A stretch of DNA of 57,029 nucleotides, taken from the IMG/VR virus record IMGVR_UViG_3300043425_000238, positions 1-57,029 of that record; one strand, written 5' to 3'. Positions within the stretch are counted from its first letter, which is position 1; each line of letters starts with the position of its first letter. The stretch is from a virus (taxonomy: Duplodnaviria; Caudoviricetes). The notes under the pieces are model-generated. The model worked only from the letters and a program-made list of their open reading frames with translations, searched no databases and was not told the DNA's origin. Below, in pieces: positions 1 to 57,029 of the stretch. The position numbers and the translations under genes are program-made.

Positions 1-218
1 GCTGCACCAGCCCAAGGACCACCGATCGCAGTAGCTGCAATAGGTAAAGCAATCTTAGCTACTGATTTAAAGACCTTACCAATAGACTTAAGAATACCTT
101 TTTTAAATTCATGCAAACCAGTGTTAGGGTTAATCGTGCCAGTACCGCCCATACGACGTAAGACTTCTGCTTCACGTGGATTGATATGGGCCAACATTGT
201 GTCACCGCCACGGCCTTG
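1..218. repeat. Terminal direct repeat (copy 1), circularisation overlap
   Basis: 1-218 matches 56812-57029 except one base (128 g vs 56939 t); an ORF reads through the junction. Confidence 0.95.
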
Positions 219-587
219 AGCAGCTAGATGTTTGGCAGCCTTAGCAAGACCTCCTTTAGCAAAACCTTGACCAGTTGACATACGTGCTTTTAATTCTTCT
301 AGCGCAAGAATCATGACCGCAATAAACATTGGATCAAACTCTGGAGGAGCGTCCTCTGGATCAATAAAACCAGATTGGATAGCAGAGGTAACAACATCCT
401 TGTATGACTCAGGATTCTCAGCAACAAAAGATAGCTGATTGATCAGCTCTTGAATGCCTTGTGCACCATCGGCCATTACTTCAGGATCTTGACTGAGCTC
501 TTGCTCAACCTGATCGACCATTTGTTGTAGTTGCTCAGGATCCATTTGTTGAGCCACGTATTGTAATAAGCTGTCTTTATCTGCCAT
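1..587 (-). CDS. 5' part of putative internal virion/ejection protein; continues at 56811..55677 (about 573 aa in total)
   Basis: Open frame MADKDSLLQYVAQQMDPEQ...GFAKGGLAKAAKHLAAQGRGGDTMLAHINPREAEVL...GTINPNTGLHEF joins the 55677..57008 ORF through the repeat. Not in the ORF track because it runs off the edge. Confidence 0.8.
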   Translation of the reverse strand, partial: MADKDSLLQYVAQQMDPEQLQQMVDQVEQELSQDPEVMADGAQGIQELINQLSFVAENPESYKDVVTSAIQSGFIDPEDAPPEFDPMFIAVMILALEELKARMSTGQGFAKGGLAKAAKHLAAQGRGGDTMLAHINPREAEVLRRMGGTGTINPNTGLHEFKKGILKSIGKVFKSVAKIALPIAATAIGGPWAGA

Positions 588-1020
588 CATGCCACCTGTG
601 ATTTTCAAAGTCTTCTTTTAAGAAGCCATAAATGCAAAGATCGTCGTCATCAAATGCATGACGCATAATCCCCTCTAATTTAAAACCTAAATGTTCGTCA
701 AACCGTCTTGCTGCTTCGTTTTTAGCTTTTACCAAGCCAGTTACCCGTACTGCGCCTAACTTGTCAAACGCATAGTGAAACACTTCGTTAAACAATTTCA
801 AACCCTCTCTAGGAGAAGCCCACTTAGCACCATCAACTGCAGCTGTATGCATGTCAATGTTTCGTGGCGTAAAATTTGACAGTACTACCACAAAAGCCAG
901 ATCATTAGCAGCGTCAACTGCACTAAGAGCACGACAAAAACCGACAGGGCCGTCAATACCAATACGCGCTTTAGCCCACTGAATCGCTTCATCTTCTCTT
1001 TCAAATCCAATAAATTTCAT
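577..1020 (-). CDS. GNAT-fold (RimJ/RimL-like) acetyltransferase-like protein in the tail module
   Basis: C-terminal N..A.RF.EHLGFKLEG.MR pattern typical of RimJ/RimL GNATs; such genes commonly follow the gp10-like tail gene in podoviruses. Confidence 0.7.
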   Translation of the reverse strand: MKFIGFEREDEAIQWAKARIGIDGPVGFCRALSAVDAANDLAFVVVLSNFTPRNIDMHTAAVDGAKWASPREGLKLFNEVFHYAFDKLGAVRVTGLVKAKNEAARRFDEHLGFKLEGIMRHAFDDDDLCIYGFLKEDFENHRWHDGR

Positions 1021-1256
1021 GCTTGTAATGTCTTACATAAGGCATCAGCCCACGGATGCCAATCATCAAAATCATAAGGCGTCGGTACGTTATAAGTAGA
1101 CAAGCCTGTTGCTGTCACAAATTGTACCGCCCAGTTTTGCCATTCATCTTCACTCAATAACTTAGACAAACTTGTTTGATTATCTAAGTCAAACGTAATT
1201 TGGTCAGCCCAGTCCATAAGGCCCATGCCAACAGGTAATGTAATATTAAGACTCAT
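1017..1256 (-). CDS. Hypothetical virion-module protein (79 aa)
   Basis: Translationally coupled (4-bp overlaps) to both neighbours. Confidence 0.65.
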   Translation of the reverse strand: MSLNITLPVGMGLMDWADQITFDLDNQTSLSKLLSEDEWQNWAVQFVTATGLSTYNVPTPYDFDDWHPWADALCKTLQA

Positions 1257-3097
1257 CCTGTAATTGTACCGTCACCTGGCTCAACGTGCATTAAAACTTG
1301 ACCCATTTGGTAATCACCGCCAATAGTGTTACTTGTAAATTTAACGCGCATCTCGCGTCGTTGCTCTTTGAATGGCACAATTTGTGCAGCTGGGTCTGAT
1401 CCAGGGTCATCAACAAAAGTCACCACGTTACTTGTCACAGTAGGCGCTCTAGCGTTAGCGCGGCCTATTACCTCAACTGTCATATCACCAACTTGTACAA
1501 AGTCAGGCTCGATATAACTAATTTTTAATTTACGGTTTTGGTTGGCCATCACAGCTAAAGACAAGTCAGACGTTTGGAAGTAAGACACAATTGGATTAAC
1601 TGTGGTGCCGTCAATTTCATCAAGGCCAATCTCATGGCGCCATACTTTGAAACCTAAACCATTTTGGTTAGTCACACCTGTCATGATCGGTGCTGCAAAG
1701 GCAGGGCTAAATGAAGCTGAAGCACGGCCAGAGTTAGGTAGTGGTGTGTCGTACCAAGTATTCTCACGAACGTTGTAAACAATAGCATGGTTGCATTCTG
1801 TACTTGTCCCTTGTGGGAAGCACCACCAGATCTCGCCAAAGCGAGGTACCTTAGTTGCAAATACCTTTTGCTTTTGTTCGTCGTTTAGTGTGTCATAAAA
1901 GTAGTTGATGTTCATGTTGTTTGGCACTTCACGTACCACACCGTTAAACATTAAGAAACGATCAACACCACACCAATAGTAGATACCATCGTATTCGATG
2001 ATTGAGTTTTGTGACAACACAGTGATCTCAGCAGAGATCGTATCAAACTGGAATACAGTAGCACCACCAGTGAAGGTAGAACGAATCAAAGCGTCATAAG
2101 CCCAGAATAAACCAGCAGGAGCTGAACCAGCGCCAGCACGAAGAGGCAAGCCTTTAACAATCTTTTGACCAGCAATACGCGCTTGGCCAGAACCTGAACC
2201 AACAAGATCACGTGGATTGCCAGACACAGACCAACCTACAAAACCAGCAGTGCCGTAGTAAAACAAGTAAGGATGTAATACCACAATGCCGCCTGTTACG
2301 TTACCGTTAGCAGGTAGTGTCACCTCAGATAGAGGAGTAGTTGCTGTAATATCGCCTGTATAAATATGACCTGCACCAGTTGAAGCGATGTTGTCTTCGT
2401 TAGGTGCTGCGTGCGCTACTAGATCATTTGCTAGTGACACAGATGAGAACATGACGTCAAACATCCAGCAGTTGTCTGCATCTGGAGTGTAAGCGTTTTG
2501 ACCGCCGGTCATATCAGTGTCAGACACTGTGATTGTTGTTGCAGTGGCAGCTACGACAAAGCCATTTGGTGTAGGACCAGTTGAAGCAGCGGTAATGGTA
2601 ATAACAGGGCCTACAGCTGTAGCTGAGTAGTTAGGGCTAGAAGTATATGCAGTGATATTGGCTGCCACAGCTGTGGCAGTAGTCGCTAAATCAGTGGTAA
2701 ATGACACAGGCGCAGACATGATACTGACACCGTTCACTGTAATATTGTCTACTGAACCAGACGCTCCACCTGTCAAAGTTACTGTACCAGTTGCAGCAAC
2801 AGCCACAGGGGTACGGTTACTAATAACAGAAGGGTTGCCATCTAAATCTAAAGTAAAACGTTCAACATAAGACTGCGAACCAGAGTGACAATAAACAAGA
2901 TTGCCTTCAGTAAATGTTTGGAAGCCTCTAGAGATCTGTGTTAGATATAGATTTAACGATCTATAGCCCCACATTTTACGAGGCAGACCACGTTGAAAGC
3001 GTACCCACTGACCATCGATGTAAAAGTCTCCCTCAAAAATAGTCCCATCCCGCTTAATGCCAGGACTTGACTTGAGAACCATTACACTGGCTGGCAT
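1253..3097 (-). CDS. Tail nozzle / packaged-DNA stabilisation protein (P22 gp10/T7 gp12-like) with an inserted Ala/Thr-rich domain
   Basis: 614 aa. N-terminal PGIKRDGT...W.RF.RGLPRK, beta-propeller-like body, FGEIWWCFP and YNVRENTW motifs, and position upstream of the ejection genes. Confidence 0.65.
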   Translation of the reverse strand: MPASVMVLKSSPGIKRDGTIFEGDFYIDGQWVRFQRGLPRKMWGYRSLNLYLTQISRGFQTFTEGNLVYCHSGSQSYVERFTLDLDGNPSVISNRTPVAVAATGTVTLTGGASGSVDNITVNGVSIMSAPVSFTTDLATTATAVAANITAYTSSPNYSATAVGPVITITAASTGPTPNGFVVAATATTITVSDTDMTGGQNAYTPDADNCWMFDVMFSSVSLANDLVAHAAPNEDNIASTGAGHIYTGDITATTPLSEVTLPANGNVTGGIVVLHPYLFYYGTAGFVGWSVSGNPRDLVGSGSGQARIAGQKIVKGLPLRAGAGSAPAGLFWAYDALIRSTFTGGATVFQFDTISAEITVLSQNSIIEYDGIYYWCGVDRFLMFNGVVREVPNNMNINYFYDTLNDEQKQKVFATKVPRFGEIWWCFPQGTSTECNHAIVYNVRENTWYDTPLPNSGRASASFSPAFAAPIMTGVTNQNGLGFKVWRHEIGLDEIDGTTVNPIVSYFQTSDLSLAVMANQNRKLKISYIEPDFVQVGDMTVEVIGRANARAPTVTSNVVTFVDDPGSDPAAQIVPFKEQRREMRVKFTSNTIGGDYQMGQVLMHVEPGDGTITG

Positions 3098-4149
3098 TAG
3101 AACGTCCCTCCAGTGATTGTCCCAGTAACGAAGGCGGTAACAGCAGGAACTACGTCAGAACCGTCAGAATAAACAATAGTTCTAGCACCATTGACCATAG
3201 GAAGAGGCGACACTTGGGTAGCAGTGCCAATAGACACATCAAAACCGCCTGTTGTATTGTCGTAAACCCAATATTGTTGAGTTGTATTTGGCACAATCAC
3301 AGTGATATTTGCGCCAACAGCACCTGTAAATTGGTAAGCAATACGGTTTAATTCGCTGCCTGTTAAAACGTAGTCAGTGCTGCCAGAAATATCGACGACA
3401 ATGTAGTCAAATGCAAAGGTAGCTGATTGACCAAGGCCAATAGTAAAGAAGTCTGTACCGTCAGTGACAATTGTTGCAGAGTCCCCAATAGCCATTTGTA
3501 AGTTAGCAGAACCGTTGATATTAGCAATGCCAGGTGGATCAATTGTAAGCTCGCCTGTACCTGAGTTTCTAACGTTGATGTACCAATCATTGCCAACTAC
3601 AGCAGGGCTAGGCAAGGTAAATGTGCCTAACGCACCTTCCCAGTTGTATAGCTTAGCTCTGTCGGCGGTAACAAAGGTAGTGTTCGTATTAACATTATTA
3701 ACGGCGATCATTGTCTCTAGTGTTGAGCCGTTAGCTTGTAAGCCTGGACCTACTAAAGAGGCAGCGTTAACAAAAGAAGTACCTGCACCAAACTGGTAAA
3801 TGCGCCAAGAACCGTTAGCAGTCGTGTTATTGTATAAGTAGATCTGCCACTGCGTGCCGTTAGTCACTGACAAGATGGTCGTGCCAGCTTGGTTTTTAAC
3901 AGTTATATTAGTGCCAGTTAGATTATTGAATAGGATCGTTTGACCAACAGAAACTTGCGTAGCGTCAGGTAAGATAATTGACCAGGAACCTGTTGTGCTG
4001 GTGATCTCAACAATTTCAGCTGCCGTAGGTTCACCATCTGGTGCTTCGACAGGCCAATACAATTCCACGTTTGCCGTCATGGCAAGTTGAGTGAGAGCTA
4101 CCTCTGATGGATAGATTGTAGAACCAGTAAAGACATTGGTATAAGACAT
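3097..4149 (-). CDS. Tail/fibre-associated structural protein
   Basis: 350 aa, beta-rich with repeated LP.A...G...N modules; coupled to neighbouring tail genes. Confidence 0.6.
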   Translation of the reverse strand: MSYTNVFTGSTIYPSEVALTQLAMTANVELYWPVEAPDGEPTAAEIVEITSTTGSWSIILPDATQVSVGQTILFNNLTGTNITVKNQAGTTILSVTNGTQWQIYLYNNTTANGSWRIYQFGAGTSFVNAASLVGPGLQANGSTLETMIAVNNVNTNTTFVTADRAKLYNWEGALGTFTLPSPAVVGNDWYINVRNSGTGELTIDPPGIANINGSANLQMAIGDSATIVTDGTDFFTIGLGQSATFAFDYIVVDISGSTDYVLTGSELNRIAYQFTGAVGANITVIVPNTTQQYWVYDNTTGGFDVSIGTATQVSPLPMVNGARTIVYSDGSDVVPAVTAFVTGTITGGTF

Positions 4150-4796
4150 TAGGCTTCCGTCCTAGCAGCGTCACGATCCACAATTTTCTTAAGATCTTCA
4201 GTGTTCAATGCGTTAGCAGCGGATTGATAATAGTTTTGCCAAGTAGTAATGCGCTCGTCGTTCTTCAAGAACGGCGTAGCTTCTAGCAAAGCTGCGTATA
4301 ACAATAAGTTAGGCGCGTATTCTGTTAGCCAATTTGTTTGCTGCGTAGCATCGAGTAACGCAGGCAATTCGTAGTACAACACCTCTAGATCGTAAGCTGC
4401 ATTTGGCGTAGGGACAAGCAACCAATGAGTGTAGTCGTAGTCAGCGTAAAATTCTGGCTGCCCTGTTTGTGTTTCATCAGGCCAATAATTACGGCAATAC
4501 TCGTAGGATCTAGTAAAGACAGGCACCATGTCATTAGATGCGCCTTTAACTGTCATTGAGATGGTATCACGCCAACGGTTTGGCTTTTGATAGGTAGCAA
4601 CGCCGTTTGTTAGGGTAGTATTGACAGCAACAATGAAACCTTGGATCTTTAGATCACGAGCGATACGACGCTCCGCCATGTTAATTAGGCGAGGTAATTG
4701 TTCGTAGACGTATGGGTCGTCTGCTAAAGTAAAGCCGCGCTCAAGATACCGTCTAAGGTCAACTTGGAGGCTGTCAAAAGTCATGGTATATGCCAT
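4149..4796 (-). CDS. Head-tail adaptor (tail tubular protein A / P22 gp4-like)
   Basis: LINMAERRIARDL, G.PEFYA, P.P..AY, TNWL...APNLLLYAALLEA motifs of podoviral adaptors. Confidence 0.65.
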   Translation of the reverse strand: MAYTMTFDSLQVDLRRYLERGFTLADDPYVYEQLPRLINMAERRIARDLKIQGFIVAVNTTLTNGVATYQKPNRWRDTISMTVKGASNDMVPVFTRSYEYCRNYWPDETQTGQPEFYADYDYTHWLLVPTPNAAYDLEVLYYELPALLDATQQTNWLTEYAPNLLLYAALLEATPFLKNDERITTWQNYYQSAANALNTEDLKKIVDRDAARTEA

Positions 4797-4858
4797 TGTG
4801 ATCCCTCACTAAAGACTTGCTCCAGACAGCACGTCGACGTTACTAATATTTTCGGCCC

Positions 4859-4889
4859 ATTATAAGCCAAAACCTTTGAAAAATATACA
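4859..4889 (-). promoter_or_regulatory. Putative late/middle promoter TGTATATTT-N16-TATAAT
   Basis: Same motif and spacing at 21322-21352; related motif at 16130-16160. Confidence 0.5.
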
Positions 4890-4893
4890 GCTC

Positions 4894-5394
4894 TTACTTG
4901 TGAAGGCCCTTGAACATCGCGGCTTCATCTTTCCTACGATTATCCAATCCTTTTAGGACTTTCCCACCAGCCTTGTTATACTTGAGCAAGCTTTCCATAG
5001 CCGCTTCTTTATCGCCCCTATTAAGCGCTTGCCTGAGGGTTGACCGCTGCAGTGTGCCAAGACCAAGATTGAAAGCAAAAGATAGAATAGCATCAAACTC
5101 GTGCTGTGCCAACCGTACAGTGATAAGGCGTTCGACCCCACGCTCAAATCTTTCGACATCTTTAGCCAGTATTGAGTCAACTTCTTCTTTGCTCCATGTT
5201 CGGTTATCTTCAGGTCTTAACGGATATGCTTTACGTCTAGCCATGCCTTCAGGTGTAGATGGTATCTTAGCCTGTTCAGGGTACATTACATGACCCACGC
5301 CAATAGTCCATAGTTTAGCAGGACACTGATAAGGGCGCTGCCTCACGCCCTCGTGGTGTGCCAACATTTTAAGTAGTTTTTTGCTTGCCTTCAT
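4894..5394 (-). CDS. Endolysin, GH24 phage lysozyme
   Basis: HEG-x7-C-x5-TIGVGH catalytic region, FDAILSFAFNLG, GL.NRR..E. Start moved to MKASKK, which overlaps the upstream stop. Confidence 0.9.
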   Translation of the reverse strand: MKASKKLLKMLAHHEGVRQRPYQCPAKLWTIGVGHVMYPEQAKIPSTPEGMARRKAYPLRPEDNRTWSKEEVDSILAKDVERFERGVERLITVRLAQHEFDAILSFAFNLGLGTLQRSTLRQALNRGDKEAAMESLLKYNKAGGKVLKGLDNRRKDEAAMFKGLHK

Positions 5395-5912
5395 TATTTC
5401 TTCTGGAACGCTTGTGTACCAAACCAGAATGATACCACTGACGCCCAAATTGTTTGAGTGTCATCATCCCACAAGATATTTAGAGCGACGTCAAAAGGGA
5501 CATTTGTATGGATTGCGTAGTAGAATCCAAAAACATCCACAAACACAAGAAGGCCAAAAAGGCCAAAAGTAATAGCAGGACGGACCGCAGCTCGCATGTT
5601 GATAATCCACTGCGATGCTCCTTGACCAATTGCAATATCATGCGCGTACATTGCACTGCGCTGGTTAGCTTCTGCTTGAATGTCTGCAATGTGAACATCA
5701 GCAGCTGTCTGAGTTTTGATCTCATCGAGTCTTACCTCCTCAAGTTCTTTTTGTGCAACAAAGCCAGCCTTTTGCATCTCTAGCTGTTGCTGGAATTGTA
5801 TCTGAGCCAAGGCAAGCTCGTGTTTTTTGTCAGAGCGATCTTGGAAAAAGCTCAAGAGATTTGGTAAACCTCCTGATAAAAACGAAATAAGTGTAGATAG
5901 TAGTGTCAGCAT
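5394..5912 (-). CDS. Putative holin (3-TM gene-transfer-release holin-like)
   Basis: Hydrophobic N-terminus, DKKHEL coiled coil, VRP.IT helix, C-terminal FWFG; directly upstream of the lysozyme. Confidence 0.65.
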   Translation of the reverse strand: MLTLLSTLISFLSGGLPNLLSFFQDRSDKKHELALAQIQFQQQLEMQKAGFVAQKELEEVRLDEIKTQTAADVHIADIQAEANQRSAMYAHDIAIGQGASQWIINMRAAVRPAITFGLFGLLVFVDVFGFYYAIHTNVPFDVALNILWDDDTQTIWASVVSFWFGTQAFQKK

Positions 5913-5913
5913 C

Positions 5914-6393
5914 TTAGTTTCCTAATGGGTTAACGGTAGCTTTTTGAAGCGCTTTCATGCGGGCTTCTAAGCCTTCCCTGGTTGATTTGATCTCTTCACG
6001 AATGCTAGACAGCATTGCCTGGGTTTCACGTTGTGTACCAAGGGCAATAGTTTTAGCTTCAGTTGAAGCAACAGCTGCCTCGCTTGCTTTCTCTTGCACA
6101 CGAGCTAATTGTGTAGAAGCCTGGAGTAAAGCAGTCTTTGCTGTGTCTACTTCAGCTCGAAGTCTAGCATTTTCTTGTTCTAGCGCTGCATTCTTTTCCA
6201 AGATAGAACGTTTAAGATCATTGTCGTCGTAAGGTTTGTATGCTTCAATTGACTCAGTCGCAGCTATAACACGGTTGTAGGTCGTTATACCGACGTAAAG
6301 CGTCGTTCCGCTTGCCGACAGTATCCCACCAATGATCAAAATTGCCTTCAGTGATAAGCCCAAGAAGGAAGTCTTGGTTTCCTCTAAGTTCAT
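5914..6393 (-). CDS. Membrane-anchored coiled-coil protein (possible i-spanin analogue)
   Basis: One N-terminal TM helix followed by a long coiled coil; lies in the lysis region. Confidence 0.5.
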   Translation of the reverse strand: MNLEETKTSFLGLSLKAILIIGGILSASGTTLYVGITTYNRVIAATESIEAYKPYDDNDLKRSILEKNAALEQENARLRAEVDTAKTALLQASTQLARVQEKASEAAVASTEAKTIALGTQRETQAMLSSIREEIKSTREGLEARMKALQKATVNPLGN

Positions 6394-7264
6394 ATGGTAA
6401 CTCCTGTTGGTATTCCAGTAACGTGTTCAACGTCTGTTCTTGTTGTATTATTGGCGCGTTTAGTACTTCTAGGCTCATTACTAACCCGAATCCTGGCACC
6501 AGCTCCCTGCCCTTCGGTGCGGATGGTGCTTGAACTTGTGGCTGCGATGTAGTCTCGGTAGTCCCTGCAGAGGCTGCAGGTGCAGCTGTCGCCGTGGTTG
6601 TTGGGGAGCTTACCGTCGGTGGCGGAGCAGCTTGTGTCATTGTCTGCACAGTCTCCTCTGTCGCAGTTACAGGTCCTGGCGCTGTGACAGGTGCAGGTGT
6701 GTTGACTGGGTTGATTGGACTCGCAGGACTTATTGGACTTGACACATTCCCTGGATTGATCTGATCCATCTTGCAAGTGTTTGCCGTCTCGATCCAAGGT
6801 GCGACCACTGGCGGCCCGTAAGGATCCGGACAAGACGAAGTTTGCAGCTGCGTTATAGATCCCACGTACCCATCTTGACATGCTACTTGCCTTTCTTGCG
6901 AAGAAGGTTGACACGTTGGAGGGTCTGGCGTGCAATTGTTAGAAGTTGTTGTCCAATCTGACCACTGATTATCACTACACGTTTTAGTGCGGCTTTGGTT
7001 AATTGCACCGCTGTAGTTAGGCTGACAAGCAAGACTTTGAAATTCGACAATGTCTTGACAAGGCGGTTGAACAGGTTGGCCACACTCAGGGATGCCAGGA
7101 TAAAGCTGACACGCAAGTTGCTGACAAGCTTGCATAGTCGTACCTTGAGCGACGCCAAGGCTTGAGTAAACCGGGCCATACCATGCCCACTCAGTTGCAT
7201 AACAATACGCTTTAGCATTATTCGCTCCTAGAAGTAACAAGAGGGAGAGTAAAAGTCTTACCAT
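6254..7264 (-). CDS. Secreted Cys-rich protein with Pro/Thr/Ala-rich linker
   Basis: Signal peptide MVRLLLSLLLLLGANNAKA; repeated CQ..Y.G.I.Q....C...W..T.N.C units; low-complexity stalk. Confidence 0.6.
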   Translation of the reverse strand: MVRLLLSLLLLLGANNAKAYCYATEWAWYGPVYSSLGVAQGTTMQACQQLACQLYPGIPECGQPVQPPCQDIVEFQSLACQPNYSGAINQSRTKTCSDNQWSDWTTTSNNCTPDPPTCQPSSQERQVACQDGYVGSITQLQTSSCPDPYGPPVVAPWIETANTCKMDQINPGNVSSPISPASPINPVNTPAPVTAPGPVTATEETVQTMTQAAPPPTVSSPTTTATAAPAASAGTTETTSQPQVQAPSAPKGRELVPGFGLVMSLEVLNAPIIQQEQTLNTLLEYQQELPYELRGNQDFLLGLITEGNFDHWWDTVGKRNDALRRYNDLQPCYSCD

Positions 7265-7709
7265 ACAAGTCATGGAACCAATCAGGGTGTATTTCAAACC
7301 AAGCTCTCCTTGCTGCATCGCCAATTGCACCGCCTATAGGACAAGGTGAACCTGACATTTCTAGTGCTTGCCACACTGCTTTATCTGCACCACAAGCTAA
7401 AGATACTGCAGCAACTTTTAAGCCTGAGTCATGTAAGAACTTAGCCCATTTTAGTTTTACGCAATTTTGATCTGTTACCATAGTCCCACCAGCGACAGAA
7501 AATACTCCGCCGTTAACAGCACCAGAGACGCCAATACCACAAACGTCCTGAGAGAAAGCTGACATTGAAGGAGCCATTGCAGAAGGGACAGGCTGCCCTT
7601 TGTAATTGATTGTGGTTTCATCAGCAAAGCACCAGTTAGTAAATACTGCTAAATAGCCACCAATAACTAAGGCAATTAGAAAATACAACGATAGCTTGGC
7701 TGATTTCAT
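7218..7709 (-). CDS. Exported/membrane protein with paired Cys (163 aa)
   Basis: MKSAKLSLYFLIALVIGG hydrophobic leader; PSAMAPS...DVC...D.NC..LK...LAC...GSPCP. Start overlaps the upstream stop (ATGA). Confidence 0.6.
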   Translation of the reverse strand: MKSAKLSLYFLIALVIGGYLAVFTNWCFADETTINYKGQPVPSAMAPSMSAFSQDVCGIGVSGAVNGGVFSVAGGTMVTDQNCVKLKWAKFLHDSGLKVAAVSLACGADKAVWQALEMSGSPCPIGGAIGDAARRAWFEIHPDWFHDLYGKTFTLPLVTSRSE

Positions 7710-7867
7710 TTGAGTAGCTGCGCTAACAATAGAACAATGACAAAACCAGCTGTACCGATCATGATCTGTTCTAGTCGCTTTAAACGAGCGTTGATGGTCT
7801 CGTAGCGGAAGGCACAAACGGCCTCGTGCGAGTTAAGCCTCGCTTCGGTTTCGTTTATTGTCGCCAC
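7706..7867 (-). CDS. Small coiled-coil + C-terminal TM protein (XhlA/holin-like, 53 aa)
   Basis: Read by hand from GTG: MATINETEARLNSHEAVCAFRYETINARLKRLEQIMIGTAGFVIVLLLAQLLK. Below the ORF-track cutoff. Confidence 0.6.
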   Translation of the reverse strand: MATINETEARLNSHEAVCAFRYETINARLKRLEQIMIGTAGFVIVLLLAQLLK

Positions 7868-7868
7868 A

Positions 7869-8033
7869 CTAAGCTCCTAAAGCTTGTACTTGCGCAGCTA
7901 ATGCTTGGATCTGTGCTAATAATTGTTCTTTAGTTGGCTGAGGTGGTGCTACTTCAACTGGTACCTCCCAAGTCACAGGAGCATCAGGATGTTCAGTCGT
8001 TTCACCTGTTTCTAAATTAACTTCAATTCTCAT
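7869..8033 (-). CDS. Small fibre-associated chaperone-like protein (54 aa)
   Basis: Read by hand: MRIEVNLETGETTEHPDAPVTWEVPVEVAPPQPTKEQLLAQIQALAAQVQALGA; AGGA RBS; follows a fibre gene. Confidence 0.6.
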   Translation of the reverse strand: MRIEVNLETGETTEHPDAPVTWEVPVEVAPPQPTKEQLLAQIQALAAQVQALGA

Positions 8034-8041
8034 GCTATATC

Positions 8042-9016
8042 CTATTCAAAAAGAATATTAAAAAAACCTATATCAAATGTGTCGGTACCGTTGGCTGTGG
8101 TTATACGAATACGGTCGAGTGCTCCACCTGCGGTTGAACCTGCGCCAGCTCCGTGTTCTGTTCTAGCAGAAGCTGCTCCCGTAACCCCCAATATTGACGA
8201 GAATGTCCATATTTGGTCTTCTCTCTGTCTACTTATTGTCATTTGCCCATATCTAACGTATGAAGCACTAGCGCCATCTGTATTTGACATTGCAAATCCA
8301 GTTGTAAAACTATTTGCACCGACAGCAGTTCCTTGAATTGCAGAACCTGTACTTGCATAGCCTGTTGTTAAAATTCCTGATGCGGCTGTTCCTAGTCTAA
8401 CTAATATATTACTTGCTCCATTAGTGCTTACCGCATCAAACATTACCGTAATTCGTCTAACCCAAGAAGGAATACCTGTAAAATCAATAGCTGTACCTGT
8501 TGCTGCAACAGCCGTGCCAGAGCGAACTTGCATACCACCTAGTGTAGATGTAATGGTACCGTCAGTGGCAATTGACATTTGAGTTGTAGCGCCCACATCA
8601 AAGTTAATAGGAAGAAATGTGCCTGTTCCTTGAATTTGTTGCGCAATATAACAGGCTGTACCGTTGTTTCCAAATCTAAATCTAGACGAGTTAGATAAGT
8701 CACTAGCGCTATATACATCTAGTACAGCTCCGCTGCCTGTTCCGTTAGGTATAAAGTTAACAATTGTCCCGCCATTAGTAGTTGACGTTTGAATAGCTGT
8801 TCTGTTAGCAATAGTAGATTGCGACCAATCTGCTTGAATACGTGGGATGCCCGCAGAAGTAGTTAAAGTTTCTACTGTTACACCGCTCGTCGACAAGGCT
8901 ACAGTATTGGTGCCAAAGTACATACCTGAATCGGTATCAGTTCCTGTGATTGCTGGCGCTGCAGCGGTACCATTGACGTTGGTGATCCCTGAGTCGCCGT
9001 TAAGTGTTATTGCCAT
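8042..9016 (-). CDS. Tail fibre / receptor-binding protein
   Basis: G.AAAPAITG.D.DSG.YF N-terminal module; C-terminal IDFTGIPSWVRRIT...LDRIRITT.NGTDTFD.G domain. Confidence 0.65.
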   Translation of the reverse strand: MAITLNGDSGITNVNGTAAAPAITGTDTDSGMYFGTNTVALSTSGVTVETLTTSAGIPRIQADWSQSTIANRTAIQTSTTNGGTIVNFIPNGTGSGAVLDVYSASDLSNSSRFRFGNNGTACYIAQQIQGTGTFLPINFDVGATTQMSIATDGTITSTLGGMQVRSGTAVAATGTAIDFTGIPSWVRRITVMFDAVSTNGASNILVRLGTAASGILTTGYASTGSAIQGTAVGANSFTTGFAMSNTDGASASYVRYGQMTISRQREDQIWTFSSILGVTGAASARTEHGAGAGSTAGGALDRIRITTANGTDTFDIGFFNILFE

Positions 9017-9017
9017 G

Positions 9018-9242
9018 TTATGCTCCTTCTACTGGAGGGGTTGGTTCTACTGGCTTAGGCTCACAATTGTCAGAAGCCGTGCTGTAATACCACTGATCAG
9101 CTACGCAGTCGTCAGGGCAGTCTGTCCAAAACAATGGTGACGCAACCTCAAAGGTCTGTGTTGCTACTTCCGCTACGCGATAACCTGTTGTCCCATCCCA
9201 GTTTTGTACTGGTTCGTTAGGTGAAACTAATGCATTTTTCAT
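9018..9242 (-). CDS. Small fibre-associated protein
   Basis: 74 aa (F.VA.PLFW.DC.DD..ADQWYY); follows the Gly-rich fibre gene. Confidence 0.55.
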   Translation of the reverse strand: MKNALVSPNEPVQNWDGTTGYRVAEVATQTFEVASPLFWTDCPDDCVADQWYYSTASDNCEPKPVEPTPPVEGA

Positions 9243-9245
9243 ATC

Positions 9246-10043
9246 TTAATACTCCACTATAACTACGCCAGCCGCGCCAGCAGGGCCTGCTGAACCAGAC
9301 CTAGTACCAGCACCACCGCCATATTGACTTCCTGCAGAACCTGAAACACCACTAGACATGCCTCCTAATATTGTACTGCCGCCGTATCCACCCTGACCAG
9401 AGCTTCCAGATATGTTTAGGTCTCCACCAGACCCAATACCGCCATTATTATTAGAGCCATTCCAACCACTGCCACCAGTTGCAGAGCAGTAAGCGCCAAA
9501 TGATGAAGTTCCTCCTGCTGAAGCAGTGCTTACGCCACCAGCTCCACCACCACCAACTGTAACTGCAACAGTTCCACCAGGAGTAAGCCCTGAAATAATT
9601 TCAATTGCTGCGCCACCACCACCACCACCTTGGTTAGTAGTTGTTTGTGTGCCACCACCACCTCCGCCAATGACAGTGACTTTAACTTTAGTAATGCCAG
9701 CAGGGACAGTAAATGTTCCGCTTGATGTGAATACTTGCATATTGCCAAAGCCACCAGCAGGAGCTGCGGCACTTGTCCACGTTGTGCCGTTAGATGTTAG
9801 GATGTTACCGCTAGTGCCAGGTGCTACTGTTTGCACAGCGCTAGTGCCATTGCCTAGGATCACAGCGTTGGCTGAGAGGGAAGATGCACCTGTGCCGCCT
9901 GACGTGACAGCTGTTACACCGCCAGCACCTGTAATGATCGTGCCAGACGTGGCTGGTAAATTAAGTGTCGTTGTGCCTGCAATCGCTGGCGCTTGCAAGG
10001 TAACGGTACCGGATGTATCTCCGGCGATGACTACTGAACTCAT
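9246..10043 (-). CDS. Glycine-rich tail fibre/spike protein
   Basis: MSSVVIAGDTSG.VTLQAP N-terminus; FTSSGTFTVPAGITKVKVTVIGGGGGG...GAAGVVIVEY Gly-rich domain. Confidence 0.7.
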   Translation of the reverse strand: MSSVVIAGDTSGTVTLQAPAIAGTTTLNLPATSGTIITGAGGVTAVTSGGTGASSLSANAVILGNGTSAVQTVAPGTSGNILTSNGTTWTSAAAPAGGFGNMQVFTSSGTFTVPAGITKVKVTVIGGGGGGTQTTTNQGGGGGGAAIEIISGLTPGGTVAVTVGGGGAGGVSTASAGGTSSFGAYCSATGGSGWNGSNNNGGIGSGGDLNISGSSGQGGYGGSTILGGMSSGVSGSAGSQYGGGAGTRSGSAGPAGAAGVVIVEY

Positions 10044-10480
10044 AGTGTACTCCATTGTTCTGTTGGCTGTGTAGGCCAGTCTAAGTTACCTGCTACGGGG
10101 TTAAGTGCAATCTGACGAACTGCATTGCGGTAAGCAATAAACTCACCTTGATTTGCTAGGTAAGGATTTGATAACTGAGGATTACCCACGTCAGCAATAG
10201 TAGTCCAATCTGTTTGTTGTAACAGCGTTACCGCTGTTGATTTGTTACCTTCAGCAGTTGGTACATAAGGTGGCGGTGGTACGTATTCAGCTATAGGGCC
10301 ATAATCACCTGCTACGCATTGATCGTATATTTCTAGTGATGCAGGGTTAGCAGTGTCTAAAGGGTTAGCAGTAAAAGGTACTAGCTCTTCTTGTAAATCA
10401 TCAAAGTCTACGTCGCAGTTAATTGCTGTATGTTCTGCATCTGCCCAAGTAGGGTTTGTTACGTTTGTATAATTCATCAT
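10040..10480 (-). CDS. Tail fibre assembly chaperone-like protein
   Basis: W.DAEHT.INC.V.F...PFTA.P.D....G.YG.IAEY, LL.QTDW, YRNAVR, WP..P motifs of Tfa-like chaperones. Confidence 0.7.
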   Translation of the reverse strand: MMNYTNVTNPTWADAEHTAINCDVDFDDLQEELVPFTANPLDTANPASLEIYDQCVAGDYGPIAEYVPPPPYVPTAEGNKSTAVTLLQQTDWTTIADVGNPQLSNPYLANQGEFIAYRNAVRQIALNPVAGNLDWPTQPTEQWSTL

Positions 10481-10486
10481 TTATCC

Positions 10487-11110
10487 TTAACTAATGCGAA
10501 CCCAAAGACCACAACCAAAATAAGTAGCTGTTCCTTCTGCTGCCGACATTGCCCGCCATGTCCCAGTATTAACTAATGTTTGAGTAAACCCAGAAGTTGC
10601 ACCGTCTTTTATTTTGGCAAAATTATTTACTGCCGCAGTAACATATTCCACATTGCCAGTTACTGTATATAATGAACTTCCTGCAACGGTACTATTTATA
10701 GCATAATTTGTACCATTTTTAGGCCTTCCCCATACATAGCTACCAATTGCATATTGGTCAGTATTAGTAATCGCACCTGTTTGACCATTAAGTGATGTAA
10801 CACCACCTGCTGGAAGTGCAGTAGAAGTCCAAGTAGTACCATTAGATGTAAGTACGTTACCTGATGTGCCAGGAGCTACGGCTTGCACTGCAGAAGTACC
10901 GTTACCTAAAAGAACGTTGTTAGCTGTTAATGTAGCCGCACCTGTGCCGCCAGAAGCAACAGGGAGGGCGTTAGTCAAAGTTACAGCTTGCGATGCATCA
11001 ACAGAGATGGCTGTCGTCCCTGCTGTTTGAATATTTAAAACCCCAGAAGAGTCAGCAGTGGAAATTAAACCACCTGCTCCTGAGGTACTTGCGTTGATTG
11101 ATGAAGCCAT
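10487..11110 (-). CDS. Tail fibre / receptor-binding protein
   Basis: GGTG...NVLLGNGT.A...APGTSGNVLTSNGTTW module, GVTSLNGQTG repeat, C-terminal GTWRAM...GLWVRIS. Confidence 0.7.
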   Translation of the reverse strand: MASSINASTSGAGGLISTADSSGVLNIQTAGTTAISVDASQAVTLTNALPVASGGTGAATLTANNVLLGNGTSAVQAVAPGTSGNVLTSNGTTWTSTALPAGGVTSLNGQTGAITNTDQYAIGSYVWGRPKNGTNYAINSTVAGSSLYTVTGNVEYVTAAVNNFAKIKDGATSGFTQTLVNTGTWRAMSAAEGTATYFGCGLWVRIS

Positions 11111-11119
11111 TTATATCTC

Positions 11120-11710
11120 CTAAAGAACTACCCAGCGTGAACCTGCTGGAAGGGTAACAGTGACACCAGCATCAACAGTGATTGGTCCTGATGACATAGC
11201 GCTGTAGCCCGTAGTAACTGTGTAGTTAGCTGTAATATTTTGTGAGTTTTCCCACAAGCCTTTGCTCGTAGTATTACCACCACCTAACGCTCCCCAAGCT
11301 GATCCTGAGTAACCCTCAAAGCCAGGAGTGTCGGTGTTATAACGGATCATACCTTGAGTAGGCGTTCCTGGTTGCTGTGCAGCGGTACCCGCTGGGATCT
11401 TAACAGCACCAGTCGATGTAAAGGCAGAATCAGCAGTAGCAGTCAAGGTCGTCACAGTGGCAGCAGCTGCAGAGGCATTACCGATCACTGTGCCGTTAAT
11501 ATTGCCGCCTGTGACAGCAACAGCGTTGGCATTTTGGTTACCTAAGGTACCAACAACAGTGATTAGGGCACCGCCACCGTCTTTACTGTAGACCTTCTTG
11601 TCGGTAACGTTAATCGCTAACTCACCAACCTCAAGGTTGCTTGTGCTAGGCTGAGCCGCAGCAGTCGTGCTGTGGTACAAAATTATGGGGGTAGCTCCAG
11701 GTGCGGCCAT
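11120..11710 (-). CDS. Fibre-anchoring structural protein
   Basis: P..SNL.VGELAIN..D.K.Y N-terminal motif, GMIRYN....FEGY, SGPITV..GVTVT.P.GSRW. Confidence 0.6.
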   Translation of the reverse strand: MAAPGATPIILYHSTTAAAQPSTSNLEVGELAINVTDKKVYSKDGGGALITVVGTLGNQNANAVAVTGGNINGTVIGNASAAAATVTTLTATADSAFTSTGAVKIPAGTAAQQPGTPTQGMIRYNTDTPGFEGYSGSAWGALGGGNTTSKGLWENSQNITANYTVTTGYSAMSSGPITVDAGVTVTLPAGSRWVVL

Positions 11711-14700
11711 TAAAATGTTCCTCCGTCGATATTCGCAGCAACGGTAATTGTACCACTTCCGTTAGTAATGTTTATTCCTGTTCCTGCAGTTAATGTAGCT
11801 TTTGCTAGGGTGTTACCAGTAGAATTACCGATCAACAATTCGCCATCAACAAAAGATGATTGTCCTGTACCACCGTTACTTACGCCAAGTTGACCTGACA
11901 CCGCAGCAGCTTGATTTAATGCAACAGCATTCCACTCAACGTTGGTGCCCGTAGCATCCATCACTAATGATTTGTAGCCAATACCTTTAGCTAGTTTTGA
12001 CCAAGTATTAGCAGCAGAACCGTAAAGCAAATCACCAGTAGTGACAGTGTTAGTTCCAGTACCACCATTTGTAGCAGCAACAGTACCAGTGAGAGAAATA
12101 GTTTGACCTGTAACATCAATGTTTGTCCCACCTGTATAAGTCACAGCACCACTAAATTGAGTATACGTCAATGTCGTATAGCCAATAATCATGGTGTTAG
12201 GTTCAGTGGTTAATACGTGAGAATCGCCAGCGTTTAAGTCACCGTCTTGAGTGTAGTAATAGTCACCTGTACCTACACCGTTAGGATCAGCTGGATCAAC
12301 ACGGTTTGAGTCAGTCGCTCTTGTTAATACCCAGTTTGTAGAACCATCACCAACAGTAGTAACTGTGTAGACGCCGTTCTCAAAGCCGTTAGTTTGTAAG
12401 CGTACCATTACGCGGTCACTAGTACTTAGCGACACGCCATCGATCTCAATCGCAGCTTGAGTGCCAGCGTTAGTCAATGTAGCGCCAACACCTGAGTTAG
12501 CACGAGTGTTGTAAGTCAAGCCTGAAGCGTTTGTCAAGCCAGTGATTTGAGCACCGCCAAAGGTCAATGACAAGGTCAATTGGTTTAAGGCAGGTGTTGA
12601 ATAAACGAAGTAAGCTGTATTAGTAGACAAGCCATTGCCTGCTGAAGTGTACAACCAGATTTGATCACCTATAGACAAGCCATGGTTAACTGACGTAGTC
12701 ACTGTATCTGTTCCAGTGATGTCTGTAATATCAAACGTTGTACCGCCTTGAGCGTAGGTAGCGTTTAAGTTACCAGTGGTCTCTACTAAAACAGGGTCAT
12801 GCAAGTGCAAGCCTGCAGTTACTTGATTGTCTACATATTGCTTAGTTGCAGCTTGTAAAGCTAGCGTAGGATCAGCGTTCAATAACACAGTTGAGCCAAA
12901 CGTTGCAGCACCACCTAAGTAAGTAGTGCCAACATTGTTAAGTCCGTAGCCTGTATCTGTAGCAGTACCTAGCAAGAAGTTACCAGTGTTACCCTTGATC
13001 GTTGCTCTGACAGAGCTAGTAAGCACATCGCCTGTGAAGAACACTAGGTCAGAGGCAGCATTACTTGTACCAATAAACAAGTCAGCTTCTTGGCCAGAAG
13101 TACCACCGCCAGTAAACAAGTAGCCTGAGTTAGCTGTAAAGATTGGGTAAGACACAGAACTAAAGTTAGAGCTGTTCATCCCCATATCAATGAAGTATGA
13201 GTTAACGTCTGAAGCATCGTTGTATGCTACAAAGTCAAACGACGCATCTGATCCATTATTTAAGTTAACGCCGTAAGCAATCTGGAAGTTGTTTTCATCA
13301 GCTGCCATGCTCAATAATGAGTCAGCAAAAGGCGTATAACCCGTTACAGCTGAAGAGTTAATCTCTAGAATGTCGTTAACTAAAGGCGTGGTCAGTGTTT
13401 TATTCGTAAGCGTTTGAACGCCAGTCAATGTCGCTACTGTTGAATCGATAGCAATAGTGACAGGCGCTGCGCCAGTGTAGCTAGTACCAGTTAAGCCGGT
13501 GCCAATAGTCAAAGCATCTGAAGATGTAGATCCACCTAGTGAAACAGACTTGCCGTTAACTGTGATTGAGCTGTTATCTAACGAAGCATTAGGAATAGCA
13601 GTTAATGTATTAGTCGCACCTGAAATAGATGTACCAGCCAATGTAGTGATCGTGCCGCCTAAAGCAACAGCTGTAGATCCAATTGTGATTGAGTTGTTTG
13701 TCAATGCACTGTTAGGAATATTTGACAAGCTGTTAGTTGCACCAGAGATAGAAGTGCCAACTAGCGTAGTAATTGTGCTGCCTAAGGTAACTAATGAACT
13801 ACCAATTGTGATTGAGCTATATTGCAAGTTAGCGTTAGTCAACGAAACAACTGTGTTCGTTACGCCTGTCAATACGCCCTTGCTATTCACAGCAAATACA
13901 GGGATTGTTGCAGCTGTGCCATAAGTATTAGCGCTAACGCCAGAGTTAGGTAAGTCAGCGTTAACTAACGTACGGAAAGCTGTAGGTGCATCAGGGCCAC
14001 TAGCAGGACCTGCATAAATGTAGTTAGCTGGTTGATCTGTCAATAGAACAGCAGAACCCCATGTAGGAGCGCCTGCACCAGTTGAAACTAATACTTGACC
14101 ATTAGATCCAGCAGTTGATACTTGTAGGGAGTTACCATCAGAGTAAACCATCCCGCCGTTAGCTGGTGAAGTTAGTGCTGTACCAGTACCACCACGAGAG
14201 ATGTCTAATTCGTTAGCTGTTTGCTGCGTGTCAGATAAGTCGATAGCAGGGTGAACGTGGTCAGCACGGCTCATCTCTTGGCTCGTACCTGGACCTTCTG
14301 CACCTACAGGTTCAGGAGTAGCATCTGACAAGTCTGCATTAAGCGTCACATTAGTTGTTAACGCGCCACCGCCAGATAAACCAATGCCTGCGATCACTTC
14401 TCGTGAAGTTGGAACGAAGCCACTAGGTGAAGGGAACGCTAACTCAGTTGCAGCGGTAATACGACCATTTGCATCAACTGTAATAACAGGATAGTTAGCA
14501 GAATCGCCATAAACGCCTGCACCAACGCCAGTTGCGTCAAGTTCGGTCGCACCAATGCCGCCAGGCGCAACAGAAAGAGTCACGTTAGATGCTAATGTTC
14601 CACCACCTGCTAAACCTGTACCAGCGATGATGGCGCGCGTGGTTGGCACGCCAGACACATTTAGGACTGCATTTACTTGTACTTTATATGTCACACCATT

Positions 14701-14793
14701 GTTAACATACATCATCCAGCCAGTATCGGATGGAGATGGGTCTTCTGGCAGCTGCAGAATCCTGGTAGGGACTAAATTTGATGGCACACTCAT
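11710..14793 (-). CDS. Long tail fibre protein (1027 aa)
   Basis: Repeated AG.GL.GGG, TVDA.GRIT, L.N.SITIG repeats, AATKQYVD, NG.Y.V...W.LTRATD domain. Confidence 0.75.
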   Translation of the reverse strand: MSVPSNLVPTRILQLPEDPSPSDTGWMMYVNNGVTYKVQVNAVLNVSGVPTTRAIIAGTGLAGGGTLASNVTLSVAPGGIGATELDATGVGAGVYGDSANYPVITVDANGRITAATELAFPSPSGFVPTSREVIAGIGLSGGGALTTNVTLNADLSDATPEPVGAEGPGTSQEMSRADHVHPAIDLSDTQQTANELDISRGGTGTALTSPANGGMVYSDGNSLQVSTAGSNGQVLVSTGAGAPTWGSAVLLTDQPANYIYAGPASGPDAPTAFRTLVNADLPNSGVSANTYGTAATIPVFAVNSKGVLTGVTNTVVSLTNANLQYSSITIGSSLVTLGSTITTLVGTSISGATNSLSNIPNSALTNNSITIGSTAVALGGTITTLAGTSISGATNTLTAIPNASLDNSSITVNGKSVSLGGSTSSDALTIGTGLTGTSYTGAAPVTIAIDSTVATLTGVQTLTNKTLTTPLVNDILEINSSAVTGYTPFADSLLSMAADENNFQIAYGVNLNNGSDASFDFVAYNDASDVNSYFIDMGMNSSNFSSVSYPIFTANSGYLFTGGGTSGQEADLFIGTSNAASDLVFFTGDVLTSSVRATIKGNTGNFLLGTATDTGYGLNNVGTTYLGGAATFGSTVLLNADPTLALQAATKQYVDNQVTAGLHLHDPVLVETTGNLNATYAQGGTTFDITDITGTDTVTTSVNHGLSIGDQIWLYTSAGNGLSTNTAYFVYSTPALNQLTLSLTFGGAQITGLTNASGLTYNTRANSGVGATLTNAGTQAAIEIDGVSLSTSDRVMVRLQTNGFENGVYTVTTVGDGSTNWVLTRATDSNRVDPADPNGVGTGDYYYTQDGDLNAGDSHVLTTEPNTMIIGYTTLTYTQFSGAVTYTGGTNIDVTGQTISLTGTVAATNGGTGTNTVTTGDLLYGSAANTWSKLAKGIGYKSLVMDATGTNVEWNAVALNQAAAVSGQLGVSNGGTGQSSFVDGELLIGNSTGNTLAKATLTAGTGINITNGSGTITVAANIDGGTF

Positions 14794-15092
14794 GGGATTA
14801 AGTACCCTTCGTCATTTTGCGTAATAATAAACATGTTGTCTTCTTCGTTTACCACACCGGCAGGATCCGTATTAAGTGGTAAGTCAGGACGAACAAATGG
14901 TAAAACAATTTGATCAGCAGGTCTAGGCGCCAAACGGTACGGATCGTACTGATCGACGTCATCACGACAAACCATCAAATTTGGGTAATTTGGATCTGAC
15001 ATCAACTCACCCAACGGGAACTTACGACTGCACCTTGCGCATATCGCAATCCCTAGTGTACTGTTGCCTGTTGTATCTAAGTATAAAGGCAT
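14790..15092 (-). CDS. Conserved virion-module protein with CxxC
   Basis: AICARC...F.L.EL...NLMVC..D.D..P...RPD pattern. Confidence 0.6.
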   Translation of the reverse strand: MPLYLDTTGNSTLGIAICARCSRKFPLGELMSDPNYPNLMVCRDDVDQYDPYRLAPRPADQIVLPFVRPDLPLNTDPAGVVNEEDNMFIITQNDEGYLIP

Positions 15093-16078
15093 TATCTAGT
15101 GTACGGTGCAATCCACGGCTGGATAGTAGTTGCGCTGCCGTCGTTATCACCGTCCCATGCAATTCTTAATGAATCTGCTGCAAGTGGAGTTAGCAACTGA
15201 ATCATGCTAGGGTCCACAATGTCGATCTCTAAAGCTAACCTAGAAGCTAACTTCATCACAATAGCGTCATACCATCTTTGTGGGATCTCTAACTCTTGTT
15301 GTAATGTTCCTACATCCATGATCTGACGATGACGCCAAACGATCAATTGTGCACCTTCGGCTGCCAAGTTAGGAGCTGGCCATAAATGCAAGATTGGCTG
15401 GTTAATATCACGTTGGAACCAGTAAGTTGTAGGACGACCTGCAAAAATCTGATTTGACTGAGCTACGTATGAATCACGGTTTAATACGCCAAATGGAATT
15501 TCAGATGGAGTATTGCCTAGTGTGATCGTTGTGTAGTTTAGCGTGCCTGAGGTAGCAGTGATCTTAAAGTACGGATAAGCTAGTGCAGGATAAATATCGT
15601 ACCAAGTGATCTGACCAGCAGAAGCAGTTGGCGTTACTGTATCAACGACTGTCCAAGTGGATCCGTCGGTAGACACTGAAAAAGATAGTGGCACAGCTGC
15701 GGCTGACCATTTAATACCAACAGTGCTAACCACAGTGCTACTAGAGAAGTTAACTTGGTAGACTGTTGATGATGTTACGTTTGAACCAGTAACCGGTTGA
15801 ATATAGCGGTAGTTAGCGTTTAAAACTTCTTCAGTCCCTAGCGGCAAAGTCACGTTAGGCTGACCTTCATAGAAAGGCAAGATTAGTTTTTCTATACACC
15901 AAGAAGGTGTTTTTGTGCTAGCTAACTCGGAAAGTAATAGGTAAAGACAGTCGGTAGCAATGTCTTGCATTTCTGCGGTAACACGCTGCGCTGTAATGCG
16001 ACAACGACGGAAGGCGTGATCTACAACCTTCCGTGTATTAAATGTCGTGGTGCTAATTGTCCCAGAAAAAGCCATCAA
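15092..16078 (-). CDS. Head-tail adaptor-like protein with inserted beta-sandwich domain
   Basis: V.HAF.RC N-terminus, GRP..YWFQR, LWPAP, IPQRWYDAI; insert with S.DG.TW discoidin-like pattern. Confidence 0.55.
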   Translation of the reverse strand: MMAFSGTISTTTFNTRKVVDHAFRRCRITAQRVTAEMQDIATDCLYLLLSELASTKTPSWCIEKLILPFYEGQPNVTLPLGTEEVLNANYRYIQPVTGSNVTSSTVYQVNFSSSTVVSTVGIKWSAAAVPLSFSVSTDGSTWTVVDTVTPTASAGQITWYDIYPALAYPYFKITATSGTLNYTTITLGNTPSEIPFGVLNRDSYVAQSNQIFAGRPTTYWFQRDINQPILHLWPAPNLAAEGAQLIVWRHRQIMDVGTLQQELEIPQRWYDAIVMKLASRLALEIDIVDPSMIQLLTPLAADSLRIAWDGDNDGSATTIQPWIAPYTR

Positions 16079-16129
16079 TATCCCTCAATAGTTGATGGCC
16101 GCTGTTGCAGCAAGCCCATTTTTCGTCTC

Positions 16130-16160
16130 ATTATACTACATTACTATGAAAAAATACTAC
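16130..16160 (-). promoter_or_regulatory. Putative late/middle promoter GTAGTATTT-N16-TATAAT
   Basis: TATAAT with TATTT at the same spacing as the 4859 and 21322 sites; intergenic. Confidence 0.45.
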
Positions 16161-16312
16161 TTTTTCGGCTTCTTAGCTGTTTTGGCAGCATCTTTGAAGT
16201 CTTGCTTAGTTGGTGCTGCTTTGGAGCCAACTTTATTCATTTTTTCGCCAGATCCTTCTTCAATTCTCTTGCGTTTAGCGTGAATATTCGCGTATAGACC
16301 TTGTTTAGCCAT
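16157..16312 (-). CDS. Small basic protein (51 aa)
   Basis: Read by hand: MAKQGLYANIHAKRKRIEEGSGEKMNKVGSKAAPTKQDFKDAAKTAKKPKK. Confidence 0.65.
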   Translation of the reverse strand: MAKQGLYANIHAKRKRIEEGSGEKMNKVGSKAAPTKQDFKDAAKTAKKPKK

Positions 16313-16314
16313 GA

Positions 16315-16953
16315 TTATTTGCCTTTTTTGCGTGCTTCTGAATAACCAATAGCAACTGCCTGCTTAGGATTAGTCACAATTGGGCCTTTTTTAGAACCGG
16401 AGTGCAATTCACCCTTGCCAAACTCCTTCATTACCTTACCAACCTTAGCTTTTACATTACCACCTTTGCCATAAGCCGGTGGTGCTACTGAAGAAGCGCT
16501 AGGAGGTAGCATTGGAGCGCGAGGATCACGACCAGCAGCCATAGCTGGACCTCTAACGACGCGTTTTTGTACCATTTCATCTCTACGCATGCGAGGTGTT
16601 TCCATCATTTCTTGCTTAACCATCGCTTTTTTGCTAGCATAACCGCCTTTTTTCATGGCGTGTTCTTTCGCCTCTTCAGCTTTGGTCTCTTTTTTCTCAT
16701 GGCGCATCATTGCAGCCTTAGAAGCGTACTTTTCGCCAGTACCTTTTTCAATAATGCCGCCTTTTGCATAACCTTTACCAACACATCCACCTTTTTTCAT
16801 TGGTGTTAGCGGTTCTTTTGGATGCATGTTGCGCTCGTGACGATGTACTGCCTCGCGTACTTCAGGATCTACCTTACCACCTTTAGCAAAACCTGCTCCT
16901 TTTGGCTTTACAGCTGCGCCAAAATCAAACTCTTTTACATATTTACAGCCCAT
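16315..16953 (-). CDS. Basic protein with repeated (F/Y/M)xKGG motifs, possible internal head protein
   Basis: Five KGG motifs; C-terminal KVMKEF..G.LHSG..GP.V.NPKQAVAI..SEA domain. Confidence 0.65.
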   Translation of the reverse strand: MGCKYVKEFDFGAAVKPKGAGFAKGGKVDPEVREAVHRHERNMHPKEPLTPMKKGGCVGKGYAKGGIIEKGTGEKYASKAAMMRHEKKETKAEEAKEHAMKKGGYASKKAMVKQEMMETPRMRRDEMVQKRVVRGPAMAAGRDPRAPMLPPSASSVAPPAYGKGGNVKAKVGKVMKEFGKGELHSGSKKGPIVTNPKQAVAIGYSEARKKGK

Positions 16954-16966
16954 GATATTTTCCTTT

Positions 16967-17251
16967 TTAACATTTCCAACGTTTTAGTGAAGCTGCCTTG
17001 CGCGTAGGGTTCCCATTTTCGTCTTTCATAGGACCAGGCATTCCTGACATACGGGCACAAAATGACTTCTTACGTGGTCCGCCTTCAGGTTGAGGTGCTT
17101 TTAAATTTGACCCAGTTGCTTTGTTATACTTTGCACGACCTTTTGCTGTAAGTCCTGCTCCTTGAGATGTTGGTAATTTCTCACCTCGACCTACTGATAA
17201 GGCAGGTCCACCTTTAGCAAACTCAAATTCTTTCACGTATTTACAGCCCAT
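16967..17251 (-). CDS. Small basic protein (94 aa)
   Basis: GLTAKGR.KYN..TGSNLKAP...RKKSFCARM...SL.RWKC; N-terminus duplicates that of 16315..16953. Confidence 0.65.
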   Translation of the reverse strand: MGCKYVKEFEFAKGGPALSVGRGEKLPTSQGAGLTAKGRAKYNKATGSNLKAPQPEGGPRKKSFCARMSGMPGPMKDENGNPTRKAASLKRWKC

Positions 17252-17262
17252 GATCGTTTCCT

Positions 17263-17997
17263 TTAAGTGATGTTATTTTTAACTAAGTAACCTTCAGCAG
17301 AAACGCTTACTGCTCCAGTTGAAGAGTTAACTAAAGCTTGCAGTTGAATGTCTGTCTTTTCTACGAAAGGTCTTGGCATTACACGCTGAGCGTTATAGAC
17401 AGTGGCAAAAGGTGCTTGCTGCGTCAAAGTGACAACGCCTGATACAGAAGCTGATCTATTGCGATAAGTCACGAAGTTATTACCATTTAGCGAAGTGTTT
17501 AAGTCAACACGACTTAGGTAGAACGTGTATCCAGCAGGGACAGTGTAAATTGCAGCTTGAGTACGGCCAACACCTGCATTGATCTGTGCATAGATTGTCG
17601 TGTTAGTTAAGTCTTTTAATGTCACCACGCCAGCAGGGTTCGTTGCACTACCAACTGACACGCTCATTGAATTGATGCGTAAGTAAGAGTTAACTGTTGG
17701 GACTGGCGTTGTTCCATTTAGTACGACTGACTCAGAAATAAGCTCGTAAAGCGCGTTTAACCCACTAATTAAGATCGTCGCAGTATCACCATTAGATCCG
17801 GCTAAATTCATAACCGTAGCTGCTACTGGATAAGTGTAAGCAGTAGCGTTTTCCCACAGCGGTATAAAAGTCTGAGCAACAGACGGTTGATAGCCATAGA
17901 TGTTGACTGTACTGTGTCCTGCAATTAAACCTCGAGCAACTTGAAGATCAAATTGCCCTGGTTCACCATACAAGTTACTTGAGGTAGGTATTCCCAT
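17263..17997 (-). CDS. Virion structural protein
   Basis: 244 aa beta-rich; LQVARG.I.GH, YTVPAGYTFY, EKTDIQ. Confidence 0.55.
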   Translation of the reverse strand: MGIPTSSNLYGEPGQFDLQVARGLIAGHSTVNIYGYQPSVAQTFIPLWENATAYTYPVAATVMNLAGSNGDTATILISGLNALYELISESVVLNGTTPVPTVNSYLRINSMSVSVGSATNPAGVVTLKDLTNTTIYAQINAGVGRTQAAIYTVPAGYTFYLSRVDLNTSLNGNNFVTYRNRSASVSGVVTLTQQAPFATVYNAQRVMPRPFVEKTDIQLQALVNSSTGAVSVSAEGYLVKNNIT

Positions 17998-18006
17998 ACT
18001 ATTCCC

Positions 18007-18426
18007 CTAGTACGTAGTTGGGTTAGCGTACGTCTTGATGCATTCTAAGATGATTGTGTATCGGTCACCATTTGAAGCACCTACTGTGGTAAACATTACG
18101 TCACCAGTTTTACCTGTGCCTGCATTGTTTGAAATACCACCAAAGTCTGAGTAGCACATTTTGTACATTATGTCAGCTGGAATAGTTTCGCAGATAACGT
18201 CTGTGTCAGCATCCCAAAGGATGTCTACGCCCATACCGTATGTTTGGGCCCAGATCTTATTGATCTTTACGCCATTACAAGCATGACCGTTTGAATCTAC
18301 TTTAAGCGTTGAAACATCGATCTTTAAAGCAGCAGCTTCGCCTGTGCCGTCAGAGATGTCTGTGAATTTTGCGATGTATAAACGATCGCCGTCTAAAATT
18401 ACTTGTGAGGTTACTGCATCAGCCAT
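18007..18426 (-). CDS. Virion structural protein
   Basis: MADAVTSQ.I.DG.R....KFT.ISDGTGE...FGGI.NNAG.GKTGD pattern; lies in the head operon. Confidence 0.55.
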   Translation of the reverse strand: MADAVTSQVILDGDRLYIAKFTDISDGTGEAAALKIDVSTLKVDSNGHACNGVKINKIWAQTYGMGVDILWDADTDVICETIPADIMYKMCYSDFGGISNNAGTGKTGDVMFTTVGASNGDRYTIILECIKTYANPTTY

Positions 18427-18455
18427 TTTGTTCTCCTAACTTCAGTAGAGTAAGT

Positions 18456-18471
18456 GGGGACCGAAGTCCCC
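18456..18471 (-). terminator. GC hairpin with cUUCGg loop (weak terminator or RNA-stabilising hairpin)
   Basis: ggggac-cgaa-gtcccc directly downstream of 18480..19067; poor U-tract. Confidence 0.5.
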
Positions 18472-18479
18472 TGCGTTTA

Positions 18480-19067
18480 TTACGGTGCTACAGTTGTTGC
18501 CATGAGGTAGTACACATCGCCAGAAGCATCCACAAATTTGATTTTGTGTGTTGTGCCGCCAGTGTCTACGTCGGCTTGAACCATCGCGTCAGGTAAGTTT
18601 AATAAGTTACCTAATGCAGTAGCGCCAGAGTTACTTACACGGATGAATGCAGCTGTACCTGGAACAGTTACGCCAGAAGCGATGTCTGAGTCAGCTTGAA
18701 TAGCTGCCAAAGTACCACCTGGAGTTACGCCAGAAGCTACACCTAAAGTTGCACGCAATGCGTTAGCTGCGCCAGAGATTGTGCCGCCTGTAATAACAGA
18801 CATAGAAATGTGTGCACCGTTAATTGTGCCGCCTGTTGCAGCGCTAGCGCCAGATACTCGTGAGAACGCACGTAATGTTTCACCAGAACCTGTAGAAGTA
18901 AATGTCAAACGATCATAAACTAAACGAGTGTCGCCTGTTGCAGCAGATGTCGTAGCGTATGATGAGTTAATGTTACCAGCTGTTGTTACAGCAACTGGAG
19001 CTGAAGAAGTGCCAGATGTAAAGCCGTTTAAGCTAGTGACTGGACCTGTAAAGGTGGTTTGTGCCAT
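18480..19067 (-). CDS. Virion structural protein (minor capsid/head fibre-like)
   Basis: MAQTTFTGPV.S.NGF N-terminus typical of the gene following this capsid type. Confidence 0.55.
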   Translation of the reverse strand: MAQTTFTGPVTSLNGFTSGTSSAPVAVTTAGNINSSYATTSAATGDTRLVYDRLTFTSTGSGETLRAFSRVSGASAATGGTINGAHISMSVITGGTISGAANALRATLGVASGVTPGGTLAAIQADSDIASGVTVPGTAAFIRVSNSGATALGNLLNLPDAMVQADVDTGGTTHKIKFVDASGDVYYLMATTVAP

Positions 19068-19077
19068 GATTAGTTTC

Positions 19078-19140
19078 CTCTTGCATGAGTTTCACTTATT
19101 AGTCTATGCAACGTCCGCCTGGAAACGGTCTAATAAGCTA
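19078..19140 (-). ncRNA. Structured RNA element downstream of the capsid gene (candidate Mu-gpT-DE motif)
   Basis: Stem cttattag (19095-19102)/ctaataag (19130-19137), inner hairpin, and potential pseudoknot ttgcat (19081-86)/atgcaa (19106-11). Position matches my recollection of the Mu-gpT downstream element. Confidence 0.5.
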
Positions 19141-19164
19141 AAATAAATTATTCCAGAAAGTAGT

Positions 19165-19182
19165 AGGGGGCCGAAGCCCCCT
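19165..19182 (-). terminator. GC hairpin with cUUCGg loop after the major capsid gene
   Basis: agggggc-cgaa-gccccct; weak U-tract suggests partial termination. Confidence 0.55.
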
Positions 19183-19192
19183 GCTTTACAAC

Positions 19193-20107
19193 TTAGATAC
19201 CAGGAGTACCGAAAGCAGCACGTGGATCTGTCCAGCCTAATGAGTAACGCTCTGTCGCTTTGTAGCGCATTGAGTCAGTCTCAAAATCACCTTCCATAGA
19301 TTTCTCTAAACCACGACGCATAACGATTTTCAAGCCTTCAGGAGCATCTGTCTTCACCCACCAAGCAGTGTTTGAAGTCAAACGTGACATGTTAGCTTGA
19401 CCACCAGCTAATAGACCCATTGATTTAATTGGGTTCAAGTCGTTGTCTGCTGTACCAGCGCGCAATACGCTGTTCAACAATACTTCGCCTTGGAACACAT
19501 TTGATGGGCTCAATACTAGTTTTTGTGGTGTTAAACGGATACGCTTGCCGTTGTTGTCAACAGCTTGACGGATCTGGATCAAGATTTGTTCCAATGATGT
19601 TTGTGACAATGCAGCTGCAGTTGTTAACTGATTGCTGAATGTACCATTCACGATTGGGTGTGATGCGTTAATCAATGACACACCGTCGCCACCTTGGTAA
19701 GCGTTATTGAATGAGTTATTCAATACGTTAGCTGCCAAAGTTTCTTTAGTTTCAATCAATGATTGAGCTAAGTGACGAGCGTATGTTTGACCGATACGGA
19801 TATGGTCACCATCTTCTACCAAGACTTTAGTCAAGGCAAAAGCTAGGCCATATACTTTGTACCAGTAGCGTTGTGCAAATAACACACCGCCTGATTGGTA
19901 TGTAACTGCCATACCGTCAGGTAGTTCAGGAGCAGCGCCAAAACCGTAAAGAACTGGTTCTTCATGGTAGTTACGTTTGATACCTTGAACTTCGTCAAAT
20001 ACACCTTTCCATTCGTCAGCACGTTGGGTATAAATACCGTCAAAGCTTTCGTTTAGAATTGGTTCTACAATACTACGGAAGTCCGTACTTCTCATTGGGG
20101 TAGCCAT
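19193..20107 (-). CDS. Major capsid protein (HK97 fold, Mu gpT-like family)
   Basis: 304 aa; EEPVL.GFG.AP..., YGLAFALT..L.ED, GGDGV.L....HP, GDFET...RYKA.ERYS.GWTDPR; follows scaffold and cement genes. Confidence 0.85.
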   Translation of the reverse strand: MATPMRSTDFRSIVEPILNESFDGIYTQRADEWKGVFDEVQGIKRNYHEEPVLYGFGAAPELPDGMAVTYQSGGVLFAQRYWYKVYGLAFALTKVLVEDGDHIRIGQTYARHLAQSLIETKETLAANVLNNSFNNAYQGGDGVSLINASHPIVNGTFSNQLTTAAALSQTSLEQILIQIRQAVDNNGKRIRLTPQKLVLSPSNVFQGEVLLNSVLRAGTADNDLNPIKSMGLLAGGQANMSRLTSNTAWWVKTDAPEGLKIVMRRGLEKSMEGDFETDSMRYKATERYSLGWTDPRAAFGTPGI

Positions 20108-20120
20108 TTGTCAGACCTCC

Positions 20121-20726
20121 TTAGATTGAAGCTGTTGGATACTTGTAAGCTGCTTCGTTCAATCGAACGTATGCAACAACATAAGCATCTGTTAGCGTTT
20201 GGTTAATATTAGTTGCGAAGCCAGTGATTTGGAACTGACCAGTACCTGAACCTTGGATAGCACCTAAATAAGCGCTAGACAAGCCAGTACGAGTAGAACC
20301 ACCTGGAGCTGTAAAGCCGTCCCAGTCACATTGCTCACCCACAGCTGTTTGTACTGAATCAGTACCTGCTGTACCTGGGTTAGTATATTGAGCCTCAAAC
20401 AAAGTTTCAGGATCATCGTATACGTACGCTGTAATTTCAGTAGCAGTTGTACCACCAATCCAGTATGGAGAGATAGAAGGTTTGCCAGTTGAATCACGGT
20501 ATTCAACACCAGCTAATGTACCCAAAAGAGTAACACCGCCAGTTGTACCAGTACGTGTACCATCGGTAGTACCCAATTGGATAACACCGTTGTCAGTCAA
20601 CTTAACAGGATCACCAGAGAAGATGTTCGTTGCGTAAGTTGAAGTAATTGTATAAGCTTTCGGACGAATCTGACCACTGTTGTGGAAAGAAGGGCGGAAG
20701 CCAAAAGGTGCGCTTGTAGAAGGCAT
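20121..20726 (-). CDS. Capsid cement/decoration protein
   Basis: APFGFRP, IFSGDPV, V.DDP...FE.Q, STRTGLS; directly upstream of the capsid gene. Confidence 0.65.
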   Translation of the reverse strand: MPSTSAPFGFRPSFHNSGQIRPKAYTITSTYATNIFSGDPVKLTDNGVIQLGTTDGTRTGTTGGVTLLGTLAGVEYRDSTGKPSISPYWIGGTTATEITAYVYDDPETLFEAQYTNPGTAGTDSVQTAVGEQCDWDGFTAPGGSTRTGLSSAYLGAIQGSGTGQFQITGFATNINQTLTDAYVVAYVRLNEAAYKYPTASI

Positions 20727-20753
20727 CTTAATACTCCTTAAATTAAGTCAAAA

Positions 20754-21293
20754 TTAGGACAAGTCAAACTGAGCTCGTCCACGGTTTTGCCTCAAGTCCT
20801 GCATACCATCACCTTCGAATATACGCGTGCCTTGACCTTCTGCTTGGTCCTTCATGAACTCAGCAGTGTCTGTTAGTTTTTCAAGTTCACGCAATGGCGC
20901 ATCGTGGTGAGCCTCTTGCATGTATTTCTCATAAAGAGAAAGTGGCAACTTAAACGCTAACATTTCGTTAACACCGATAAACCCTGTCCATTCGCCAGAT
21001 TTAATTGACGTGGCTTCCCAGCCTGGAATATCTTCCGGCTTCACAGGTTCATAACCCAAACGCATACGCATATTAACAGTGTCGCGTGGGTTAGTAGTAG
21101 TTAACCAGCATACGTGATAGCCTGGTATCTTTGGTAAATCAGGAAGTGCGGCTTGGAAGAACTGTTGTCGAAACATGTCTAGACGGTCTGCATCACTGAT
21201 CTCACGGTTCTCCGTGACTGCACGATCTTCCATCGCACGATCTTCTCGACCTTCACCTTTTGTTTTCTTTAAACGTTCGTCGTTAGTGCTCAT
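20754..21293 (-). CDS. Conserved head-module protein
   Basis: LP.IPGYH.CW......D....R...GYEPV motif; between scaffold and cement genes. Confidence 0.65.
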   Translation of the reverse strand: MSTNDERLKKTKGEGREDRAMEDRAVTENREISDADRLDMFRQQFFQAALPDLPKIPGYHVCWLTTTNPRDTVNMRMRLGYEPVKPEDIPGWEATSIKSGEWTGFIGVNEMLAFKLPLSLYEKYMQEAHHDAPLRELEKLTDTAEFMKDQAEGQGTRIFEGDGMQDLRQNRGRAQFDLS

Positions 21294-21321
21294 TACTTGC
21301 TCCTTTTCAGCAATTAGAAAA

Positions 21322-21352
21322 ATTATATTCTAAGTTTTTAAATAAATATACA
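21322..21352 (-). promoter_or_regulatory. Putative late promoter TGTATATTT-N16-TATAAT driving capsid genes
   Basis: Identical motif and spacing to 4859-4889; AT-rich intergenic gap. Confidence 0.5.
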
Positions 21353-21355
21353 AAA

Positions 21356-22318
21356 TTAGTTACTTGAATGCTCTCGGTCGTACTCAGCGTAGCGCTTAGC
21401 ATAACGTTGACGCAAGACTGGATCATCCCAAACACCTGCTTCCATCATCGCTGCTTTACGCTCTGGTGAGATGTAGATCTCCTTGCGAGTTGATGTTGGT
21501 GCATGTTCACGGCCAGATCCTACAGCAGGTCCGCCTGTTGGCTTACGCACAGGTTTAGACTGCTTACTAAACTTCTCAGGAAGTCTACGCTCAATACGGG
21601 TTTGAAGTTCATCCCAATATTCTTCGCTGCGTGGGTCATAACCTTCTTGCGCAAGCTTAGCATCAATAGCCAGTACAATAGCTGAGTCTTCATCACGACC
21701 TTGTGGGTCATACCAACTATTTGACTCCATGAACTCAGAAGCGTAATGCTCAACAGCTTTATCGATGCTAGGTTGTTGGCGTTGCTGACCTTGTTGAGTT
21801 GCTTGTTGCTTAGCGTAGTTAAGTTGATTTGCCTTGGCAATAGCTTGGTCACGGAATTTCAAAGCTTTCGCTACGTCTTCACCGTTACCTGCTTCAACCG
21901 CTTTAGCAATAATGCGTTCAGCTGTCTCTGCTTCGTTAACCGCTTCTTGTAACTGACGGTCAATGTCGCTAATAGAGATCTTGTGCGAATTATTTTCTAG
22001 ATTAGCCATGCGGCGTTCTAGTTCGTCATTGCGCTGACGCAAGAAGTTAAGCTCAACTTTGTCTCGGCCAATGGCCTTTTGTTGACGTTCTTTGCGTTCT
22101 TTTTTCTCTAGACGTCGACGTTCACGAATAGCAGCACGTTCGTCATCGTCGCCATCGTCGTTTGATTTGGCAGATGCTTCGTCCTCGTCATCATCGTCGT
22201 CTTGTTGTTCGTTAGCAGGTTTTTCAACAGCTACGTACTCTGTATCCTGACCTTGCTTCTCATTTTCGTCCTCATCATCCTCGATCAGGACTAACTCATT
22301 TTCTTTATCTTCAGCCAT
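21356..22318 (-). CDS. Scaffolding protein
   Basis: Acidic N-terminus, long coiled coil, N.WY, L..EG.DP.S.EYW.EL..R motif; upstream of the capsid gene. Confidence 0.7.
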   Translation of the reverse strand: MAEDKENELVLIEDDEDENEKQGQDTEYVAVEKPANEQQDDDDDEDEASAKSNDDGDDDERAAIRERRRLEKKERKERQQKAIGRDKVELNFLRQRNDELERRMANLENNSHKISISDIDRQLQEAVNEAETAERIIAKAVEAGNGEDVAKALKFRDQAIAKANQLNYAKQQATQQGQQRQQPSIDKAVEHYASEFMESNSWYDPQGRDEDSAIVLAIDAKLAQEGYDPRSEEYWDELQTRIERRLPEKFSKQSKPVRKPTGGPAVGSGREHAPTSTRKEIYISPERKAAMMEAGVWDDPVLRQRYAKRYAEYDREHSSN

Positions 22319-22334
22319 AACTAGCTCCTTTCAG

Positions 22335-22736
22335 CTATATGAAGGCACGGATTGCTAATGGGTCAGATGTAACTTTACCAATTAGATCAGTGTCTTTAAA
22401 AATTACGAACAACGCGGCAGTCTCTTTATCTACAGGGACTTCCCATCGATCGCCGCCATATTTGGCTACTCGAACATAATCACCCTCTTTGCACCACGCT
22501 CCTTCAGGCCAAGAATCCATAGTATTTCGATTTTTGAATGCTAAAGGACCAACAGAAACAACTCGACCGATCTGCGTATTCCACTTTTCAGTGTCACGCG
22601 TATCAGAGACAAGCTCGATGCCACTCTTAGTTTTTGTGATTGCATTGCGGATTTGAATTAAGACATAACTACCAAACGGTTGAACGCCTGGATCTGCCTT
22701 AGGAAAAGCTTCTTCTAACGTCTGTTCACTAGACAT
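22335..22736 (-). CDS. groES: Phage co-chaperonin GroES
   Basis: P.G.YVLI...KTKSGI.L...GRVVSVGP.A...W..EGD.V...KY.G...D.D.IG. Start moved to MSSEQ after a GAGG RBS. Confidence 0.85.
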   Translation of the reverse strand: MSSEQTLEEAFPKADPGVQPFGSYVLIQIRNAITKTKSGIELVSDTRDTEKWNTQIGRVVSVGPLAFKNRNTMDSWPEGAWCKEGDYVRVAKYGGDRWEVPVDKETAALFVIFKDTDLIGKVTSDPLAIRAFI

Positions 22737-22914
22737 CATCATCCTCTTCTTTATTGATTGACAAAAGTATTGCGATAGCACGCTCATAACCAGCGTACAT
22801 CCCGGAAACCCGTCCATATTCGAACGAATCTCTAGAATTTGGGCTGCGAAGAGCAGCGGCTGCCAATTCCGCTTGCTCTTGCTGTAATTTCATTACTGCT
22901 TTTTCTACACTCAT
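22729..22914 (-). CDS. Small conserved protein between portal and GroES
   Basis: FEYG...G.Y.G...A motif; coupled to neighbours. Confidence 0.6.
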   Translation of the reverse strand: MSVEKAVMKLQQEQAELAAAALRSPNSRDSFEYGRVSGMYAGYERAIAILLSINKEEDDDV

Positions 22915-23042
22915 GCTGGTGTTTTTGGTGTCTTAACCGGTGTACCAGTTTGAGTCTTACCATTCACATTGCCGCCCATCGCCATACGGTGATGTTGTTT
23001 AACGCCTTGTGAATTCTTTTGCTCTTGATCTGATGTTGCCAT
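22911..23042 (-). CDS. Small protein (43 aa) with MAMGGNV motif
   Basis: Read by hand: MATSDQEQKNSQGVKQHHRMAMGGNVNGKTQTGTPVKTPKTPA; GGAG RBS. Confidence 0.5.
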   Translation of the reverse strand: MATSDQEQKNSQGVKQHHRMAMGGNVNGKTQTGTPVKTPKTPA

Positions 23043-23052
23043 GATTAGCTCC

Positions 23053-25524
23053 TTAAGGATTAGGGTTAATACCGGTACCAGTCGACAAGGAAGTCTTCTC
23101 GCCTGATGCTACTTCAACTGCTACCAATTCCTTAGCAGTGTCGTTGTCTTCTTGGTTCATCTTCATACGTGCTAGAACCTCAAGTTTAGTACGTTCGTCT
23201 TCACGATCTTGTTTCAATGTTTCCATTGCCATTTCAACTTGTGGTTTGACTTGCATGTCTTGTTGTTTCATCGCAAGCTCTTGCTGCTTGATTGCAACAG
23301 TTTGACTTGCTTGCTCACGACGCTGTTCAACAGACATTTGTTGTACTTGGGCAGCCAACTGAGCAGGATCTGCTGGTTGTTGTGGTTGATATTGCTGTGC
23401 CTCTTGGAAGGCTTGCGTCATCAACTGCAAGAACTCAGGCGGGATTGCTTGCTCAAGTGTTTGCATAATCTCAACAGCTGCATTTGCTTGACTCATCTCG
23501 TCATTGCCGTCAACCAAGCCACGTTCTTCAGCCAAATCAAGACCTTTAACAGACATTTTGAGGTAATGCAACAACAAGTGGTCTTTAATGTGAGCCACAA
23601 TTGCTGGCAAGAACATAGGTGCAATGGCTGGATTCTTACCAAACAATGGTGATTGTAAGAATGCCATGTGAACCCGTAAGTGGGCAATATGATCTTGATG
23701 AGGTAGAGCGCCGATTGGTTTGCCAACTGATGCTGCTACGTTCTCTTGCATTGGATCTGTATCTTTAGGCTCAGGCTGAGGGATCAATAAGTCGTCAGCT
23801 TCTGGCACTTTCATCTGTTTCAAGAACAGTTGCTCAACTTTACGAATGTCGTAGATCTGTGGGAACTGGGCAGCACGCTGCTGGATAGCCGAGATCTGCG
23901 CGAAACGTTGTGTTTCACTAAAGATCGCAGGGTCTGAGACTGGTATCACATCCATTGGACCATCGAAGTCTTCTGGGCGCACCATCTCTTCGCCAGTTTC
24001 GTCAATTACGTCTTCTTCAGTCAAATATGCGCTATTTAAGCGATGCACGACCTTCAAAACTTGGGCCATTGAGTTGTGCAAGCGGGCATGAATTGATGAG
24101 AATACCACCATGCCTTGCTCGATTAACGCCAATGTTGTACCAACTGGCATGTTTGGATTGGTATCTGATAGCTTCTCGAAAGAAGTTTGTACCACGCCTT
24201 TGCCTGAGTCAACAAGGAAGCCTAACAGTGTCATCAATACTGATGAAGGTGGGTTGAAAGGCATTGGCATTGCGATCTTACGAACGTCGTCAATGTTCAC
24301 ACCGCCTTCGATCTCAACTACTTCAGTTGGCTGAGGATTCAAGTTCTGACCGTTTGGTCCGCCTTTTAGCTTCAACATCGTTGGAATGTTGTTGATATGG
24401 GCTGAATCTAACAAGGCGCGTAACGCACCTGTTGCAGCACCACTCAAACCACCGATCATTTGTGTTAGACCGATTGGGTAAGCACCACGCCAAGGGATGA
24501 ATGGGAACTCAACCATGTTGATGAGCTCTTCGTGTGTTTCGTCGTCTGGCAGCCAGTTACGGTAGACAGATAAAACCTTACGAGTTGCTTTATCAATTGA
24601 GATAATGTACGGATCAAACATGTCACCTTCAAGGTCCGCATATGCAGTGATCTCAAAGATCGTTCTTAATCCGTCTTCGTTGTAGGTATCCTCTGTACGA
24701 CCTTCAATCTTGTCGTTAGCTTTAGTTGCTTTAGAGTAGTCGATGTCATCAGGGAGACCAAGATCTACTTCACGATACATGCCTGAAGCTACGCGCTTCT
24801 GATATTCAAATGCTGTGATGTATTGAACGTGAGTCTTGCGCTCTGCTGAATAATAGTTTGACGCTGCAAACGGCAAGTACACATCATCAACAGGAACGAA
24901 TTCAGTTGTGATACGACGTTTGCCATGGTCATAATAGACTTTAAGATATTGCACACCGCCTAGTGGCAGTTGTGTTGTTAGCTGTTCCAGGTCAGACCTA
25001 AACTCAGGGATCTGTTCAGTAAGCTGCCAATTCATGTATTTGGTTTTGCGTTCAGCTTTTTCCAGCTTGCCTTTGTCGGTCTTACCTGGGATCTTGGAGC
25101 GAACAGGTCCGTTTGGTGGAAACAACTCTTTCATAGCTCTCGCTGAGAAGTCCACACAAGCTTCAGTCATCATAGGATGAACGACCTTGTTTGCGCCTGT
25201 GAATTGAGCACCGCCTGGAGCGTCATCGCCAAGACCAGTTCTGCGGATACCTTCTTCGTATTGTTCGTCACGCTTCTTACGAGCGTCTTTATCTCTAGTG
25301 ATCTTGTCTAACAGGTCGTTAGCAACGACGTCTAACTCGCGTTGATCAAGGTCATCAACAATGTTAGCAAAGTGTTCTGTTTGGAATTGACGGTCTGCTT
25401 CATTCTCTTCTAGAGAAATGATAGCTCCACCCTCTTCGGTCTCTTCTACGTCGCTCTTATCATCCTCGAGCTCGACCATTTGGTCTTCCATCTCATCTTC
25501 AAAGTCTTGTGGATCTTGCGCCAT
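23053..25524 (-). CDS. Portal protein (P22-like podoviral)
   Basis: 823 aa; H.ANI, V.HP...EAC..F.ARA.KELFP..GPV, PVGTTLALIE, DVIPVSDP; Gln-rich C-terminal barrel. Confidence 0.85.
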   Translation of the reverse strand: MAQDPQDFEDEMEDQMVELEDDKSDVEETEEGGAIISLEENEADRQFQTEHFANIVDDLDQRELDVVANDLLDKITRDKDARKKRDEQYEEGIRRTGLGDDAPGGAQFTGANKVVHPMMTEACVDFSARAMKELFPPNGPVRSKIPGKTDKGKLEKAERKTKYMNWQLTEQIPEFRSDLEQLTTQLPLGGVQYLKVYYDHGKRRITTEFVPVDDVYLPFAASNYYSAERKTHVQYITAFEYQKRVASGMYREVDLGLPDDIDYSKATKANDKIEGRTEDTYNEDGLRTIFEITAYADLEGDMFDPYIISIDKATRKVLSVYRNWLPDDETHEELINMVEFPFIPWRGAYPIGLTQMIGGLSGAATGALRALLDSAHINNIPTMLKLKGGPNGQNLNPQPTEVVEIEGGVNIDDVRKIAMPMPFNPPSSVLMTLLGFLVDSGKGVVQTSFEKLSDTNPNMPVGTTLALIEQGMVVFSSIHARLHNSMAQVLKVVHRLNSAYLTEEDVIDETGEEMVRPEDFDGPMDVIPVSDPAIFSETQRFAQISAIQQRAAQFPQIYDIRKVEQLFLKQMKVPEADDLLIPQPEPKDTDPMQENVAASVGKPIGALPHQDHIAHLRVHMAFLQSPLFGKNPAIAPMFLPAIVAHIKDHLLLHYLKMSVKGLDLAEERGLVDGNDEMSQANAAVEIMQTLEQAIPPEFLQLMTQAFQEAQQYQPQQPADPAQLAAQVQQMSVEQRREQASQTVAIKQQELAMKQQDMQVKPQVEMAMETLKQDREDERTKLEVLARMKMNQEDNDTAKELVAVEVASGEKTSLSTGTGINPNP

Positions 25525-25527
25525 GCT

Positions 25528-28500
25528 TTATGCTCCAAGTAATTGGTCAGCTAAGTTGTTGATTTCTTCGTCATTATATACTAAACCACCCTTTGCGTAC
25601 TTAGGACCTTTAGTACCGCCGCCCATATTGGCTGGTCCTGAAACTCCGCCCATGCCTATGTTGGTATTAGTTGGTGTGTATCCGCTAGATCCTGAGCTAG
25701 ATGAAGTTGAGGATGAGGATCCTGAACGGGTGCTAGGTGATGCATACCCAAAGTTATATCCTGAAGAACCGCCACCGTAAGAAATAGACGCTTGCATAGC
25801 TTGTTCTGCGGCGGCTTCTGCTTCCATTCTAGCCAAGAATTCTTCCTCTAACTCGTCTATTTCGCTGTTTTCTTTATCTACGCTAATGTTATTTTGTTGA
25901 CCCCATGCGATGTTATTTGCTCGCATCCTGTCGTAGTAGCTTCGAGTATTAGCTATTTGGTTTGTTCTACTTTGAGCTGCCGCCGCTCTTGCTTTAGGTG
26001 ACATGTAGTTTTGCTTTGCTGGGTGGTTATTATCATATATACCTTGAGCCATGGCATTGTACGCAGCGGCATTATATTCCTTGTACGCTTCAGGATCAAA
26101 TTTTTCTGTGTTACTTGTTGGATTCCATTTTGATAAGTTCATGTTATATGCCAACACAGCATCCCAGTATCCTTCAGGAACGGTTATTCCTTCAACAAGA
26201 GGTGTAGTAGAGTTCCAAGCCCAAGATAAATTATCTACAGGATTTGCTCCTGACGCATCCCAACTGTGCGCATACAATGGCAACTTAGATATTGGATTAG
26301 TAGTATCTAGCGTAGCCCAATCAGGCGTATCTGTACGACCTGAAGCTTGGTATTGCTTATACAAATTTGGTAAATCTGAATCTGGTCCAAAAACCCTTGC
26401 TTGCGTCATTAAGAAGTTATGGTATGGATCTGCATATTGACCCCCTACATTCTGAGCATACCTGTCGTAGAAGTCATCACCAAACAACATGCCTTCATGT
26501 TTTGTGTACATTGGCGCTTTTGTTACAGACTGGACAGTAGGCGTAGCTACTGGTGCAGTTGCTTGCGGCATAGTTGCTGCTGGTGCAACAGGTTTAGGTA
26601 CAGCTGACTGCTCAGCATAGTACTTAGCTAACTCGTTAAGGTCAGGGTTTACTGTAACAGGTTTTGCTTGATTGTAGTTTTGCAGCCAGTTAGATGAGTC
26701 TGCCAAGTTGTTTAGTTGCTGAAATTGGTTAGAGCTAATGCCATACTTAGCTAGGTCAGGTTGTGCAATTGGCGTGCTAAGTGTTGGTGAATAACTAGGT
26801 AACGTTGGTGAATAACTAGGTAACGTTGTAGACGAGTAGCTATTCATCAATGGTGCTATGGGTGTAGGAGCACTAAACGTAGCTAAAGGTGTGTAGTACT
26901 TAGCTTGCAGATCAGTAAGTCCTGGCATGCTTGCGTTTGTGTAGTATTTACTAATGTCTGTATTCACGGCGCCTCCTTCGGCGTAACCTGGCTCCTCGTA
27001 TTGAGGTAACATCTTAGAAGTACGTCGACCGTATTCCGCTGATCTACGCGCTATGTCTGCTTCACTTGCACGACGTGCTCGTTCCTTAATTCCTGCTTCA
27101 ACGCCTGCCATGTTCTCGTAGTAGTCGCCAACAGCATCGGCTTTAGGACCAGTAAATGGCGAGAAGAAGTAGTCGGTATATTGATACGCTTTAGCCATGT
27201 CTCTAGCAACATCAATAGGTATGTCGCCTCGAACGCCAAAGTCATAACCTCCACCGTAGTTGATTGCTGCATCTAAGGGTGAACGATTCACTCTTGAGTT
27301 GCCTACTTCGTCTAGGTACTTCTCTTTGAGCGCTGATGACAAGATGTCTGGATACTTGCCATGCTCTTTAGCTTGTTTGTTGTACTGAACACGATACTTG
27401 GCTGCCTTAGCTAAGAGCTTTGCTTTGTCAATGACTGACAAGTCAGCAAATGGATCTTTGACTTCACCGCCTTTAGCAAAGCCTGTTGGATTCTTAAACG
27501 CTGACTCACCATGTCTTGCTTGTAAGTCACGCCATTCAACTGCCTTCTTATAGATCTCTGGAGTCATGTTACCTGCTGCAACAGCATCGATCTCATCAAG
27601 GCTTAGCAAAGGATTGATTGAAGGGAAGCTACCACGTTCGTCGTCCATTGAATACTCGGTGACTGTTGAACCTTTAAGATTACCTCGACCTCTTTGTTCT
27701 CCTGCCCATCCTTCGGCTTTAGGTAGCATTTCACCACCGTAGGAACCGTCTTTATTTCGATATGCACGGAGACCGTATGGGTTTGGGTAGTCACGATATG
27801 ATACTCCTCCTTCGCTAGGTGCTGTCTCAAAGATTGAATCACTTAGCTTGTCGATCTGTTCTTCGTCATAGTCTGATGCTACAAGACCGCCTGCTGCGTA
27901 GCCAGGTACTTGCTGACCTGGTCCTGTAAGAATGTATTCGCGTGCTTCAGGAGATAGCTTGATCTCGTGGTAGTAAGGTGCATCAACAATGTCAAGGTTA
28001 CGTTTAAGATGACGCCCTTCTAGTGTATTGATCTCAATCCCTGGGATCTTACGAAGTGGATCTAGTCCTTCCTTCATTACAGCCTTGTCGTAAATGGCAG
28101 CGTAGTCTTCAGGTATACTAAGTCCTCGTGTATCAGATATTGGATACGAGGTAGGAACGTAAACATAATCGGCGCCACGCTCTGCTGCATCTTGTACAGC
28201 TGACTTGAGAAGGGTGCCGTGCACTTGATGTAACGGTCCTGTTTGCTCAACACCTTTTTGTGCGTCTGATTGGATCTCTTCGATTACGTAGCTGTTAGGC
28301 TTTGTAGTGATACCACCTTTAAGTTCAAGTGGTTCAGTCGATGCGTATGAACCACGGACATGTCCAACAAGTCCTTCAGGAGCTTCGCCTGATCTGTAGT
28401 GCTTGTATTCGCCTGTTTGAGAAGGGTGCGTCACGCCAAATTCAAAGTAGTCATGCGGTGCTTGTGACTGTACTAAGCGCTGTATGCCTTCGTAAGGGTA

Positions 28501-29424
28501 GCCTGCTGCCATGACGTCGTCTTCGGCTAAACGCATTGCTGTATCTTGGATCGTGTCATGAAAGTATTCGTAGTTGATGTCCTCAACTGTGTTCATGATG
28601 TCATTTGGGTCCATCGTATCATCAATGCCGTAGATTCTACCAAGGATTCTTTGCGACTGCGGATCTAACTGACTGAACTCAATATCACCGTATTGCAACA
28701 TCAACGCATCATTGTGAAACCGATCTGGAATGCCCGCTTGACGTACTGCATCGTCCATTGTCACCATGTCGTGAGCCATGTCCATGTATTGGTCTATGTC
28801 GCCTTGAGCTGCTTGCTTTAGGTCGACCTTGCTGTACTGTGAAGGTGGAATTGATTGAGCAAACTCTTGCTTAGTAATTCTAGCTGCAGAGTCTGGGTAG
28901 TTTTGTGCTATTACCTTAAGACCTTCCTTCGTCACGCCAGGTTTGCCTTGCACTTGCTTGAGTAGGTCGAACACTGTCTGTGTTTCAGGCCCTTTGATCT
29001 GCTCATCAAGTCTGGTTGTTAAGTTAAGGTTACCTTGAGGTGGAATGATGTTCATCGTAGGGCTGACGCCGTATCGTTCGGCTATGTTGACTGCTTGTCT
29101 TGCTGCGATCGGTGCAGTTGCTTTCAAGGCAGGCTTGACAAGGGGCAAAGCAGGAGCAACGTCCATTGCGCCAAAGCCTAGATCAGTAATGGCTTGACCT
29201 GCGCGTTGTAGATCTTGACGAGGTGTTTGTGAGATTTGGTATTTGCCCATCAATGCATCTTTGATTGCGCCGAAGTCAGTGTTTGCTAATGTCTTTGCGC
29301 CACGATACAACATGGCAGGAGGGAATACGTTGGCTAATGTGTCAAACGTCTCTACGTTACGAGGATTGTTGCCGAATCCTTGCCATAACTCAGAAGCAAT
29401 AGTCGAGAGAGATTTGTCAGCCAT
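25528..29424 (-). CDS. Large composite protein (1298 aa) between TerL and portal
   Basis: Long ORF divided by four (Y/F)AxGGxV motifs; contains an H-x-R...EEIQSD domain. Confidence 0.75.
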   Translation of the reverse strand: MADKSLSTIASELWQGFGNNPRNVETFDTLANVFPPAMLYRGAKTLANTDFGAIKDALMGKYQISQTPRQDLQRAGQAITDLGFGAMDVAPALPLVKPALKATAPIAARQAVNIAERYGVSPTMNIIPPQGNLNLTTRLDEQIKGPETQTVFDLLKQVQGKPGVTKEGLKVIAQNYPDSAARITKQEFAQSIPPSQYSKVDLKQAAQGDIDQYMDMAHDMVTMDDAVRQAGIPDRFHNDALMLQYGDIEFSQLDPQSQRILGRIYGIDDTMDPNDIMNTVEDINYEYFHDTIQDTAMRLAEDDVMAAGYPYEGIQRLVQSQAPHDYFEFGVTHPSQTGEYKHYRSGEAPEGLVGHVRGSYASTEPLELKGGITTKPNSYVIEEIQSDAQKGVEQTGPLHQVHGTLLKSAVQDAAERGADYVYVPTSYPISDTRGLSIPEDYAAIYDKAVMKEGLDPLRKIPGIEINTLEGRHLKRNLDIVDAPYYHEIKLSPEAREYILTGPGQQVPGYAAGGLVASDYDEEQIDKLSDSIFETAPSEGGVSYRDYPNPYGLRAYRNKDGSYGGEMLPKAEGWAGEQRGRGNLKGSTVTEYSMDDERGSFPSINPLLSLDEIDAVAAGNMTPEIYKKAVEWRDLQARHGESAFKNPTGFAKGGEVKDPFADLSVIDKAKLLAKAAKYRVQYNKQAKEHGKYPDILSSALKEKYLDEVGNSRVNRSPLDAAINYGGGYDFGVRGDIPIDVARDMAKAYQYTDYFFSPFTGPKADAVGDYYENMAGVEAGIKERARRASEADIARRSAEYGRRTSKMLPQYEEPGYAEGGAVNTDISKYYTNASMPGLTDLQAKYYTPLATFSAPTPIAPLMNSYSSTTLPSYSPTLPSYSPTLSTPIAQPDLAKYGISSNQFQQLNNLADSSNWLQNYNQAKPVTVNPDLNELAKYYAEQSAVPKPVAPAATMPQATAPVATPTVQSVTKAPMYTKHEGMLFGDDFYDRYAQNVGGQYADPYHNFLMTQARVFGPDSDLPNLYKQYQASGRTDTPDWATLDTTNPISKLPLYAHSWDASGANPVDNLSWAWNSTTPLVEGITVPEGYWDAVLAYNMNLSKWNPTSNTEKFDPEAYKEYNAAAYNAMAQGIYDNNHPAKQNYMSPKARAAAAQSRTNQIANTRSYYDRMRANNIAWGQQNNISVDKENSEIDELEEEFLARMEAEAAAEQAMQASISYGGGSSGYNFGYASPSTRSGSSSSTSSSSGSSGYTPTNTNIGMGGVSGPANMGGGTKGPKYAKGGLVYNDEEINNLADQLLGA
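26783..26828. repeat. 21-bp tandem duplication (TLPSYSP x2) inside the 1298-aa gene
   Basis: gttggtgaataactaggtaac occurs twice, followed by gttg. Confidence 0.9.
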
Positions 29425-29480
29425 GTTAGGATCCTTGGACGGTTTCCCGTGATTGTATTCTCGTTTTACGTAAAAAGAAA

Positions 29481-31040
29481 CTATGCCGCGTAAGGATTCA
29501 CTCTCGGTCTCGGTGGTGCGTAGTCCTCTTGGAATTTATCTTCGTCCAATGACAACATGCCAGAGTCTCTGAAGTAGATGATTGCTTGAGTCATTGTGTC
29601 GACCAAGTCATCATGCTCACCGTTAGGGAACACTAGAACCTGTTGAACTAACTGTTCAGCCCAAGCAGGGAATGCACCCTCACGCTTCTTGGATTCAGGG
29701 ATGTAAACCTTACCAGCTTCGATAAATGGCGTGGCAGCGTGAAGCCTTGTCATCTTGTCTGCTCTGCCTGGATTGTAAGTACGAACAGGAACTCCTGCTC
29801 TTCGAAGATCCTGTGCAAGACTGATGCCTGATCCTTTCTCTTCGATCAACACAGCATCAACGCCTTTGTCTTTGTCACCGTACTTAGCTTTGTAGTCGTC
29901 ATACATCTTCTTGCGTAAGTCAGGATAGCCTAGATGTTCTTGCCATGCATCAAGCAGCACAACACATTTGCCTTCGTTGGTGTTGAATAAGCCCCAACAA
30001 GTGTGAGCTGTCGGGTCGCCTGTTGTTCGTTCAGTAAAGGCCGTGTCGTAAGACTGAAGCACAAACTGTAGCTTAGGTAATGGATCAGCGATCTTAACTG
30101 TCTTGAACCATGCACGCTTGACAAGTCCGCCTTCAGCTGGTGATGGACGTTGTTGCAACTGACCTGATGCACCGTAGTCGCCTAGTTGCACCTTGAGCTG
30201 CTCAACCTCTTTGCGACCGAAACGTTCAGGCCACAATAGTTCGCCTTCTTTCTTACGTGGATCTTCCCAACCAAGGCTGGTCACGATCCTTCGACCTGGC
30301 TCAAACTCGGCAGGCAAACAAAGATGTTCCCATCCGCCTTGACGAAGTACATGGCCTGACAGATCAAGCTCATGTAGACGTTGCATGACTAGAACCTTAG
30401 CACCCGTCTTAGGGTTGTTGAGACGTGTTGACATAGCTTGGTCCCACCACTCAAGAGTCGATTCACGCATGACATCCGACTGAGCTTCCATAGCATTATG
30501 TGGGTCATCACATACAATAGCATCGCCACCATGACCAGTAGTACTGGCACCAACAGAAGTAGCAAAGCGATAACCGTATTGATCGTTCTCGAAAAACGTC
30601 TTGGCATTTTGATCACCTGTTAAAGCAAATCTATGACCCCATCGTTCTTGGAACCAAGGACTCTCAATCAACCGTCTACACTTCAATGAGTCACGAACAG
30701 ACAATGAGCCTGCATATGAAGCAAACAGCCAACGGAATGATGGGTTCTCGATCCAAACCCAAACAGGCCACATAACGGCAGCCTGAATAGATTTCATGTG
30801 ACGAGGAGGAATGTTGATAAGTAAGTTACGAATGTCACCTGATGTGACAGCTTCTAGATGTTCAGAGATGGCTTGCAAATGCCAACCATCAACGAACTCT
30901 GTGCCAGGCTCAATGACATGCCAAGCCTGTTTAGTGAATTCATGTAGACTACGTTCTGCTGCCCGCTTCTCTTTCTCAAGCTTAACTGCTCGATAGAACC
31001 TAGGGTCAGAGACCAATGATAGTTGAGGACTATTCTCCAT
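29481..31040 (-). CDS. terL: Terminase large subunit
   Basis: Walker A INIPPRHMKS, Walker B AIVCDDPHN, MQRLH..D, QQ.P, nuclease SYDTA...HDD.VD. Confidence 0.93.
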   Translation of the reverse strand: MENSPQLSLVSDPRFYRAVKLEKEKRAAERSLHEFTKQAWHVIEPGTEFVDGWHLQAISEHLEAVTSGDIRNLLINIPPRHMKSIQAAVMWPVWVWIENPSFRWLFASYAGSLSVRDSLKCRRLIESPWFQERWGHRFALTGDQNAKTFFENDQYGYRFATSVGASTTGHGGDAIVCDDPHNAMEAQSDVMRESTLEWWDQAMSTRLNNPKTGAKVLVMQRLHELDLSGHVLRQGGWEHLCLPAEFEPGRRIVTSLGWEDPRKKEGELLWPERFGRKEVEQLKVQLGDYGASGQLQQRPSPAEGGLVKRAWFKTVKIADPLPKLQFVLQSYDTAFTERTTGDPTAHTCWGLFNTNEGKCVVLLDAWQEHLGYPDLRKKMYDDYKAKYGDKDKGVDAVLIEEKGSGISLAQDLRRAGVPVRTYNPGRADKMTRLHAATPFIEAGKVYIPESKKREGAFPAWAEQLVQQVLVFPNGEHDDLVDTMTQAIIYFRDSGMLSLDEDKFQEDYAPPRPRVNPYAA

Positions 31041-31332
31041 CGACTTGTGCTTTAGCAATCAAGTCATGTAGACTGTTCAAGTCTTTGTCGGTCAGGTTCT
31101 TAAGATCTATGCCGAACTCCATCTTCAACGGATTGTTAGGATCCCCTGAGATCGTGTGCTCAATAGCTTTACGCTTAGCATAACCATAAGATGCTGCAGT
31201 CTCAAGAGCCTTCAAACGAATGTTTGCCTCTTCATCAAGGTCCATGCCGATTCGGAAGATCTCTTCTAATGGATCGCCGATGGTCTCGACCAGCATCTCA
31301 AATTTTTCTTCCAACTTGTCTTTGGCAGCCAT
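31030..31332 (-). CDS. terS: Terminase small subunit (putative, 100 aa)
   Basis: Upstream of and overlapping TerL; DPLE, R.KA....A.Y.Y.K.KAIEH, L..L.D.DL motifs; AGGAG RBS before MAAKDK. Confidence 0.6.
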   Translation of the reverse strand: MAAKDKLEEKFEMLVETIGDPLEEIFRIGMDLDEEANIRLKALETAASYGYAKRKAIEHTISGDPNNPLKMEFGIDLKNLTDKDLNSLHDLIAKAQVDGE

Positions 31333-31425
31333 TCTATTCTCCTTTGTCCAACGGCGAGGATATTGTACATCAGCATTGCGCCAATCAACAACAATTCTAG
31401 GGAAGTGGCTAGAAAGCACTCAAAA

Positions 31426-31760
31426 CAGTATCAGCAGAGCCAATGTTAACAGTTTGCTAATATAAATCTAGTCCGCGTGAGACTTTGACCAGGCTTTGTA
31501 TATATGGGAGAAATATTAGCATATCAGTAATAATCAGCTCAAAAAGCCGCACAACAAATAGTAATAGTGTTCTTTTTTTCCTATATAGAGAGCACTTTTT
31601 CATTGTTTTTACGCGCAAAACGAGACTATTGTTGCCTCTGTGGCTAATCAGGAACCTGTTTACTTTGCTAATATCTGCTGATACTGCTAATTAGCAGCGA
31701 GAATTTATTTAATGATTACAACTACTTAGAAACTTACGGGGAACCGCGTGCTGATACTGC
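31426..31760. repeat. Iteron-rich non-coding element A (origin-like)
   Basis: Several (A/G)TAT(C/T)AGCA repeats in both orientations; 31485-31692 is a diverged inverted copy of 50494-50700. Confidence 0.7.
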
Positions 31761-31762
31761 AC

Positions 31763-31790
31763 AAAAAACAAAAGAGACCGAAGTCTCTTT
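31763..31790 (-). terminator. Rho-independent terminator ending the early/replication operon
   Basis: aaagagac-cgaa-gtctcttt (cUUCGg loop on the minus strand) followed by a U-rich tail on the minus strand. Confidence 0.75.
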
Positions 31791-31866
31791 GAAAGTTTGC
31801 AGCATGATGTTAAGGATTATCATGGCGCCAAATATAAATGGTTTTTTAAATAAAGTAAATCGATTT

Positions 31867-32070
31867 TTAAGCTGGATTCACTTCATGCCAGGTGATTTGC
31901 ACTTTTATGACTTCAGGATGGTTAAAGAGGAAGCCTTCAAGTTGTTCTATGCTGCTAAAGAGTTCTATAAAGTCATGTTTGAAGTCGGTGCGTTTGCCAT
32001 GTAAGATAAAGATGTGTTGTTGTTTCATTTCTAACCTTTCTAGTATAGTTGTCATTATTGACGCCTCCAT
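31867..32070 (-). CDS. Hypothetical protein
   Basis: Short ORF downstream of a sigma70-like promoter; true start probably MTTILE after GGAGG. Confidence 0.5.
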   Translation of the reverse strand: MEASIMTTILERLEMKQQHIFILHGKRTDFKHDFIELFSSIEQLEGFLFNHPEVIKVQITWHEVNPA

Positions 32071-32100
32071 TCTACACGTTTAAAGATACCTTGTAAACAG
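32069..32100 (-). promoter_or_regulatory. Sigma70-like early promoter ctgTTTACA-N17-TAGAAT
   Basis: Shares the CTGTTTACA -35 box with the 36050 and 43975 promoters. Confidence 0.55.
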
Positions 32101-32505
32101 TTTGAGATACAAGTCCTCCCATCCAGTGATCTTGTGCCCCTTCTTGAACCAGTCTTCACTGACCCAGCCATTCACTTCCTTGGCCTCAGTCCCACGAGCA
32201 AGATACATCTCCTTGCCCACACCTACCAAGATCCAGCTGCTTCCACCCGCTCTTGCCTGCCGTAAGTGCCAGTTGATCTGTTCAGGCCTCAGTCCGTAGT
32301 CTCCCAGCACCCTGGTGTTCGCTCGTGATGGCCATTTGGCCACGTATTTAAGCTCGATCCATGTGTCTACACCACCAGCACAAGCAGAAACGTCAGGCAT
32401 GCCTTCGACCACGCCATTTTCAACCCGGTCCATGCGGCCACCGACACCGTCGATGACCTGCCCGAACCCTCGTTGAATCTTTTTCCAAAGATCCTTTTCA
32501 ATCAT
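32080..32505 (-). CDS. PD-(D/E)xK nuclease (VRR-NUC / Holliday junction resolvase-like)
   Basis: E..LW, R.EN....GMPD, WIELK, LRPEQ..W...GG motifs. Confidence 0.75.
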   Translation of the reverse strand: MIEKDLWKKIQRGFGQVIDGVGGRMDRVENGVVEGMPDVSACAGGVDTWIELKYVAKWPSRANTRVLGDYGLRPEQINWHLRQARAGGSSWILVGVGKEMYLARGTEAKEVNGWVSEDWFKKGHKITGWEDLYLKLFTRYL

Positions 32506-32637
32506 GACTACAGATTCGCTAAGTATTTATCAGCCAAAGCTTCAGCCATGACAAACACATTATCGATCGACTCTTTGCTGAAGTTAACTGCACCTGACTC
32601 AGCCAAGGCCACCATGAATGTCAACACTAACTCTTGT

Positions 32638-32895
32638 CTAGTTGGTGCCATTTTCTGTTCCTTCCAATGGTAATTCAGACTGACCTGCTTCGGCTGCTGC
32701 CTTAACTTGTGCAGCTTGCATAGCTTCAACCTGTTGTTGATGGAGCACTGCCTGAGCCAAGCGAACGTTCATTACTTCTGCTTGAACCTTTAACACTGCA
32801 AAGACTTCGTCAATTGAAGCACCACCAGCAAAGGCTGCTTGAATGCCTTTCGTTACTTCAGTTGATGCTAAGATATATCCATTTTGATCACTCAT
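32638..32895 (-). CDS. Hypothetical protein
   Basis: Part of a tightly packed run of small minus-strand ORFs. Confidence 0.5.
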   Translation of the reverse strand: MSDQNGYILASTEVTKGIQAAFAGGASIDEVFAVLKVQAEVMNVRLAQAVLHQQQVEAMQAAQVKAAAEAGQSELPLEGTENGTN

Positions 32896-33127
32896 TGTCG
32901 TTCCCTTCTTCGTTTAAATAATGCAGACCAGTGCTGCCGTTTTGCCCTATCACGTCCATCCGGCTTTCATCCCATGCATCAGGATCTTCCGGATATTCGT
33001 TCAAGTCAATCTTTCTACCGCGATAGTCACGTTTGCCAAAGATCTGGTCAAATGCGTCTTCGCCTTCCTTACTAAGCATCCCTCGTGTTTTAATGAAGTC
33101 GCCAGTAATGTCGTTCTTCGCTGCCAT
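32888..33127 (-). CDS. Hypothetical protein (MAAKNDITGD.IKT...FD.IFG)
   Basis: GGAGG RBS before MAAKND; motif recurs in small phage proteins. Confidence 0.55.
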   Translation of the reverse strand: MAAKNDITGDFIKTRGMLSKEGEDAFDQIFGKRDYRGRKIDLNEYPEDPDAWDESRMDVIGQNGSTGLHYLNEEGNDNE

Positions 33128-33276
33128 ATTCTTCCTCCAACATAAAGTCTCGACCGTCAAATGCATTGTGCGTCCATACATTCCCATCCAAGGTAGGTCT
33201 GCAAGGACACTTACATGAATAGTGATGAACCATTAGATCCATCACAGGGATCACATGTAGATACTCCTGTCCATCG

Positions 33277-33483
33277 TCAAACGGCATCTTCTTCAATCAT
33301 CTCTTTAGCCATCACTGCTACTAAAGTAGAGAGATCCTTGAGCCGGTCAACCATCATCATCAGGACTACGTCAGGACCTAAGTCGCCACCGTCTTCAATG
33401 ACCATTTGCTGCATGTCCTTGACCCGGTCTTCATCCCGCTTCTTAAATTCTTCAAGCGTATTCTTAATTTTTTCTTTGTTCAT
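33277..33483 (-). CDS. Hypothetical protein (starts MNKEKIKNTL)
   Basis: Start lies inside a 28-bp direct repeat. Confidence 0.5.
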   Translation of the reverse strand: MNKEKIKNTLEEFKKRDEDRVKDMQQMVIEDGGDLGPDVVLMMMVDRLKDLSTLVAVMAKEMIEEDAV

Positions 33484-33706
33484 TATATTTATGCTCCGCA
33501 CGGGATTGCAGTAGTTGTTCCAAAAGAAGAATATGGATACGCCACTCCTGGTTTAGGGTCAGAAATGGATAGCTGTTTTTCTAACCCACAAAGTAAAATC
33601 TCTCTTACTTCTTTATCGTCTGTTACTTTAATAAGCTCTACAAGCTTTTCTACCGCTTGAATATCCATGGTTCCTCCTGCGTATTCTTAATTTTTTCTTT
33701 GTTCAT
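33456..33706. repeat. 28-bp perfect direct repeat (33456-33483 and 33679-33706) flanking a small ORF
   Basis: gcgtattcttaattttttctttgttcat at both positions. Confidence 0.9.
33489..33668 (-). CDS. Small inserted ORF (59 aa)
   Basis: AGGAGG RBS; MDIQAVEKLVELIKVTDDKEVREILLCGLEKQLSISDPKPGVAYPYSSFGTTTAIPCGA. Confidence 0.55.
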   Translation of the reverse strand: MDIQAVEKLVELIKVTDDKEVREILLCGLEKQLSISDPKPGVAYPYSSFGTTTAIPCGA

Positions 33707-33938
33707 GCTCGTACATCTCCCTGCAATCAGCATCGCACCATCTGCGCCCGTCTGTAACAGGCTCAAGACAATACAAGCATTTGCCACTCGTATTCGTAGG
33801 TATCTCCAAGCCACCAGCCTTAGCCACTGCCCTGGAGATCTGCGCTTCCATCATATCTGAAGCTAGGTCTATCTCATCGGCCACGACTCGCTGCCTTCCG
33901 CGCACGTTTAGCGTCAGCATAACGTCGCCATCTTGCAC
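33687..33938 (-). CDS. DksA/TraR-like C4 zinc-finger protein
   Basis: ADEIDLAS N-terminal acidic tip and CLYC...WCDADC finger; true start probably just before ADEID. Confidence 0.6.
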   Translation of the reverse strand: MQDGDVMLTLNVRGRQRVVADEIDLASDMMEAQISRAVAKAGGLEIPTNTSGKCLYCLEPVTDGRRWCDADCREMYEHEQRKN

Positions 33939-34040
33939 GGTTAGCTTCCTTAGCTTCTTCTTCCATGTACTTCTTACCTAGTACAAACCCAATTACTGTA
34001 CCAACTAACAAACCAATTAGCAATTCCATACTTCCCTCCT

Positions 34041-35492
34041 TTACTTGCCAACAAGAACCGTGGTCACATTACCACGACTAAATTCCACGGTACATCCTCT
34101 GCCTTTTTCTACAACCACCACAGCAAATGCCCCGCAGATAAAACTGAACGCACAACAAGCCAAGACTAATTTACCCATCATTTCTCTCCATAACTCACAG
34201 GAGGTGCCAGCAGCTTCCTGCATTGCTCTTTAACCTGTACAGGATAGTCAACACTGATCTCAGCCAAGCGGCAGTCGTATTGCACAGTCAACTTGGTCCT
34301 AGGTGCTTGGTTTGACATCCCTTCCACTTGCGTCATCGCCCACAGCGCAAACAAGCCAGCACCCACCAGCGCAGCAATAAAGAAGATAGCCATTATTCCG
34401 TCGTCTTTATTCATGATCCCTCCTTAATAAGCAAACAAGATCTCACCAGGTCTGCCAATGCCTTCCATAGAGTTAAGCGTACGGATAGCCTTTTCCAATG
34501 CAGCCACGGTTAATGGCACCTTCTTGCGATGCCATCTGGTAATGTTTGGACGACGGCCATATTGCATCCGCACACGAAAAGCAGTGTACGCTAAGAATCT
34601 AACATTATGGCGTAGGTGATCTCGCCTGTGCGCTGCCATGCGCGTCTTGCTATAGCGTCTTCGGATAATCAAAATGGTGCCTCTCCACAAATTTCCATCA
34701 TTTCTTTATAAGTCAGCTTCTTGACCACTACTTCCACGGTGCCAGGAGCAGGATGGTCGAACCTACGCACGACCTCCCCTTCCTCGTCAAGCAAGACCCA
34801 TTTCTTTACAGCGGAAACCATCTGACCAATGCCGGCAAGCCAAACAACAAGAACATACACCCTAACCAGTAGCCTACAAACTTCCAATTGATGGTCCAGC
34901 GTTTAGGCTCATCGGCAAAAGGGATCCAAGGCTTAGGATCAGTCCTGTGGAACTCAAAGTTCTCACGATCCCATGGTTCATAGTACTTCTTCATTTTGCT
35001 TCTCCAACAGACTAAGTTTATATTCAAGCACGTCGATCTTTTGCAGCACAACCATCATGTGGTTCTGTAGACCGTTGATCACGCCAATTAAAGCTGTGAT
35101 CTTGTCATCACCTACACCGTCATACTTACCGAACGGAAAAACGTTGTCTTGCTCGCTCATTTTCTCTCTCCTCTGCTAGATTGTTTTCTTCTTCAAATTC
35201 TTGGCGCATTGCCTGTAAGTTAGCCACGATGGAACGTAGTTCGTCATCGTCGTCCATAGGTTCGTACATCATTTCGAAGAGATTAGCCACGATTCTGCTC
35301 CTTCCATGACAAACCATCTTTTGCAGTGATGACGTTAATAGTATCATTTTTGCGGTCGTAAACTACACGTGGCAACGATCTAGCCATCTTTTCTTGCATT
35401 GCCATGATAGATTGAAGGTGTTCACGACGTTCGTCGTCGTCCATAAAATCTGTAGGATGAATATTTCGCATGTTGATCTCCTTAGTAAGCAA
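34041..35492 (-). CDS. Cluster of about nine short hypothetical early ORFs (several with TM segments)
   Basis: Overlapping 60-90 aa minus-strand ORFs with start/stop coupling; individual boundaries uncertain. Confidence 0.45.
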
Positions 35493-35652
35493 ACACTAGA
35501 TCAGCATAAGCTGACTTAGCTTCACGTTTAAGTACGCGTTCAGATGAACCACTGAAGTCAATGCCGTAGCATTCCATCTTGTACTGCACTTCTGCAGCAA
35601 CTTCTAAGGTAACATTCAACCATGCAGCAATTTCGTGTGTCAATTTATTCAT
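35482..35652 (-). CDS. Hypothetical protein (56 aa)
   Basis: Read by hand: MNKLTHEIAAWLNVTLEVAAEVQYKMECYGIDFSGSSERVLKREAKSAYADLVFAY; GGAG RBS. Confidence 0.55.
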   Translation of the reverse strand: MNKLTHEIAAWLNVTLEVAAEVQYKMECYGIDFSGSSERVLKREAKSAYADLVFAY

Positions 35653-35675
35653 AATCTTTCTCCGCTTTCTAGATG

Positions 35676-35693
35676 AGGGGGCCTGAGCCCCCT
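35676..35693 (-). other. Intergenic GC hairpin (RNA-stabilising or processing site)
   Basis: agggggc-ctga-gccccct, no U-tract. Confidence 0.45.
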
Positions 35694-35698
35694 GTGAA

Positions 35699-36007
35699 TT
35701 AAAAGTTATAGTCGTAATGTTTTACAGGTTTGTCGCTAAGTCCGAATTTACGACCGCTTGCATCTTTCCAGCCTTTTTTACCTAGGCGGATGCGGATGAC
35801 GCGGTTGTTTTCGTTAGACTTGATGTTCCACTCTTGATCGTTGTTATTAACACAGTGAGCTGAAAAACCACCAGGAATGAATTCTGGTTTCCATGATTCT
35901 GAACGTTCTGCATCCATAGCACGAATTTCCATAGTTTTTTCAGATACTACACGAACAACTTCAAATGGATTAACATCTGACCAACCGTAATGATTTGCAT
36001 ACAACAT
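35699..36007 (-). CDS. Conserved hypothetical early protein (102 aa)
   Basis: First gene after a strong promoter; YAN..G.SDV.PFEVVRVVSEKT.EIRAM...YDYNF. Confidence 0.7.
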   Translation of the reverse strand: MLYANHYGWSDVNPFEVVRVVSEKTMEIRAMDAERSESWKPEFIPGGFSAHCVNNNDQEWNIKSNENNRVIRIRLGKKGWKDASGRKFGLSDKPVKHYDYNF

Positions 36008-36049
36008 AACTTTCTCCTCTTTCTAATCGTTCACATTGAACGTGGAACC

Positions 36050-36082
36050 ATTATAAACGGAAGAAATATCACTTGTAAACAG
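36050..36082 (-). promoter_or_regulatory. Sigma70-like early promoter ctgTTTACA-N18-TATAAT
   Basis: Near-consensus boxes followed by hairpin cgttca-cat-tgaacg (36028-36042) and TAGAAAGAGGAG. Confidence 0.7.
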
Positions 36083-36084
36083 CT

Positions 36085-36321
36085 TTAGCGCAAATATTTA
36101 TCTCTTTTTAGCATTCTTTTGTAAAAATCATTGACGGTTCTTGTAACATGTTGACGTGAAACACCTATTTCCTTTGCCACATGAGCCTTACAACGACCTC
36201 CAATGACAACCATTCTGATGGCTTTTTCCATATTTTCATGATACCAGCTTCGTTCAATGATAGCCTCAACTAGCTCTAACTCAACACCGGTCATATTCTG
36301 CATTACTTTACACTCCCCCAA
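36085..36321 (-). CDS. HTH DNA-binding protein (KorA/TrfB-like)
   Basis: R.V...G...AHVAKEIGVSRQHV.R.V helix-turn-helix. Confidence 0.65.
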   Translation of the reverse strand: MGECKVMQNMTGVELELVEAIIERSWYHENMEKAIRMVVIGGRCKAHVAKEIGVSRQHVTRTVNDFYKRMLKRDKYLR

Positions 36322-38120
36322 TTTTCTCCACGTTCGTCATCAATAGCTAAAGGGATCTTTAAATCAAAGCCACACATAATCCTGCCTGCATGTTCTAGTG
36401 CCTCAATCCCTTCTTTTGTATTCGGCGCTGTCCACACCAATTCATCATGAACCGTCATCAATGGCATGCCAATGGATCCAGTCACACCTTCTTCAACCAT
36501 TTTAATCATGGCCATCTTGTTAATATCAGCTGCAGAGCCTTGCAGGATCCTGTTCAGTGCCTTATGCGTATACGCTCTGCGGACTCTCCCCCACTTATCG
36601 ATTGCAAGACCTTTATCTTCAATGGCATCTTCTCTAACTCCCCACTGATCTGCTTCCCACATATTAAACCTGGCCCTGCGTCCAAGTATAGTCTTGACAT
36701 ATCCACGGGAGCCTGCCCTCTTGGCTGCCAGATTATACGTCTCACGGACAAATGGCATCTTGTCATGGTAAATACTAAAGATCCCTTCAGCTTCCGCCAC
36801 TGTCATGCCTAACTCAGACGCTAACTTAGCTTTGCCCATCCCGTAGACAAGACCAAAGTTAATGGATTTTGCCGGCTTACGAGCAACGCCAGTGATCTCC
36901 GACACCATGGTATGAAAGTCAGTGGTTGGATCCTCACGATACATAGACCTTGCAAGCTCTGCGCCACGGCCAACACCATAATGGGTCAGCATTCTAAATT
37001 CGATTTGACTCCAGTCTTGTGCCGACATGATCTCCCCTTCGTCAGGTAAGAACAGACTCCTGACCAAAGGCCCAATCTCTTCATCACGCGCTGGAATATT
37101 TTGAAGGTTAGGGTTAGAACTACTAAGTCGACCGCTAACAGTGCCATACTCATCAGAACGTAATTGATTAAATGTTCCATACAATCTCCCATCCACATGC
37201 TTGTCTAATATATAGCCACGAACAAAGGTATCTCTTGCCTTTAGAAGCCTGCGGATCTCATATACAATAGGTAGATTAGCCTTGAGCCATGCCCCTTCAA
37301 AAGAAGGATTGCCTTTACCTGTAGTAGGATACTGGATCCCCTTCTTGTCACAATACGCCTTTAACGCAGCAGCCTTGTTAACGTCTTCAATAGGAAACTC
37401 TTGACCATACACTTCAATTTGCGCTGACCAGTCATCGTCCAACTGCTTAGCTTTCTCAACGTCAACACGAACTCCCCTCAAGCGCATGTCAACCAGCATA
37501 GGACAGAGCTTAGCTTCTACCTCGTACACTCGCCACAAGTCTTGTGCTTCTAACTCAGCCTTTTGCAGCAAGAACAGGTCAGCCAGACGGTCCACGTCAC
37601 CTCTAGCATATTCCTCTACCCAACTTGCCGGTGCTTTCCAGATGTTGCCAGCTTGACGACGACCTTTAGGTCCGCCAAATGCTGCCCGCAGCCGTTCGTA
37701 CATCTCGTCTTGTACCTTGCCACCTAAACCATACTTGCCTAACAATGAATCCAATGAATAAGATCTAGCGTATTCATCCAACAAAGGTTCAGCCAGCTGC
37801 ACATCCCAGATAGGCCCGTTCACTGTCACGCCTTCCCACTTCAGCCAACCTAGATCGTAGTTAGCATTGGCAAAGACCTTTGGCTCATCGCCACTAAACT
37901 GCTCGTTAGCCCATCTCAGTACCTGATCACGGTCCATGTTGCCACCACCTTCATGGCGGATAGGTAGGTAATAACTCTCACCGCCGGCTGCCACGCAAAT
38001 GCCAACAATGTAGCCTTTACCACGACCCCATCCTGGTCCATTGTCTAGTAGTTCAGGATCGCACGTCTCCGTGTCGATAGCAATAGGGCCTTTACCTCTT
38101 AACTCCGGTAATACATTCAT
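36303..38120 (-). CDS. polA: DNA polymerase family A with 3'-5' exonuclease
   Basis: Exo I AIDTET, N..YD; TVSGRLSSSNPNLQNIP; motif A DWSQIEFR; motif B RKPAKSINFGLVYG (Phe at the E. coli 762-equivalent position); motif C VHDE. Confidence 0.95.
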   Translation of the reverse strand: MNVLPELRGKGPIAIDTETCDPELLDNGPGWGRGKGYIVGICVAAGGESYYLPIRHEGGGNMDRDQVLRWANEQFSGDEPKVFANANYDLGWLKWEGVTVNGPIWDVQLAEPLLDEYARSYSLDSLLGKYGLGGKVQDEMYERLRAAFGGPKGRRQAGNIWKAPASWVEEYARGDVDRLADLFLLQKAELEAQDLWRVYEVEAKLCPMLVDMRLRGVRVDVEKAKQLDDDWSAQIEVYGQEFPIEDVNKAAALKAYCDKKGIQYPTTGKGNPSFEGAWLKANLPIVYEIRRLLKARDTFVRGYILDKHVDGRLYGTFNQLRSDEYGTVSGRLSSSNPNLQNIPARDEEIGPLVRSLFLPDEGEIMSAQDWSQIEFRMLTHYGVGRGAELARSMYREDPTTDFHTMVSEITGVARKPAKSINFGLVYGMGKAKLASELGMTVAEAEGIFSIYHDKMPFVRETYNLAAKRAGSRGYVKTILGRRARFNMWEADQWGVREDAIEDKGLAIDKWGRVRRAYTHKALNRILQGSAADINKMAMIKMVEEGVTGSIGMPLMTVHDELVWTAPNTKEGIEALEHAGRIMCGFDLKIPLAIDDERGENWGSVK

Positions 38121-38563
38121 CAGACTTCCAATTCGTTATGGTGCCACTCACGTCCAGCCTTTTCCCATAGTGCCTTGCTAGTTTCACTATGCGGATAGTC
38201 TTGGTTGAACACAATTCGTTGGCAGCCGGTATTTAAGAGCAGCTTCAAGCAATGAATGCATGGCGCTGTCGTACAATAAGCAGTCTTGATCAGCTTCACG
38301 TCAGTCACCTGCAGCAGAGCATTCTGTTCAGCATGGATAGCTTCACACTTATCAAGGCCAAGGCCTGATCGATACTTAGCACCTTCACATGGCTCGTCAA
38401 TGCAATGAGCAAAGCCACTAGGCACGCCGTTGTAGCCAGTTGCCAAGACTTTGTTGTCTTCTGACACTAGCACGCAGCCAACTGTGCGTCTAGGACAAGT
38501 ACCTCTTGAAGAGACTACCTCGGCCATGACGCCAAAGTATTCATCCAGGCTAGGGCGTCGCAT
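38120..38563 (-). CDS. dCMP deaminase
   Basis: RPSLDEYF, R.TC.RR.VGC, ATGYNG, HAEQNA, PCIHC zinc motifs. Confidence 0.93.
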   Translation of the reverse strand: MRRPSLDEYFGVMAEVVSSRGTCPRRTVGCVLVSEDNKVLATGYNGVPSGFAHCIDEPCEGAKYRSGLGLDKCEAIHAEQNALLQVTDVKLIKTAYCTTAPCIHCLKLLLNTGCQRIVFNQDYPHSETSKALWEKAGREWHHNELEV

Positions 38564-39212
38564 AGTCTTCAACCAATTTAAAGTGTCGTTCGTAAACATG
38601 TAAGCTTGCTACATTCCAATAAATGTCACCTGCAGGGACGCCAATGTTATTTGATACCTGGTCTAGCACATACTTCTGCCAGGCATAGTCATTCTTGTAG
38701 CCAAACACAGCATCATTAGATCTCATGTACACTAGCGCATGAACCTTACCTTTCCTGATCAGGTACTGAACGGTGTTGGTACACATGAAGTCGCTCATGC
38801 CGCCTGTACTATATTCCCATTGCATCGATGGTCTTGTATAGATCATGATGGCTCTGCGAGAGTCATGGTTTCTTTTTAACTCAGTTACGCAATTGATAAA
38901 CTGATCATGGTTTTCTACTGAGTAGATGCACCAGCCATAGTTAGAGTTAATCCAACCTTCAGGCGATGCTACAGCTTTCCAAATAGCAGGGATTGGCTCA
39001 GGGATGTCGTTCACATTAAGTGACTTGGACAAATACCAATCAAGCTCACGCTTAACGTAGTCTTCGTTGACAAACCCAAACAATGCCTCGTCATCAGCCA
39101 AAAAAGAAGCATTCATGATCTCAATGGTTTTCACACCTGACTTGTCAATGACAAACTCACCTTTGCGAAGCTTCTTAACAAGCTTGTTGCAAATGTCTTT
39201 AGTCTTCTTCAT
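38550..39212 (-). CDS. dCMP hydroxymethylase (T4 gp42-like, thymidylate synthase fold)
   Basis: Long runs match T4 gp42 as recalled: DK.GVKTIEI, RELxWY.SKSL, INSNYGW, DSRR.IMIYTRPSMQ, GMSDFMCTNTVQYLIR, MRSND.VFG..NDYAWQKYVLD, SLHVY.RHF. The Asp equivalent to gp42 D179 (dCMP specificity) is kept. Confidence 0.9.
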   Translation of the reverse strand: MKKTKDICNKLVKKLRKGEFVIDKSGVKTIEIMNASFLADDEALFGFVNEDYVKRELDWYLSKSLNVNDIPEPIPAIWKAVASPEGWINSNYGWCIYSVENHDQFINCVTELKRNHDSRRAIMIYTRPSMQWEYSTGGMSDFMCTNTVQYLIRKGKVHALVYMRSNDAVFGYKNDYAWQKYVLDQVSNNIGVPAGDIYWNVASLHVYERHFKLVEDYATP

Positions 39213-40068
39213 AATGACCTCGTAATAAATTCACTAACGGATATTGATCCGCATGGCGGAAACGTTTCCAATATTGTGGATGTTCCACGCGAGTGTGTTT
39301 AAGATCTGCAATCTCACACCATCTTGCTGCTTCTTCACCTAACGCAATGATTAGTCTTGGATTAAGCTCATCCACGAAGTCTTTTGATTGGATCCCACCG
39401 TCAAGACGGAAGCCGTTAACCCAGTAAAGCTCTGACTCTGGCACACCTGCATAGTCCAATTGCATGGCAAGCCAAGGACTGCAGCCCTCCCAATGAACGA
39501 ATGGCAAGTCAAGGTTATCGATGAGTGGGTTTGATGCTGTGTCTCCAACAATAAGGATGTTTCCTGGTTTGAAGTTGCCAATGCCTGGTCCTTTGTTTTC
39601 GTAGATCTCAACTGCTGCTAACTTCTCAGCAAGATCGTTTAATGTTTCCTTTGTCCAGTCATAAGTCACATGAGGCGTGTTGTATTTCATGGCAGCGTAA
39701 CCATCATAGATAGCTTTGAACTGTGCCTCGTCAGATACCATCTCTTCACGACCACTAGACCAAGCTTTATGACAAGTCTCGTAGTCAGGTAAGCAGGCAA
39801 TAACAATACGGCCTTCAGACAAGATCATGCGGTCAAGCATACGAGTGCGATGGCCATAACGCTGTGGCGTCTTGTGATAGATCGGTGAATAGACTAACTC
39901 AGAATAGTACATGCGGTCTACTGATTTGGCATCACTAATGACTGACTTAAGCGTTTCAGTAAACATCACACGAGCATCTGGGTAGTAGCTATGGTGCCAA
40001 GAATCACCTAGACTGTCAGCTAGCGTAGTCTTACCAGCTCCATCAGGGCCTTCTAAAATATATCTCAT
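39199..40068 (-). CDS. P-loop dNMP kinase fused to a uracil-DNA-glycosylase-like domain
   Basis: N-terminal ILEGPDGAGKTT...DR...SE.VY (thymidylate-kinase-like). C-terminal ILIVGD..., PF....S..L...L..AG, YW.N, P.LIIALG..A, HPQY (UDG superfamily, family-4-like). Confidence 0.7.
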   Translation of the reverse strand: MRYILEGPDGAGKTTLADSLGDSWHHSYYPDARVMFTETLKSVISDAKSVDRMYYSELVYSPIYHKTPQRYGHRTRMLDRMILSEGRIVIACLPDYETCHKAWSSGREEMVSDEAQFKAIYDGYAAMKYNTPHVTYDWTKETLNDLAEKLAAVEIYENKGPGIGNFKPGNILIVGDTASNPLIDNLDLPFVHWEGCSPWLAMQLDYAGVPESELYWVNGFRLDGGIQSKDFVDELNPRLIIALGEEAARWCEIADLKHTRVEHPQYWKRFRHADQYPLVNLLRGHYEED

Positions 40069-40229
40069 CGAGGTAGCTCCAAGTGTTTAGTATCAACTTC
40101 CACGATCTTATCATCTGGCAGCTGCACCATGGCTGTGTCAGGATAATGACCTGTCTTTAAAACTTTAACTACACATTCAAACTCTCTATGCCATAACCAC
40201 TGTGGCAATGTTTTATTATTTGGCTGCAT
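40065..40229 (-). CDS. Hypothetical protein (54 aa)
   Basis: Read by hand: MQPNNKTLPQWLWHREFECVVKVLKTGHYPDTAMVQLPDDKIVEVDTKHLELPR; fills the gap and overlaps both neighbours. Confidence 0.5.
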   Translation of the reverse strand: MQPNNKTLPQWLWHREFECVVKVLKTGHYPDTAMVQLPDDKIVEVDTKHLELPR

Positions 40230-40629
40230 TCAGCACCCCTTCAATGTCAGGTCCTTGCCAGCCTCTCGGCTTAATTACATCTAGCGAGGATCCACGTTTA
40301 GATTCGTCAGCGCTACTTGCTCTGACCTTGCTCATGTTTGCTCGTTGAACCTCAGCCCACAATTGCTGCCATGGCAAGCCCATCATGTAAGCTGTGCCCA
40401 TAGCTACGTAGACTAGATCAATCAAAGCGTCTGCCATGCCTGGTAAATCATCAGAAATAGCACTCACACGGAATTCCATGAGCTCTTCTTCCAAGAATTT
40501 AAGACGGAATTTAACTGTCTCTTGGTCCAAGAGTCTAGGTTTGCCGTCATAAGTTAGGCCAAACTTTTCATGGAAGGCTGCCACATCTTCATAGTTGGAC
40601 AATGGTCCAAAGGTATCGTCTATGCTCAT
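40216..40629 (-). CDS. MazG-like all-alpha dNTP pyrophosphohydrolase (candidate dCTPase/dUTPase)
   Basis: DV..FH.KF, R...L.EEL.E, ADALIDLVYV, EV.RANMSK, KP..W..P motifs. Confidence 0.85.
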   Translation of the reverse strand: MSIDDTFGPLSNYEDVAAFHEKFGLTYDGKPRLLDQETVKFRLKFLEEELMEFRVSAISDDLPGMADALIDLVYVAMGTAYMMGLPWQQLWAEVQRANMSKVRASSADESKRGSSLDVIKPRGWQGPDIEGVLNAAK

Positions 40630-40883
40630 GATATTCTTTTCACCTTAACTTTGTTTTTTGCACGAATGATCGTGGTGTTTGCTGAACCACGTCCCCAATT
40701 TTTAACTGCGTAGCTAGAGATGCTGCTTCTAAGCACCTCAATGTCAAACTCACCTTGCGGAATAAACGCAGTGTTGCCTACCTGAAGTGTACTGATTTTC
40801 TTACGGTAATGGTTAGTGATAGCTCCATGCTTTTTACGTTCTTGAGCTTTTGACTTAAATAATGCTAATAGTTTTTCAAACAT
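40626..40883 (-). CDS. Small basic hypothetical protein, possibly DNA-binding
   Basis: 85 aa Lys/Arg-rich; preceded by TAGAAAGGA. Confidence 0.55.
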   Translation of the reverse strand: MFEKLLALFKSKAQERKKHGAITNHYRKKISTLQVGNTAFIPQGEFDIEVLRSSISSYAVKNWGRGSANTTIIRAKNKVKVKRIS

Positions 40884-40925
40884 TTCTATTCCTTTCTAGT
40901 GTTGGAATGGTTATTGTAAACAGTT

Positions 40926-41837
40926 TTAAGGTTTAAGTAAATCTGACCTGTCACCCCACTCGCGGTATGAGTTGATGGTTGCAGCATCCATTGACACGTG
41001 GTGATCTTTACCAGTGTTCCAGAAGAAGGCACCATCACTAGCATGCTCTCTCATAAAGCGCAGGACTTTAAGATCGTAGGTCTTGACTGATGGGAATGGT
41101 GCAGTCTCAAGATCTTCACCACGGCCAAACTCGTAAGGATGGCTGTAGATCTTAGCTCTTCCTGCTTCGCCTGCTTTAATGTTACGGGCAACAGCTACAC
41201 AATGGAAGTCAGTATCTGGCCAGCCTACTTGCATGGATCTGCTCATGACGCCTGTTGAGATGGCTGTCCACATTTCCTTAGGTTGACCATGCTTCTTCAT
41301 GTAGTTATCACAGGCTCTGGTCATGACTGCAGTGACTAGCGGATGCTTCAAACCAAATGGGAAGAAGGTTGCATTGTTACGGTCAGCCCAAGCTTTTGCT
41401 TCTCTATTGAGATTAGGCATGGCAGCCGAACGAACCCAGCGTAGTTCACCGCCTAACTCCATGGCGTGCATTTGATGGGTTGATGCTTCTTGTCGGGCTG
41501 GTGCAAATAGCACCAAGCGTTTGTTGTACTTCTTAGCCAAGATTGCCAACGCTGCAGGCGCATGGCCTTGTCTAGGTGCTACATAGGTAATGGTATCAGT
41601 CTTGATGGTTGACATCAACAACTCACCAAGACGACCTTTTGTGCCACCTAGTGGGTTCAGATCTTCACGAACCACATGGAAGGTTCTACCCTTTTCATCG
41701 TTAGTCAACTGAAATGGCTCAACAACAAAGTCACCGCAAGGGTCGACCCAGTCTTTTGTCATTTCCAAATACTCTTCTCTGCTATGCAGCGTTAAGTCAT
41801 AGTTTATCCCGTCAAGGATATGGTTGTTATGCGCCAT
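40926..41837 (-). CDS. PLP-dependent enzyme, fold type II (ACC deaminase/D-Cys desulfhydrase-like; type used in phage base hypermodification)
   Basis: VVREDL...GGTKGR (Schiff-base Lys), G.A..ALA..A, STG loop, TYD.K, FWNTG. Confidence 0.8.
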   Translation of the reverse strand: MAHNNHILDGINYDLTLHSREEYLEMTKDWVDPCGDFVVEPFQLTNDEKGRTFHVVREDLNPLGGTKGRLGELLMSTIKTDTITYVAPRQGHAPAALAILAKKYNKRLVLFAPARQEASTHQMHAMELGGELRWVRSAAMPNLNREAKAWADRNNATFFPFGLKHPLVTAVMTRACDNYMKKHGQPKEMWTAISTGVMSRSMQVGWPDTDFHCVAVARNIKAGEAGRAKIYSHPYEFGRGEDLETAPFPSVKTYDLKVLRFMREHASDGAFFWNTGKDHHVSMDAATINSYREWGDRSDLLKP

Positions 41838-42960
41838 CTTTTACTCTCCTTTGATATTCGTCTACTGACATGTTAGCTCTGGACAAGACATAGTCATCAG
41901 AAGGGTGCACATTGATGTCGTTGAAACTACCAACAAGGCCCAATTCCAAATGCTTCCGCTGCCTTCCATAAGGGTGATGACCGACACGGTGACTGCTAAA
42001 TACACGATCCCGATCAAGATGCTCATAATCATGCCCTGGCCGGACATAAGATTCAATCCAGCGAATATAATCACAAGCAATATCTTCTGCATCATAGGGG
42101 ACTGATCCAGTGTCTTCATAAATTCTCTCCATAATGTTGTCTAGAAATTGTATTGGCTTCATCTTCTTTGGCTTGTCAAACAAGTAGCTCAAGCATTCCA
42201 CGGCGTTTGTGCCATAAAAGAAGTGGCTATCCCTTTTGACCAGCTCAGGGAAAAAGTCAGCAATGTCAGCAACTACCGCTGCATACTGGAATTTGTAGGC
42301 CCGTAGATCACGTGACCTGTTCCACTCAAACATCCATTCGCCAATCTCTCTCAAACCTTTAGGCTCCCCTGACGTTAACCAATCAGCTAAGCTACGGGCC
42401 AAGACAGGAGCGTACACGGCCAAGAAGAAGTCACCGCCTCGTTTGAAGCCACGACCTGGTCTAGGGAACGCGGGGAATTGGTAACCAACAGAAGTGTAGA
42501 ACGTAGACTGAGACCACTGGATCTTCTCAGCCATTTCCTCAATACTAAGCCCAATGATCTCTGGCAGCAGAGTGTTGTGGTAGCCTGAATGCTTCTTGCC
42601 ATAGTTAATTCCTGAGCCTGTCAGTCTGTGGAGCATAAATACATACAACCACTCAGGCAAGGACCAAACACCATGAACACCCGTAGCTTCTTCCGCAATT
42701 GGCAAACGAATGCCATGCATCTTATGATCGTATGGATGCTCCTCGGCTTTCCCATACCACAAGTCAAGCAAGATCTGTGTAAACCCGGCGTACTTACGGT
42801 TGACAACGTCGTAGAGGTGGACGTTCTTCATAAGGTCGTCGTCAAAAGGCGAGTCCTCGTGACGTGTCGTCCCTAGATTGCAATGTTCCTGCTGCCACGT
42901 CGCCATCTGATGGTAGCGTAGGAATTCAGGATAGTATTCGGTCATGACAAGATTTGTCAT
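41827..42960 (-). CDS. aGPT-PPlase / 5-hmdU DNA kinase-like helical (HhH-glycosylase fold) DNA-modifying protein
   Basis: DDLM......V.R, F.....VADIAD, YGTNA..CL and E...CD..R patterns resemble aGPT-PPlase1; sits between a PLP enzyme and the BGT-like fusion. Divergent; assigned by eye. Confidence 0.55.
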   Translation of the reverse strand: MTNLVMTEYYPEFLRYHQMATWQQEHCNLGTTRHEDSPFDDDLMKNVHLYDVVNRKYAGFTQILLDLWYGKAEEHPYDHKMHGIRLPIAEEATGVHGVWSLPEWLYVFMLHRLTGSGINYGKKHSGYHNTLLPEIIGLSIEEMAEKIQWSQSTFYTSVGYQFPAFPRPGRGFKRGGDFFLAVYAPVLARSLADWLTSGEPKGLREIGEWMFEWNRSRDLRAYKFQYAAVVADIADFFPELVKRDSHFFYGTNAVECLSYLFDKPKKMKPIQFLDNIMERIYEDTGSVPYDAEDIACDYIRWIESYVRPGHDYEHLDRDRVFSSHRVGHHPYGRQRKHLELGLVGSFNDINVHPSDDYVLSRANMSVDEYQRRVKDGA

Positions 42961-43931
42961 TCTGCTTCCCCTCTTAATAATCTATTCATACGGCCATGTG
43001 CCCATGAAACATGAACTGAACCTGGTTTTTCCATGTACTCTTCATCCATCTCGCCTTTGCTATTCTTAAAGTAGAACGGATAGCGCAGGTAGGTCCAACC
43101 ATTGTTAATACACATCTCGCTAAACAACTCGTCCATCTTACGACGTAAGAAGTCACGCTCCTCCCAAGATCCTGCAAACGGCGTGCCTTTGTAGTAGCCA
43201 GTCTTCGGGAGCTTACGACTCTCGTTCTCAATGTAGATCGGCTGCACAACTTGAATGCCACAGCCGGAGTCCCGCTGAATATCAATGAGCTGCTGCTGAA
43301 GTCGCACGACTAAGTCAACTAGCGCAGGAATTGGATGAGCTTGTCTATGTAAATGATGACGGATGTCGATATTACCGAAGCAAACCGCTAATTCGTCAGG
43401 AATGTACTCCAAAAAGCTAGAAATACCGCTTTCAAGTGCCCCAAAAAGAGTTTTCCCATCATGGCGTATGACTGACGCGCCTGGCACATACCAGTTCAAA
43501 CTATGACTGTCTCCTAATATAATATAACTCGAGGCTTTTTGTGTGTGGACAGGTGCGCTTGTGGCGCGAGCATTTAGAGTATCTTTTGGAAAATTTGGCC
43601 ATCTCCTAGCAATGAGGTCGCCAAAGCCGACTGGACGCTCATCTAACCACTCAAGTTTGTCACCGAAGCCGATCATGCGGTCAAACTTCTCACGATTCTC
43701 GTCAGAGGCGCCACCGAACAAGTTAAGAGTGCCTGACCATTCCATGCCGAGGTAGCAATAGATCTTGTCGTACTGCTCCCAATTAGTTTTAGATTCGTCT
43801 TTTGTGTAGATGACGTCGACGTCGTTGCCTTCACGACTAATTTGATCTGCGCGCATTAAAGCCCATGCAGTGCGGTGAGATCCTTCTTTAGGTGTTAAAG
43901 TCCCGTTCGGACTGTAGATTGCTATTTTCAT
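42957..43931 (-). CDS. T4 beta-glucosyltransferase-like N-terminal domain fused to an SGNH acyltransferase/esterase domain
   Basis: N-terminal MKIAI...ISREGNDVDVI...YDKI...LNLFGG...LDER parallels T4 BGT MKIAI...ISEMGLNVDII...YDRL...INFFGG...TDIR as recalled. C-terminal ILGDSHS, DG.T, FGNIDIR and SVH match SGNH blocks I, II, III and V. Confidence 0.6.
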   Translation of the reverse strand: MKIAIYSPNGTLTPKEGSHRTAWALMRADQISREGNDVDVIYTKDESKTNWEQYDKIYCYLGMEWSGTLNLFGGASDENREKFDRMIGFGDKLEWLDERPVGFGDLIARRWPNFPKDTLNARATSAPVHTQKASSYIILGDSHSLNWYVPGASVIRHDGKTLFGALESGISSFLEYIPDELAVCFGNIDIRHHLHRQAHPIPALVDLVVRLQQQLIDIQRDSGCGIQVVQPIYIENESRKLPKTGYYKGTPFAGSWEERDFLRRKMDELFSEMCINNGWTYLRYPFYFKNSKGEMDEEYMEKPGSVHVSWAHGRMNRLLRGEAE

Positions 43932-43974
43932 GCCTTTCTTCCTCTTTCTATCCAGTCAGATGACTGTACGACAC

Positions 43975-44007
43975 AGTATACCACGTTTCTTATTTTGTTG
44001 TAAACAG
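43975..44007 (-). promoter_or_regulatory. Sigma70-like promoter ctgTTTACA-N18-TATACT driving the modification operon
   Basis: Extended -10 (TGgTATACT), then hairpin cagtc-agat-gactg (43953-43966) and TAGAAAGAGG. Confidence 0.7.
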
Positions 44008-44009
44008 TT

Positions 44010-45539
44010 TTAGCGATACTCATTAAAATACATGTTAGTCTGTGGCAGCACAATGTGCAAGTGCTTCTTGGCTCTGGTAACGCCTACATAAAACACTCGG
44101 ATCTCGTCATCAGGATTCTTAGTGTATTCTGCATAGCTACGCTTTGCCAGATCAGTAAACACAACCACATGGTCAGCTTCTCCGCCTTTCACGCCATGGA
44201 TGGTTGAAACATGGTGCCTAGGATGCTGCGATAAAGCTTTAGGGCCTCCTTGACGCAGTACCATTAAATAGTACTCACGCTGCTCAAGAGGGATCCCTGT
44301 TAGAGCATCATGCCAAGGACCATCTACTAAGATGCCGTGATCTCGTTTAAGATCTTCCATTTTGTACTCGGCATCATCCAACAATGTCTTGCCGTCTTTG
44401 AATCCCCTCTTGATGCCAACACCAACCTCTAAGAATTCCAAGAAGTTTTTGATGTCATTGCCCAATTGAGGTTTGCCTGCTCTGAGCCGTTCCCAATAAA
44501 CAATAGCTTTGTGTTCCTTGGCTTTGACAGAGCTGCCTTGACTAGTGGTAAAAGTAATGCCTTGCTCAAATAGGTTTCTTTTAATCCCACTTAGTTGATA
44601 CGCATTCCTAGCTAGGTATAGCCAGGTCCCTTCAGCATCAGGGATCATGGTAGGATTCAAATAGTAACTAACAGCGCCTTTGTCTTCTCTAGACGCAAAT
44701 GCCTTATCAAACCTTTTGCCCACTCTCTTGATAATCTTTTGACTAAGCTTGTGGATAGAACTCGGCAGCCGCCATGACTTGGCTAATACTTCCCTCTCGC
44801 CTTCTAAGCTTAGGAATGAATCAACATCTGCACCTGACCATTTATAGATGGCCTGATCATCATCTCCTGCAATATAGATCTCAAGGCAGCCGTTAAATGC
44901 CCGCTTGATCACTTCCCATTGCACCTTGGACAGATCTTGTGCTTCATCAATAATGGCTATGTCAACCTTGGCAGGACGACCTTCAATCAAGTATTCTCTG
45001 AGCATGTCAGTAAAATCCATGAGCCCAGAGTCAAGCTTGTATTCTTTTAGTGCCTTACTAAATTGATTAAGCTGATGCCAACTAAAGTCAGGATACTCCA
45101 ACGAGTCGTACGTCTTCTTTAATGAATCTCCGGTAGACCGTGCAAGATTATCCACAAAGAGCATTTGATCGCCCACAGTACCACCAACAGGCAGTCCTGT
45201 TCCTTCTTCATCGAGTCTTCCATTTAGTGAAATGCCAAGGATCCTAGCAAGATCTTGATAATGCGCAGGACCCATGACAGAGGATCTACTAGCACCGGTT
45301 TGACGAAAACAAAAGCTGTGGACTGTCCTAAAGAATGGTAGATCCTTCTTTGTGAAGCCAAACTTCTTTTCAGCCCTACTAATAGCTTCGTTGACCGCCT
45401 TAGTAGTGAATGACATGTAGGCAATCCTATCAGGAGGAATTCCTGCTGCCAACTTTTGCTCAACTATATCTAGGAGTCTGGTTGTCTTACCACAACCAGG
45501 TGCCCCTAAGATCAGCGTTTGATGCTGACCTATCTTCAT
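44010..45539 (-). CDS. UvrD/Rep-like SF1 helicase
   Basis: GAPGCGKT, SFT.KA, T.HSF, IIDEAQD, GDDDQAIY, S.R.P, STIHGVKGGEAD, YV..TRA. Confidence 0.92.
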   Translation of the reverse strand: MKIGQHQTLILGAPGCGKTTRLLDIVEQKLAAGIPPDRIAYMSFTTKAVNEAISRAEKKFGFTKKDLPFFRTVHSFCFRQTGASRSSVMGPAHYQDLARILGISLNGRLDEEGTGLPVGGTVGDQMLFVDNLARSTGDSLKKTYDSLEYPDFSWHQLNQFSKALKEYKLDSGLMDFTDMLREYLIEGRPAKVDIAIIDEAQDLSKVQWEVIKRAFNGCLEIYIAGDDDQAIYKWSGADVDSFLSLEGEREVLAKSWRLPSSIHKLSQKIIKRVGKRFDKAFASREDKGAVSYYLNPTMIPDAEGTWLYLARNAYQLSGIKRNLFEQGITFTTSQGSSVKAKEHKAIVYWERLRAGKPQLGNDIKNFLEFLEVGVGIKRGFKDGKTLLDDAEYKMEDLKRDHGILVDGPWHDALTGIPLEQREYYLMVLRQGGPKALSQHPRHHVSTIHGVKGGEADHVVVFTDLAKRSYAEYTKNPDDEIRVFYVGVTRAKKHLHIVLPQTNMYFNEYR

Positions 45540-47059
45540 TAGAATTCGCCTTCAACCGATGGTAAGTCAAACTCACTGTCTTGTGCTGTAAAGGCTGGCA
45601 CTGACCAACACTGTACACACTTAGCTTTAATGTTGAACGAATGGTGTTCTGCACCACGTCGACGTAACGCTGACCAGATCTCTTTGCTAGACATGCTTCT
45701 AAAGTGTTGCTGTTCAAGGTATCGTTGGAAGTCAGATCCACGGAAGTAAGTACGACCTTCCTCTGTCCAAGGTTTGCCCATCAGCATCTCTTCTTTAACT
45801 CTAGCTTGTACCATACCTGTACAGAAGTTGTCAAGCATAAACCACATACGGCCTTCTGCCCCTGCATCATCTGGTGCTTCAATGATCTCAACATTACGTA
45901 GCTTTTCACGGATCATCTTTTCCCAAGTGATCGGTTTAATTCTGTTTGGATAGTTGTTGATTCGTTCCATACAGATCTTAGCAAACCTAGCTTGACTTAA
46001 CAAGTCATCAGTATCCAATTCCATACGAACACCGTCAACGTCAATGATCCAAATAGGTGGTTCTGTCATTAGCTTAACCAACGAACCAATGTTGACCATA
46101 GGATCATCTTCATTGCCTTCGCCAATACCAAATTGACGTCCTCGGCATAACTCTTTTGAGCAATGCTCATTCAGTGGAAACTTGTCGCATGGATAGAAAT
46201 AGCTTTTGCGTGATACTGATCTAGTCAGCATCAATACTTCTTTAGATGGCAATGGCGGATTCATAAACTTCTGATTGAATGGATCCATCTCCTTTTCCCA
46301 GTCGTCCGGAAACTTCATTCGGAGGTACACACCAACGGCAAACATGCCTGAGTTACGAGAGCCTTGTGGGAAACCTTGACTGGCTAATGACTGCAAACAC
46401 GGAGGGCCATCCATGAAGTCGTCATCGCCAGTCTTGGTTATTACCAGCTCTTTGAGCTCGTCTTCCGACACTCGCTTAGATTCAGCAAGGTCTAGGAATT
46501 CTTCTAATGTTTTCTTTTCATCGCCAACAATACAATAGCGCTCGGTCTTATCACCAGCAAAGTAAGGCATATTTAGCCAGTTACCTACGTCATTCTTAGA
46601 CGCTAGTCTTACTTGCTTAGGGAAGATCTCAACCTTAGGATAGCCTAACGCTGCTGCGTAGACCATTAACTTAGATCTCATTAGCGTAGCAGGAATTGGT
46701 TCAGAACCAAACAAGTACAAGTGAGCACCGCCTGATTTAGTACGGCAGATAATTAACGGCAGCTTAAACTCGTCAATCTTGTCTTGAATCTTCTTAAAGT
46801 CTATAGGATAGACGTCGATGTCAATGGCACCCCAATTACATGTGCCATCATCCTTGATAGGTACTACGCCTACACCAAGTGTTCCTTGCAAATGTTCTAG
46901 CCAATGTCCTTCAGACACACGGCCTAAAACAGTAGTTGCACGGCCTTCAATCTTACCAGAGCCTTTGACTCCAGTAATGATAAATTGTCCATGGGCTCTG
47001 TCCAAGCCTTCGTATAATACAGCTAGTCTATTCACTAGCTTATTTGTTTTTTCTTTCAT
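45539..47059 (-). CDS. AEP-type primase/primase-polymerase with PriCT-like domain
   Basis: WGAIDID, RTKSGGAHLY, EIFPKQ, GNWLNMPY, GPPCL, G.RN..MF. Confidence 0.75.
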   Translation of the reverse strand: MKEKTNKLVNRLAVLYEGLDRAHGQFIITGVKGSGKIEGRATTVLGRVSEGHWLEHLQGTLGVGVVPIKDDGTCNWGAIDIDVYPIDFKKIQDKIDEFKLPLIICRTKSGGAHLYLFGSEPIPATLMRSKLMVYAAALGYPKVEIFPKQVRLASKNDVGNWLNMPYFAGDKTERYCIVGDEKKTLEEFLDLAESKRVSEDELKELVITKTGDDDFMDGPPCLQSLASQGFPQGSRNSGMFAVGVYLRMKFPDDWEKEMDPFNQKFMNPPLPSKEVLMLTRSVSRKSYFYPCDKFPLNEHCSKELCRGRQFGIGEGNEDDPMVNIGSLVKLMTEPPIWIIDVDGVRMELDTDDLLSQARFAKICMERINNYPNRIKPITWEKMIREKLRNVEIIEAPDDAGAEGRMWFMLDNFCTGMVQARVKEEMLMGKPWTEEGRTYFRGSDFQRYLEQQHFRSMSSKEIWSALRRRGAEHHSFNIKAKCVQCWSVPAFTAQDSEFDLPSVEGEF

Positions 47060-47080
47060 CTTTCTAGCCCTTAAATAATT

Positions 47081-47119
47081 GCCGGTTACGTTTATCCGGC
47101 GTCTTTCGACCGGTTACCG
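47081..47119 (-). other. Structured intergenic element between SSB and primase genes
   Basis: Adjacent hairpins gccgg-N10-ccggc and gtc-tttc-gac (GAAA tetraloop on the minus strand). Confidence 0.4.
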
Positions 47120-47120
47120 C

Positions 47121-47924
47121 TTAAAAGTCTTCTGTTATCTCAACACCAGCGTCAGACATAGGTTGTTGAACCTTGACTTCGCCTGCAGTGATTGATTTTT
47201 GGAATGCTTTGGCAGCAGCGTACAATGCAGGGCTTACAGCACTGACTTCTTCGCCTAAAGTAATCTTATAACCAAACCATGAACCAGCGTCATTTGACTC
47301 AGGCACAGTAGTTAAGGTATACAAATGACTAAACATTGGCTTAGTTTTTACTTGGCCATCTTTACCAGTAAATTTTAAACCGTCCATTTTACTCATCCAT
47401 TGACGCGACTTTTTCAATTGTGAACTAGTCATTGACACTACTGCAGGACTGAATGAACCGTCTGCTTTAGCAATCAACACATAGTGATTGCGTGTATCAA
47501 CTAACACGTCACTAGTCTTAGGATTGATCTCACCTTTATCATCTTGGAAGTATGAACGACCATCGATGTTTTTAACAGTTGAGATAATTGGATCATCTGG
47601 TGTGTATTCAGCTTTAAAACCACCGCCAGTTTCACGAGCGCCCCAGCGAACAAATCGACGAGTGTAGTAACAAGGAATAACTTGTACACCTACATCACCG
47701 CCAACAACTTCTTGAGTAACGCTATTAAATAGTGAGCCTTCTTCTGCGCCTTTAATATAGGCACCATCAGATTTTTTCACTTGAGGTGAACCAGATTGCA
47801 ACACGCTTAAGAACGGTATTGCATAGGCGTCCTTATCAGCTTGCTCAAAACCACTACCAGCATCTTCGTCATAATCAACAACTGCTAATGCCGTATTCTT
47901 TTTTAAATCTACATCTGTAGCCAT
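47121..47924 (-). CDS. Single-stranded DNA-binding protein (putative)
   Basis: IPFL.VLQ..SPQV, M.SSQLKKSR.W, Y.L.TV.ESN..GSWFG, acidic C-terminal tail ending in EDF. Confidence 0.65.
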   Translation of the reverse strand: MATDVDLKKNTALAVVDYDEDAGSGFEQADKDAYAIPFLSVLQSGSPQVKKSDGAYIKGAEEGSLFNSVTQEVVGGDVGVQVIPCYYTRRFVRWGARETGGGFKAEYTPDDPIISTVKNIDGRSYFQDDKGEINPKTSDVLVDTRNHYVLIAKADGSFSPAVVSMTSSQLKKSRQWMSKMDGLKFTGKDGQVKTKPMFSHLYTLTTVPESNDAGSWFGYKITLGEEVSAVSPALYAAAKAFQKSITAGEVKVQQPMSDAGVEITEDF

Positions 47925-47986
47925 AATATTACTCCTAACTTTCTAAAATAACTGCCAAGTTTAGCCTCCGGCAATCTCAAGAGGTA

Positions 47987-48511
47987 CTACTTAATCACAG
48001 CCTTCGAATATGGATAGGCTCCAAACAATTCCAAAGGAACGTCTACACCCTTAGCCATTTGCTCTTTAATAAAAGCTTTTAGCGTTTGAGCATGAACACC
48101 CTCTTTGTCACTGTAATTCATACCATGCTCTTGACAATACTCTTTTAAAGCTTCGGCACTGTCGTCTTCGCCACGCCCAAAGTCAATTGCCACGGTATTT
48201 TTAATCAAATCGCCAAAGCCACTTTCACGCAGCCATGCGTAGGCATCTCTCTTTTTATCAGCCGGAACTGACACAGCCACATCGTCCTTAATGGTGATCT
48301 TGGCTCCATTGTCAAGAGTGAATGCTTTCATGCCGGCTTCCGCCATAGCTGTTGGCAATAGATCTTCTTGCACTAACCTAAGTTCAGCTTCCGCTTGCTT
48401 AAGTTCGTCTTCTTTAACCAATACTGCTCTCTCAGCTTCTTGCTGTCTCTTAGCGAGATTAGCAATTTGCTTTAAGGCATTGTTGGATACACTAATTTCT
48501 AAATCTTCCAT
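47987..48511 (-). CDS. Conserved replication-module protein
   Basis: LP..M.E.G......DG..., A..WLRE.G.GDLIKN.V, VH.QTLKAF..E motifs. Confidence 0.65.
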   Translation of the reverse strand: MEDLEISVSNNALKQIANLAKRQQEAERAVLVKEDELKQAEAELRLVQEDLLPTAMAEAGMKAFTLDNGAKITIKDDVAVSVPADKKRDAYAWLRESGFGDLIKNTVAIDFGRGEDDSAEALKEYCQEHGMNYSDKEGVHAQTLKAFIKEQMAKGVDVPLELFGAYPYSKAVIK

Positions 48512-48870
48512 TATACTGCCTTTCCTGATGTATCAAGTTGAACTGGGATATAAGCCTGTTGGAAACGATCCCACTTTAATAACTTAATCCTTCCGCCTGT
48601 TTTTTCACCTGCAATCATGGCAGCGGCAACCATAATAGATGGATCTCCAATTGGCAACAAATAGTCGTCATCTGAAAAATCTTTAAGCTTCTCACGCAAA
48701 GCTCTAATTACTGGAACAGGTGAGAAGAAAGAATGACCAGGTGGCATTAAGATCTCAACTTGTCCAAACTCTATAGCTGGTGTTAAGTCAAACTCTGATA
48801 CCCACTGGCCATCAACTTTCCTAGCTTTTTCTTGTGTTACGTATACTGCAGGCATCTTAAATCCAATCAA
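48511..48870 (-). CDS. Conserved hypothetical protein downstream of the SNF2 helicase
   Basis: VYV.QE, A.EFG, L.DF..DDYLL..GDP, LKWDR....Y. Confidence 0.65.
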   Translation of the reverse strand: MIGFKMPAVYVTQEKARKVDGQWVSEFDLTPAIEFGQVEILMPPGHSFFSPVPVIRALREKLKDFSDDDYLLPIGDPSIMVAAAMIAGEKTGGRIKLLKWDRFQQAYIPVQLDTSGKAV

Positions 48871-50341
48871 TTAAAGGGTCTTTTGTTATTAGGTTTGCAA
48901 CGTCTTTTTTCATTCTTAGCGCTGCAATAATTCTTTTATCTATCGTGTCAACTGCTTCAATGTCGTAGTATGTCACAGTATTCTTTTGACCAATACGGTG
49001 AGCACGATCCTCAGATTGCAAGCGATCTTCCAAGCTAAATGTGTTGGAATAGTAGATCACGGTACTAGCTTCTGTCAAAGTCAAACCAGTACCGCCAGCT
49101 GCTTGCGTACCAACAAAGAATCTAATCTTGTTGTCTTCTTGGAAGTCCTTCATGGCCTTAGCACGATCGTCTGATGACACGTCGCCATAATACAAGACTG
49201 TCTGGCCTGGATATTCTTCCTCTAGAGCTTCATAAATCAACTGAATGTCTTTTCTAAACCTTGCCCAGATAATAGCTTTGCCTGATGTTTCCTCAAGCAA
49301 TTCCATTAGAGTGCGGATTCTTGGGTTTAAGCTGCCTTTCTCAAAAATAGGAGTCTCGCCATTTTCACCAGGAATAAAGCCGCAAGTGACTTGTTGCAAA
49401 CGCAATACAGCTGTTAGCTTTGACATTGCTTCAAAGTCGCCATTAGCAAATTCAATCCGTAAGTTTTCTTTAATGTCTTTGTAGACAGCTTTTTGTTCTG
49501 GTGCCAAATCAAAGTATCGACGTTGGTAAACCTTGTCAGGTAAATCCAAACAGTCTTTTTTCAATACGCGAAATGAATGTGGCGCTATAAGCTTCTGTAA
49601 TTCGTCTAGATTCTTGTATAAAGGACGACCTTCTTTGTCAGTAGCAATGATCTGTGGAGCACGTCTACCGCCTGTTCTTTGCATAATATGGCGTAAGATA
49701 GGTGATGACTCATCTAACAATTGTGCATATCTAGCTTTAAAGATAAAGAAGCTTGACGTACCTAATATGTCTTCATCTAAAAACATGAACTGACCAAATA
49801 TGTCTAACGGACTTTGAGTGACAGGGGTACCTGTAGCAATAGTCTTGTACTTAGCTAACTTACCAAGTTTAATAATATGCTTTGTACGCTGCGTAGAAAA
49901 GTGTTTAATCTTACTAGATTCATCAACAATCATGTGTGCGCTAAAGGTTCGTAAGAACTTTTCTGCTATCTTCCGGCCTTTCTCAGTGGATAAAGCCTCA
50001 ATGTTCATAGCAAGGACGCGCAGATCAGCACCTGGATCGTATAGTTTTTCGTACGTCTTACGTTCTTCTACCTTCATAGAAGATGCGTACCACGCGCTTC
50101 TGGCACACGCATAATCTGGCATGTGCTTAGGGATCTCGTTAATAATCCAATTACGATGCACTCCGTTAGGCGCAATAACTAACAATGCATTGATCTGACC
50201 TTTACCGTATAGGTATGCAGTCTTGTCAATAGCAATTTTTGTCTTACCTGTTCCTTGCTCACACAACAATGCAAACGACTTTAAATCTTTAGAGACGTTA
50301 AATGCTTCTAATTGATGTGCCAATGGTTTTGTCTTAAACAC
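48857..50341 (-). CDS. SNF2-family (SF2) helicase
   Basis: P..HQ, EQGTGKT, IVDESS, TGTP, GGTGLTLT, QSEDRAHRIGQ; GTG start. Confidence 0.92.
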   Translation of the reverse strand: MFKTKPLAHQLEAFNVSKDLKSFALLCEQGTGKTKIAIDKTAYLYGKGQINALLVIAPNGVHRNWIINEIPKHMPDYACARSAWYASSMKVEERKTYEKLYDPGADLRVLAMNIEALSTEKGRKIAEKFLRTFSAHMIVDESSKIKHFSTQRTKHIIKLGKLAKYKTIATGTPVTQSPLDIFGQFMFLDEDILGTSSFFIFKARYAQLLDESSPILRHIMQRTGGRRAPQIIATDKEGRPLYKNLDELQKLIAPHSFRVLKKDCLDLPDKVYQRRYFDLAPEQKAVYKDIKENLRIEFANGDFEAMSKLTAVLRLQQVTCGFIPGENGETPIFEKGSLNPRIRTLMELLEETSGKAIIWARFRKDIQLIYEALEEEYPGQTVLYYGDVSSDDRAKAMKDFQEDNKIRFFVGTQAAGGTGLTLTEASTVIYYSNTFSLEDRLQSEDRAHRIGQKNTVTYYDIEAVDTIDKRIIAALRMKKDVANLITKDPLIDWI

Positions 50342-50359
50342 GTTCTATCCTTTCTAATG

Positions 50360-50486
50360 CCATCATGCTTGATGGTGTGACCAATATATCAAAGATCTTT
50401 TACGTCGTATACAGGATTTTTAACAAAAAAAGTTGTTTTACTTCTCTAAAACGCGTGATATATTGGTCACGTCAACATTCGTTGAC
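50360..50486. promoter_or_regulatory. Symmetric divergent promoter pair with 15-bp perfect inverted repeat
   Basis: gtgaccaatatatca (50377-50391) and tgatatattggtcac (50456-50470), each containing TGaTATATT and followed outward by a small hairpin. Confidence 0.6.
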
Positions 50487-50493
50487 TCCAAAC

Positions 50494-50810
50494 AATATCA
50501 GCAGTATTAGCAAAATATCAGCAAAGTGCGCAATGTAAACAGCTTCCTAATTAGCCACAGACCAAAGATGGGTCTAGCTTTTGCTCAAAAAGTATTTGCT
50601 TGTATATATAGGAATAAATGATACTAATTGTTGTGCGTTTTTATTTCGCGGTTTTACTAATACTGCTGATATTTGCTCCTATATATGTAGACCTGGTCAA
50701 CCTTTCGGGCTAATTAGCTAGTTTTAAAAACTATATCAGGAAACGCGTACTAATATCTTAATAAAATCAACAAGTTATCTCTTCAAAAAACTAAGAAATA
50801 TTAGTAAGTT
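50494..50810. repeat. Iteron-rich non-coding element B (origin-like)
   Basis: aatatcagcagtattagcaaaatatcagca and inverted tactaatactgctgatatttgct; diverged inverted copy of element A. Confidence 0.7.
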
Positions 50811-50835
50811 TGTAAGTTATTGAATTTTAAATAAT

Positions 50836-50861
50836 AAAAAACCCGCAACTTTGTGCGGGTT
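50836..50861 (-). terminator. Rho-independent terminator ending the late operon
   Basis: aacccgca-actttg-tgcgggtt followed on the minus strand by a U run. Confidence 0.75.
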
Positions 50862-50882
50862 CCTTGTGTTTCCTACTAGCTT

Positions 50883-52901
50883 TTAACGTTCACCGCCACC
50901 ACCGCCTGATCCTTGTTTCCAAGAATTGTAGTAGTCCATGAGTTCGTTTAGCATGATGTCGCCACCTGAAACTTCACTTGAATCAACCATCGGGGTAGCA
51001 GTACCGCCAGTTGTACCACCAATCGTGCCTTTAACAACAGCTTCACCGGCAATACGCTTAGCGTTTTCAGCTTTCTCACGTTTTTCAATTGCTTTAACAA
51101 CAGCAGCAACTTCAGTAGGGGATCCTGCAGACAACATGTCAGCCATCTTACCCATGACTTGAGGCGAGACCTTGTCTTCACCGTGAACCAGGAATTTAAC
51201 AATTGATCCCACGATGTTACCAGGACCAGTTGATGGCGCAGCTTCTACCCTTTGAATAGCTTCAGCTTTAGGTGTTGTACGGGATCCTGCTAAAGCGTCG
51301 CCTGCTCTACTATAGAATAGTGCTTCTTTTTCCAAGGCTGCTTTAATCAACGCGTATTCTTCAGGTGTATCAAACATCGCCTGCAGTTTATTGCCCATTT
51401 TGTCAGAACGCAAAATTGTGCCAGCAGCGTTAGGTTTATCAAAGATAGTGTCTTGTAAGTATCTCATGGCACCCGTTCTAAATGCTTGTTTTTCAGCATC
51501 AGATGCGGTAGACAAGAATTTAGTGATCTCTTCTTGTTTTAACTTGTTAAAGTCTTTCATGCCCATAGTTAAAGCATCTTTGACTTCAAGGTCGCCTGCA
51601 TACTTAGCTCTAGCAGCGGCATAAGCAGGAACGTTCTCATCGATAGCGTTAACAAATTCTTTGCGTAAGTTCTTCAAGGCGTTAGCTTCAGCTGAAGACA
51701 TGCCTTCGCCTTTGTAGCCTTTTTCAATGACAGAATCAATACCGCGCTTGATATAGTCTAACGTGCGAACATCAGGGATCTCTTTCAATTCCATCTCAAA
51801 GATGCCAGGCTTAACTTCCTTAGGTACATACACTTCTTTTAGTTTGTACTTAGCTGGATCTTCACCACGCAATTTTGCAGCTGCAGCTTCAGTAGAAGCA
51901 ATAGACTTAGCATCTTCGAAGGCAGCTTTAAACTTAGGATGGTTTAATACTTCTAAGATCCTTGGATCCTTAACTTCGCCAAAGTCGTAAGCTTCATCGT
52001 ACATAGTCTTGGCATTAGTACGAAGCTCTGAAGTCAATTCGTCAGATGTAGTAAAGTAGTCTTTTGGTTTTAACTTGTCTTTGAAACGCTGCTCAACTCG
52101 TTTTGTTTCACCACGTTGTTGTGTTTGTAGTTTACCTGCAAGCTTGCCAGCTTCTTGTGTACCAGCCTTCGCCACGACAGCCTCAGTAGTAGAAGGAAGG
52201 TAGTTAGCCACCATAGAAGGAATGCCAAGACGTTGATAGTCTTCTTGACTAAAGTTCTTAAGATCTTCAGTGGTCAAGCCAGCATTACGCATCTCATCAA
52301 TTAGTTTATTTGTACCTACATTAGTAGCACCACGCTCTGATGGACCTGTTAAATTGCGCAAAGCAAAGCTACCAATATTCTTACCAGCAGTTGCTAAGAT
52401 AGGAAGGCCTGCACCGAACAATGTACCGCCTAGGCCGCCGATCACAGCGCCAGTTCCACGGCTGCCAGGTTCAGCAGACAAGGCACCACCAACTGTGCCA
52501 TAACCTGCACCAACCTTAGCACCACTAAGAACAGGATTAGCAGGATTAAATGCTACGCCTTGACGAAGACGGTCTAATGCACCGATTAAACGTGGAGCAG
52601 TCACAGATTCTAGAGGTGGAATAAACGAAGTCAAGACTGAAGGAACAGCCGCGCCAAGGAATTCTTGGGTAGCTGCTGCAGCTGGATACTGCGCTGCAAA
52701 GCTTCTAACCTTGCCAATTGCTTTTTGACGTTCTTCTTCGTATGGACGACCGGTTAACTTAGATTTAACCCAAGCTTCTAGTTCATCGCCACCTCCCATG
52801 GCCATACCTTGACCAAAGAAGGTACGAGCGTCAAAAGGGGCGCTAGGAGTATAGTCCCTGACCTCTCCGCCTGGTAAAACGTACTGACGTTGTTCAGCCA
52901 T
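50883..52901 (-). CDS. Putative internal virion/ejection protein (672 aa)
   Basis: GQG...G.GDEL.A, Gly-rich hydrophobic segment, helical body, GS.T motif; last gene of the virion operon. Confidence 0.6.
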   Translation of the reverse strand: MAEQRQYVLPGGEVRDYTPSAPFDARTFFGQGMAMGGGDELEAWVKSKLTGRPYEEERQKAIGKVRSFAAQYPAAAATQEFLGAAVPSVLTSFIPPLESVTAPRLIGALDRLRQGVAFNPANPVLSGAKVGAGYGTVGGALSAEPGSRGTGAVIGGLGGTLFGAGLPILATAGKNIGSFALRNLTGPSERGATNVGTNKLIDEMRNAGLTTEDLKNFSQEDYQRLGIPSMVANYLPSTTEAVVAKAGTQEAGKLAGKLQTQQRGETKRVEQRFKDKLKPKDYFTTSDELTSELRTNAKTMYDEAYDFGEVKDPRILEVLNHPKFKAAFEDAKSIASTEAAAAKLRGEDPAKYKLKEVYVPKEVKPGIFEMELKEIPDVRTLDYIKRGIDSVIEKGYKGEGMSSAEANALKNLRKEFVNAIDENVPAYAAARAKYAGDLEVKDALTMGMKDFNKLKQEEITKFLSTASDAEKQAFRTGAMRYLQDTIFDKPNAAGTILRSDKMGNKLQAMFDTPEEYALIKAALEKEALFYSRAGDALAGSRTTPKAEAIQRVEAAPSTGPGNIVGSIVKFLVHGEDKVSPQVMGKMADMLSAGSPTEVAAVVKAIEKREKAENAKRIAGEAVVKGTIGGTTGGTATPMVDSSEVSGGDIMLNELMDYYNSWKQGSGGGGGER

Positions 52902-52903
52902 GT

Positions 52904-54781
52904 TTATTTTTCCTCTGTTTTCTTGCGATAACCACCAGTTTCAATCTTAGAAATACGAGCACTGCGGTAGTCAGCTGCTTCTTCAAGTGCTTTGGCAGCA
53001 CGCTTCATGATAGCTTTACGAACATCCTTGTTAGCTGAACCTAGGCCACCAAGTTCTTGCAATGCACGACGTTCGCCTTCAGTTGGGTTACCACCAAATG
53101 TTGTTTTCAAGCTACCAACCACGTTTTGACCAATCAAGTTTTCTAACTCTTCAGTTGCTTTCACGCGTGGATCGTTAGGGTTAGTTTGTTTAAGCTTCTT
53201 ATACTGTGCTTGATCTGCTGCAGTATTAGTAAAGGCTTGGTCAACATAGCTAAGAGCAGTGTTAAGGTTCTTAATAGTAGACTTGGCAGCAAACATAGCA
53301 TCTTCGTCATCGCGGATTGCTTTGCGTTCATCTGGTTCAAGTTTAATTGCTTCTCGTTGTGCTTTTTCTTGTTGAATACCAAGGTTAGCCAAGGCAATGT
53401 TACCTGTTTGCAACTGAGCTTTAATTGCGCCAATAGTTTTCTCAATCTCCAAGTTAACTTGTTTGTCAACTTCTTCTTGATATTCCTTGGTGCCAGGTGT
53501 AAGACCTTTATCTTTAGCAATCTTACCAGCGTTAGACTGAGGTTTGCCTGAGTCAATAAGCTCTTTAACTTGTGCTTTAATAAACTCGCGACGATCCTTG
53601 TTAGCTTCAGACTGAAGACCAAGTAATGTTTTCTCTGTATCCTTAGCAGCTTCAAGAGCCAACTCTTGTTTCTTCATGGCAATGTCAGCAGCAAGTTTAC
53701 GTTTAGCTGTGCCTGATATGCGTTCTTCTTTCTTAGTCTCAGCCATTGCACCAGCAGCCTGAGCTAGACCTTCGCCAAAAGCGCCTGTCTTAGAAGGTGT
53801 GCCAAAGGCAGCAGCAAGACGGAAGTACATCTCTGCTTTAGAAGGACCGCCATCAGCTGACGTCATCAATGAATCAAGTGTTTTACCAAATGCTGCTTCA
53901 CTAGCTTTGCGATCTGCTCTTGCTTGTTTTAACTCAGGGCTATAATCAACGTCTGAGGTATATTGTGCAAGCAACGCATTTAACGCTGGGTTAGATGTAG
54001 CAGATGTAGGCATAGCCATAGGAGCTTGACTAGGAACATATCCACCACCAGTTGGTTCTACTTGACCAGTAGCAACTGGCATAAAGTTAGGTGCCATAGT
54101 TTGTTGCATGTCTGGTACTTGAATAGGAGCGTAAGCGTATGGATCCTCTTCTTTTTCACCGCCTTCAGCGTAGCCTTTAACCATACCGCCTCGAGCAAAT
54201 CCACCGCGAACAGAGTTTCCTACCTTAAATGGATCACTGCCCATACCTGCCATAGAGAGACCTCCTAAAGATCCGCCAAACAATTGTGGCTTCATGCCAA
54301 TGTTACGACCGTATTCGTCCCATTCGTATAAGCGTGGGTCATATTCGTATTGCAAGCGATAGCCAGGTTCTTTCACATCTTTGTAAACGTATTTAGCACC
54401 TTGGTCGCCGCCTAGCATACCTAAATTTTTGTAAGGCTCGCCGCTAGCAGTGTATACTCCACTTTCCGGCATACCAAAACCAGCAGGTTGAAAACTGCCC
54501 ATCGTACCGCCCGCCATTCCCATAGGAACCAGCTGACGAGTCGTAGTGTCTGGCACATCTTCTTCCCACTTACCTTCGCCTTCTAAGTATTTAAGTGGGT
54601 AGCCTTTGTAGTAGTATTTTTCTTTAGTGATCTTAGGACGATTAGCTAAAGCTTCTTCGTAAGCTTTTAAGTTAGCTTCATGCGCAGGAACGTTACCGCC
54701 TGTAGCGTAGCCTTGAGCAGGTTGTGGTAAATACTGACCGTAGTCAGCCATCACCCTATCTAATAAAGGATTGTAAGCCAT
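52904..54781 (-). CDS. Putative internal virion/ejection protein (625 aa)
   Basis: Three (Y/F)AxGG motifs, long coiled coil, FGGNPTEGER C-terminal motif. Confidence 0.6.
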   Translation of the reverse strand: MAYNPLLDRVMADYGQYLPQPAQGYATGGNVPAHEANLKAYEEALANRPKITKEKYYYKGYPLKYLEGEGKWEEDVPDTTTRQLVPMGMAGGTMGSFQPAGFGMPESGVYTASGEPYKNLGMLGGDQGAKYVYKDVKEPGYRLQYEYDPRLYEWDEYGRNIGMKPQLFGGSLGGLSMAGMGSDPFKVGNSVRGGFARGGMVKGYAEGGEKEEDPYAYAPIQVPDMQQTMAPNFMPVATGQVEPTGGGYVPSQAPMAMPTSATSNPALNALLAQYTSDVDYSPELKQARADRKASEAAFGKTLDSLMTSADGGPSKAEMYFRLAAAFGTPSKTGAFGEGLAQAAGAMAETKKEERISGTAKRKLAADIAMKKQELALEAAKDTEKTLLGLQSEANKDRREFIKAQVKELIDSGKPQSNAGKIAKDKGLTPGTKEYQEEVDKQVNLEIEKTIGAIKAQLQTGNIALANLGIQQEKAQREAIKLEPDERKAIRDDEDAMFAAKSTIKNLNTALSYVDQAFTNTAADQAQYKKLKQTNPNDPRVKATEELENLIGQNVVGSLKTTFGGNPTEGERRALQELGGLGSANKDVRKAIMKRAAKALEEAADYRSARISKIETGGYRKKTEEK

Positions 54782-54783
54782 AG

Positions 54784-55677
54784 TTATGTTCCTAATGCTT
54801 TAGAAGTGAAGTACGCAGATGCAATTTGTGACAGTGGGCTAGGTGCAAACTGTGTAGTAGCACCAACTTGGTTAGTTGTTGTAGGTACAGCAGCAGGTGG
54901 CAAACCACGTAAAGTTGTAGACATAGCATTGATTTGCTGCTGTGGGAATTGCATTTGATTTACAAAGTCTTGGTAAGCTACGTCTAAACCGCGCTGTTGT
55001 TGACCTTGTTGTTCTGCACCAATTGATTGTAATTGAGCAGCGTCTGAAGCAGATAAACCTTGACGTAACTTAGCAAGTTCTGCAGTCTGGCCAAGGGCTG
55101 CTTGTTGACGTTGTAGGTCAGCTTGACTAGCACCTAGGGCTTGAGTGTATCCTTGTTGCAGAGCGTTAGCTTGTTGGTTCAAGATAGATTCTTGAGTATC
55201 TCGAACAGCGCGGTTACCAAACTCGCCCATGCGAGAACCGCCAAACGAACCAGCTCTGATAAACTGGTCAGAGACGCCAGGTAACAAGTTTTCTGTTAAG
55301 TTACGAGCACCAAGTTTAGCAATCTGATCAGTTACAGCTTGATTGTATGGGTTCATGTAGTTGCCTACGTTAGCGTAAGAACCAGTCCCAGCTAAGTTTT
55401 GTGTCCCTGTGATTGCTGATGTTACTGGCTGCTCAAATTGACCAATTGACTGGCCAACTACGTCGTATGCTCGCTGCGTAGGAGCCGTAGTTTGCGCAAT
55501 ACGGGGTAATTGGTATTGTTGGTAAGGCAAAGCTGATACAGCACGTTGCTGACTAAACAAGTCAACGGTATAGTCTTGCAGCCACTTAGGTACATCTGAT
55601 GTTGAAGTGGTATAAGATGGCGCTGCCTGAGGCGTGCCTTGAAATAATCCAGATAGTGCGTCTGTCCAAGAGGCCAT
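54784..55677 (-). CDS. Putative ejection/DNA-pilot protein (297 aa)
   Basis: P.W...Y, YMNPY...V, AG.FGGSR, GY.QA, Gln-rich helices. Confidence 0.6.
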   Translation of the reverse strand: MASWTDALSGLFQGTPQAAPSYTTSTSDVPKWLQDYTVDLFSQQRAVSALPYQQYQLPRIAQTTAPTQRAYDVVGQSIGQFEQPVTSAITGTQNLAGTGSYANVGNYMNPYNQAVTDQIAKLGARNLTENLLPGVSDQFIRAGSFGGSRMGEFGNRAVRDTQESILNQQANALQQGYTQALGASQADLQRQQAALGQTAELAKLRQGLSASDAAQLQSIGAEQQGQQQRGLDVAYQDFVNQMQFPQQQINAMSTTLRGLPPAAVPTTTNQVGATTQFAPSPLSQIASAYFTSKALGT

Positions 55678-56811
55678 TATTTTACCCCTCCTTTCAAATA
55701 TGCTAATGGTGACTTAGCGTCTGGGCTAAACTTACCCTTGGCTAAGGACTTACCTTTTTGTTTACGAAGTTGTTCGCGCATTTGGTCAAGAGCAGAAGCT
55801 CCAGCCTTGGTGCTACCGTTACCCAGCAACGCTACGGTTTCAGCATCGATCACGTATTCACCATCAGACAATCTGGCGTTTATTGTATCACTTCTGCCGT
55901 GACCTGTACCACGCGCTAGCATAGCTACATTTGACAATGCTCCGCCTTTAGCCATCGCAGTTTGAGGCGTTGTGATAGTAGGATTCATAAAGTTAACGCC
56001 AATACCACGTTGAATACGGTCCATCAATTCAGTATATTCAGGGGTGCCTGATTGAGGTAGCGTTGTAGTATTCCAACGTGCTGTATAGTCAGTTAACTCA
56101 CGATTCATTGCTGCTTTTTGTTCTTCTGTTAACCCAGCATTTTGGATTGCCATTTGTGCATCAGGGATTGACATGCCACCAAGTGCATTTAGTGCTGTCA
56201 AACCTGTTAATACGTTACCAGCAGAAATTCCTGAACCAAACAATCCAGTACTTGGCGCAGCTCCTGCTACGTTACCTGCATTTGCAGCAGCGGTGCTGCC
56301 ACTACCCAAGTTTGTTAGAATGTTTCCGGTTGAATCTTTAATCGCAGCGCCTGGATCAAAAGTACCTAAGTTAACGCCAGGACCTGTTGCATTAGCCAAG
56401 TTAACTCCTGCTCCGCCTGCTGGAACATTACCCAAGTTAATACCTGTACCACCAGCTTGAGATGAGAACACTCCGCCAGGTCCAGTCAAATAGTTCTTAG
56501 CGCTGCCAACCAAACCTTCAACGGTAGGTGCCATAGCTGACATACCGCCTGCCATTAAAGCACCAGGCAAGAATCCTTTACCTAAAACAGTAGAACCTAG
56601 ACCGCCGAGGACTGTAGAACCTAATGTAGCAGGGCTAATTACGCTTGTTAGCGCGTTACCGATACTAGATGGCAGCATGCTAGTTATGCCAGAACCTACA
56701 GTTTTAGAGAAGCCTCCTAGTACGCCACCAGGAGCTAAACCACCGCTAAGACCACCTAAGATAGCACCTTTTAAACCACCACCGTCCATGGCACCTAGAC
56801 CAGCACCAACT
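55677..56811 (-). CDS. 3' part of junction-spanning ejection protein
   Basis: Gly-rich hydrophobic region and C-terminal G.G.GRSD.I.ARLSDGEYVIDAETV..LGNGS..AGA..L..MR domain. Confidence 0.8.
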
Positions 56812-57029
56812 GCTGCACCAGCCCAAGGACCACCGATCGCAGTAGCTGCAATAGGTAAAGCAATCTTAGCTACTGATTTAAAGACCTTACCAATAGACTT
56901 AAGAATACCTTTTTTAAATTCATGCAAACCAGTGTTAGTGTTAATCGTGCCAGTACCGCCCATACGACGTAAGACTTCTGCTTCACGTGGATTGATATGG
57001 GCCAACATTGTGTCACCGCCACGGCCTTG
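56812..57029. repeat. Terminal direct repeat (copy 2)
   Basis: Matches 1-218 with one mismatch. Confidence 0.95.

Follow-up and report, generated by a model that had tools for sequence, protein, structure and literature searches.

The operon at 36303-44004 in the genome of this uncultured phage on balance seems to swap the cytosine of phage DNA for a hypermodified 5-substituted cytosine, with an SGNH protein, an enzyme of amino acid:DNA transferase (AADT) fold and a PLP enzyme acting in that order after replication. The cassette is best read as the amino-acid route of thymidine-modifying phages transposed to cytosine, because it unites a T4 gp42-type TS homologue, an AADT/HhH fold and a decarboxylase-family PLP enzyme, and because the TS homologues near its relatives are of gp42 type in 54 of 54 cases. 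The original prediction of a new 5-hydroxymethylcytosine (hmC) pathway built with thymidine-type enzymes thus stands as to genes, families and the gp42 link, but not as to the order of steps; nor is the 377-aa protein a member of the Pfam ADDT family. A literature search did not find such kinase-less hmC hypermodification chemistry described.

The window, the whole 57,029-nt stretch that was analysed, is a record rated 100% complete by CheckV. The operon comprises the following features, from the promoter-like site onwards.

43975..44004, minus strand: sigma-70-like promoter site, consensus match only (TTTACA, 18 nt, extended -10 TG-TATACT; 10/12 matches)
42957-43931, minus strand: 324-aa two-domain protein with an SGNH C-domain (phrog_13881, 1.1e-50)
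41827-42960, minus strand: 377-aa all-helical enzyme of HhH DNA-glycosylase/AADT fold (by predicted structure)
40926-41837, minus strand: 303-aa fold-type II PLP enzyme, M6 gp52 decarboxylase family (phrog_7093, 3e-39)
40626-40883, minus strand: 85-aa ORF without a family match
40216-40629, minus strand: 137-aa MazG-type nucleotide pyrophosphohydrolase (PF01503, 6.9e-15; phrog_671, 9.1e-29)
40065-40229, minus strand: 54-aa ORF without a family match, with a 61% identical copy in one relative (L007)
39199-40068, minus strand: 289-aa fusion of a thymidylate-kinase-like dNMP kinase and a uracil-DNA glycosylase (UDG) (phrog_761, 5.4e-16)
38550-39212, minus strand: 220-aa T4 gp42-type dCMP hydroxymethylase by its residues (PDB 1b49, E 3.1e-82)
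38120-38599, minus strand: 159-aa dCMP deaminase (PF00383, 6.7e-20; phrog_174, 2.7e-36)
36303-38120, minus strand: 605-aa family A DNA polymerase, PolA, with 3'-5' exonuclease (PF00476, 1.8e-57; PF01612, 3.8e-07)

In line with the prediction, the ORFs, ten in all, are closely packed in a single run that starts after a promoter-like site, their junctions being overlaps of 1-50 nt with the single exception of a 42-nt gap (40883/40926). The promoter-like site falls within the 78-nt gap 5' of the first gene; sites of this kind numbered 18 in the region versus 13.1 +/- 3.4 in shuffles, and no terminator-like site was seen on the minus strand from 35900 to 44300. The listed start of the dCMP deaminase overlaps the preceding gene by 50 nt, and its true start may be further in. 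The closest phage relatives of PolA are 43% identical.

The survey of homologous neighbourhoods that the original prediction had called for covered 91 IMG/VR loci, which are the closest relatives of this cassette rather than a random sample. The SGNH gene was present in 67, the PLP gene in 71, both together in 66 and a TS gene in 53; 24 loci had no visible SGNH gene and 20 no PLP gene, many of these being truncated loci. All four genes were present in 25 of the 35 loci having at least 4 kb on each side, the gp42 residue pattern was found in every one of 54 neighbouring TS homologues, and in all seven relatives of 639-790 aa the SGNH protein is fused to a following AADT-like domain. The 377-aa, PLP and SGNH enzymes travel together in uncultured phages. 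Petrov 2010 left open further modification of hmC in gene-42 phages lacking glucosyltransferases, which leaves room for virion DNA with plain hmC only and three conserved genes serving an unrelated function. We consider this very unlikely in view of the tight co-occurrence and fusions, the invariant catalytic residues described below and the exclusive link to gp42-type genes.

For the nucleotide-supply enzymes, the predicted assignments were borne out. The TS homologue is gp42-like, retaining NDYAWQ, and its D141, C144, D167 and D175 are the T4 residues at all four diagnostic positions (equivalent to ThyA L143, C146, D169 and N177). Judged by these residues, it is a gp42-type hydroxymethylase specific for dCMP. 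According to an excerpt of PMC13326640, 5-hydroxy-dCMP synthases are distinguished by D169N; the position is Asp here and Asn in PDB 9iqu and 9iqc, which match only at 1.6e-12. The deaminase, MazG-like dNTPase and PolA were recovered with the matches listed above. In the 289-aa fusion, residues 1-~155 carry an EGPDGAGKT P-loop and a DR motif, and ~160-289 resemble a family-4 UDG; the family profile matches the YorR kinase (2.3e-15) and the family-4 UDG TM0511 (8.2e-07) in the PDB, and both PF02223 and PF03167 are present in its relatives. Its kinase part is thymidylate-kinase-like and therefore a kinase of nucleotides rather than of DNA. Family membership suggests that, before replication, the MazG-type enzyme would deplete dCTP, the gp42-type enzyme would make 5-hydroxymethyl-dCMP, the kinase domain would phosphorylate it, and host NDP kinase and PolA would install hmC in DNA, while the deaminase may furnish the dUMP from which the host makes dTMP, and the UDG domain of the fusion may exclude uracil from DNA.

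T-even dCMP deaminases accept hm-dCMP, and here the deaminase gene directly follows that of the hydroxymethylase; 39 of the 91 loci have a dCMP deaminase gene close to the cassette. The post-replicative enzymes could then target 5-hydroxymethyluracil (hmU) arising by deamination of hm-dCMP, and the end product would be hypermodified thymidine of the kind made by ViI and M6; every characterised AADT and PLP pair in the excerpted text of PMC8989533 works on hmU derivatives. We regard this as improbable, since T4, with the same gp42 and cd pair, makes hmC DNA (Petrov 2010), no dUMP-type hydroxymethylase or 5-hmdU DNA kinase (5-HMUDK) was found in the complete record or the surveyed loci, and the SGNH protein's N-domain shows likeness to an enzyme specific for hmC. 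PF18748, PF18723, PF18724 and the 5-HMUDK families had no match anywhere in the complete record. Consistent with the prediction that an intact glycosyltransferase, a second aGPT-PPlase and a radical SAM enzyme are lacking, scans of 63 ORFs with Pfam (E limit 0.01 for 12, 0.001 for 51) and PHROGs yielded no glycosyltransferase, radical SAM enzyme, FAD enzyme or second AADT-like gene.

The 377-aa protein had been labelled aGPT-PPlase-like, AADT being the newer name of aGPT-Pplase2 (Lee et al. 2021, PMC8989533, excerpt), and that label holds for the fold. Its AF2 model (pLDDT 89.2) gave PaMx11 gp46/PUGT as the best PDB structure match in VIA (Z 9.1, a middling value for a helical protein by VIA's own note; rmsd 4.2, 205 aligned), and the leading 17 matches were all HhH glycosylase-superfamily chains. 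Foldseek returned nothing from the PDB at E<=0.001; BFVD matches bear such names as amino acid:DNA transferase, Pplase1 and 5-hmdU DNA kinase helical domain. A Glu292-x3-Cys296 motif has both residues invariant across 45 diverse relatives, six AADTs keep E243-x3-C247, and the AADT Cys and nearby Glu are essential (Lee 2021, PMC8989533, excerpt); from the motif and alignment ranges, Cys296 would correspond to PUGT Cys247. The label fails for Pfam ADDT membership, there being no Pfam match at E<=10 for the protein and no hit among 40 relatives. Two hhalign runs were not significant and the family profile matched no PDB sequence at E<=10, so across these searches the family is without a sequence-level link to AADTs.

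The predicted fold-type II PLP enzyme proved to share its only PHROG, phrog_7093, with M6 gp52 (3.6e-159), a verified thymidine-hypermodification decarboxylase that acts on DNA (PMC8989533, excerpt). The two are 23% identical over 279 aa with motifs in common along the whole length; K67, S194, G196, PFP and YD-K are invariant in the alignment, and the Schiff-base Lys67 sits in NPLGGTKGR. Its PALP match (8.8e-08, 32.3 bits) is under the 35-bit cut-off. Fold-II PLP enzymes mostly use free amino acids, the only PDB sequence match here is a cysteine synthase (E 0.0034), and chains of the queuosine-salvage hydrolase DUF2419/Qng1 come second and fourth when the 377-aa protein's fold is searched (Z 8.4 and 8.1, at most 1 Z below the top). 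That the three enzymes act on free nucleotides or a small molecule, the HhH-fold protein behaving like this hydrolase, is nevertheless doubtful in the extreme, though a shade less so than plain hmC: M6 gp52, of the sole matching PHROG, acts on DNA, the E-x3-C motif is that of AADTs, the BFVD neighbours are hypermodification proteins, and the genes share an operon with PolA.

The 324-aa protein had been described as a BGT-like/SGNH fusion. The SGNH half is clear: in the AF2 model (pLDDT 92.3), the C-domain (133-324) has an SGNH hydrolase/acyltransferase fold (VIA Z 15.5, rmsd 2.8, 156 aligned; 93 Foldseek matches at E<=0.001), and GDSH, GNID and the C-terminal His are invariant in 46 aligned sequences. 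The N-domain (1-~130) resembles the N-terminal half of T4 beta-glucosyltransferase (BGT) weakly, aligning to residues 1-111 (BLASTP E 0.001; hhalign 41.0 vs a maximum of 25.8 over 100 shuffles; HMM 7.5 bits, E 0.44, with 1/2000 shuffles scoring above), and the family profile did not find BGT in the PDB.

SGNH had been placed last in the pathway, as an acylase; the fusions and the BGT-like N-domain instead suggest that it acts first, on plain hmC, and it probably fills the role of the DNA kinase. Ester donors serve the known SGNH transferases; neither an acyl donor nor an activating kinase was identified among the record's ORFs. The structural matches of the SGNH domain span esterases and O-acetyltransferases, and a late esterase is an equally good reading of it. 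The same cassette might perform other chemistry on DNA, using a non-amino-acid nucleophile such as a polyamine (Table 1 of PMC8989533, excerpt, has PhiW-14 gp109 as a putrescine:DNA transferase), or keeping SGNH last as esterase or acylase, in which case the addition of Cys would be followed by direct displacement of a hydroxyl that had not been activated. We rate this a minority prospect, the most credible of the alternatives. Against it, the retention of a decarboxylase-family PLP enzyme in 71/91 loci agrees with an amino-acid adduct, the N-domain is similar to the portion of BGT expected to contact hmC that is still unmodified, and the SGNH domain is N-terminal in 7/7 fusions, mirroring the fusions of 5-HMUDK with hypermodification enzymes, which include a kinase-decarboxylase-AADT triple fusion (Lee 2021, PMC8989533, excerpt).

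For the favoured cytosine amino-acid route, we infer substrate, donor and product as follows. The 324-aa protein would bind hmC in DNA through its N-domain, and its SGNH domain would make the hydroxymethyl ready to leave, O-acylation being the simplest way, and so replace the ATP-dependent 5-hmdU DNA kinase of thymidine systems. Cys296 of the 377-aa enzyme would add to C6 and expel the leaving group, with Glu292 as acid, allowing an amino acid to add onto the exocyclic methylene, and the PLP enzyme would decarboxylate the DNA-attached amino acid. Since decarboxylation needs a free alpha-amine, the likeliest adduct is a residue linked through its side chain, such as serine, and the expected product is a cytosine of aminoalkyl type, with 5-(2-aminoethoxy)methylcytosine as one example.

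Like the RB69/DLP3 glycosylated 5-hydroxycytosine pathway (PMC13326640, excerpt), this route would use a TS-fold enzyme on dCMP before replication and then group transfer to DNA. Where those flavin- and O2-using enzymes have Asn (the ThyA D169 equivalent), Asp is found here, and the 63 ORFs hold no glycosyltransferase or sugar-nucleotide enzyme. The cultured Aeromonas T4-like phages 31, 44RR2.8t and 25 encode a 795-aa ORF233c-type protein whose first 336 aa match the profile of the 324-aa family (1.2e-96); the phage has a gp42 homologue 57% identical to this hydroxymethylase and, according to Petrov 2010, lacks a glucosyltransferase. In contrast to the situation here, the C-terminal half of the 795-aa protein gives no match at E<=10 to the profile of the 377-aa family (its HMUDK_hel match is weak, E 0.0036, below the cut-off), and a search of the Aeromonas phage genome turned up no PLP homologue.

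With the T-even hmC pathway (gp42, gp1, gp56 and alpha- and beta-glucosyltransferases), the operon shares a gp42 orthologue of ~65% identity (estimated from the alignment), a dCMP deaminase, dNTP pyrophosphatase and dNMP kinase roles and the N-domain likeness to BGT. It differs in lacking a glycosyltransferase, in having an SGNH domain in place of BGT's UDP-glucose-binding half, in filling the dCTPase role with a MazG-type enzyme and the kinase role with a TMK-like domain fused to UDG, and in belonging to a 57-kb PolA phage that is not a T4 relative.

The thymidine pathways of ViI, M6, PaMx11, PhiW-14 and SP10 comprise a dUMP hydroxymethylase, a 5-hmdU DNA kinase, an AADT and a PLP decarboxylase (PMC8989533, excerpt). 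Unlike these, the present operon has a hydroxymethylase that is dCMP-specific by its residues, and no 5-HMUDK P-loop kinase, HMUDK_hel domain, radical SAM or FAD enzyme; the 377-aa protein is ~90 aa longer than AADTs and without their PF18724 match, and the conserved third partner is the SGNH/BGT-N-like protein, fused to the transferase-like domain in all the long forms. Both have their genes clustered with replication genes, supply DNA with a C5-hydroxymethyl pyrimidine by way of a TS-fold hydroxymethylase, and include an HhH-fold enzyme bearing Glu-x3-Cys as well as a PLP enzyme from the PHROG of M6 gp52. If our reading is true, the amino-acid-type decoration known on thymine in other phages extends to cytosine.

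The full inferred pathway lies within one 7.7-kb operon of the window and should therefore be easy to clone and test. ORF calls reproduced the gene positions and tight coupling first described, and Pfam and PHROG together confirmed the identities given to the dCMP deaminase, the MazG-type pyrophosphohydrolase and PolA. The features needed to follow the argument are these:

36303-44004, minus strand: operon, including the genes below, a MazG-type dNTPase, a gp42-type hydroxymethylase, a dCMP deaminase and PolA
42957-43931, minus strand: 324-aa protein, SGNH/BGT-N-like (BGT, T4 beta-glucosyltransferase)
41827-42960, minus strand: 377-aa protein, AADT-like (AADT, amino acid:DNA transferase)
40926-41837, minus strand: 303-aa PLP enzyme
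39199-40068, minus strand: 289-aa kinase-UDG fusion

The 324-, 377- and 303-aa genes are referred to as the cassette. The phage is thus a PolA phage outside the T4 group whose hydroxymethylase, kinase, dNTPase, deaminase and polymerase genes share an operon with the cassette. The sole sizeable upstream gap contains, at 44004-43975, a sigma-70-like sequence with an extended -10, and its match to consensus makes it a putative promoter.

The record (57,029 bp) has a CheckV completeness of 100% and carries nearly all of its genes on the minus strand. Pfam and PHROG assignments include terminase, portal, capsid protein, SU10-type adaptor, tail fibres and lysozyme, as well as a replication block of SNF2 helicase, Pam3-like proteins, AEP primase, UvrD-type helicase and PolA. 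PolA is only 43% identical to those of the nearest deposited phages, and relatives at the DNA level were found only for the hydroxymethylase gene (673 T4-like records, ~69% identity). There are hints that the phage is kin to freshwater cyanophage-like phages; its top PolA match is Microcystis phage Me-ZS1, and three successive genes at 47121-48870 (minus strand) match Pam3 phage gp34-, gp33- and gp32-like families (PF23977, PF23984 and PF23992). The portal and terminase genes are separated by an ORF of 1298 aa (25528-29424, minus strand) that neither PHROG nor Pfam matched at the thresholds applied.

The hydroxymethylase has the fold and family of thymidylate synthase (TS; PF00303, 1.7e-19; PDB 1b49, E 3.1e-82 over residues 13-216), and we estimate from the alignment that it is ~65% identical to T4 gp42, nearly as close as the T4-like phages' own enzymes. 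Its catalytic Cys (DFMCTNT) and KNDYAWQ are the same in state as in T4. The second motif contains the Asp equivalent to ThyA N177 (T4 Asp179), which selects dCMP; two mutant structures with D179N, 6l18 and 6a9a, mark this position. D141 is the acidic counterpart of ThyA L143, and the counterpart of ThyA D169 is also Asp (D167) rather than Asn; the ThyA numbering of these residues was mapped via T4, in part from the E. coli sequence, and is presumably correct. The original prediction of a T4 gp42-type enzyme retaining the Asp179 of NDYAWQ was thus borne out, with all four diagnostic positions identical to T4. Because of that identity, the enzyme is expected to make 5-hm-dCMP from dCMP and methylene-THF. 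Some gp42-like enzymes yield 5-hydroxy-dCMP instead of hm-dCMP and have Asn at the ThyA D169 equivalent, according to the available text of PMC13326640; given the Asp at this position, we rejected that identity for the window's enzyme. PDB entries 9iqu and 9iqc, which bear only the name 'thymidylate synthase' and match the window enzyme at only 1.6e-12, do have Asn there and would be 5-hydroxy-dCMP synthases by the rule in that text.

The only PHROG matched by the 303-aa PLP enzyme is phrog_7093 (3e-39, profile positions 11-278 of 279), the family that M6 gp52, the experimentally verified decarboxylase of thymidine hypermodification, matches at 3.6e-159. The two proteins align over 279 residues; the Schiff-base lysine K67 and the S194-x-G196 phosphate loop are invariant, M6 gp52 included, and C-terminal motifs are common to both. 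The Pfam PALP score, at 32.3 bits, is below the 35-bit cut-off. On sequence grounds, we assign this enzyme to the M6 gp52/ViI gp226-type decarboxylase family.

The 377-aa protein is part of a large, highly conserved family with 929 members at E<=0.001, none of them named, which form 140 clusters at 50% identity. Searches with the protein returned no Pfam match at E<=10, no PHROG match, no PDB sequence by phmmer at E<=1 or by family profile at E<=10, and nothing among 50,697 phage records by tblastn at E<=0.01. The ADDT family PF18724 matched none of 40 relatives at E<=1 and was absent from a six-frame search of the record at the same threshold; the positive control, the solved AADT PaMx11 gp46 (PUGT, PDB 8z2m), matched the family at 1.6e-27. 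Similarly, hhalign gave no significant link between the family and PaMx11 gp46 alone, and E 0.24 with a six-sequence AADT alignment. An AlphaFold model built from 40 sequences (pLDDT 89.2, pTM 0.90) is all-helical, and in an exhaustive structural search its first-ranked match was 8z2m_A itself (Z 9.1, rmsd 4.2, 205 residues aligned), followed by 16 further chains that are likewise of the HhH-glycosylase superfamily, filling ranks 1-17. Foldseek against PDB gave weak glycosylase matches only (best E 0.083). Among predicted viral structures (BFVD), ranks 1, 4, 5, 6 and 7 support the HhH/AADT fold, with matches named amino acid:DNA transferase, aGPT-Pplase clade 1 and 5-hmdU DNA kinase helical domain.

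Across 45 diverse relatives of the 377-aa protein, invariance is limited to nine residues, which include E292 and C296, in the arrangement E292-x3-C296; the corresponding motif in six true AADTs is E243-x3-C247. Counted from the ends of the structural alignment the two Cys residues have the same offset (307-296 = 258-247), and from the motif and the aligned ranges C296 would be the counterpart of C247. In AADTs the Cys and its neighbouring Glu are essential, as described in the available text of Lee 2021 (PMC8989533). The prediction of an aGPT-PPlase-like protein therefore held for the two-bundle helical HhH/AADT fold and failed for membership of PF18724, and since the sequence-level tests fail, we describe it as resembling AADTs in its fold and motif rather than as a PF18724 member.

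Residues 133-324 of the 324-aa protein, modelled at pLDDT 92.3, form an SGNH fold (Z 15.5, rmsd 2.8; 93 Foldseek matches at E<=0.001) that is structurally near O-acetylesterases and peptidoglycan O-acetyltransferases. No Pfam SGNH family matched at E<=10. G140, D141, S142, H143, G186, D189 and H307 are invariant in the family and N187 nearly so (GDSH, GNID and a C-terminal His), and by our own reading these would correspond to the block I Ser, block III Asn and block V His of SGNH enzymes. The N-terminal domain aligns with residues 1-111 of T4 BGT (BLASTP E 0.001, 26% identity over 126 columns), and hhalign gave E 6.5e-05 at 64% probability; its score was 41.0, and the highest of 100 shuffles reached 25.8. 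By HMM search BGT scored 7.5 bits, first among 384 real non-family ORFs and exceeded by one of 2000 shuffles. BGT was not found when the profile of the family was run against PDB, and an ESM Atlas search with the N-domain gave no usable match. A resemblance to the N-terminal, acceptor-side domain of BGT is thus suggestive only. The C-terminal, UDP-glucose-binding Rossmann domain of BGT is absent, residues 133-324 being occupied by the SGNH fold.

The cassette genes recur together and as fusions. All seven long relatives (639-790 aa) consist of a full 324-aa-type protein fused to a 377-aa-type domain. Gene neighbourhoods were compared in 91 IMG/VR loci with a 377-aa-type gene (11 from one set plus the best 80 of 571), a non-random sample of close relatives of the window's cassette; 67 have the SGNH gene, 71 the PLP gene, 66 both and 53 a TS homologue. 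Among the 35 loci with >=4 kb on either side, the SGNH gene occurs in 28, the PLP gene in 29 and all four genes in 25. The gp42 residue pattern is present in 54/54 TS homologues, those of the 53 loci and of the window.

Several neighbouring genes in these other genomes deserve mention. Loci L004 (11128-12330) and L005 (6507-7730), both with a gp42-type gene, have a C5 cytosine DNA methylase-like gene of 400-407 aa (PF00145, 1e-15 to 1e-16) directly after the SGNH gene, which is odd where the genome is expected to lack unmodified C. NAD-dependent sugar epimerase/dehydratase genes adjoin the cassette in L005 (8053-9839) and L010 (12487-13449), with a UDP-glucose dehydrogenase-like gene in L005 as well; there are hints here that some cassette variants may add a sugar too. 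In L002 (4702-5460) and L003 (4576-5478), a MazG domain is fused to dGTP_diPhyd_N (PF18909), a domain named after a dATP/dGTP diphosphohydrolase.

Cultured phages encode part of this system. The SGNH-type protein is found in 43 deposited phages, mainly T4-like Aeromonas phages, which could serve as a bench model. In Aeromonas phage 31, the 795-aa ORF233c (L020, 5001-7388) has the BGT-N-like/SGNH module as its N-terminal part (E 1.2e-96) and a tail that matches HMUDK_hel weakly (E 0.0036); the gene immediately upstream encodes a sodium:solute symporter. The phage has a gp42 homologue, and no PLP homologue was found in its genome. The available text of Petrov 2010 describes phages 44RR, 31 and 25 as having gene 42 without a glucosyltransferase, and poses further modification of hmC in such phages as a question.

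The 289-aa protein proved to be the fusion of dNMP kinase and UDG that had been predicted, its family profile matching the prophage dNMP-type kinase YorR with residues 2-153 (2.3e-15) and the family-4 UDG TM0511 with residues 141-258 (8.2e-07; type-4 UDGs ~2e-05). Some relatives carry PF02223 or PF03167, the latter in 3 among the 120 relatives listed, and the fusion family includes at least 305 metagenome proteins. We read G175, F190, N218 and H263 as putative UDG catalytic motifs. The P-loop EGPDGAGKT and a DR motif are invariant in the family, and we take both to be thymidylate-kinase-type motifs. The protein matches phrog_761 alone, and M6 gp54 and PaMx11 gp49 match phrog_800 strongly and phrog_761 weakly. 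With its thymidylate kinase motifs, its match to phrog_761 alone and a place near the cassette in just 4/91 loci, the fusion was rejected as the missing DNA kinase. Neither PF18748 (the P-loop 5-hmdU DNA kinase) nor PF18723 (its partner domain HMUDK_hel) had a match in the whole record, and M6 gp54 and PaMx11 gp49 and gp50 matched 0/91 loci in single-sequence searches, which are of low sensitivity.

What the analysis shows is the families and folds assigned, residue conservation, fusions and co-occurrence; from these we infer the chemistry, all of it conditionally. In thymidine systems, the Cys-dependent transferase can act only once the hydroxymethyl carbon bears a leaving group, according to the available text of Lee 2021 (PMC8989533). 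We favour an order in which the SGNH protein would activate hmC by O-acylation, the AADT-like enzyme would then transfer an amino acid, and the PLP enzyme would decarboxylate the amino acid once attached to DNA, because the SGNH protein is the only conserved extra enzyme, precedes the transferase-like domain in the fusions and has an N-domain resembling BGT, whose substrate is plain hmC in DNA. The SGNH enzyme may instead act last, acylating the product of the other two, as the original prediction had it. Both cassette partners of the SGNH protein resemble enzymes of thymidine systems, and hmU is conceivable as the target base; with the gp42 pattern in every TS homologue compared, we regard hmU as less likely. 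Also less likely is action of the cassette enzymes on free nucleotides.

Taking O-acylation first, we tentatively propose, with rather less than even confidence, a second, ATP-independent activation of hydroxymethyl-pyrimidines in DNA. An SGNH enzyme with a domain borrowed from BGT would O-acylate 5hmC, divergent Cys-dependent base transferases would put an amino acid in place of the acyl group and the PLP enzyme would trim it, giving a positively charged aminoalkyl-cytosine, an undescribed natural base, in place of all C in many aquatic phages. Far from the operon, a 147-aa GNAT-type acyl-CoA N-acyltransferase gene (577-1020, minus strand; phrog_4470, 5.3e-30, without a Pfam match) could acetylate an amine product, since PaMx11 caps its aminomethyl-dU with an acetyltransferase. 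At least 571 IMG/VR stretches encode a 377-aa relative, on contigs ranging from this 57-kb PolA phage to >200 kb, and because the family is large and its contigs so varied in size, the chemistry may be widespread in aquatic viromes. The presence of such a base would bear on restriction and CRISPR evasion and on sequencing bias in metaviromes, and the cassette is a possible source of 5hmC-specific derivatising enzymes for epigenetic mapping.

The open-access literature searched contained no account of an AADT/PLP/SGNH route acting on cytosine; phosphorylation of 5hmC by a P-loop kinase appears in the available text of Burke 2021 as speculation only. A fusion of UDG to PolA in phages with modified T is described in the available text of PMC13697223, whereas the partner of UDG in the window is a kinase. 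The AADTs of thymidine systems work downstream of a 5-hmdU DNA kinase (5-HMUDK) from the same phage, in contrast to the window, where neither that kinase nor HMUDK_hel had a profile match. To our knowledge, all known amino-acid-derived DNA hypermodifications are on thymine and depend on a DNA kinase; their counterpart on cytosine, activated in another way, would, if true, represent both a new natural base and a new class of DNA-modifying enzyme.

Follow-up and report, generated by a model that had tools for sequence, protein, structure and literature searches.

A phage protein family with a T4 β-glucosyltransferase-like N-terminal domain and an SGNH-like Ser/His domain, and its candidate role in cytosine hypermodification

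The protein that we refer to here as c0, which is encoded in a stretch of viral DNA of 57,029 nucleotides (the window), joins a domain homologous, by profile comparison, to the N-terminal half of T4 β-glucosyltransferase (BGT) to a second, Ser/His-containing domain of SGNH-like appearance. Its gene is linked to, and in some phages fused with, a conserved partner gene, c1, and lies beside genes for the synthesis of 5-hydroxymethylcytosine (5hmC, or hmC). The best overall explanation of these findings, in which our confidence falls a little short of even, is that c0 is a 5hmC-directed enzyme that stands first in a new conserved phage module for the hypermodification of cytosine; c0 is probably the entry point to a type of hmC decoration in phage DNA that has yet to be described. 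The known fates of hmC in phages are glycosylation, arabinosylation and carbamoylation, and amino-acid-type hypermodification has been described for thymine, where it begins with a P-loop DNA kinase. The c0 family would point to a separate, widespread route for hmC, in which a recycled BGT acceptor domain and an esterase-like domain are locked to two more enzymes. New modifications of this sort are relevant to the resistance of phages to restriction and CRISPR, and earlier new DNA chemistries have yielded useful reagents for the mapping of 5hmC.

The c0 gene, its family and its neighbours

The c0 gene is preceded by a purine-rich ribosome-binding site, and a promoter-like sequence lies within the 78-bp gap between a UvrD-type helicase gene and c0 (Table 1). 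At its other end, the TGA stop codon of c0 overlaps the ATG of c1 in an ATGA junction, and the gene that follows c1, termed c3, shares 11 nt with the end of c1. The c0 protein matches PHROG 13881 (E 1.1e-50) and PHROG 17781 (E 2.4e-33), neither of which has an annotated function, and gave no match in Pfam or NCBIfam. Its family, which is large and viral with very few exceptions, has no Pfam model and comprises 394 clusters at 50% identity in our representative library; in IMG/VR, at least 535 stretches were confirmed to carry it. Residue conservation was counted over 134 family members, and gene neighbourhoods were counted over 81 loci. Among the 134 members, the linker between the two domains varies from 22 to 66 residues, counted from the column of residue 110 to that of residue 137.

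Table 1 Features of the window around c0 (positions are those of the window)
Feature	Position	Strand	Remarks
Promoter-like TTTACA-18 nt-TATACT	43975..44004	minus	10/12, TG; consensus match only
c0, 324-aa two-domain protein	42957..43931	minus	ATG start; genuine ORF
c0 N-domain, residues 1-110	43602..43931	minus	T4 BGT N-half homologue by hhalign
c0 linker, residues 111-135	43527..43601	minus	Lowest conservation in c0
c0 C-domain, residues 136-324	42960..43526	minus	SGNH-like Ser/His domain
c1, 377-aa conserved protein	41827..42960	minus	Partner of c0 by neighbourhood and fusion
c3, 303-aa fold-type-II PLP enzyme (PALP)	40926..41837	minus	PALP E 8.8e-8, below cut-off; PHROG 7093 E 3e-39
MazG/PRA-PH-type nucleotide pyrophosphohydrolase	40216..40629	minus	PF01503 E 6.9e-15; PHROG 671
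289-aa protein, N-terminal P-loop, weakly (d)TMP-kinase-like	39199..40068	minus	C-terminal ~130 aa without assignment
dCMP hydroxymethylase, T4 gp42 type	38550..39212	minus	60% identity to T4 gp42, E 9e-94
dCMP deaminase	38120..38599	minus	PF00383 E 6.7e-20; PHROG 174

Further downstream, the MazG/PRA-PH-type protein is a candidate dCTPase, and the 289-residue P-loop protein, which among the 81 loci is present in the window and in locus L002 only, is a candidate dNMP kinase. The window contains one TS-family gene in its whole genome (a single PF00303 match), and it encodes a dCMP hydroxymethylase of the gp42 type; an enzyme of the dUMP type, which would supply 5-hydroxymethyl-dUMP, is absent from the window. 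At the column of gp42 D179, where Asp marks cytosine-type specificity, the window enzyme has Asp, as do the TS-like genes from c0-bearing phages (12 of 12), and the true TS of Aeromonas phage 44RR has Asn. (Against this, TS-like genes were present in only 5 of 15 c0-bearing virus records; the other 10 records are fragments that are 20-64% complete.) The gp42-type enzyme of the window and the Asp of the TS-like genes bear out the link between c0 and 5hmC DNA that had been proposed in an earlier note made from the letters of the window.

Relationship of the two domains to BGT and to SGNH enzymes

A pairwise BLASTP comparison of c0 with T4 BGT gave 26% identity over 126 residues from Met1 (E 0.001). 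When the family profile (134 sequences) was compared with a BGT profile (36 sequences) using hhalign, residues 1-110 of c0 aligned with residues 1-118 of BGT over 104 columns (Prob 97.5%, E 5.7e-12), and the N-domain of c0 alone aligned with BGT over 107 columns (98.3%, E 1.2e-14). Judged from these alignments, the resemblance is far beyond chance, and the N-domain and the N-terminal half of T4 BGT are homologues. The Pfam BGT model (PF09198) found no match in the window c0 at E<=1, and at the same threshold it matched 3 of the 134 members (best E 0.024), short of the Pfam gathering threshold. Comparison with the T4 α-glucosyltransferase gave no match (Prob 1%).

The homologous portions of c0 and BGT share an MKIAI start and an N-x-x-G-G loop. 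In particular, the conserved residues of the N-domain are S18-H19, W23, D55, G62, G67 and N70-x-F72-G73-G74, of which S18-H19, D55 and G62 are peculiar to c0. The loop resemblance that the earlier note had pointed out is a property of both families: N70, G73 and G74 are kept in 129, 115 and 123 of the 134 c0-family members, respectively, and are invariant in the BGT family alignment (A3). The note had also read a D-x-R motif (LDER) as a shared feature and its Asp as the counterpart of BGT Asp100, the catalytic base. Neither reading is supported across the family. Position 97 of c0 is Asp in 66 of the 134 members, Glu in 12 and Gly in 16 (acidic in 78), Arg at position 99 is found in the window whereas Pro, Asp and Glu are most frequent in the family, and the invariant T99-D100 of BGT fall in a four-residue gap of the hhalign alignment. 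Moreover, Glu22, another catalytic residue of BGT, aligns with Trp23 of c0. The alignments thus indicate that the catalytic residues of BGT, Asp100 and Glu22, are not kept in c0, and this counts against our preferred explanation.

The remainder of c0 has no BGT-like C-domain. With hhalign the C-half gave a Prob of 1.4% against BGT and of 1.4-2.6% against the C-terminal part of BGT, where its score was 21.5, compared with a maximum of 20.2 for shuffled controls, and only 10 columns aligned in local mode. Residues G188, R191, R269 and E272 of the UDP-glucose-binding domain are invariant in the BGT alignment (A3), and the UDP-binding residues R191, R269 and E272 have no aligned counterparts in c0. 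The donor chemistry of c0 must differ from that of BGT.

The C-domain contains GDSH (S142), R156-x-D-G-x-T161, FGNIDIRHH (D189, H193) and M300-E301...S-V-H307. The G140-D141-S142 of block I and residues D189 and H193 are present in all 134 members; H143, T161 and H307 are each present in 133, and G186 is present in 131. As in SGNH/GDSL enzymes, of which E. coli TesA is the prototype, the GDS Ser follows a hydrophobic strand, block III has a G-x-x-D pattern and a His lies near the C terminus, in the order typical of SGNH enzymes, and the blocks of c0 are colinear with those of TesA-type sequences. The block II Gly (G159) is present in 87 of 134 members. The two differ elsewhere: block III reads G186-N187-I188-D189 against a canonical G-x-N-D, with the Asp in register, Asn one position early and Ile at the position of the TesA Asn; and the Asp of the canonical D-x-x-H in block V, three residues before His307, is found in none of the 134 members, position 304 being Arg in 48, Gln in 33, Lys in 23, Gly in 18, Ser in 8, Asn in 2, Tyr in 1 and a gap in one. 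c0 has, in addition, invariant residues of its own (H143, D189, R191, H193, R239, R259 and E301) and a family-specific loop of 25 residues, 235-259 (E235-x-E-S-R239...K243-T-G-x-Y-K-G-x-P-F-x-G254...R259). The SGNH-type motifs that the earlier note had listed are present and conserved in the family; the missing block V Asp and the displaced Asn of block III weigh against our preferred explanation.

Searches that started from the viral family gave weak matches to SGNH enzymes. Among the 134 members, Lipase_GDSL_2 (PF13472) matched 10 (best E 2.1e-4) and, at E<=1, SGNH (PF19040) and Lipase_GDSL (PF00657) matched 9 each; beyond the GDSL/SGNH families and T4-Gluco-transf (3 members), no Pfam family matched more than 2. 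One such weak GDSL/SGNH match spanned profile positions 41-170 of 178; its score was 13.3 bits, where the cut-off is 32.9. A language-model feature search returned a Lipase_GDSL cluster (score 0.91), a purpose-built SGNH HMM run against 347 family members gave a best E of 0.13, and sequence searches of the PDB matched no SGNH chain. Direct alignment of the C-domain with an SGNH alignment using hhalign was not significant (score 23.4, against a shuffle maximum of 21.6 and up to 22.5 for unrelated alignments). Three bacterial relatives, however, match the C-domain of c0 (98.5%, E 2.7e-15) and align over their full length with the SGNH alignment (Prob 16.6%, score 29.0, where none of 30 column shuffles exceeded 21.3); their score against the C-part of BGT was 16.1, and they have no BGT-like N-domain. 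Two of the three have the canonical D-x-x-H, and in one a Cys replaces the GDS Ser. The kinship of the c0 C-domain with SGNH/GDSL enzymes is, on these comparisons, weak and transitive.

The bacterial relatives also bear on the idea that c0 is a very divergent GT-B glycosyltransferase, in which GDSH would be a phosphate-binding loop and the donor domain would have drifted past recognition. The N-half does derive from a GT-B enzyme (BGT), the C-half, at ~190 residues, is of about the same size as the BGT C-domain, and the 44RR homologue has a sugar-type symporter gene next to it. We nevertheless consider a glycosyltransferase highly unlikely, given the near-background score of the C-half against BGT, the UDP-binding residues that lack aligned counterparts, and relatives that fit SGNH enzymes, not BGT-C, and occur without the BGT-like half. 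Profile comparison and conservation instead uphold the two-part architecture first put forward in the earlier note, a BGT N-half joined to a non-BGT, SGNH-like C-half with Ser and His. To our knowledge, no SGNH enzyme has DNA as its substrate; a literature search found no paper on one and, in line with what the note had supposed, found no description of a characterised enzyme with this architecture.

The c0-c1-c3 module and the thymidine hypermodification pathways

c0 lies directly upstream of c1 in 79 of the 81 loci, and c3 is present after c0-c1 in 60. Natural c0-c1 fusions occur in five representative proteins from at least three supported subclades, and the C-terminal halves of these proteins (P0171, P0150, P0224, P0151 and P0195) match the c1 HMM with E values from 3e-75 to 8e-34. 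An alignment of c1 (A4) has 58 invariant positions, C296 among them, and c1 gave no match in Pfam, PHROG, NCBIfam or the PDB. c3 is 23% identical to the DNA decarboxylase gp52 of phage M6 over 279 residues (E 1.2e-4), and its Lys67, which aligns with K36 of gp52, is Lys in 44 of 44 sequences. By this alignment c3 is a relative of the DNA-acting decarboxylases of M6 (gp52) and ViI (gp226), and a putative decarboxylase.

This arrangement recalls the hypermodification of thymidine in phages M6, ViI and PaMx11, for which passages of one report describe the successive action of a 5-hmdU DNA kinase, an aGPT-Pplase amino-acid:DNA transferase and a PLP decarboxylase, the first two being fused in some cases, as c0 and c1 are here (PMC8989533). 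In both settings a three-gene module lies near genes for a pyrimidine hydroxymethylase, a MazG-type enzyme and a dCMP deaminase, and the PLP enzymes are homologous. The systems differ in the base, which is cytosine here and thymine there, in the first enzyme, which is c0 in place of a P-loop kinase, and in the second. In Pfam and hhalign comparisons c1 resembled neither aGPT-Pplase nor HMUDK_hel, which counts against our preferred explanation: none of 37 c1 members matched either Pfam family at E<=1, and hhalign comparisons with M6 gp51, gp54 and gp55 gave a Prob below 1%. (In a language-model search, the clusters nearest to c1 carry HMUDK_hel in 11-14% of their members.) A HMUDK_hel-type helical domain is found on c0 itself, in the fusion protein P0137 (E 4.5e-11) and, as a weak match, in ORF233c of 44RR (E 0.0036), and the two have a helical region in common (E 4.9e-19). 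A fusion of this kind mirrors the layout of 5-hmdU DNA kinases, in which a P-loop kinase is joined to a helical domain.

The same comparison raises the possibility that the leaving group which c0 places on hmC is not an acyl group but, for instance, a phosphoryl group, with c0 as a non-P-loop analogue of the 5-hmdU DNA kinase that readies the base for c1. In this account the position of c0 in the module would be the 5-HMUDK slot of the kinase, transferase and PLP enzyme series, as set out in passages of PMC8989533; the helical fusions would follow the habit of the P-loop kinase, and indeed no conserved P-loop kinase lies beside the module in the 81 loci. The invariant cluster of R191, H193, R239 and R259 and the lack of the Asp and Asn of SGNH enzymes would fit a phosphate-handling site, and the Arg/His cluster accordingly weighs against an acyl chemistry. 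We consider a phosphoryl transfer rather unlikely all the same. c0 shows no nucleotide-binding motif and no match to a kinase family, and the GDS Ser with the C-terminal His, and the Cys variant in one bacterial relative, point to an esterase-type covalent nucleophile; we know of no SGNH-type kinase.

The missing BGT catalytic residues could also be taken to mean that c0 acts away from DNA, for example as an esterase of the host envelope or lipids whose N-domain is Rossmann-like by chance. We give this very little credence, because the c0 gene lies within a block of replication and nucleotide-metabolism genes beside those for hmC synthesis, is accompanied by a gene whose product is related to a PLP decarboxylase that acts on DNA, and has the helical fusions described above, significant in P0137 and weak in 44RR; an informal look noticed no signal peptide or lysis-gene context.

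A possible route for hmC

We favour a reading in which c0 is the 5hmC-directed enzyme, and its proposed course is as follows. The gp42-type dCMP hydroxymethylase, aided by the kinase and the MazG-type pyrophosphatase, would provide hmdCTP, and hmC would be incorporated into phage DNA. The N-domain of c0 would dock on this DNA and present the 5-CH2OH group to the cleft between the domains, where the divergent SGNH-type domain stands in the place of the UDP-glucose domain of BGT. Ser142, with His307, may then be acylated or aminoacylated and donate the bound group to the hydroxyl of hmC, a transfer of the kind that the earlier note had proposed. In the lineage of the window and in most marine relatives, the O-substituted hmC would be processed further, first by c1 and then by the PLP enzyme c3, giving an adduct derived from an amino acid. 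Because c0 is coupled, and sometimes fused, to c1 and accompanied by a PLP enzyme, a context that the earlier note had missed, the end product is likely to be a hypermodification built in several steps and not just an ester.

The most specific version of this proposal, which we put forward tentatively, is that c0 is the first of a new class of enzymes that modify DNA, in which an SGNH-type transferase uses a serine nucleophile to esterify the 5hmC of duplex DNA. The ester would serve in most carriers as a phosphate-free leaving group for c1, a new base-substituting transferase, and then the PLP enzyme would act, such that the product would be the first hypermodified cytosine of the amino-acid or amine type. 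A transfer of a non-sugar group to the hydroxyl of hmC would have a parallel in the 5hmC carbamoyltransferase of metagenomic phages, whose neighbours, according to passages of PMC8670742, are likewise TS-like, PRA-PH/MazG and dCMP deaminase genes. That enzyme belongs to an unrelated family with carbamoyltransferase N and C domains, acts in a single step and has a known donor.

SGNH proteins are mostly hydrolases, and c0 might instead be a hydrolase or editing esterase of the pathway that removes an ester-linked group, either from the modified base or from one of its nucleotide precursors. The conserved Ser and His are compatible with hydrolysis, and no gene for an acyl donor or carrier is evident in the module, which also weighs against our preferred explanation. 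We judge a hydrolase unlikely: the retained acceptor half of BGT suggests that the hmC hydroxyl is itself the target, and in Aeromonas phages c0 occurs without c1 or c3, and no ester-making gene that could supply a substrate was found there.

Those Aeromonas phages, the cultured 44RR, 31 and 25, carry the c0 family together with gene 42, as T4 carries BGT with its gp42-type enzyme, and their c0 is fused to the helical domain. According to passages of an earlier report, they make hmC, have no glucosyltransferases, and the modification of their hmC is given as unknown (PMC2993671). The c0 family thus offers a specific candidate answer to a question that has stood since 2010, namely what, if anything, these phages do to hmC without a glucosyltransferase; under the specific proposal above, the fused form of c0 would account for the fate of their hmC. 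In 44RR, the symporter gene that adjoins the c0 homologue is of the sodium:solute type.

Hydroxymethylcytosine and the setting of c0

The window record is complete (57,029 bases; CheckV completeness 100) and bears nearly all of its long ORFs on the minus strand; no tRNA genes were found in it. The only thymidylate synthase (TS)-family gene of this genome encodes a protein 60% identical to the dCMP hydroxymethylase gp42 of T4 (E 9e-94). Because the sequence is of the gp42 type and no second TS-family gene accompanies it, the window phage very probably makes hydroxymethylcytosine (hmC) rather than hydroxymethyluracil (hmU). Modification of thymine (hmU) by the gene cluster was rejected on the same ground. 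An Asp at the column of gp42 D179 marks cytosine specificity, and this Asp was present in all 12 TS-like proteins from phages that carry the c0 family, among them those encoded by genes adjoining the module and that of Aeromonas phage 44RR (gene 42; 57% identical to the window protein); at this column the ordinary 44RR thymidylate synthase carries Asn instead. Of the 15 c0-family-bearing virus records searched, 5 yielded a TS-like gene, among them both of those with a completeness of 90% or more; the ten that yielded none are 20-64% complete.

Cultured carriers of the c0 family include Aeromonas phages 44RR, 31 and 25. In passages of Petrov et al. 2010 (PMC2993671), these phages are described as having genes 42 and 56 and no glucosyltransferase, and it is stated there as not known whether gene-42 phages that lack glucosyltransferases modify Hm-dCMP in another way. 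Our search of 44RR with profile A3, the alignment of the T4 β-glucosyltransferase (BGT) family, found no BGT, a blank that is not evidence of absence.

Between the upstream helicase gene and c0 lie 78 bp that hold a promoter-like TTTACA-18-TATACT (10/12 matches, TG) and a purine-rich stretch for ribosome binding. The stop codon of c0 overlaps the start of c1, the 377-aa neighbor, as ATGA. As to the surrounding genes, identity of the family A DNA polymerase with its counterparts in cultured siphoviruses (Microcystis, Stenotrophomonas, Dinoroseobacter, Pseudomonas, Vibrio) does not exceed ~43%, and of the 81 loci compared, the window and L002, its closest relative, alone encode the 289-aa P-loop protein. 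Homologs of the P-loop and MazG-like proteins of the window were not found in T4 or 44RR, and such blanks are not evidence of absence.

Features discussed in the text, with coordinates where assigned (window positions unless a locus is named)
Feature	Coordinates	Strand	Description
c0	42957-43931	minus	324 aa, ATG start; ORF confirmed
c1	41827-42960	minus	58 invariant positions in 37 sequences, Cys296 among them
Upstream of c0			UvrD-type helicase, AEP primase
Downstream of c0		minus	c1 (377 aa), c3 (303 aa, PALP-type PLP enzyme), small ORF
Further downstream of c0		minus	MazG/PRA-PH pyrophosphohydrolase, 289-aa P-loop protein, thymidylate-synthase-like gene
Last of the downstream genes		minus	dCMP deaminase, family A DNA polymerase
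Replication block	45539-50341	minus	AEP-type primase (AEP-TOTE + PriCT_1), Pam3 gp34-like and gp33-like proteins, SNF2 helicase
289-aa protein	39199-40068	minus	weak TMP-kinase-like P-loop N-terminally; ~130 C-terminal residues without assignment
Bacterial C-domain relatives	L214:910-2340; L216; L217		genomes G154, G060, G106; within ORFs of 431-929 aa
Variable module extras, IMG/VR examples	L031:10384-11511; L004:10387-11058; L023:9035-9904; L012:7645-7947		
ORF234c, phage 44RR2.8t	L001:4408-5931		sodium:solute symporter (PF00474, E 6.2e-53)
812-aa protein, Erythrobacter phage ZS04_7	L170:2326-4764		annotated DNA methyltransferase; N6_N4_Mtase match + PALP domain

The two domains of c0

The c0 protein matches nothing in Pfam or NCBIfam and belongs to PHROGs 13881 and 17781, neither of which has an assigned function. 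A word-indexed search recovered 559 family members at E<=0.001 among 1,614 candidates, with no precomputed Pfam domain among the 120 matches listed of these 559, and an exhaustive search of 50%-identity representatives recovered 394 at the same threshold, 132 of them at E<=1e-30. In IMG/VR at least 535 of 600 pattern matches were confirmed. Cultured phages contribute 43 records (38 Aeromonas, 3 Tenacibaculum and 2 Stenotrophomonas) at ~29-32% identity, and a bacterial match, limited to the C-terminal half of c0, was found in 1 of 301 sampled genomes of one phylum. In some genomes of the phage 25 type (Aeromonas phages Aes508 and 60AhydR15PP) the c0-family gene lies beside, or under one match with, an HNH homing endonuclease gene, and the match there spans only residues 3-285.

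Residues 111-135 are the least conserved of c0 and range from 22 to 66 residues in length across the family, and thus mark a boundary between an N-domain (residues 1-110) and a C-domain (136-324). Short family members that resemble stand-alone C-domains proved to be mostly truncated or mis-started calls, and we claim no free-standing phage C-domains.

The earlier note had aligned the N-terminus of c0 by eye with that of T4 BGT, and this alignment is borne out: BLASTP aligned 126 residues, starting at Met1, with 26% identity (E 0.001), and profile-profile comparison with the BGT family (36 of the 42 homologs found) gave Prob 97.5%, E 5.7e-12 over 104 columns for A2, our 134-sequence alignment of the c0 family, and 98.3%, E 1.2e-14 over 107 columns for the N-domain alone. 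T4 α-glucosyltransferase showed no similarity to c0. The N70-x-F-G73-G74 loop, invariant in BGT, is common to both families. BGT, which flips bases, uses Asp100 and Glu22 as catalytic residues; in c0, however, T99-D100, invariant across the BGT family, drop into a four-residue alignment gap, and Glu22 pairs with Trp23 of the c0 family. The Asp of the window's LDER motif, which had been proposed as the catalytic base, is not conserved either: this residue, D97, is Asp or Glu in just 78 of 134 members, and the Arg of the supposed D-x-R is not kept across the family. Unlike BGT, the c0 family has conserved residues of its own at S18-H19, D55 and G62; within A2 the N-terminal counts are 125/134 for S18, 128/134 for H19, 129/134 for N70 and 123/134 for G74. 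That c0 is a glycosyltransferase that has drifted we regard as improbable.

By profile comparison, the C-domain is not the donor domain of BGT (Prob 1.4% with hhalign; score 21.5, where 20 column shuffles reached at most 20.2). The suggestion that it carries SGNH motifs survives in part: the GDS Ser, the G-x-x-D block and the C-terminal His occur in SGNH order, and the motif blocks are colinear with TesA-type sequences, but the canonical Asp three residues before the His is missing in 134 of 134 members, and block III reads G-N-I-D. Conservation in A2 is otherwise nearly complete at G140-D141-S142 (134/134), H143 and T161 (133/134 each), G186 (131/134), D189 (134/134), R191 (132/134), H193 (134/134), R239 and R259 (134/134 each), G254 (133/134), E301 (132/134) and H307 (133/134). 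When all 134 members were scanned against Pfam at E<=1, the recurrent matches were Lipase_GDSL_2 (10 members; best E 2.1e-4), SGNH PF19040 (9), Lipase_GDSL (9) and T4-Gluco-transf (3), every other family matching at most 2 members. Ten members chosen for canonical-looking motifs gave one GDSL match (E 0.12; profile positions 41-170 of 178), and a language-model feature search with c0 returned a viral Lipase_GDSL cluster at a score of 0.91. Direct comparison of the C-domain with a diverse PF13472 set was not significant (score 23.4; shuffle maximum 21.6, unrelated alignments up to 22.5), our own SGNH HMM reached a best E of 0.13 among 347 family members, and A2 aligned with E. coli TesA at the GDS block alone (Prob 1%). 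A TesA homolog search and a scan of genome contigs yielded only close relatives (67-99% identity), and PDB sequence searches at E<=10 with c0 alone and with profiles A1 and A2 matched neither BGT nor SGNH chains.

Three bacterial proteins that match the C-domain (98.5%, E 2.7e-15) link it indirectly to SGNH. Aligned at full length with the SGNH set they scored 29.0, a value reached in none of 30 shuffles (maximum 21.3; reversed control 14.9), and they gave no alignment with the C-terminal part of BGT (score 16.1). The canonical D-x-x-H is present in two of the three, and in one the Ser of GDS is exchanged for Cys, a substitution of the type that occurs at nucleophile positions; the BGT-like N-domain is absent from all three. 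The motifs of this bacterial subfamily are GDSHS (GNCHS in one member), FGE(V/I)DIR and D-x-x-H. Taken together, the C-domain is probably SGNH-like, and c0 is, in our estimation, about as probably chimeric in origin. A hydrolytic role for c0 seems unlikely.

The c0 module, its partners and its fusions

We compared the neighborhoods of 80 IMG/VR loci and the window, with ORFs clustered by BLASTP. The c0 gene is followed by c1 at 79 of the 81 loci and preceded by a gene for a DUF6378 protein at 68; c3, the PLP enzyme, is present at 60, a MazG-like protein at 44 and a c1 paralog of ~350-375 aa at 34 (a weak relationship, E 2.4e-8 to the C-terminal half of the family member P0151), counts that are not independent because the loci are mutually related and many are contig fragments. 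Variable extras of the module also include a LOG/'lysine decarboxylase'-family protein and a weak GT-A-like protein. Between the window and its marine relatives c1 is markedly better conserved (52-57% identity) than c0 (35-41%). We conclude that c0 is the probable hmC-DNA-directed enzyme of a cytosine hypermodification module; a role for c0 away from DNA appears very improbable.

Of nine long family members, five (P0171, P0150, P0224, P0151 and P0195) are natural fusions of c0 to c1, and the c1 HMM recognizes the C-terminal half of each (E 3e-75 to 8e-34). In a quick tree with SH-aLRT support only, these fusions are spread over at least three supported subclades and are mixed with unfused forms. 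Other partners are found in P0137, which combines an FkbM methyltransferase, HMUDK_hel (E 4.5e-11) and c0, and in the 795-aa ORF233c of Aeromonas phage 44RR2.8t, in which c0 is followed by a C-terminal region with a weak HMUDK_hel match (E 0.0036); the two proteins share a helical region (E 4.9e-19). The symporter gene ORF234c lies directly upstream of this fusion gene, and its product might import a precursor of the modification.

No relative of c1 was found in Pfam (with the window protein, with 4 single members or with any of 37 sequences), PHROGs or NCBIfam, by tblastn against the phage collection, by profile search of PDB sequences, or by hhalign and BLASTP against 44RR ORF233c, P0137 and M6 gp51, gp54 and gp55. 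We also rejected the idea that c1 equals the C-terminal half of ORF233c, the Aeromonas fusion protein. A language-model lead points from c1 to clusters of which 11-14% of the members carry HMUDK_hel.

The full length of the PLP enzyme c3 can be aligned with M6 gp52 (23% identity, E 1.2e-4); among PDB sequences it matched only a cysteine synthase (E 0.0034). Passages of PMC8989533 describe gp52 as decarboxylating a thymine-linked amino acid in DNA, and the gp52 Lys predicted there to form the internal aldimine is matched by Lys at the aligned c3 column in 44 of 44 sequences.

Candidate chemistry of c0

The earlier note had proposed an hmC O-acyl or aminoacyl transferase. We tentatively favor a form of this proposal, in which Ser142 of c0 would carry an acyl or aminoacyl group as an intermediate and pass it to the hydroxyl of hmC, and in which, in most lineages, the product would then be processed by c1 and the PLP enzyme. 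Such an order of c0, c1 and c3 would parallel the kinase, transferase and decarboxylase logic of thymidine hypermodification. The main rival, which we consider doubtful, casts c0 as an analog of the 5-hmdU DNA kinase that adds a leaving group, phosphoryl or other, to hmC; this would fit the position of c0 in the module, its invariant Arg/His cluster and the fusions to HMUDK_hel.

Full-text searches of the freely accessible literature, limited to main articles, yielded no paper that ties SGNH or GDSL to hmC or phage hypermodification and none that names acyl- or aminoacyl-hmC; the term 'SGNH' occurred only in an unrelated review. Unannotated families relevant to the novelty of c0 may be listed in the supplements of PMC8989533 and PMC8670742. 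The c0 system would represent phage hydroxymethyl-pyrimidine hypermodification with a new enzyme architecture and possibly a new chemistry.

The nearest cultured-phage relative of c3 is the PALP domain of the 812-aa protein of Erythrobacter phage ZS04_7 (31.6% identity), and similar matches occur in Erythrobacter phage vB_EliS_R6L and Microcystis phage Mae-JY30. With its PLP domain joined to a DNA methylase, the 812-aa protein hints at a further PLP chemistry directed at DNA.
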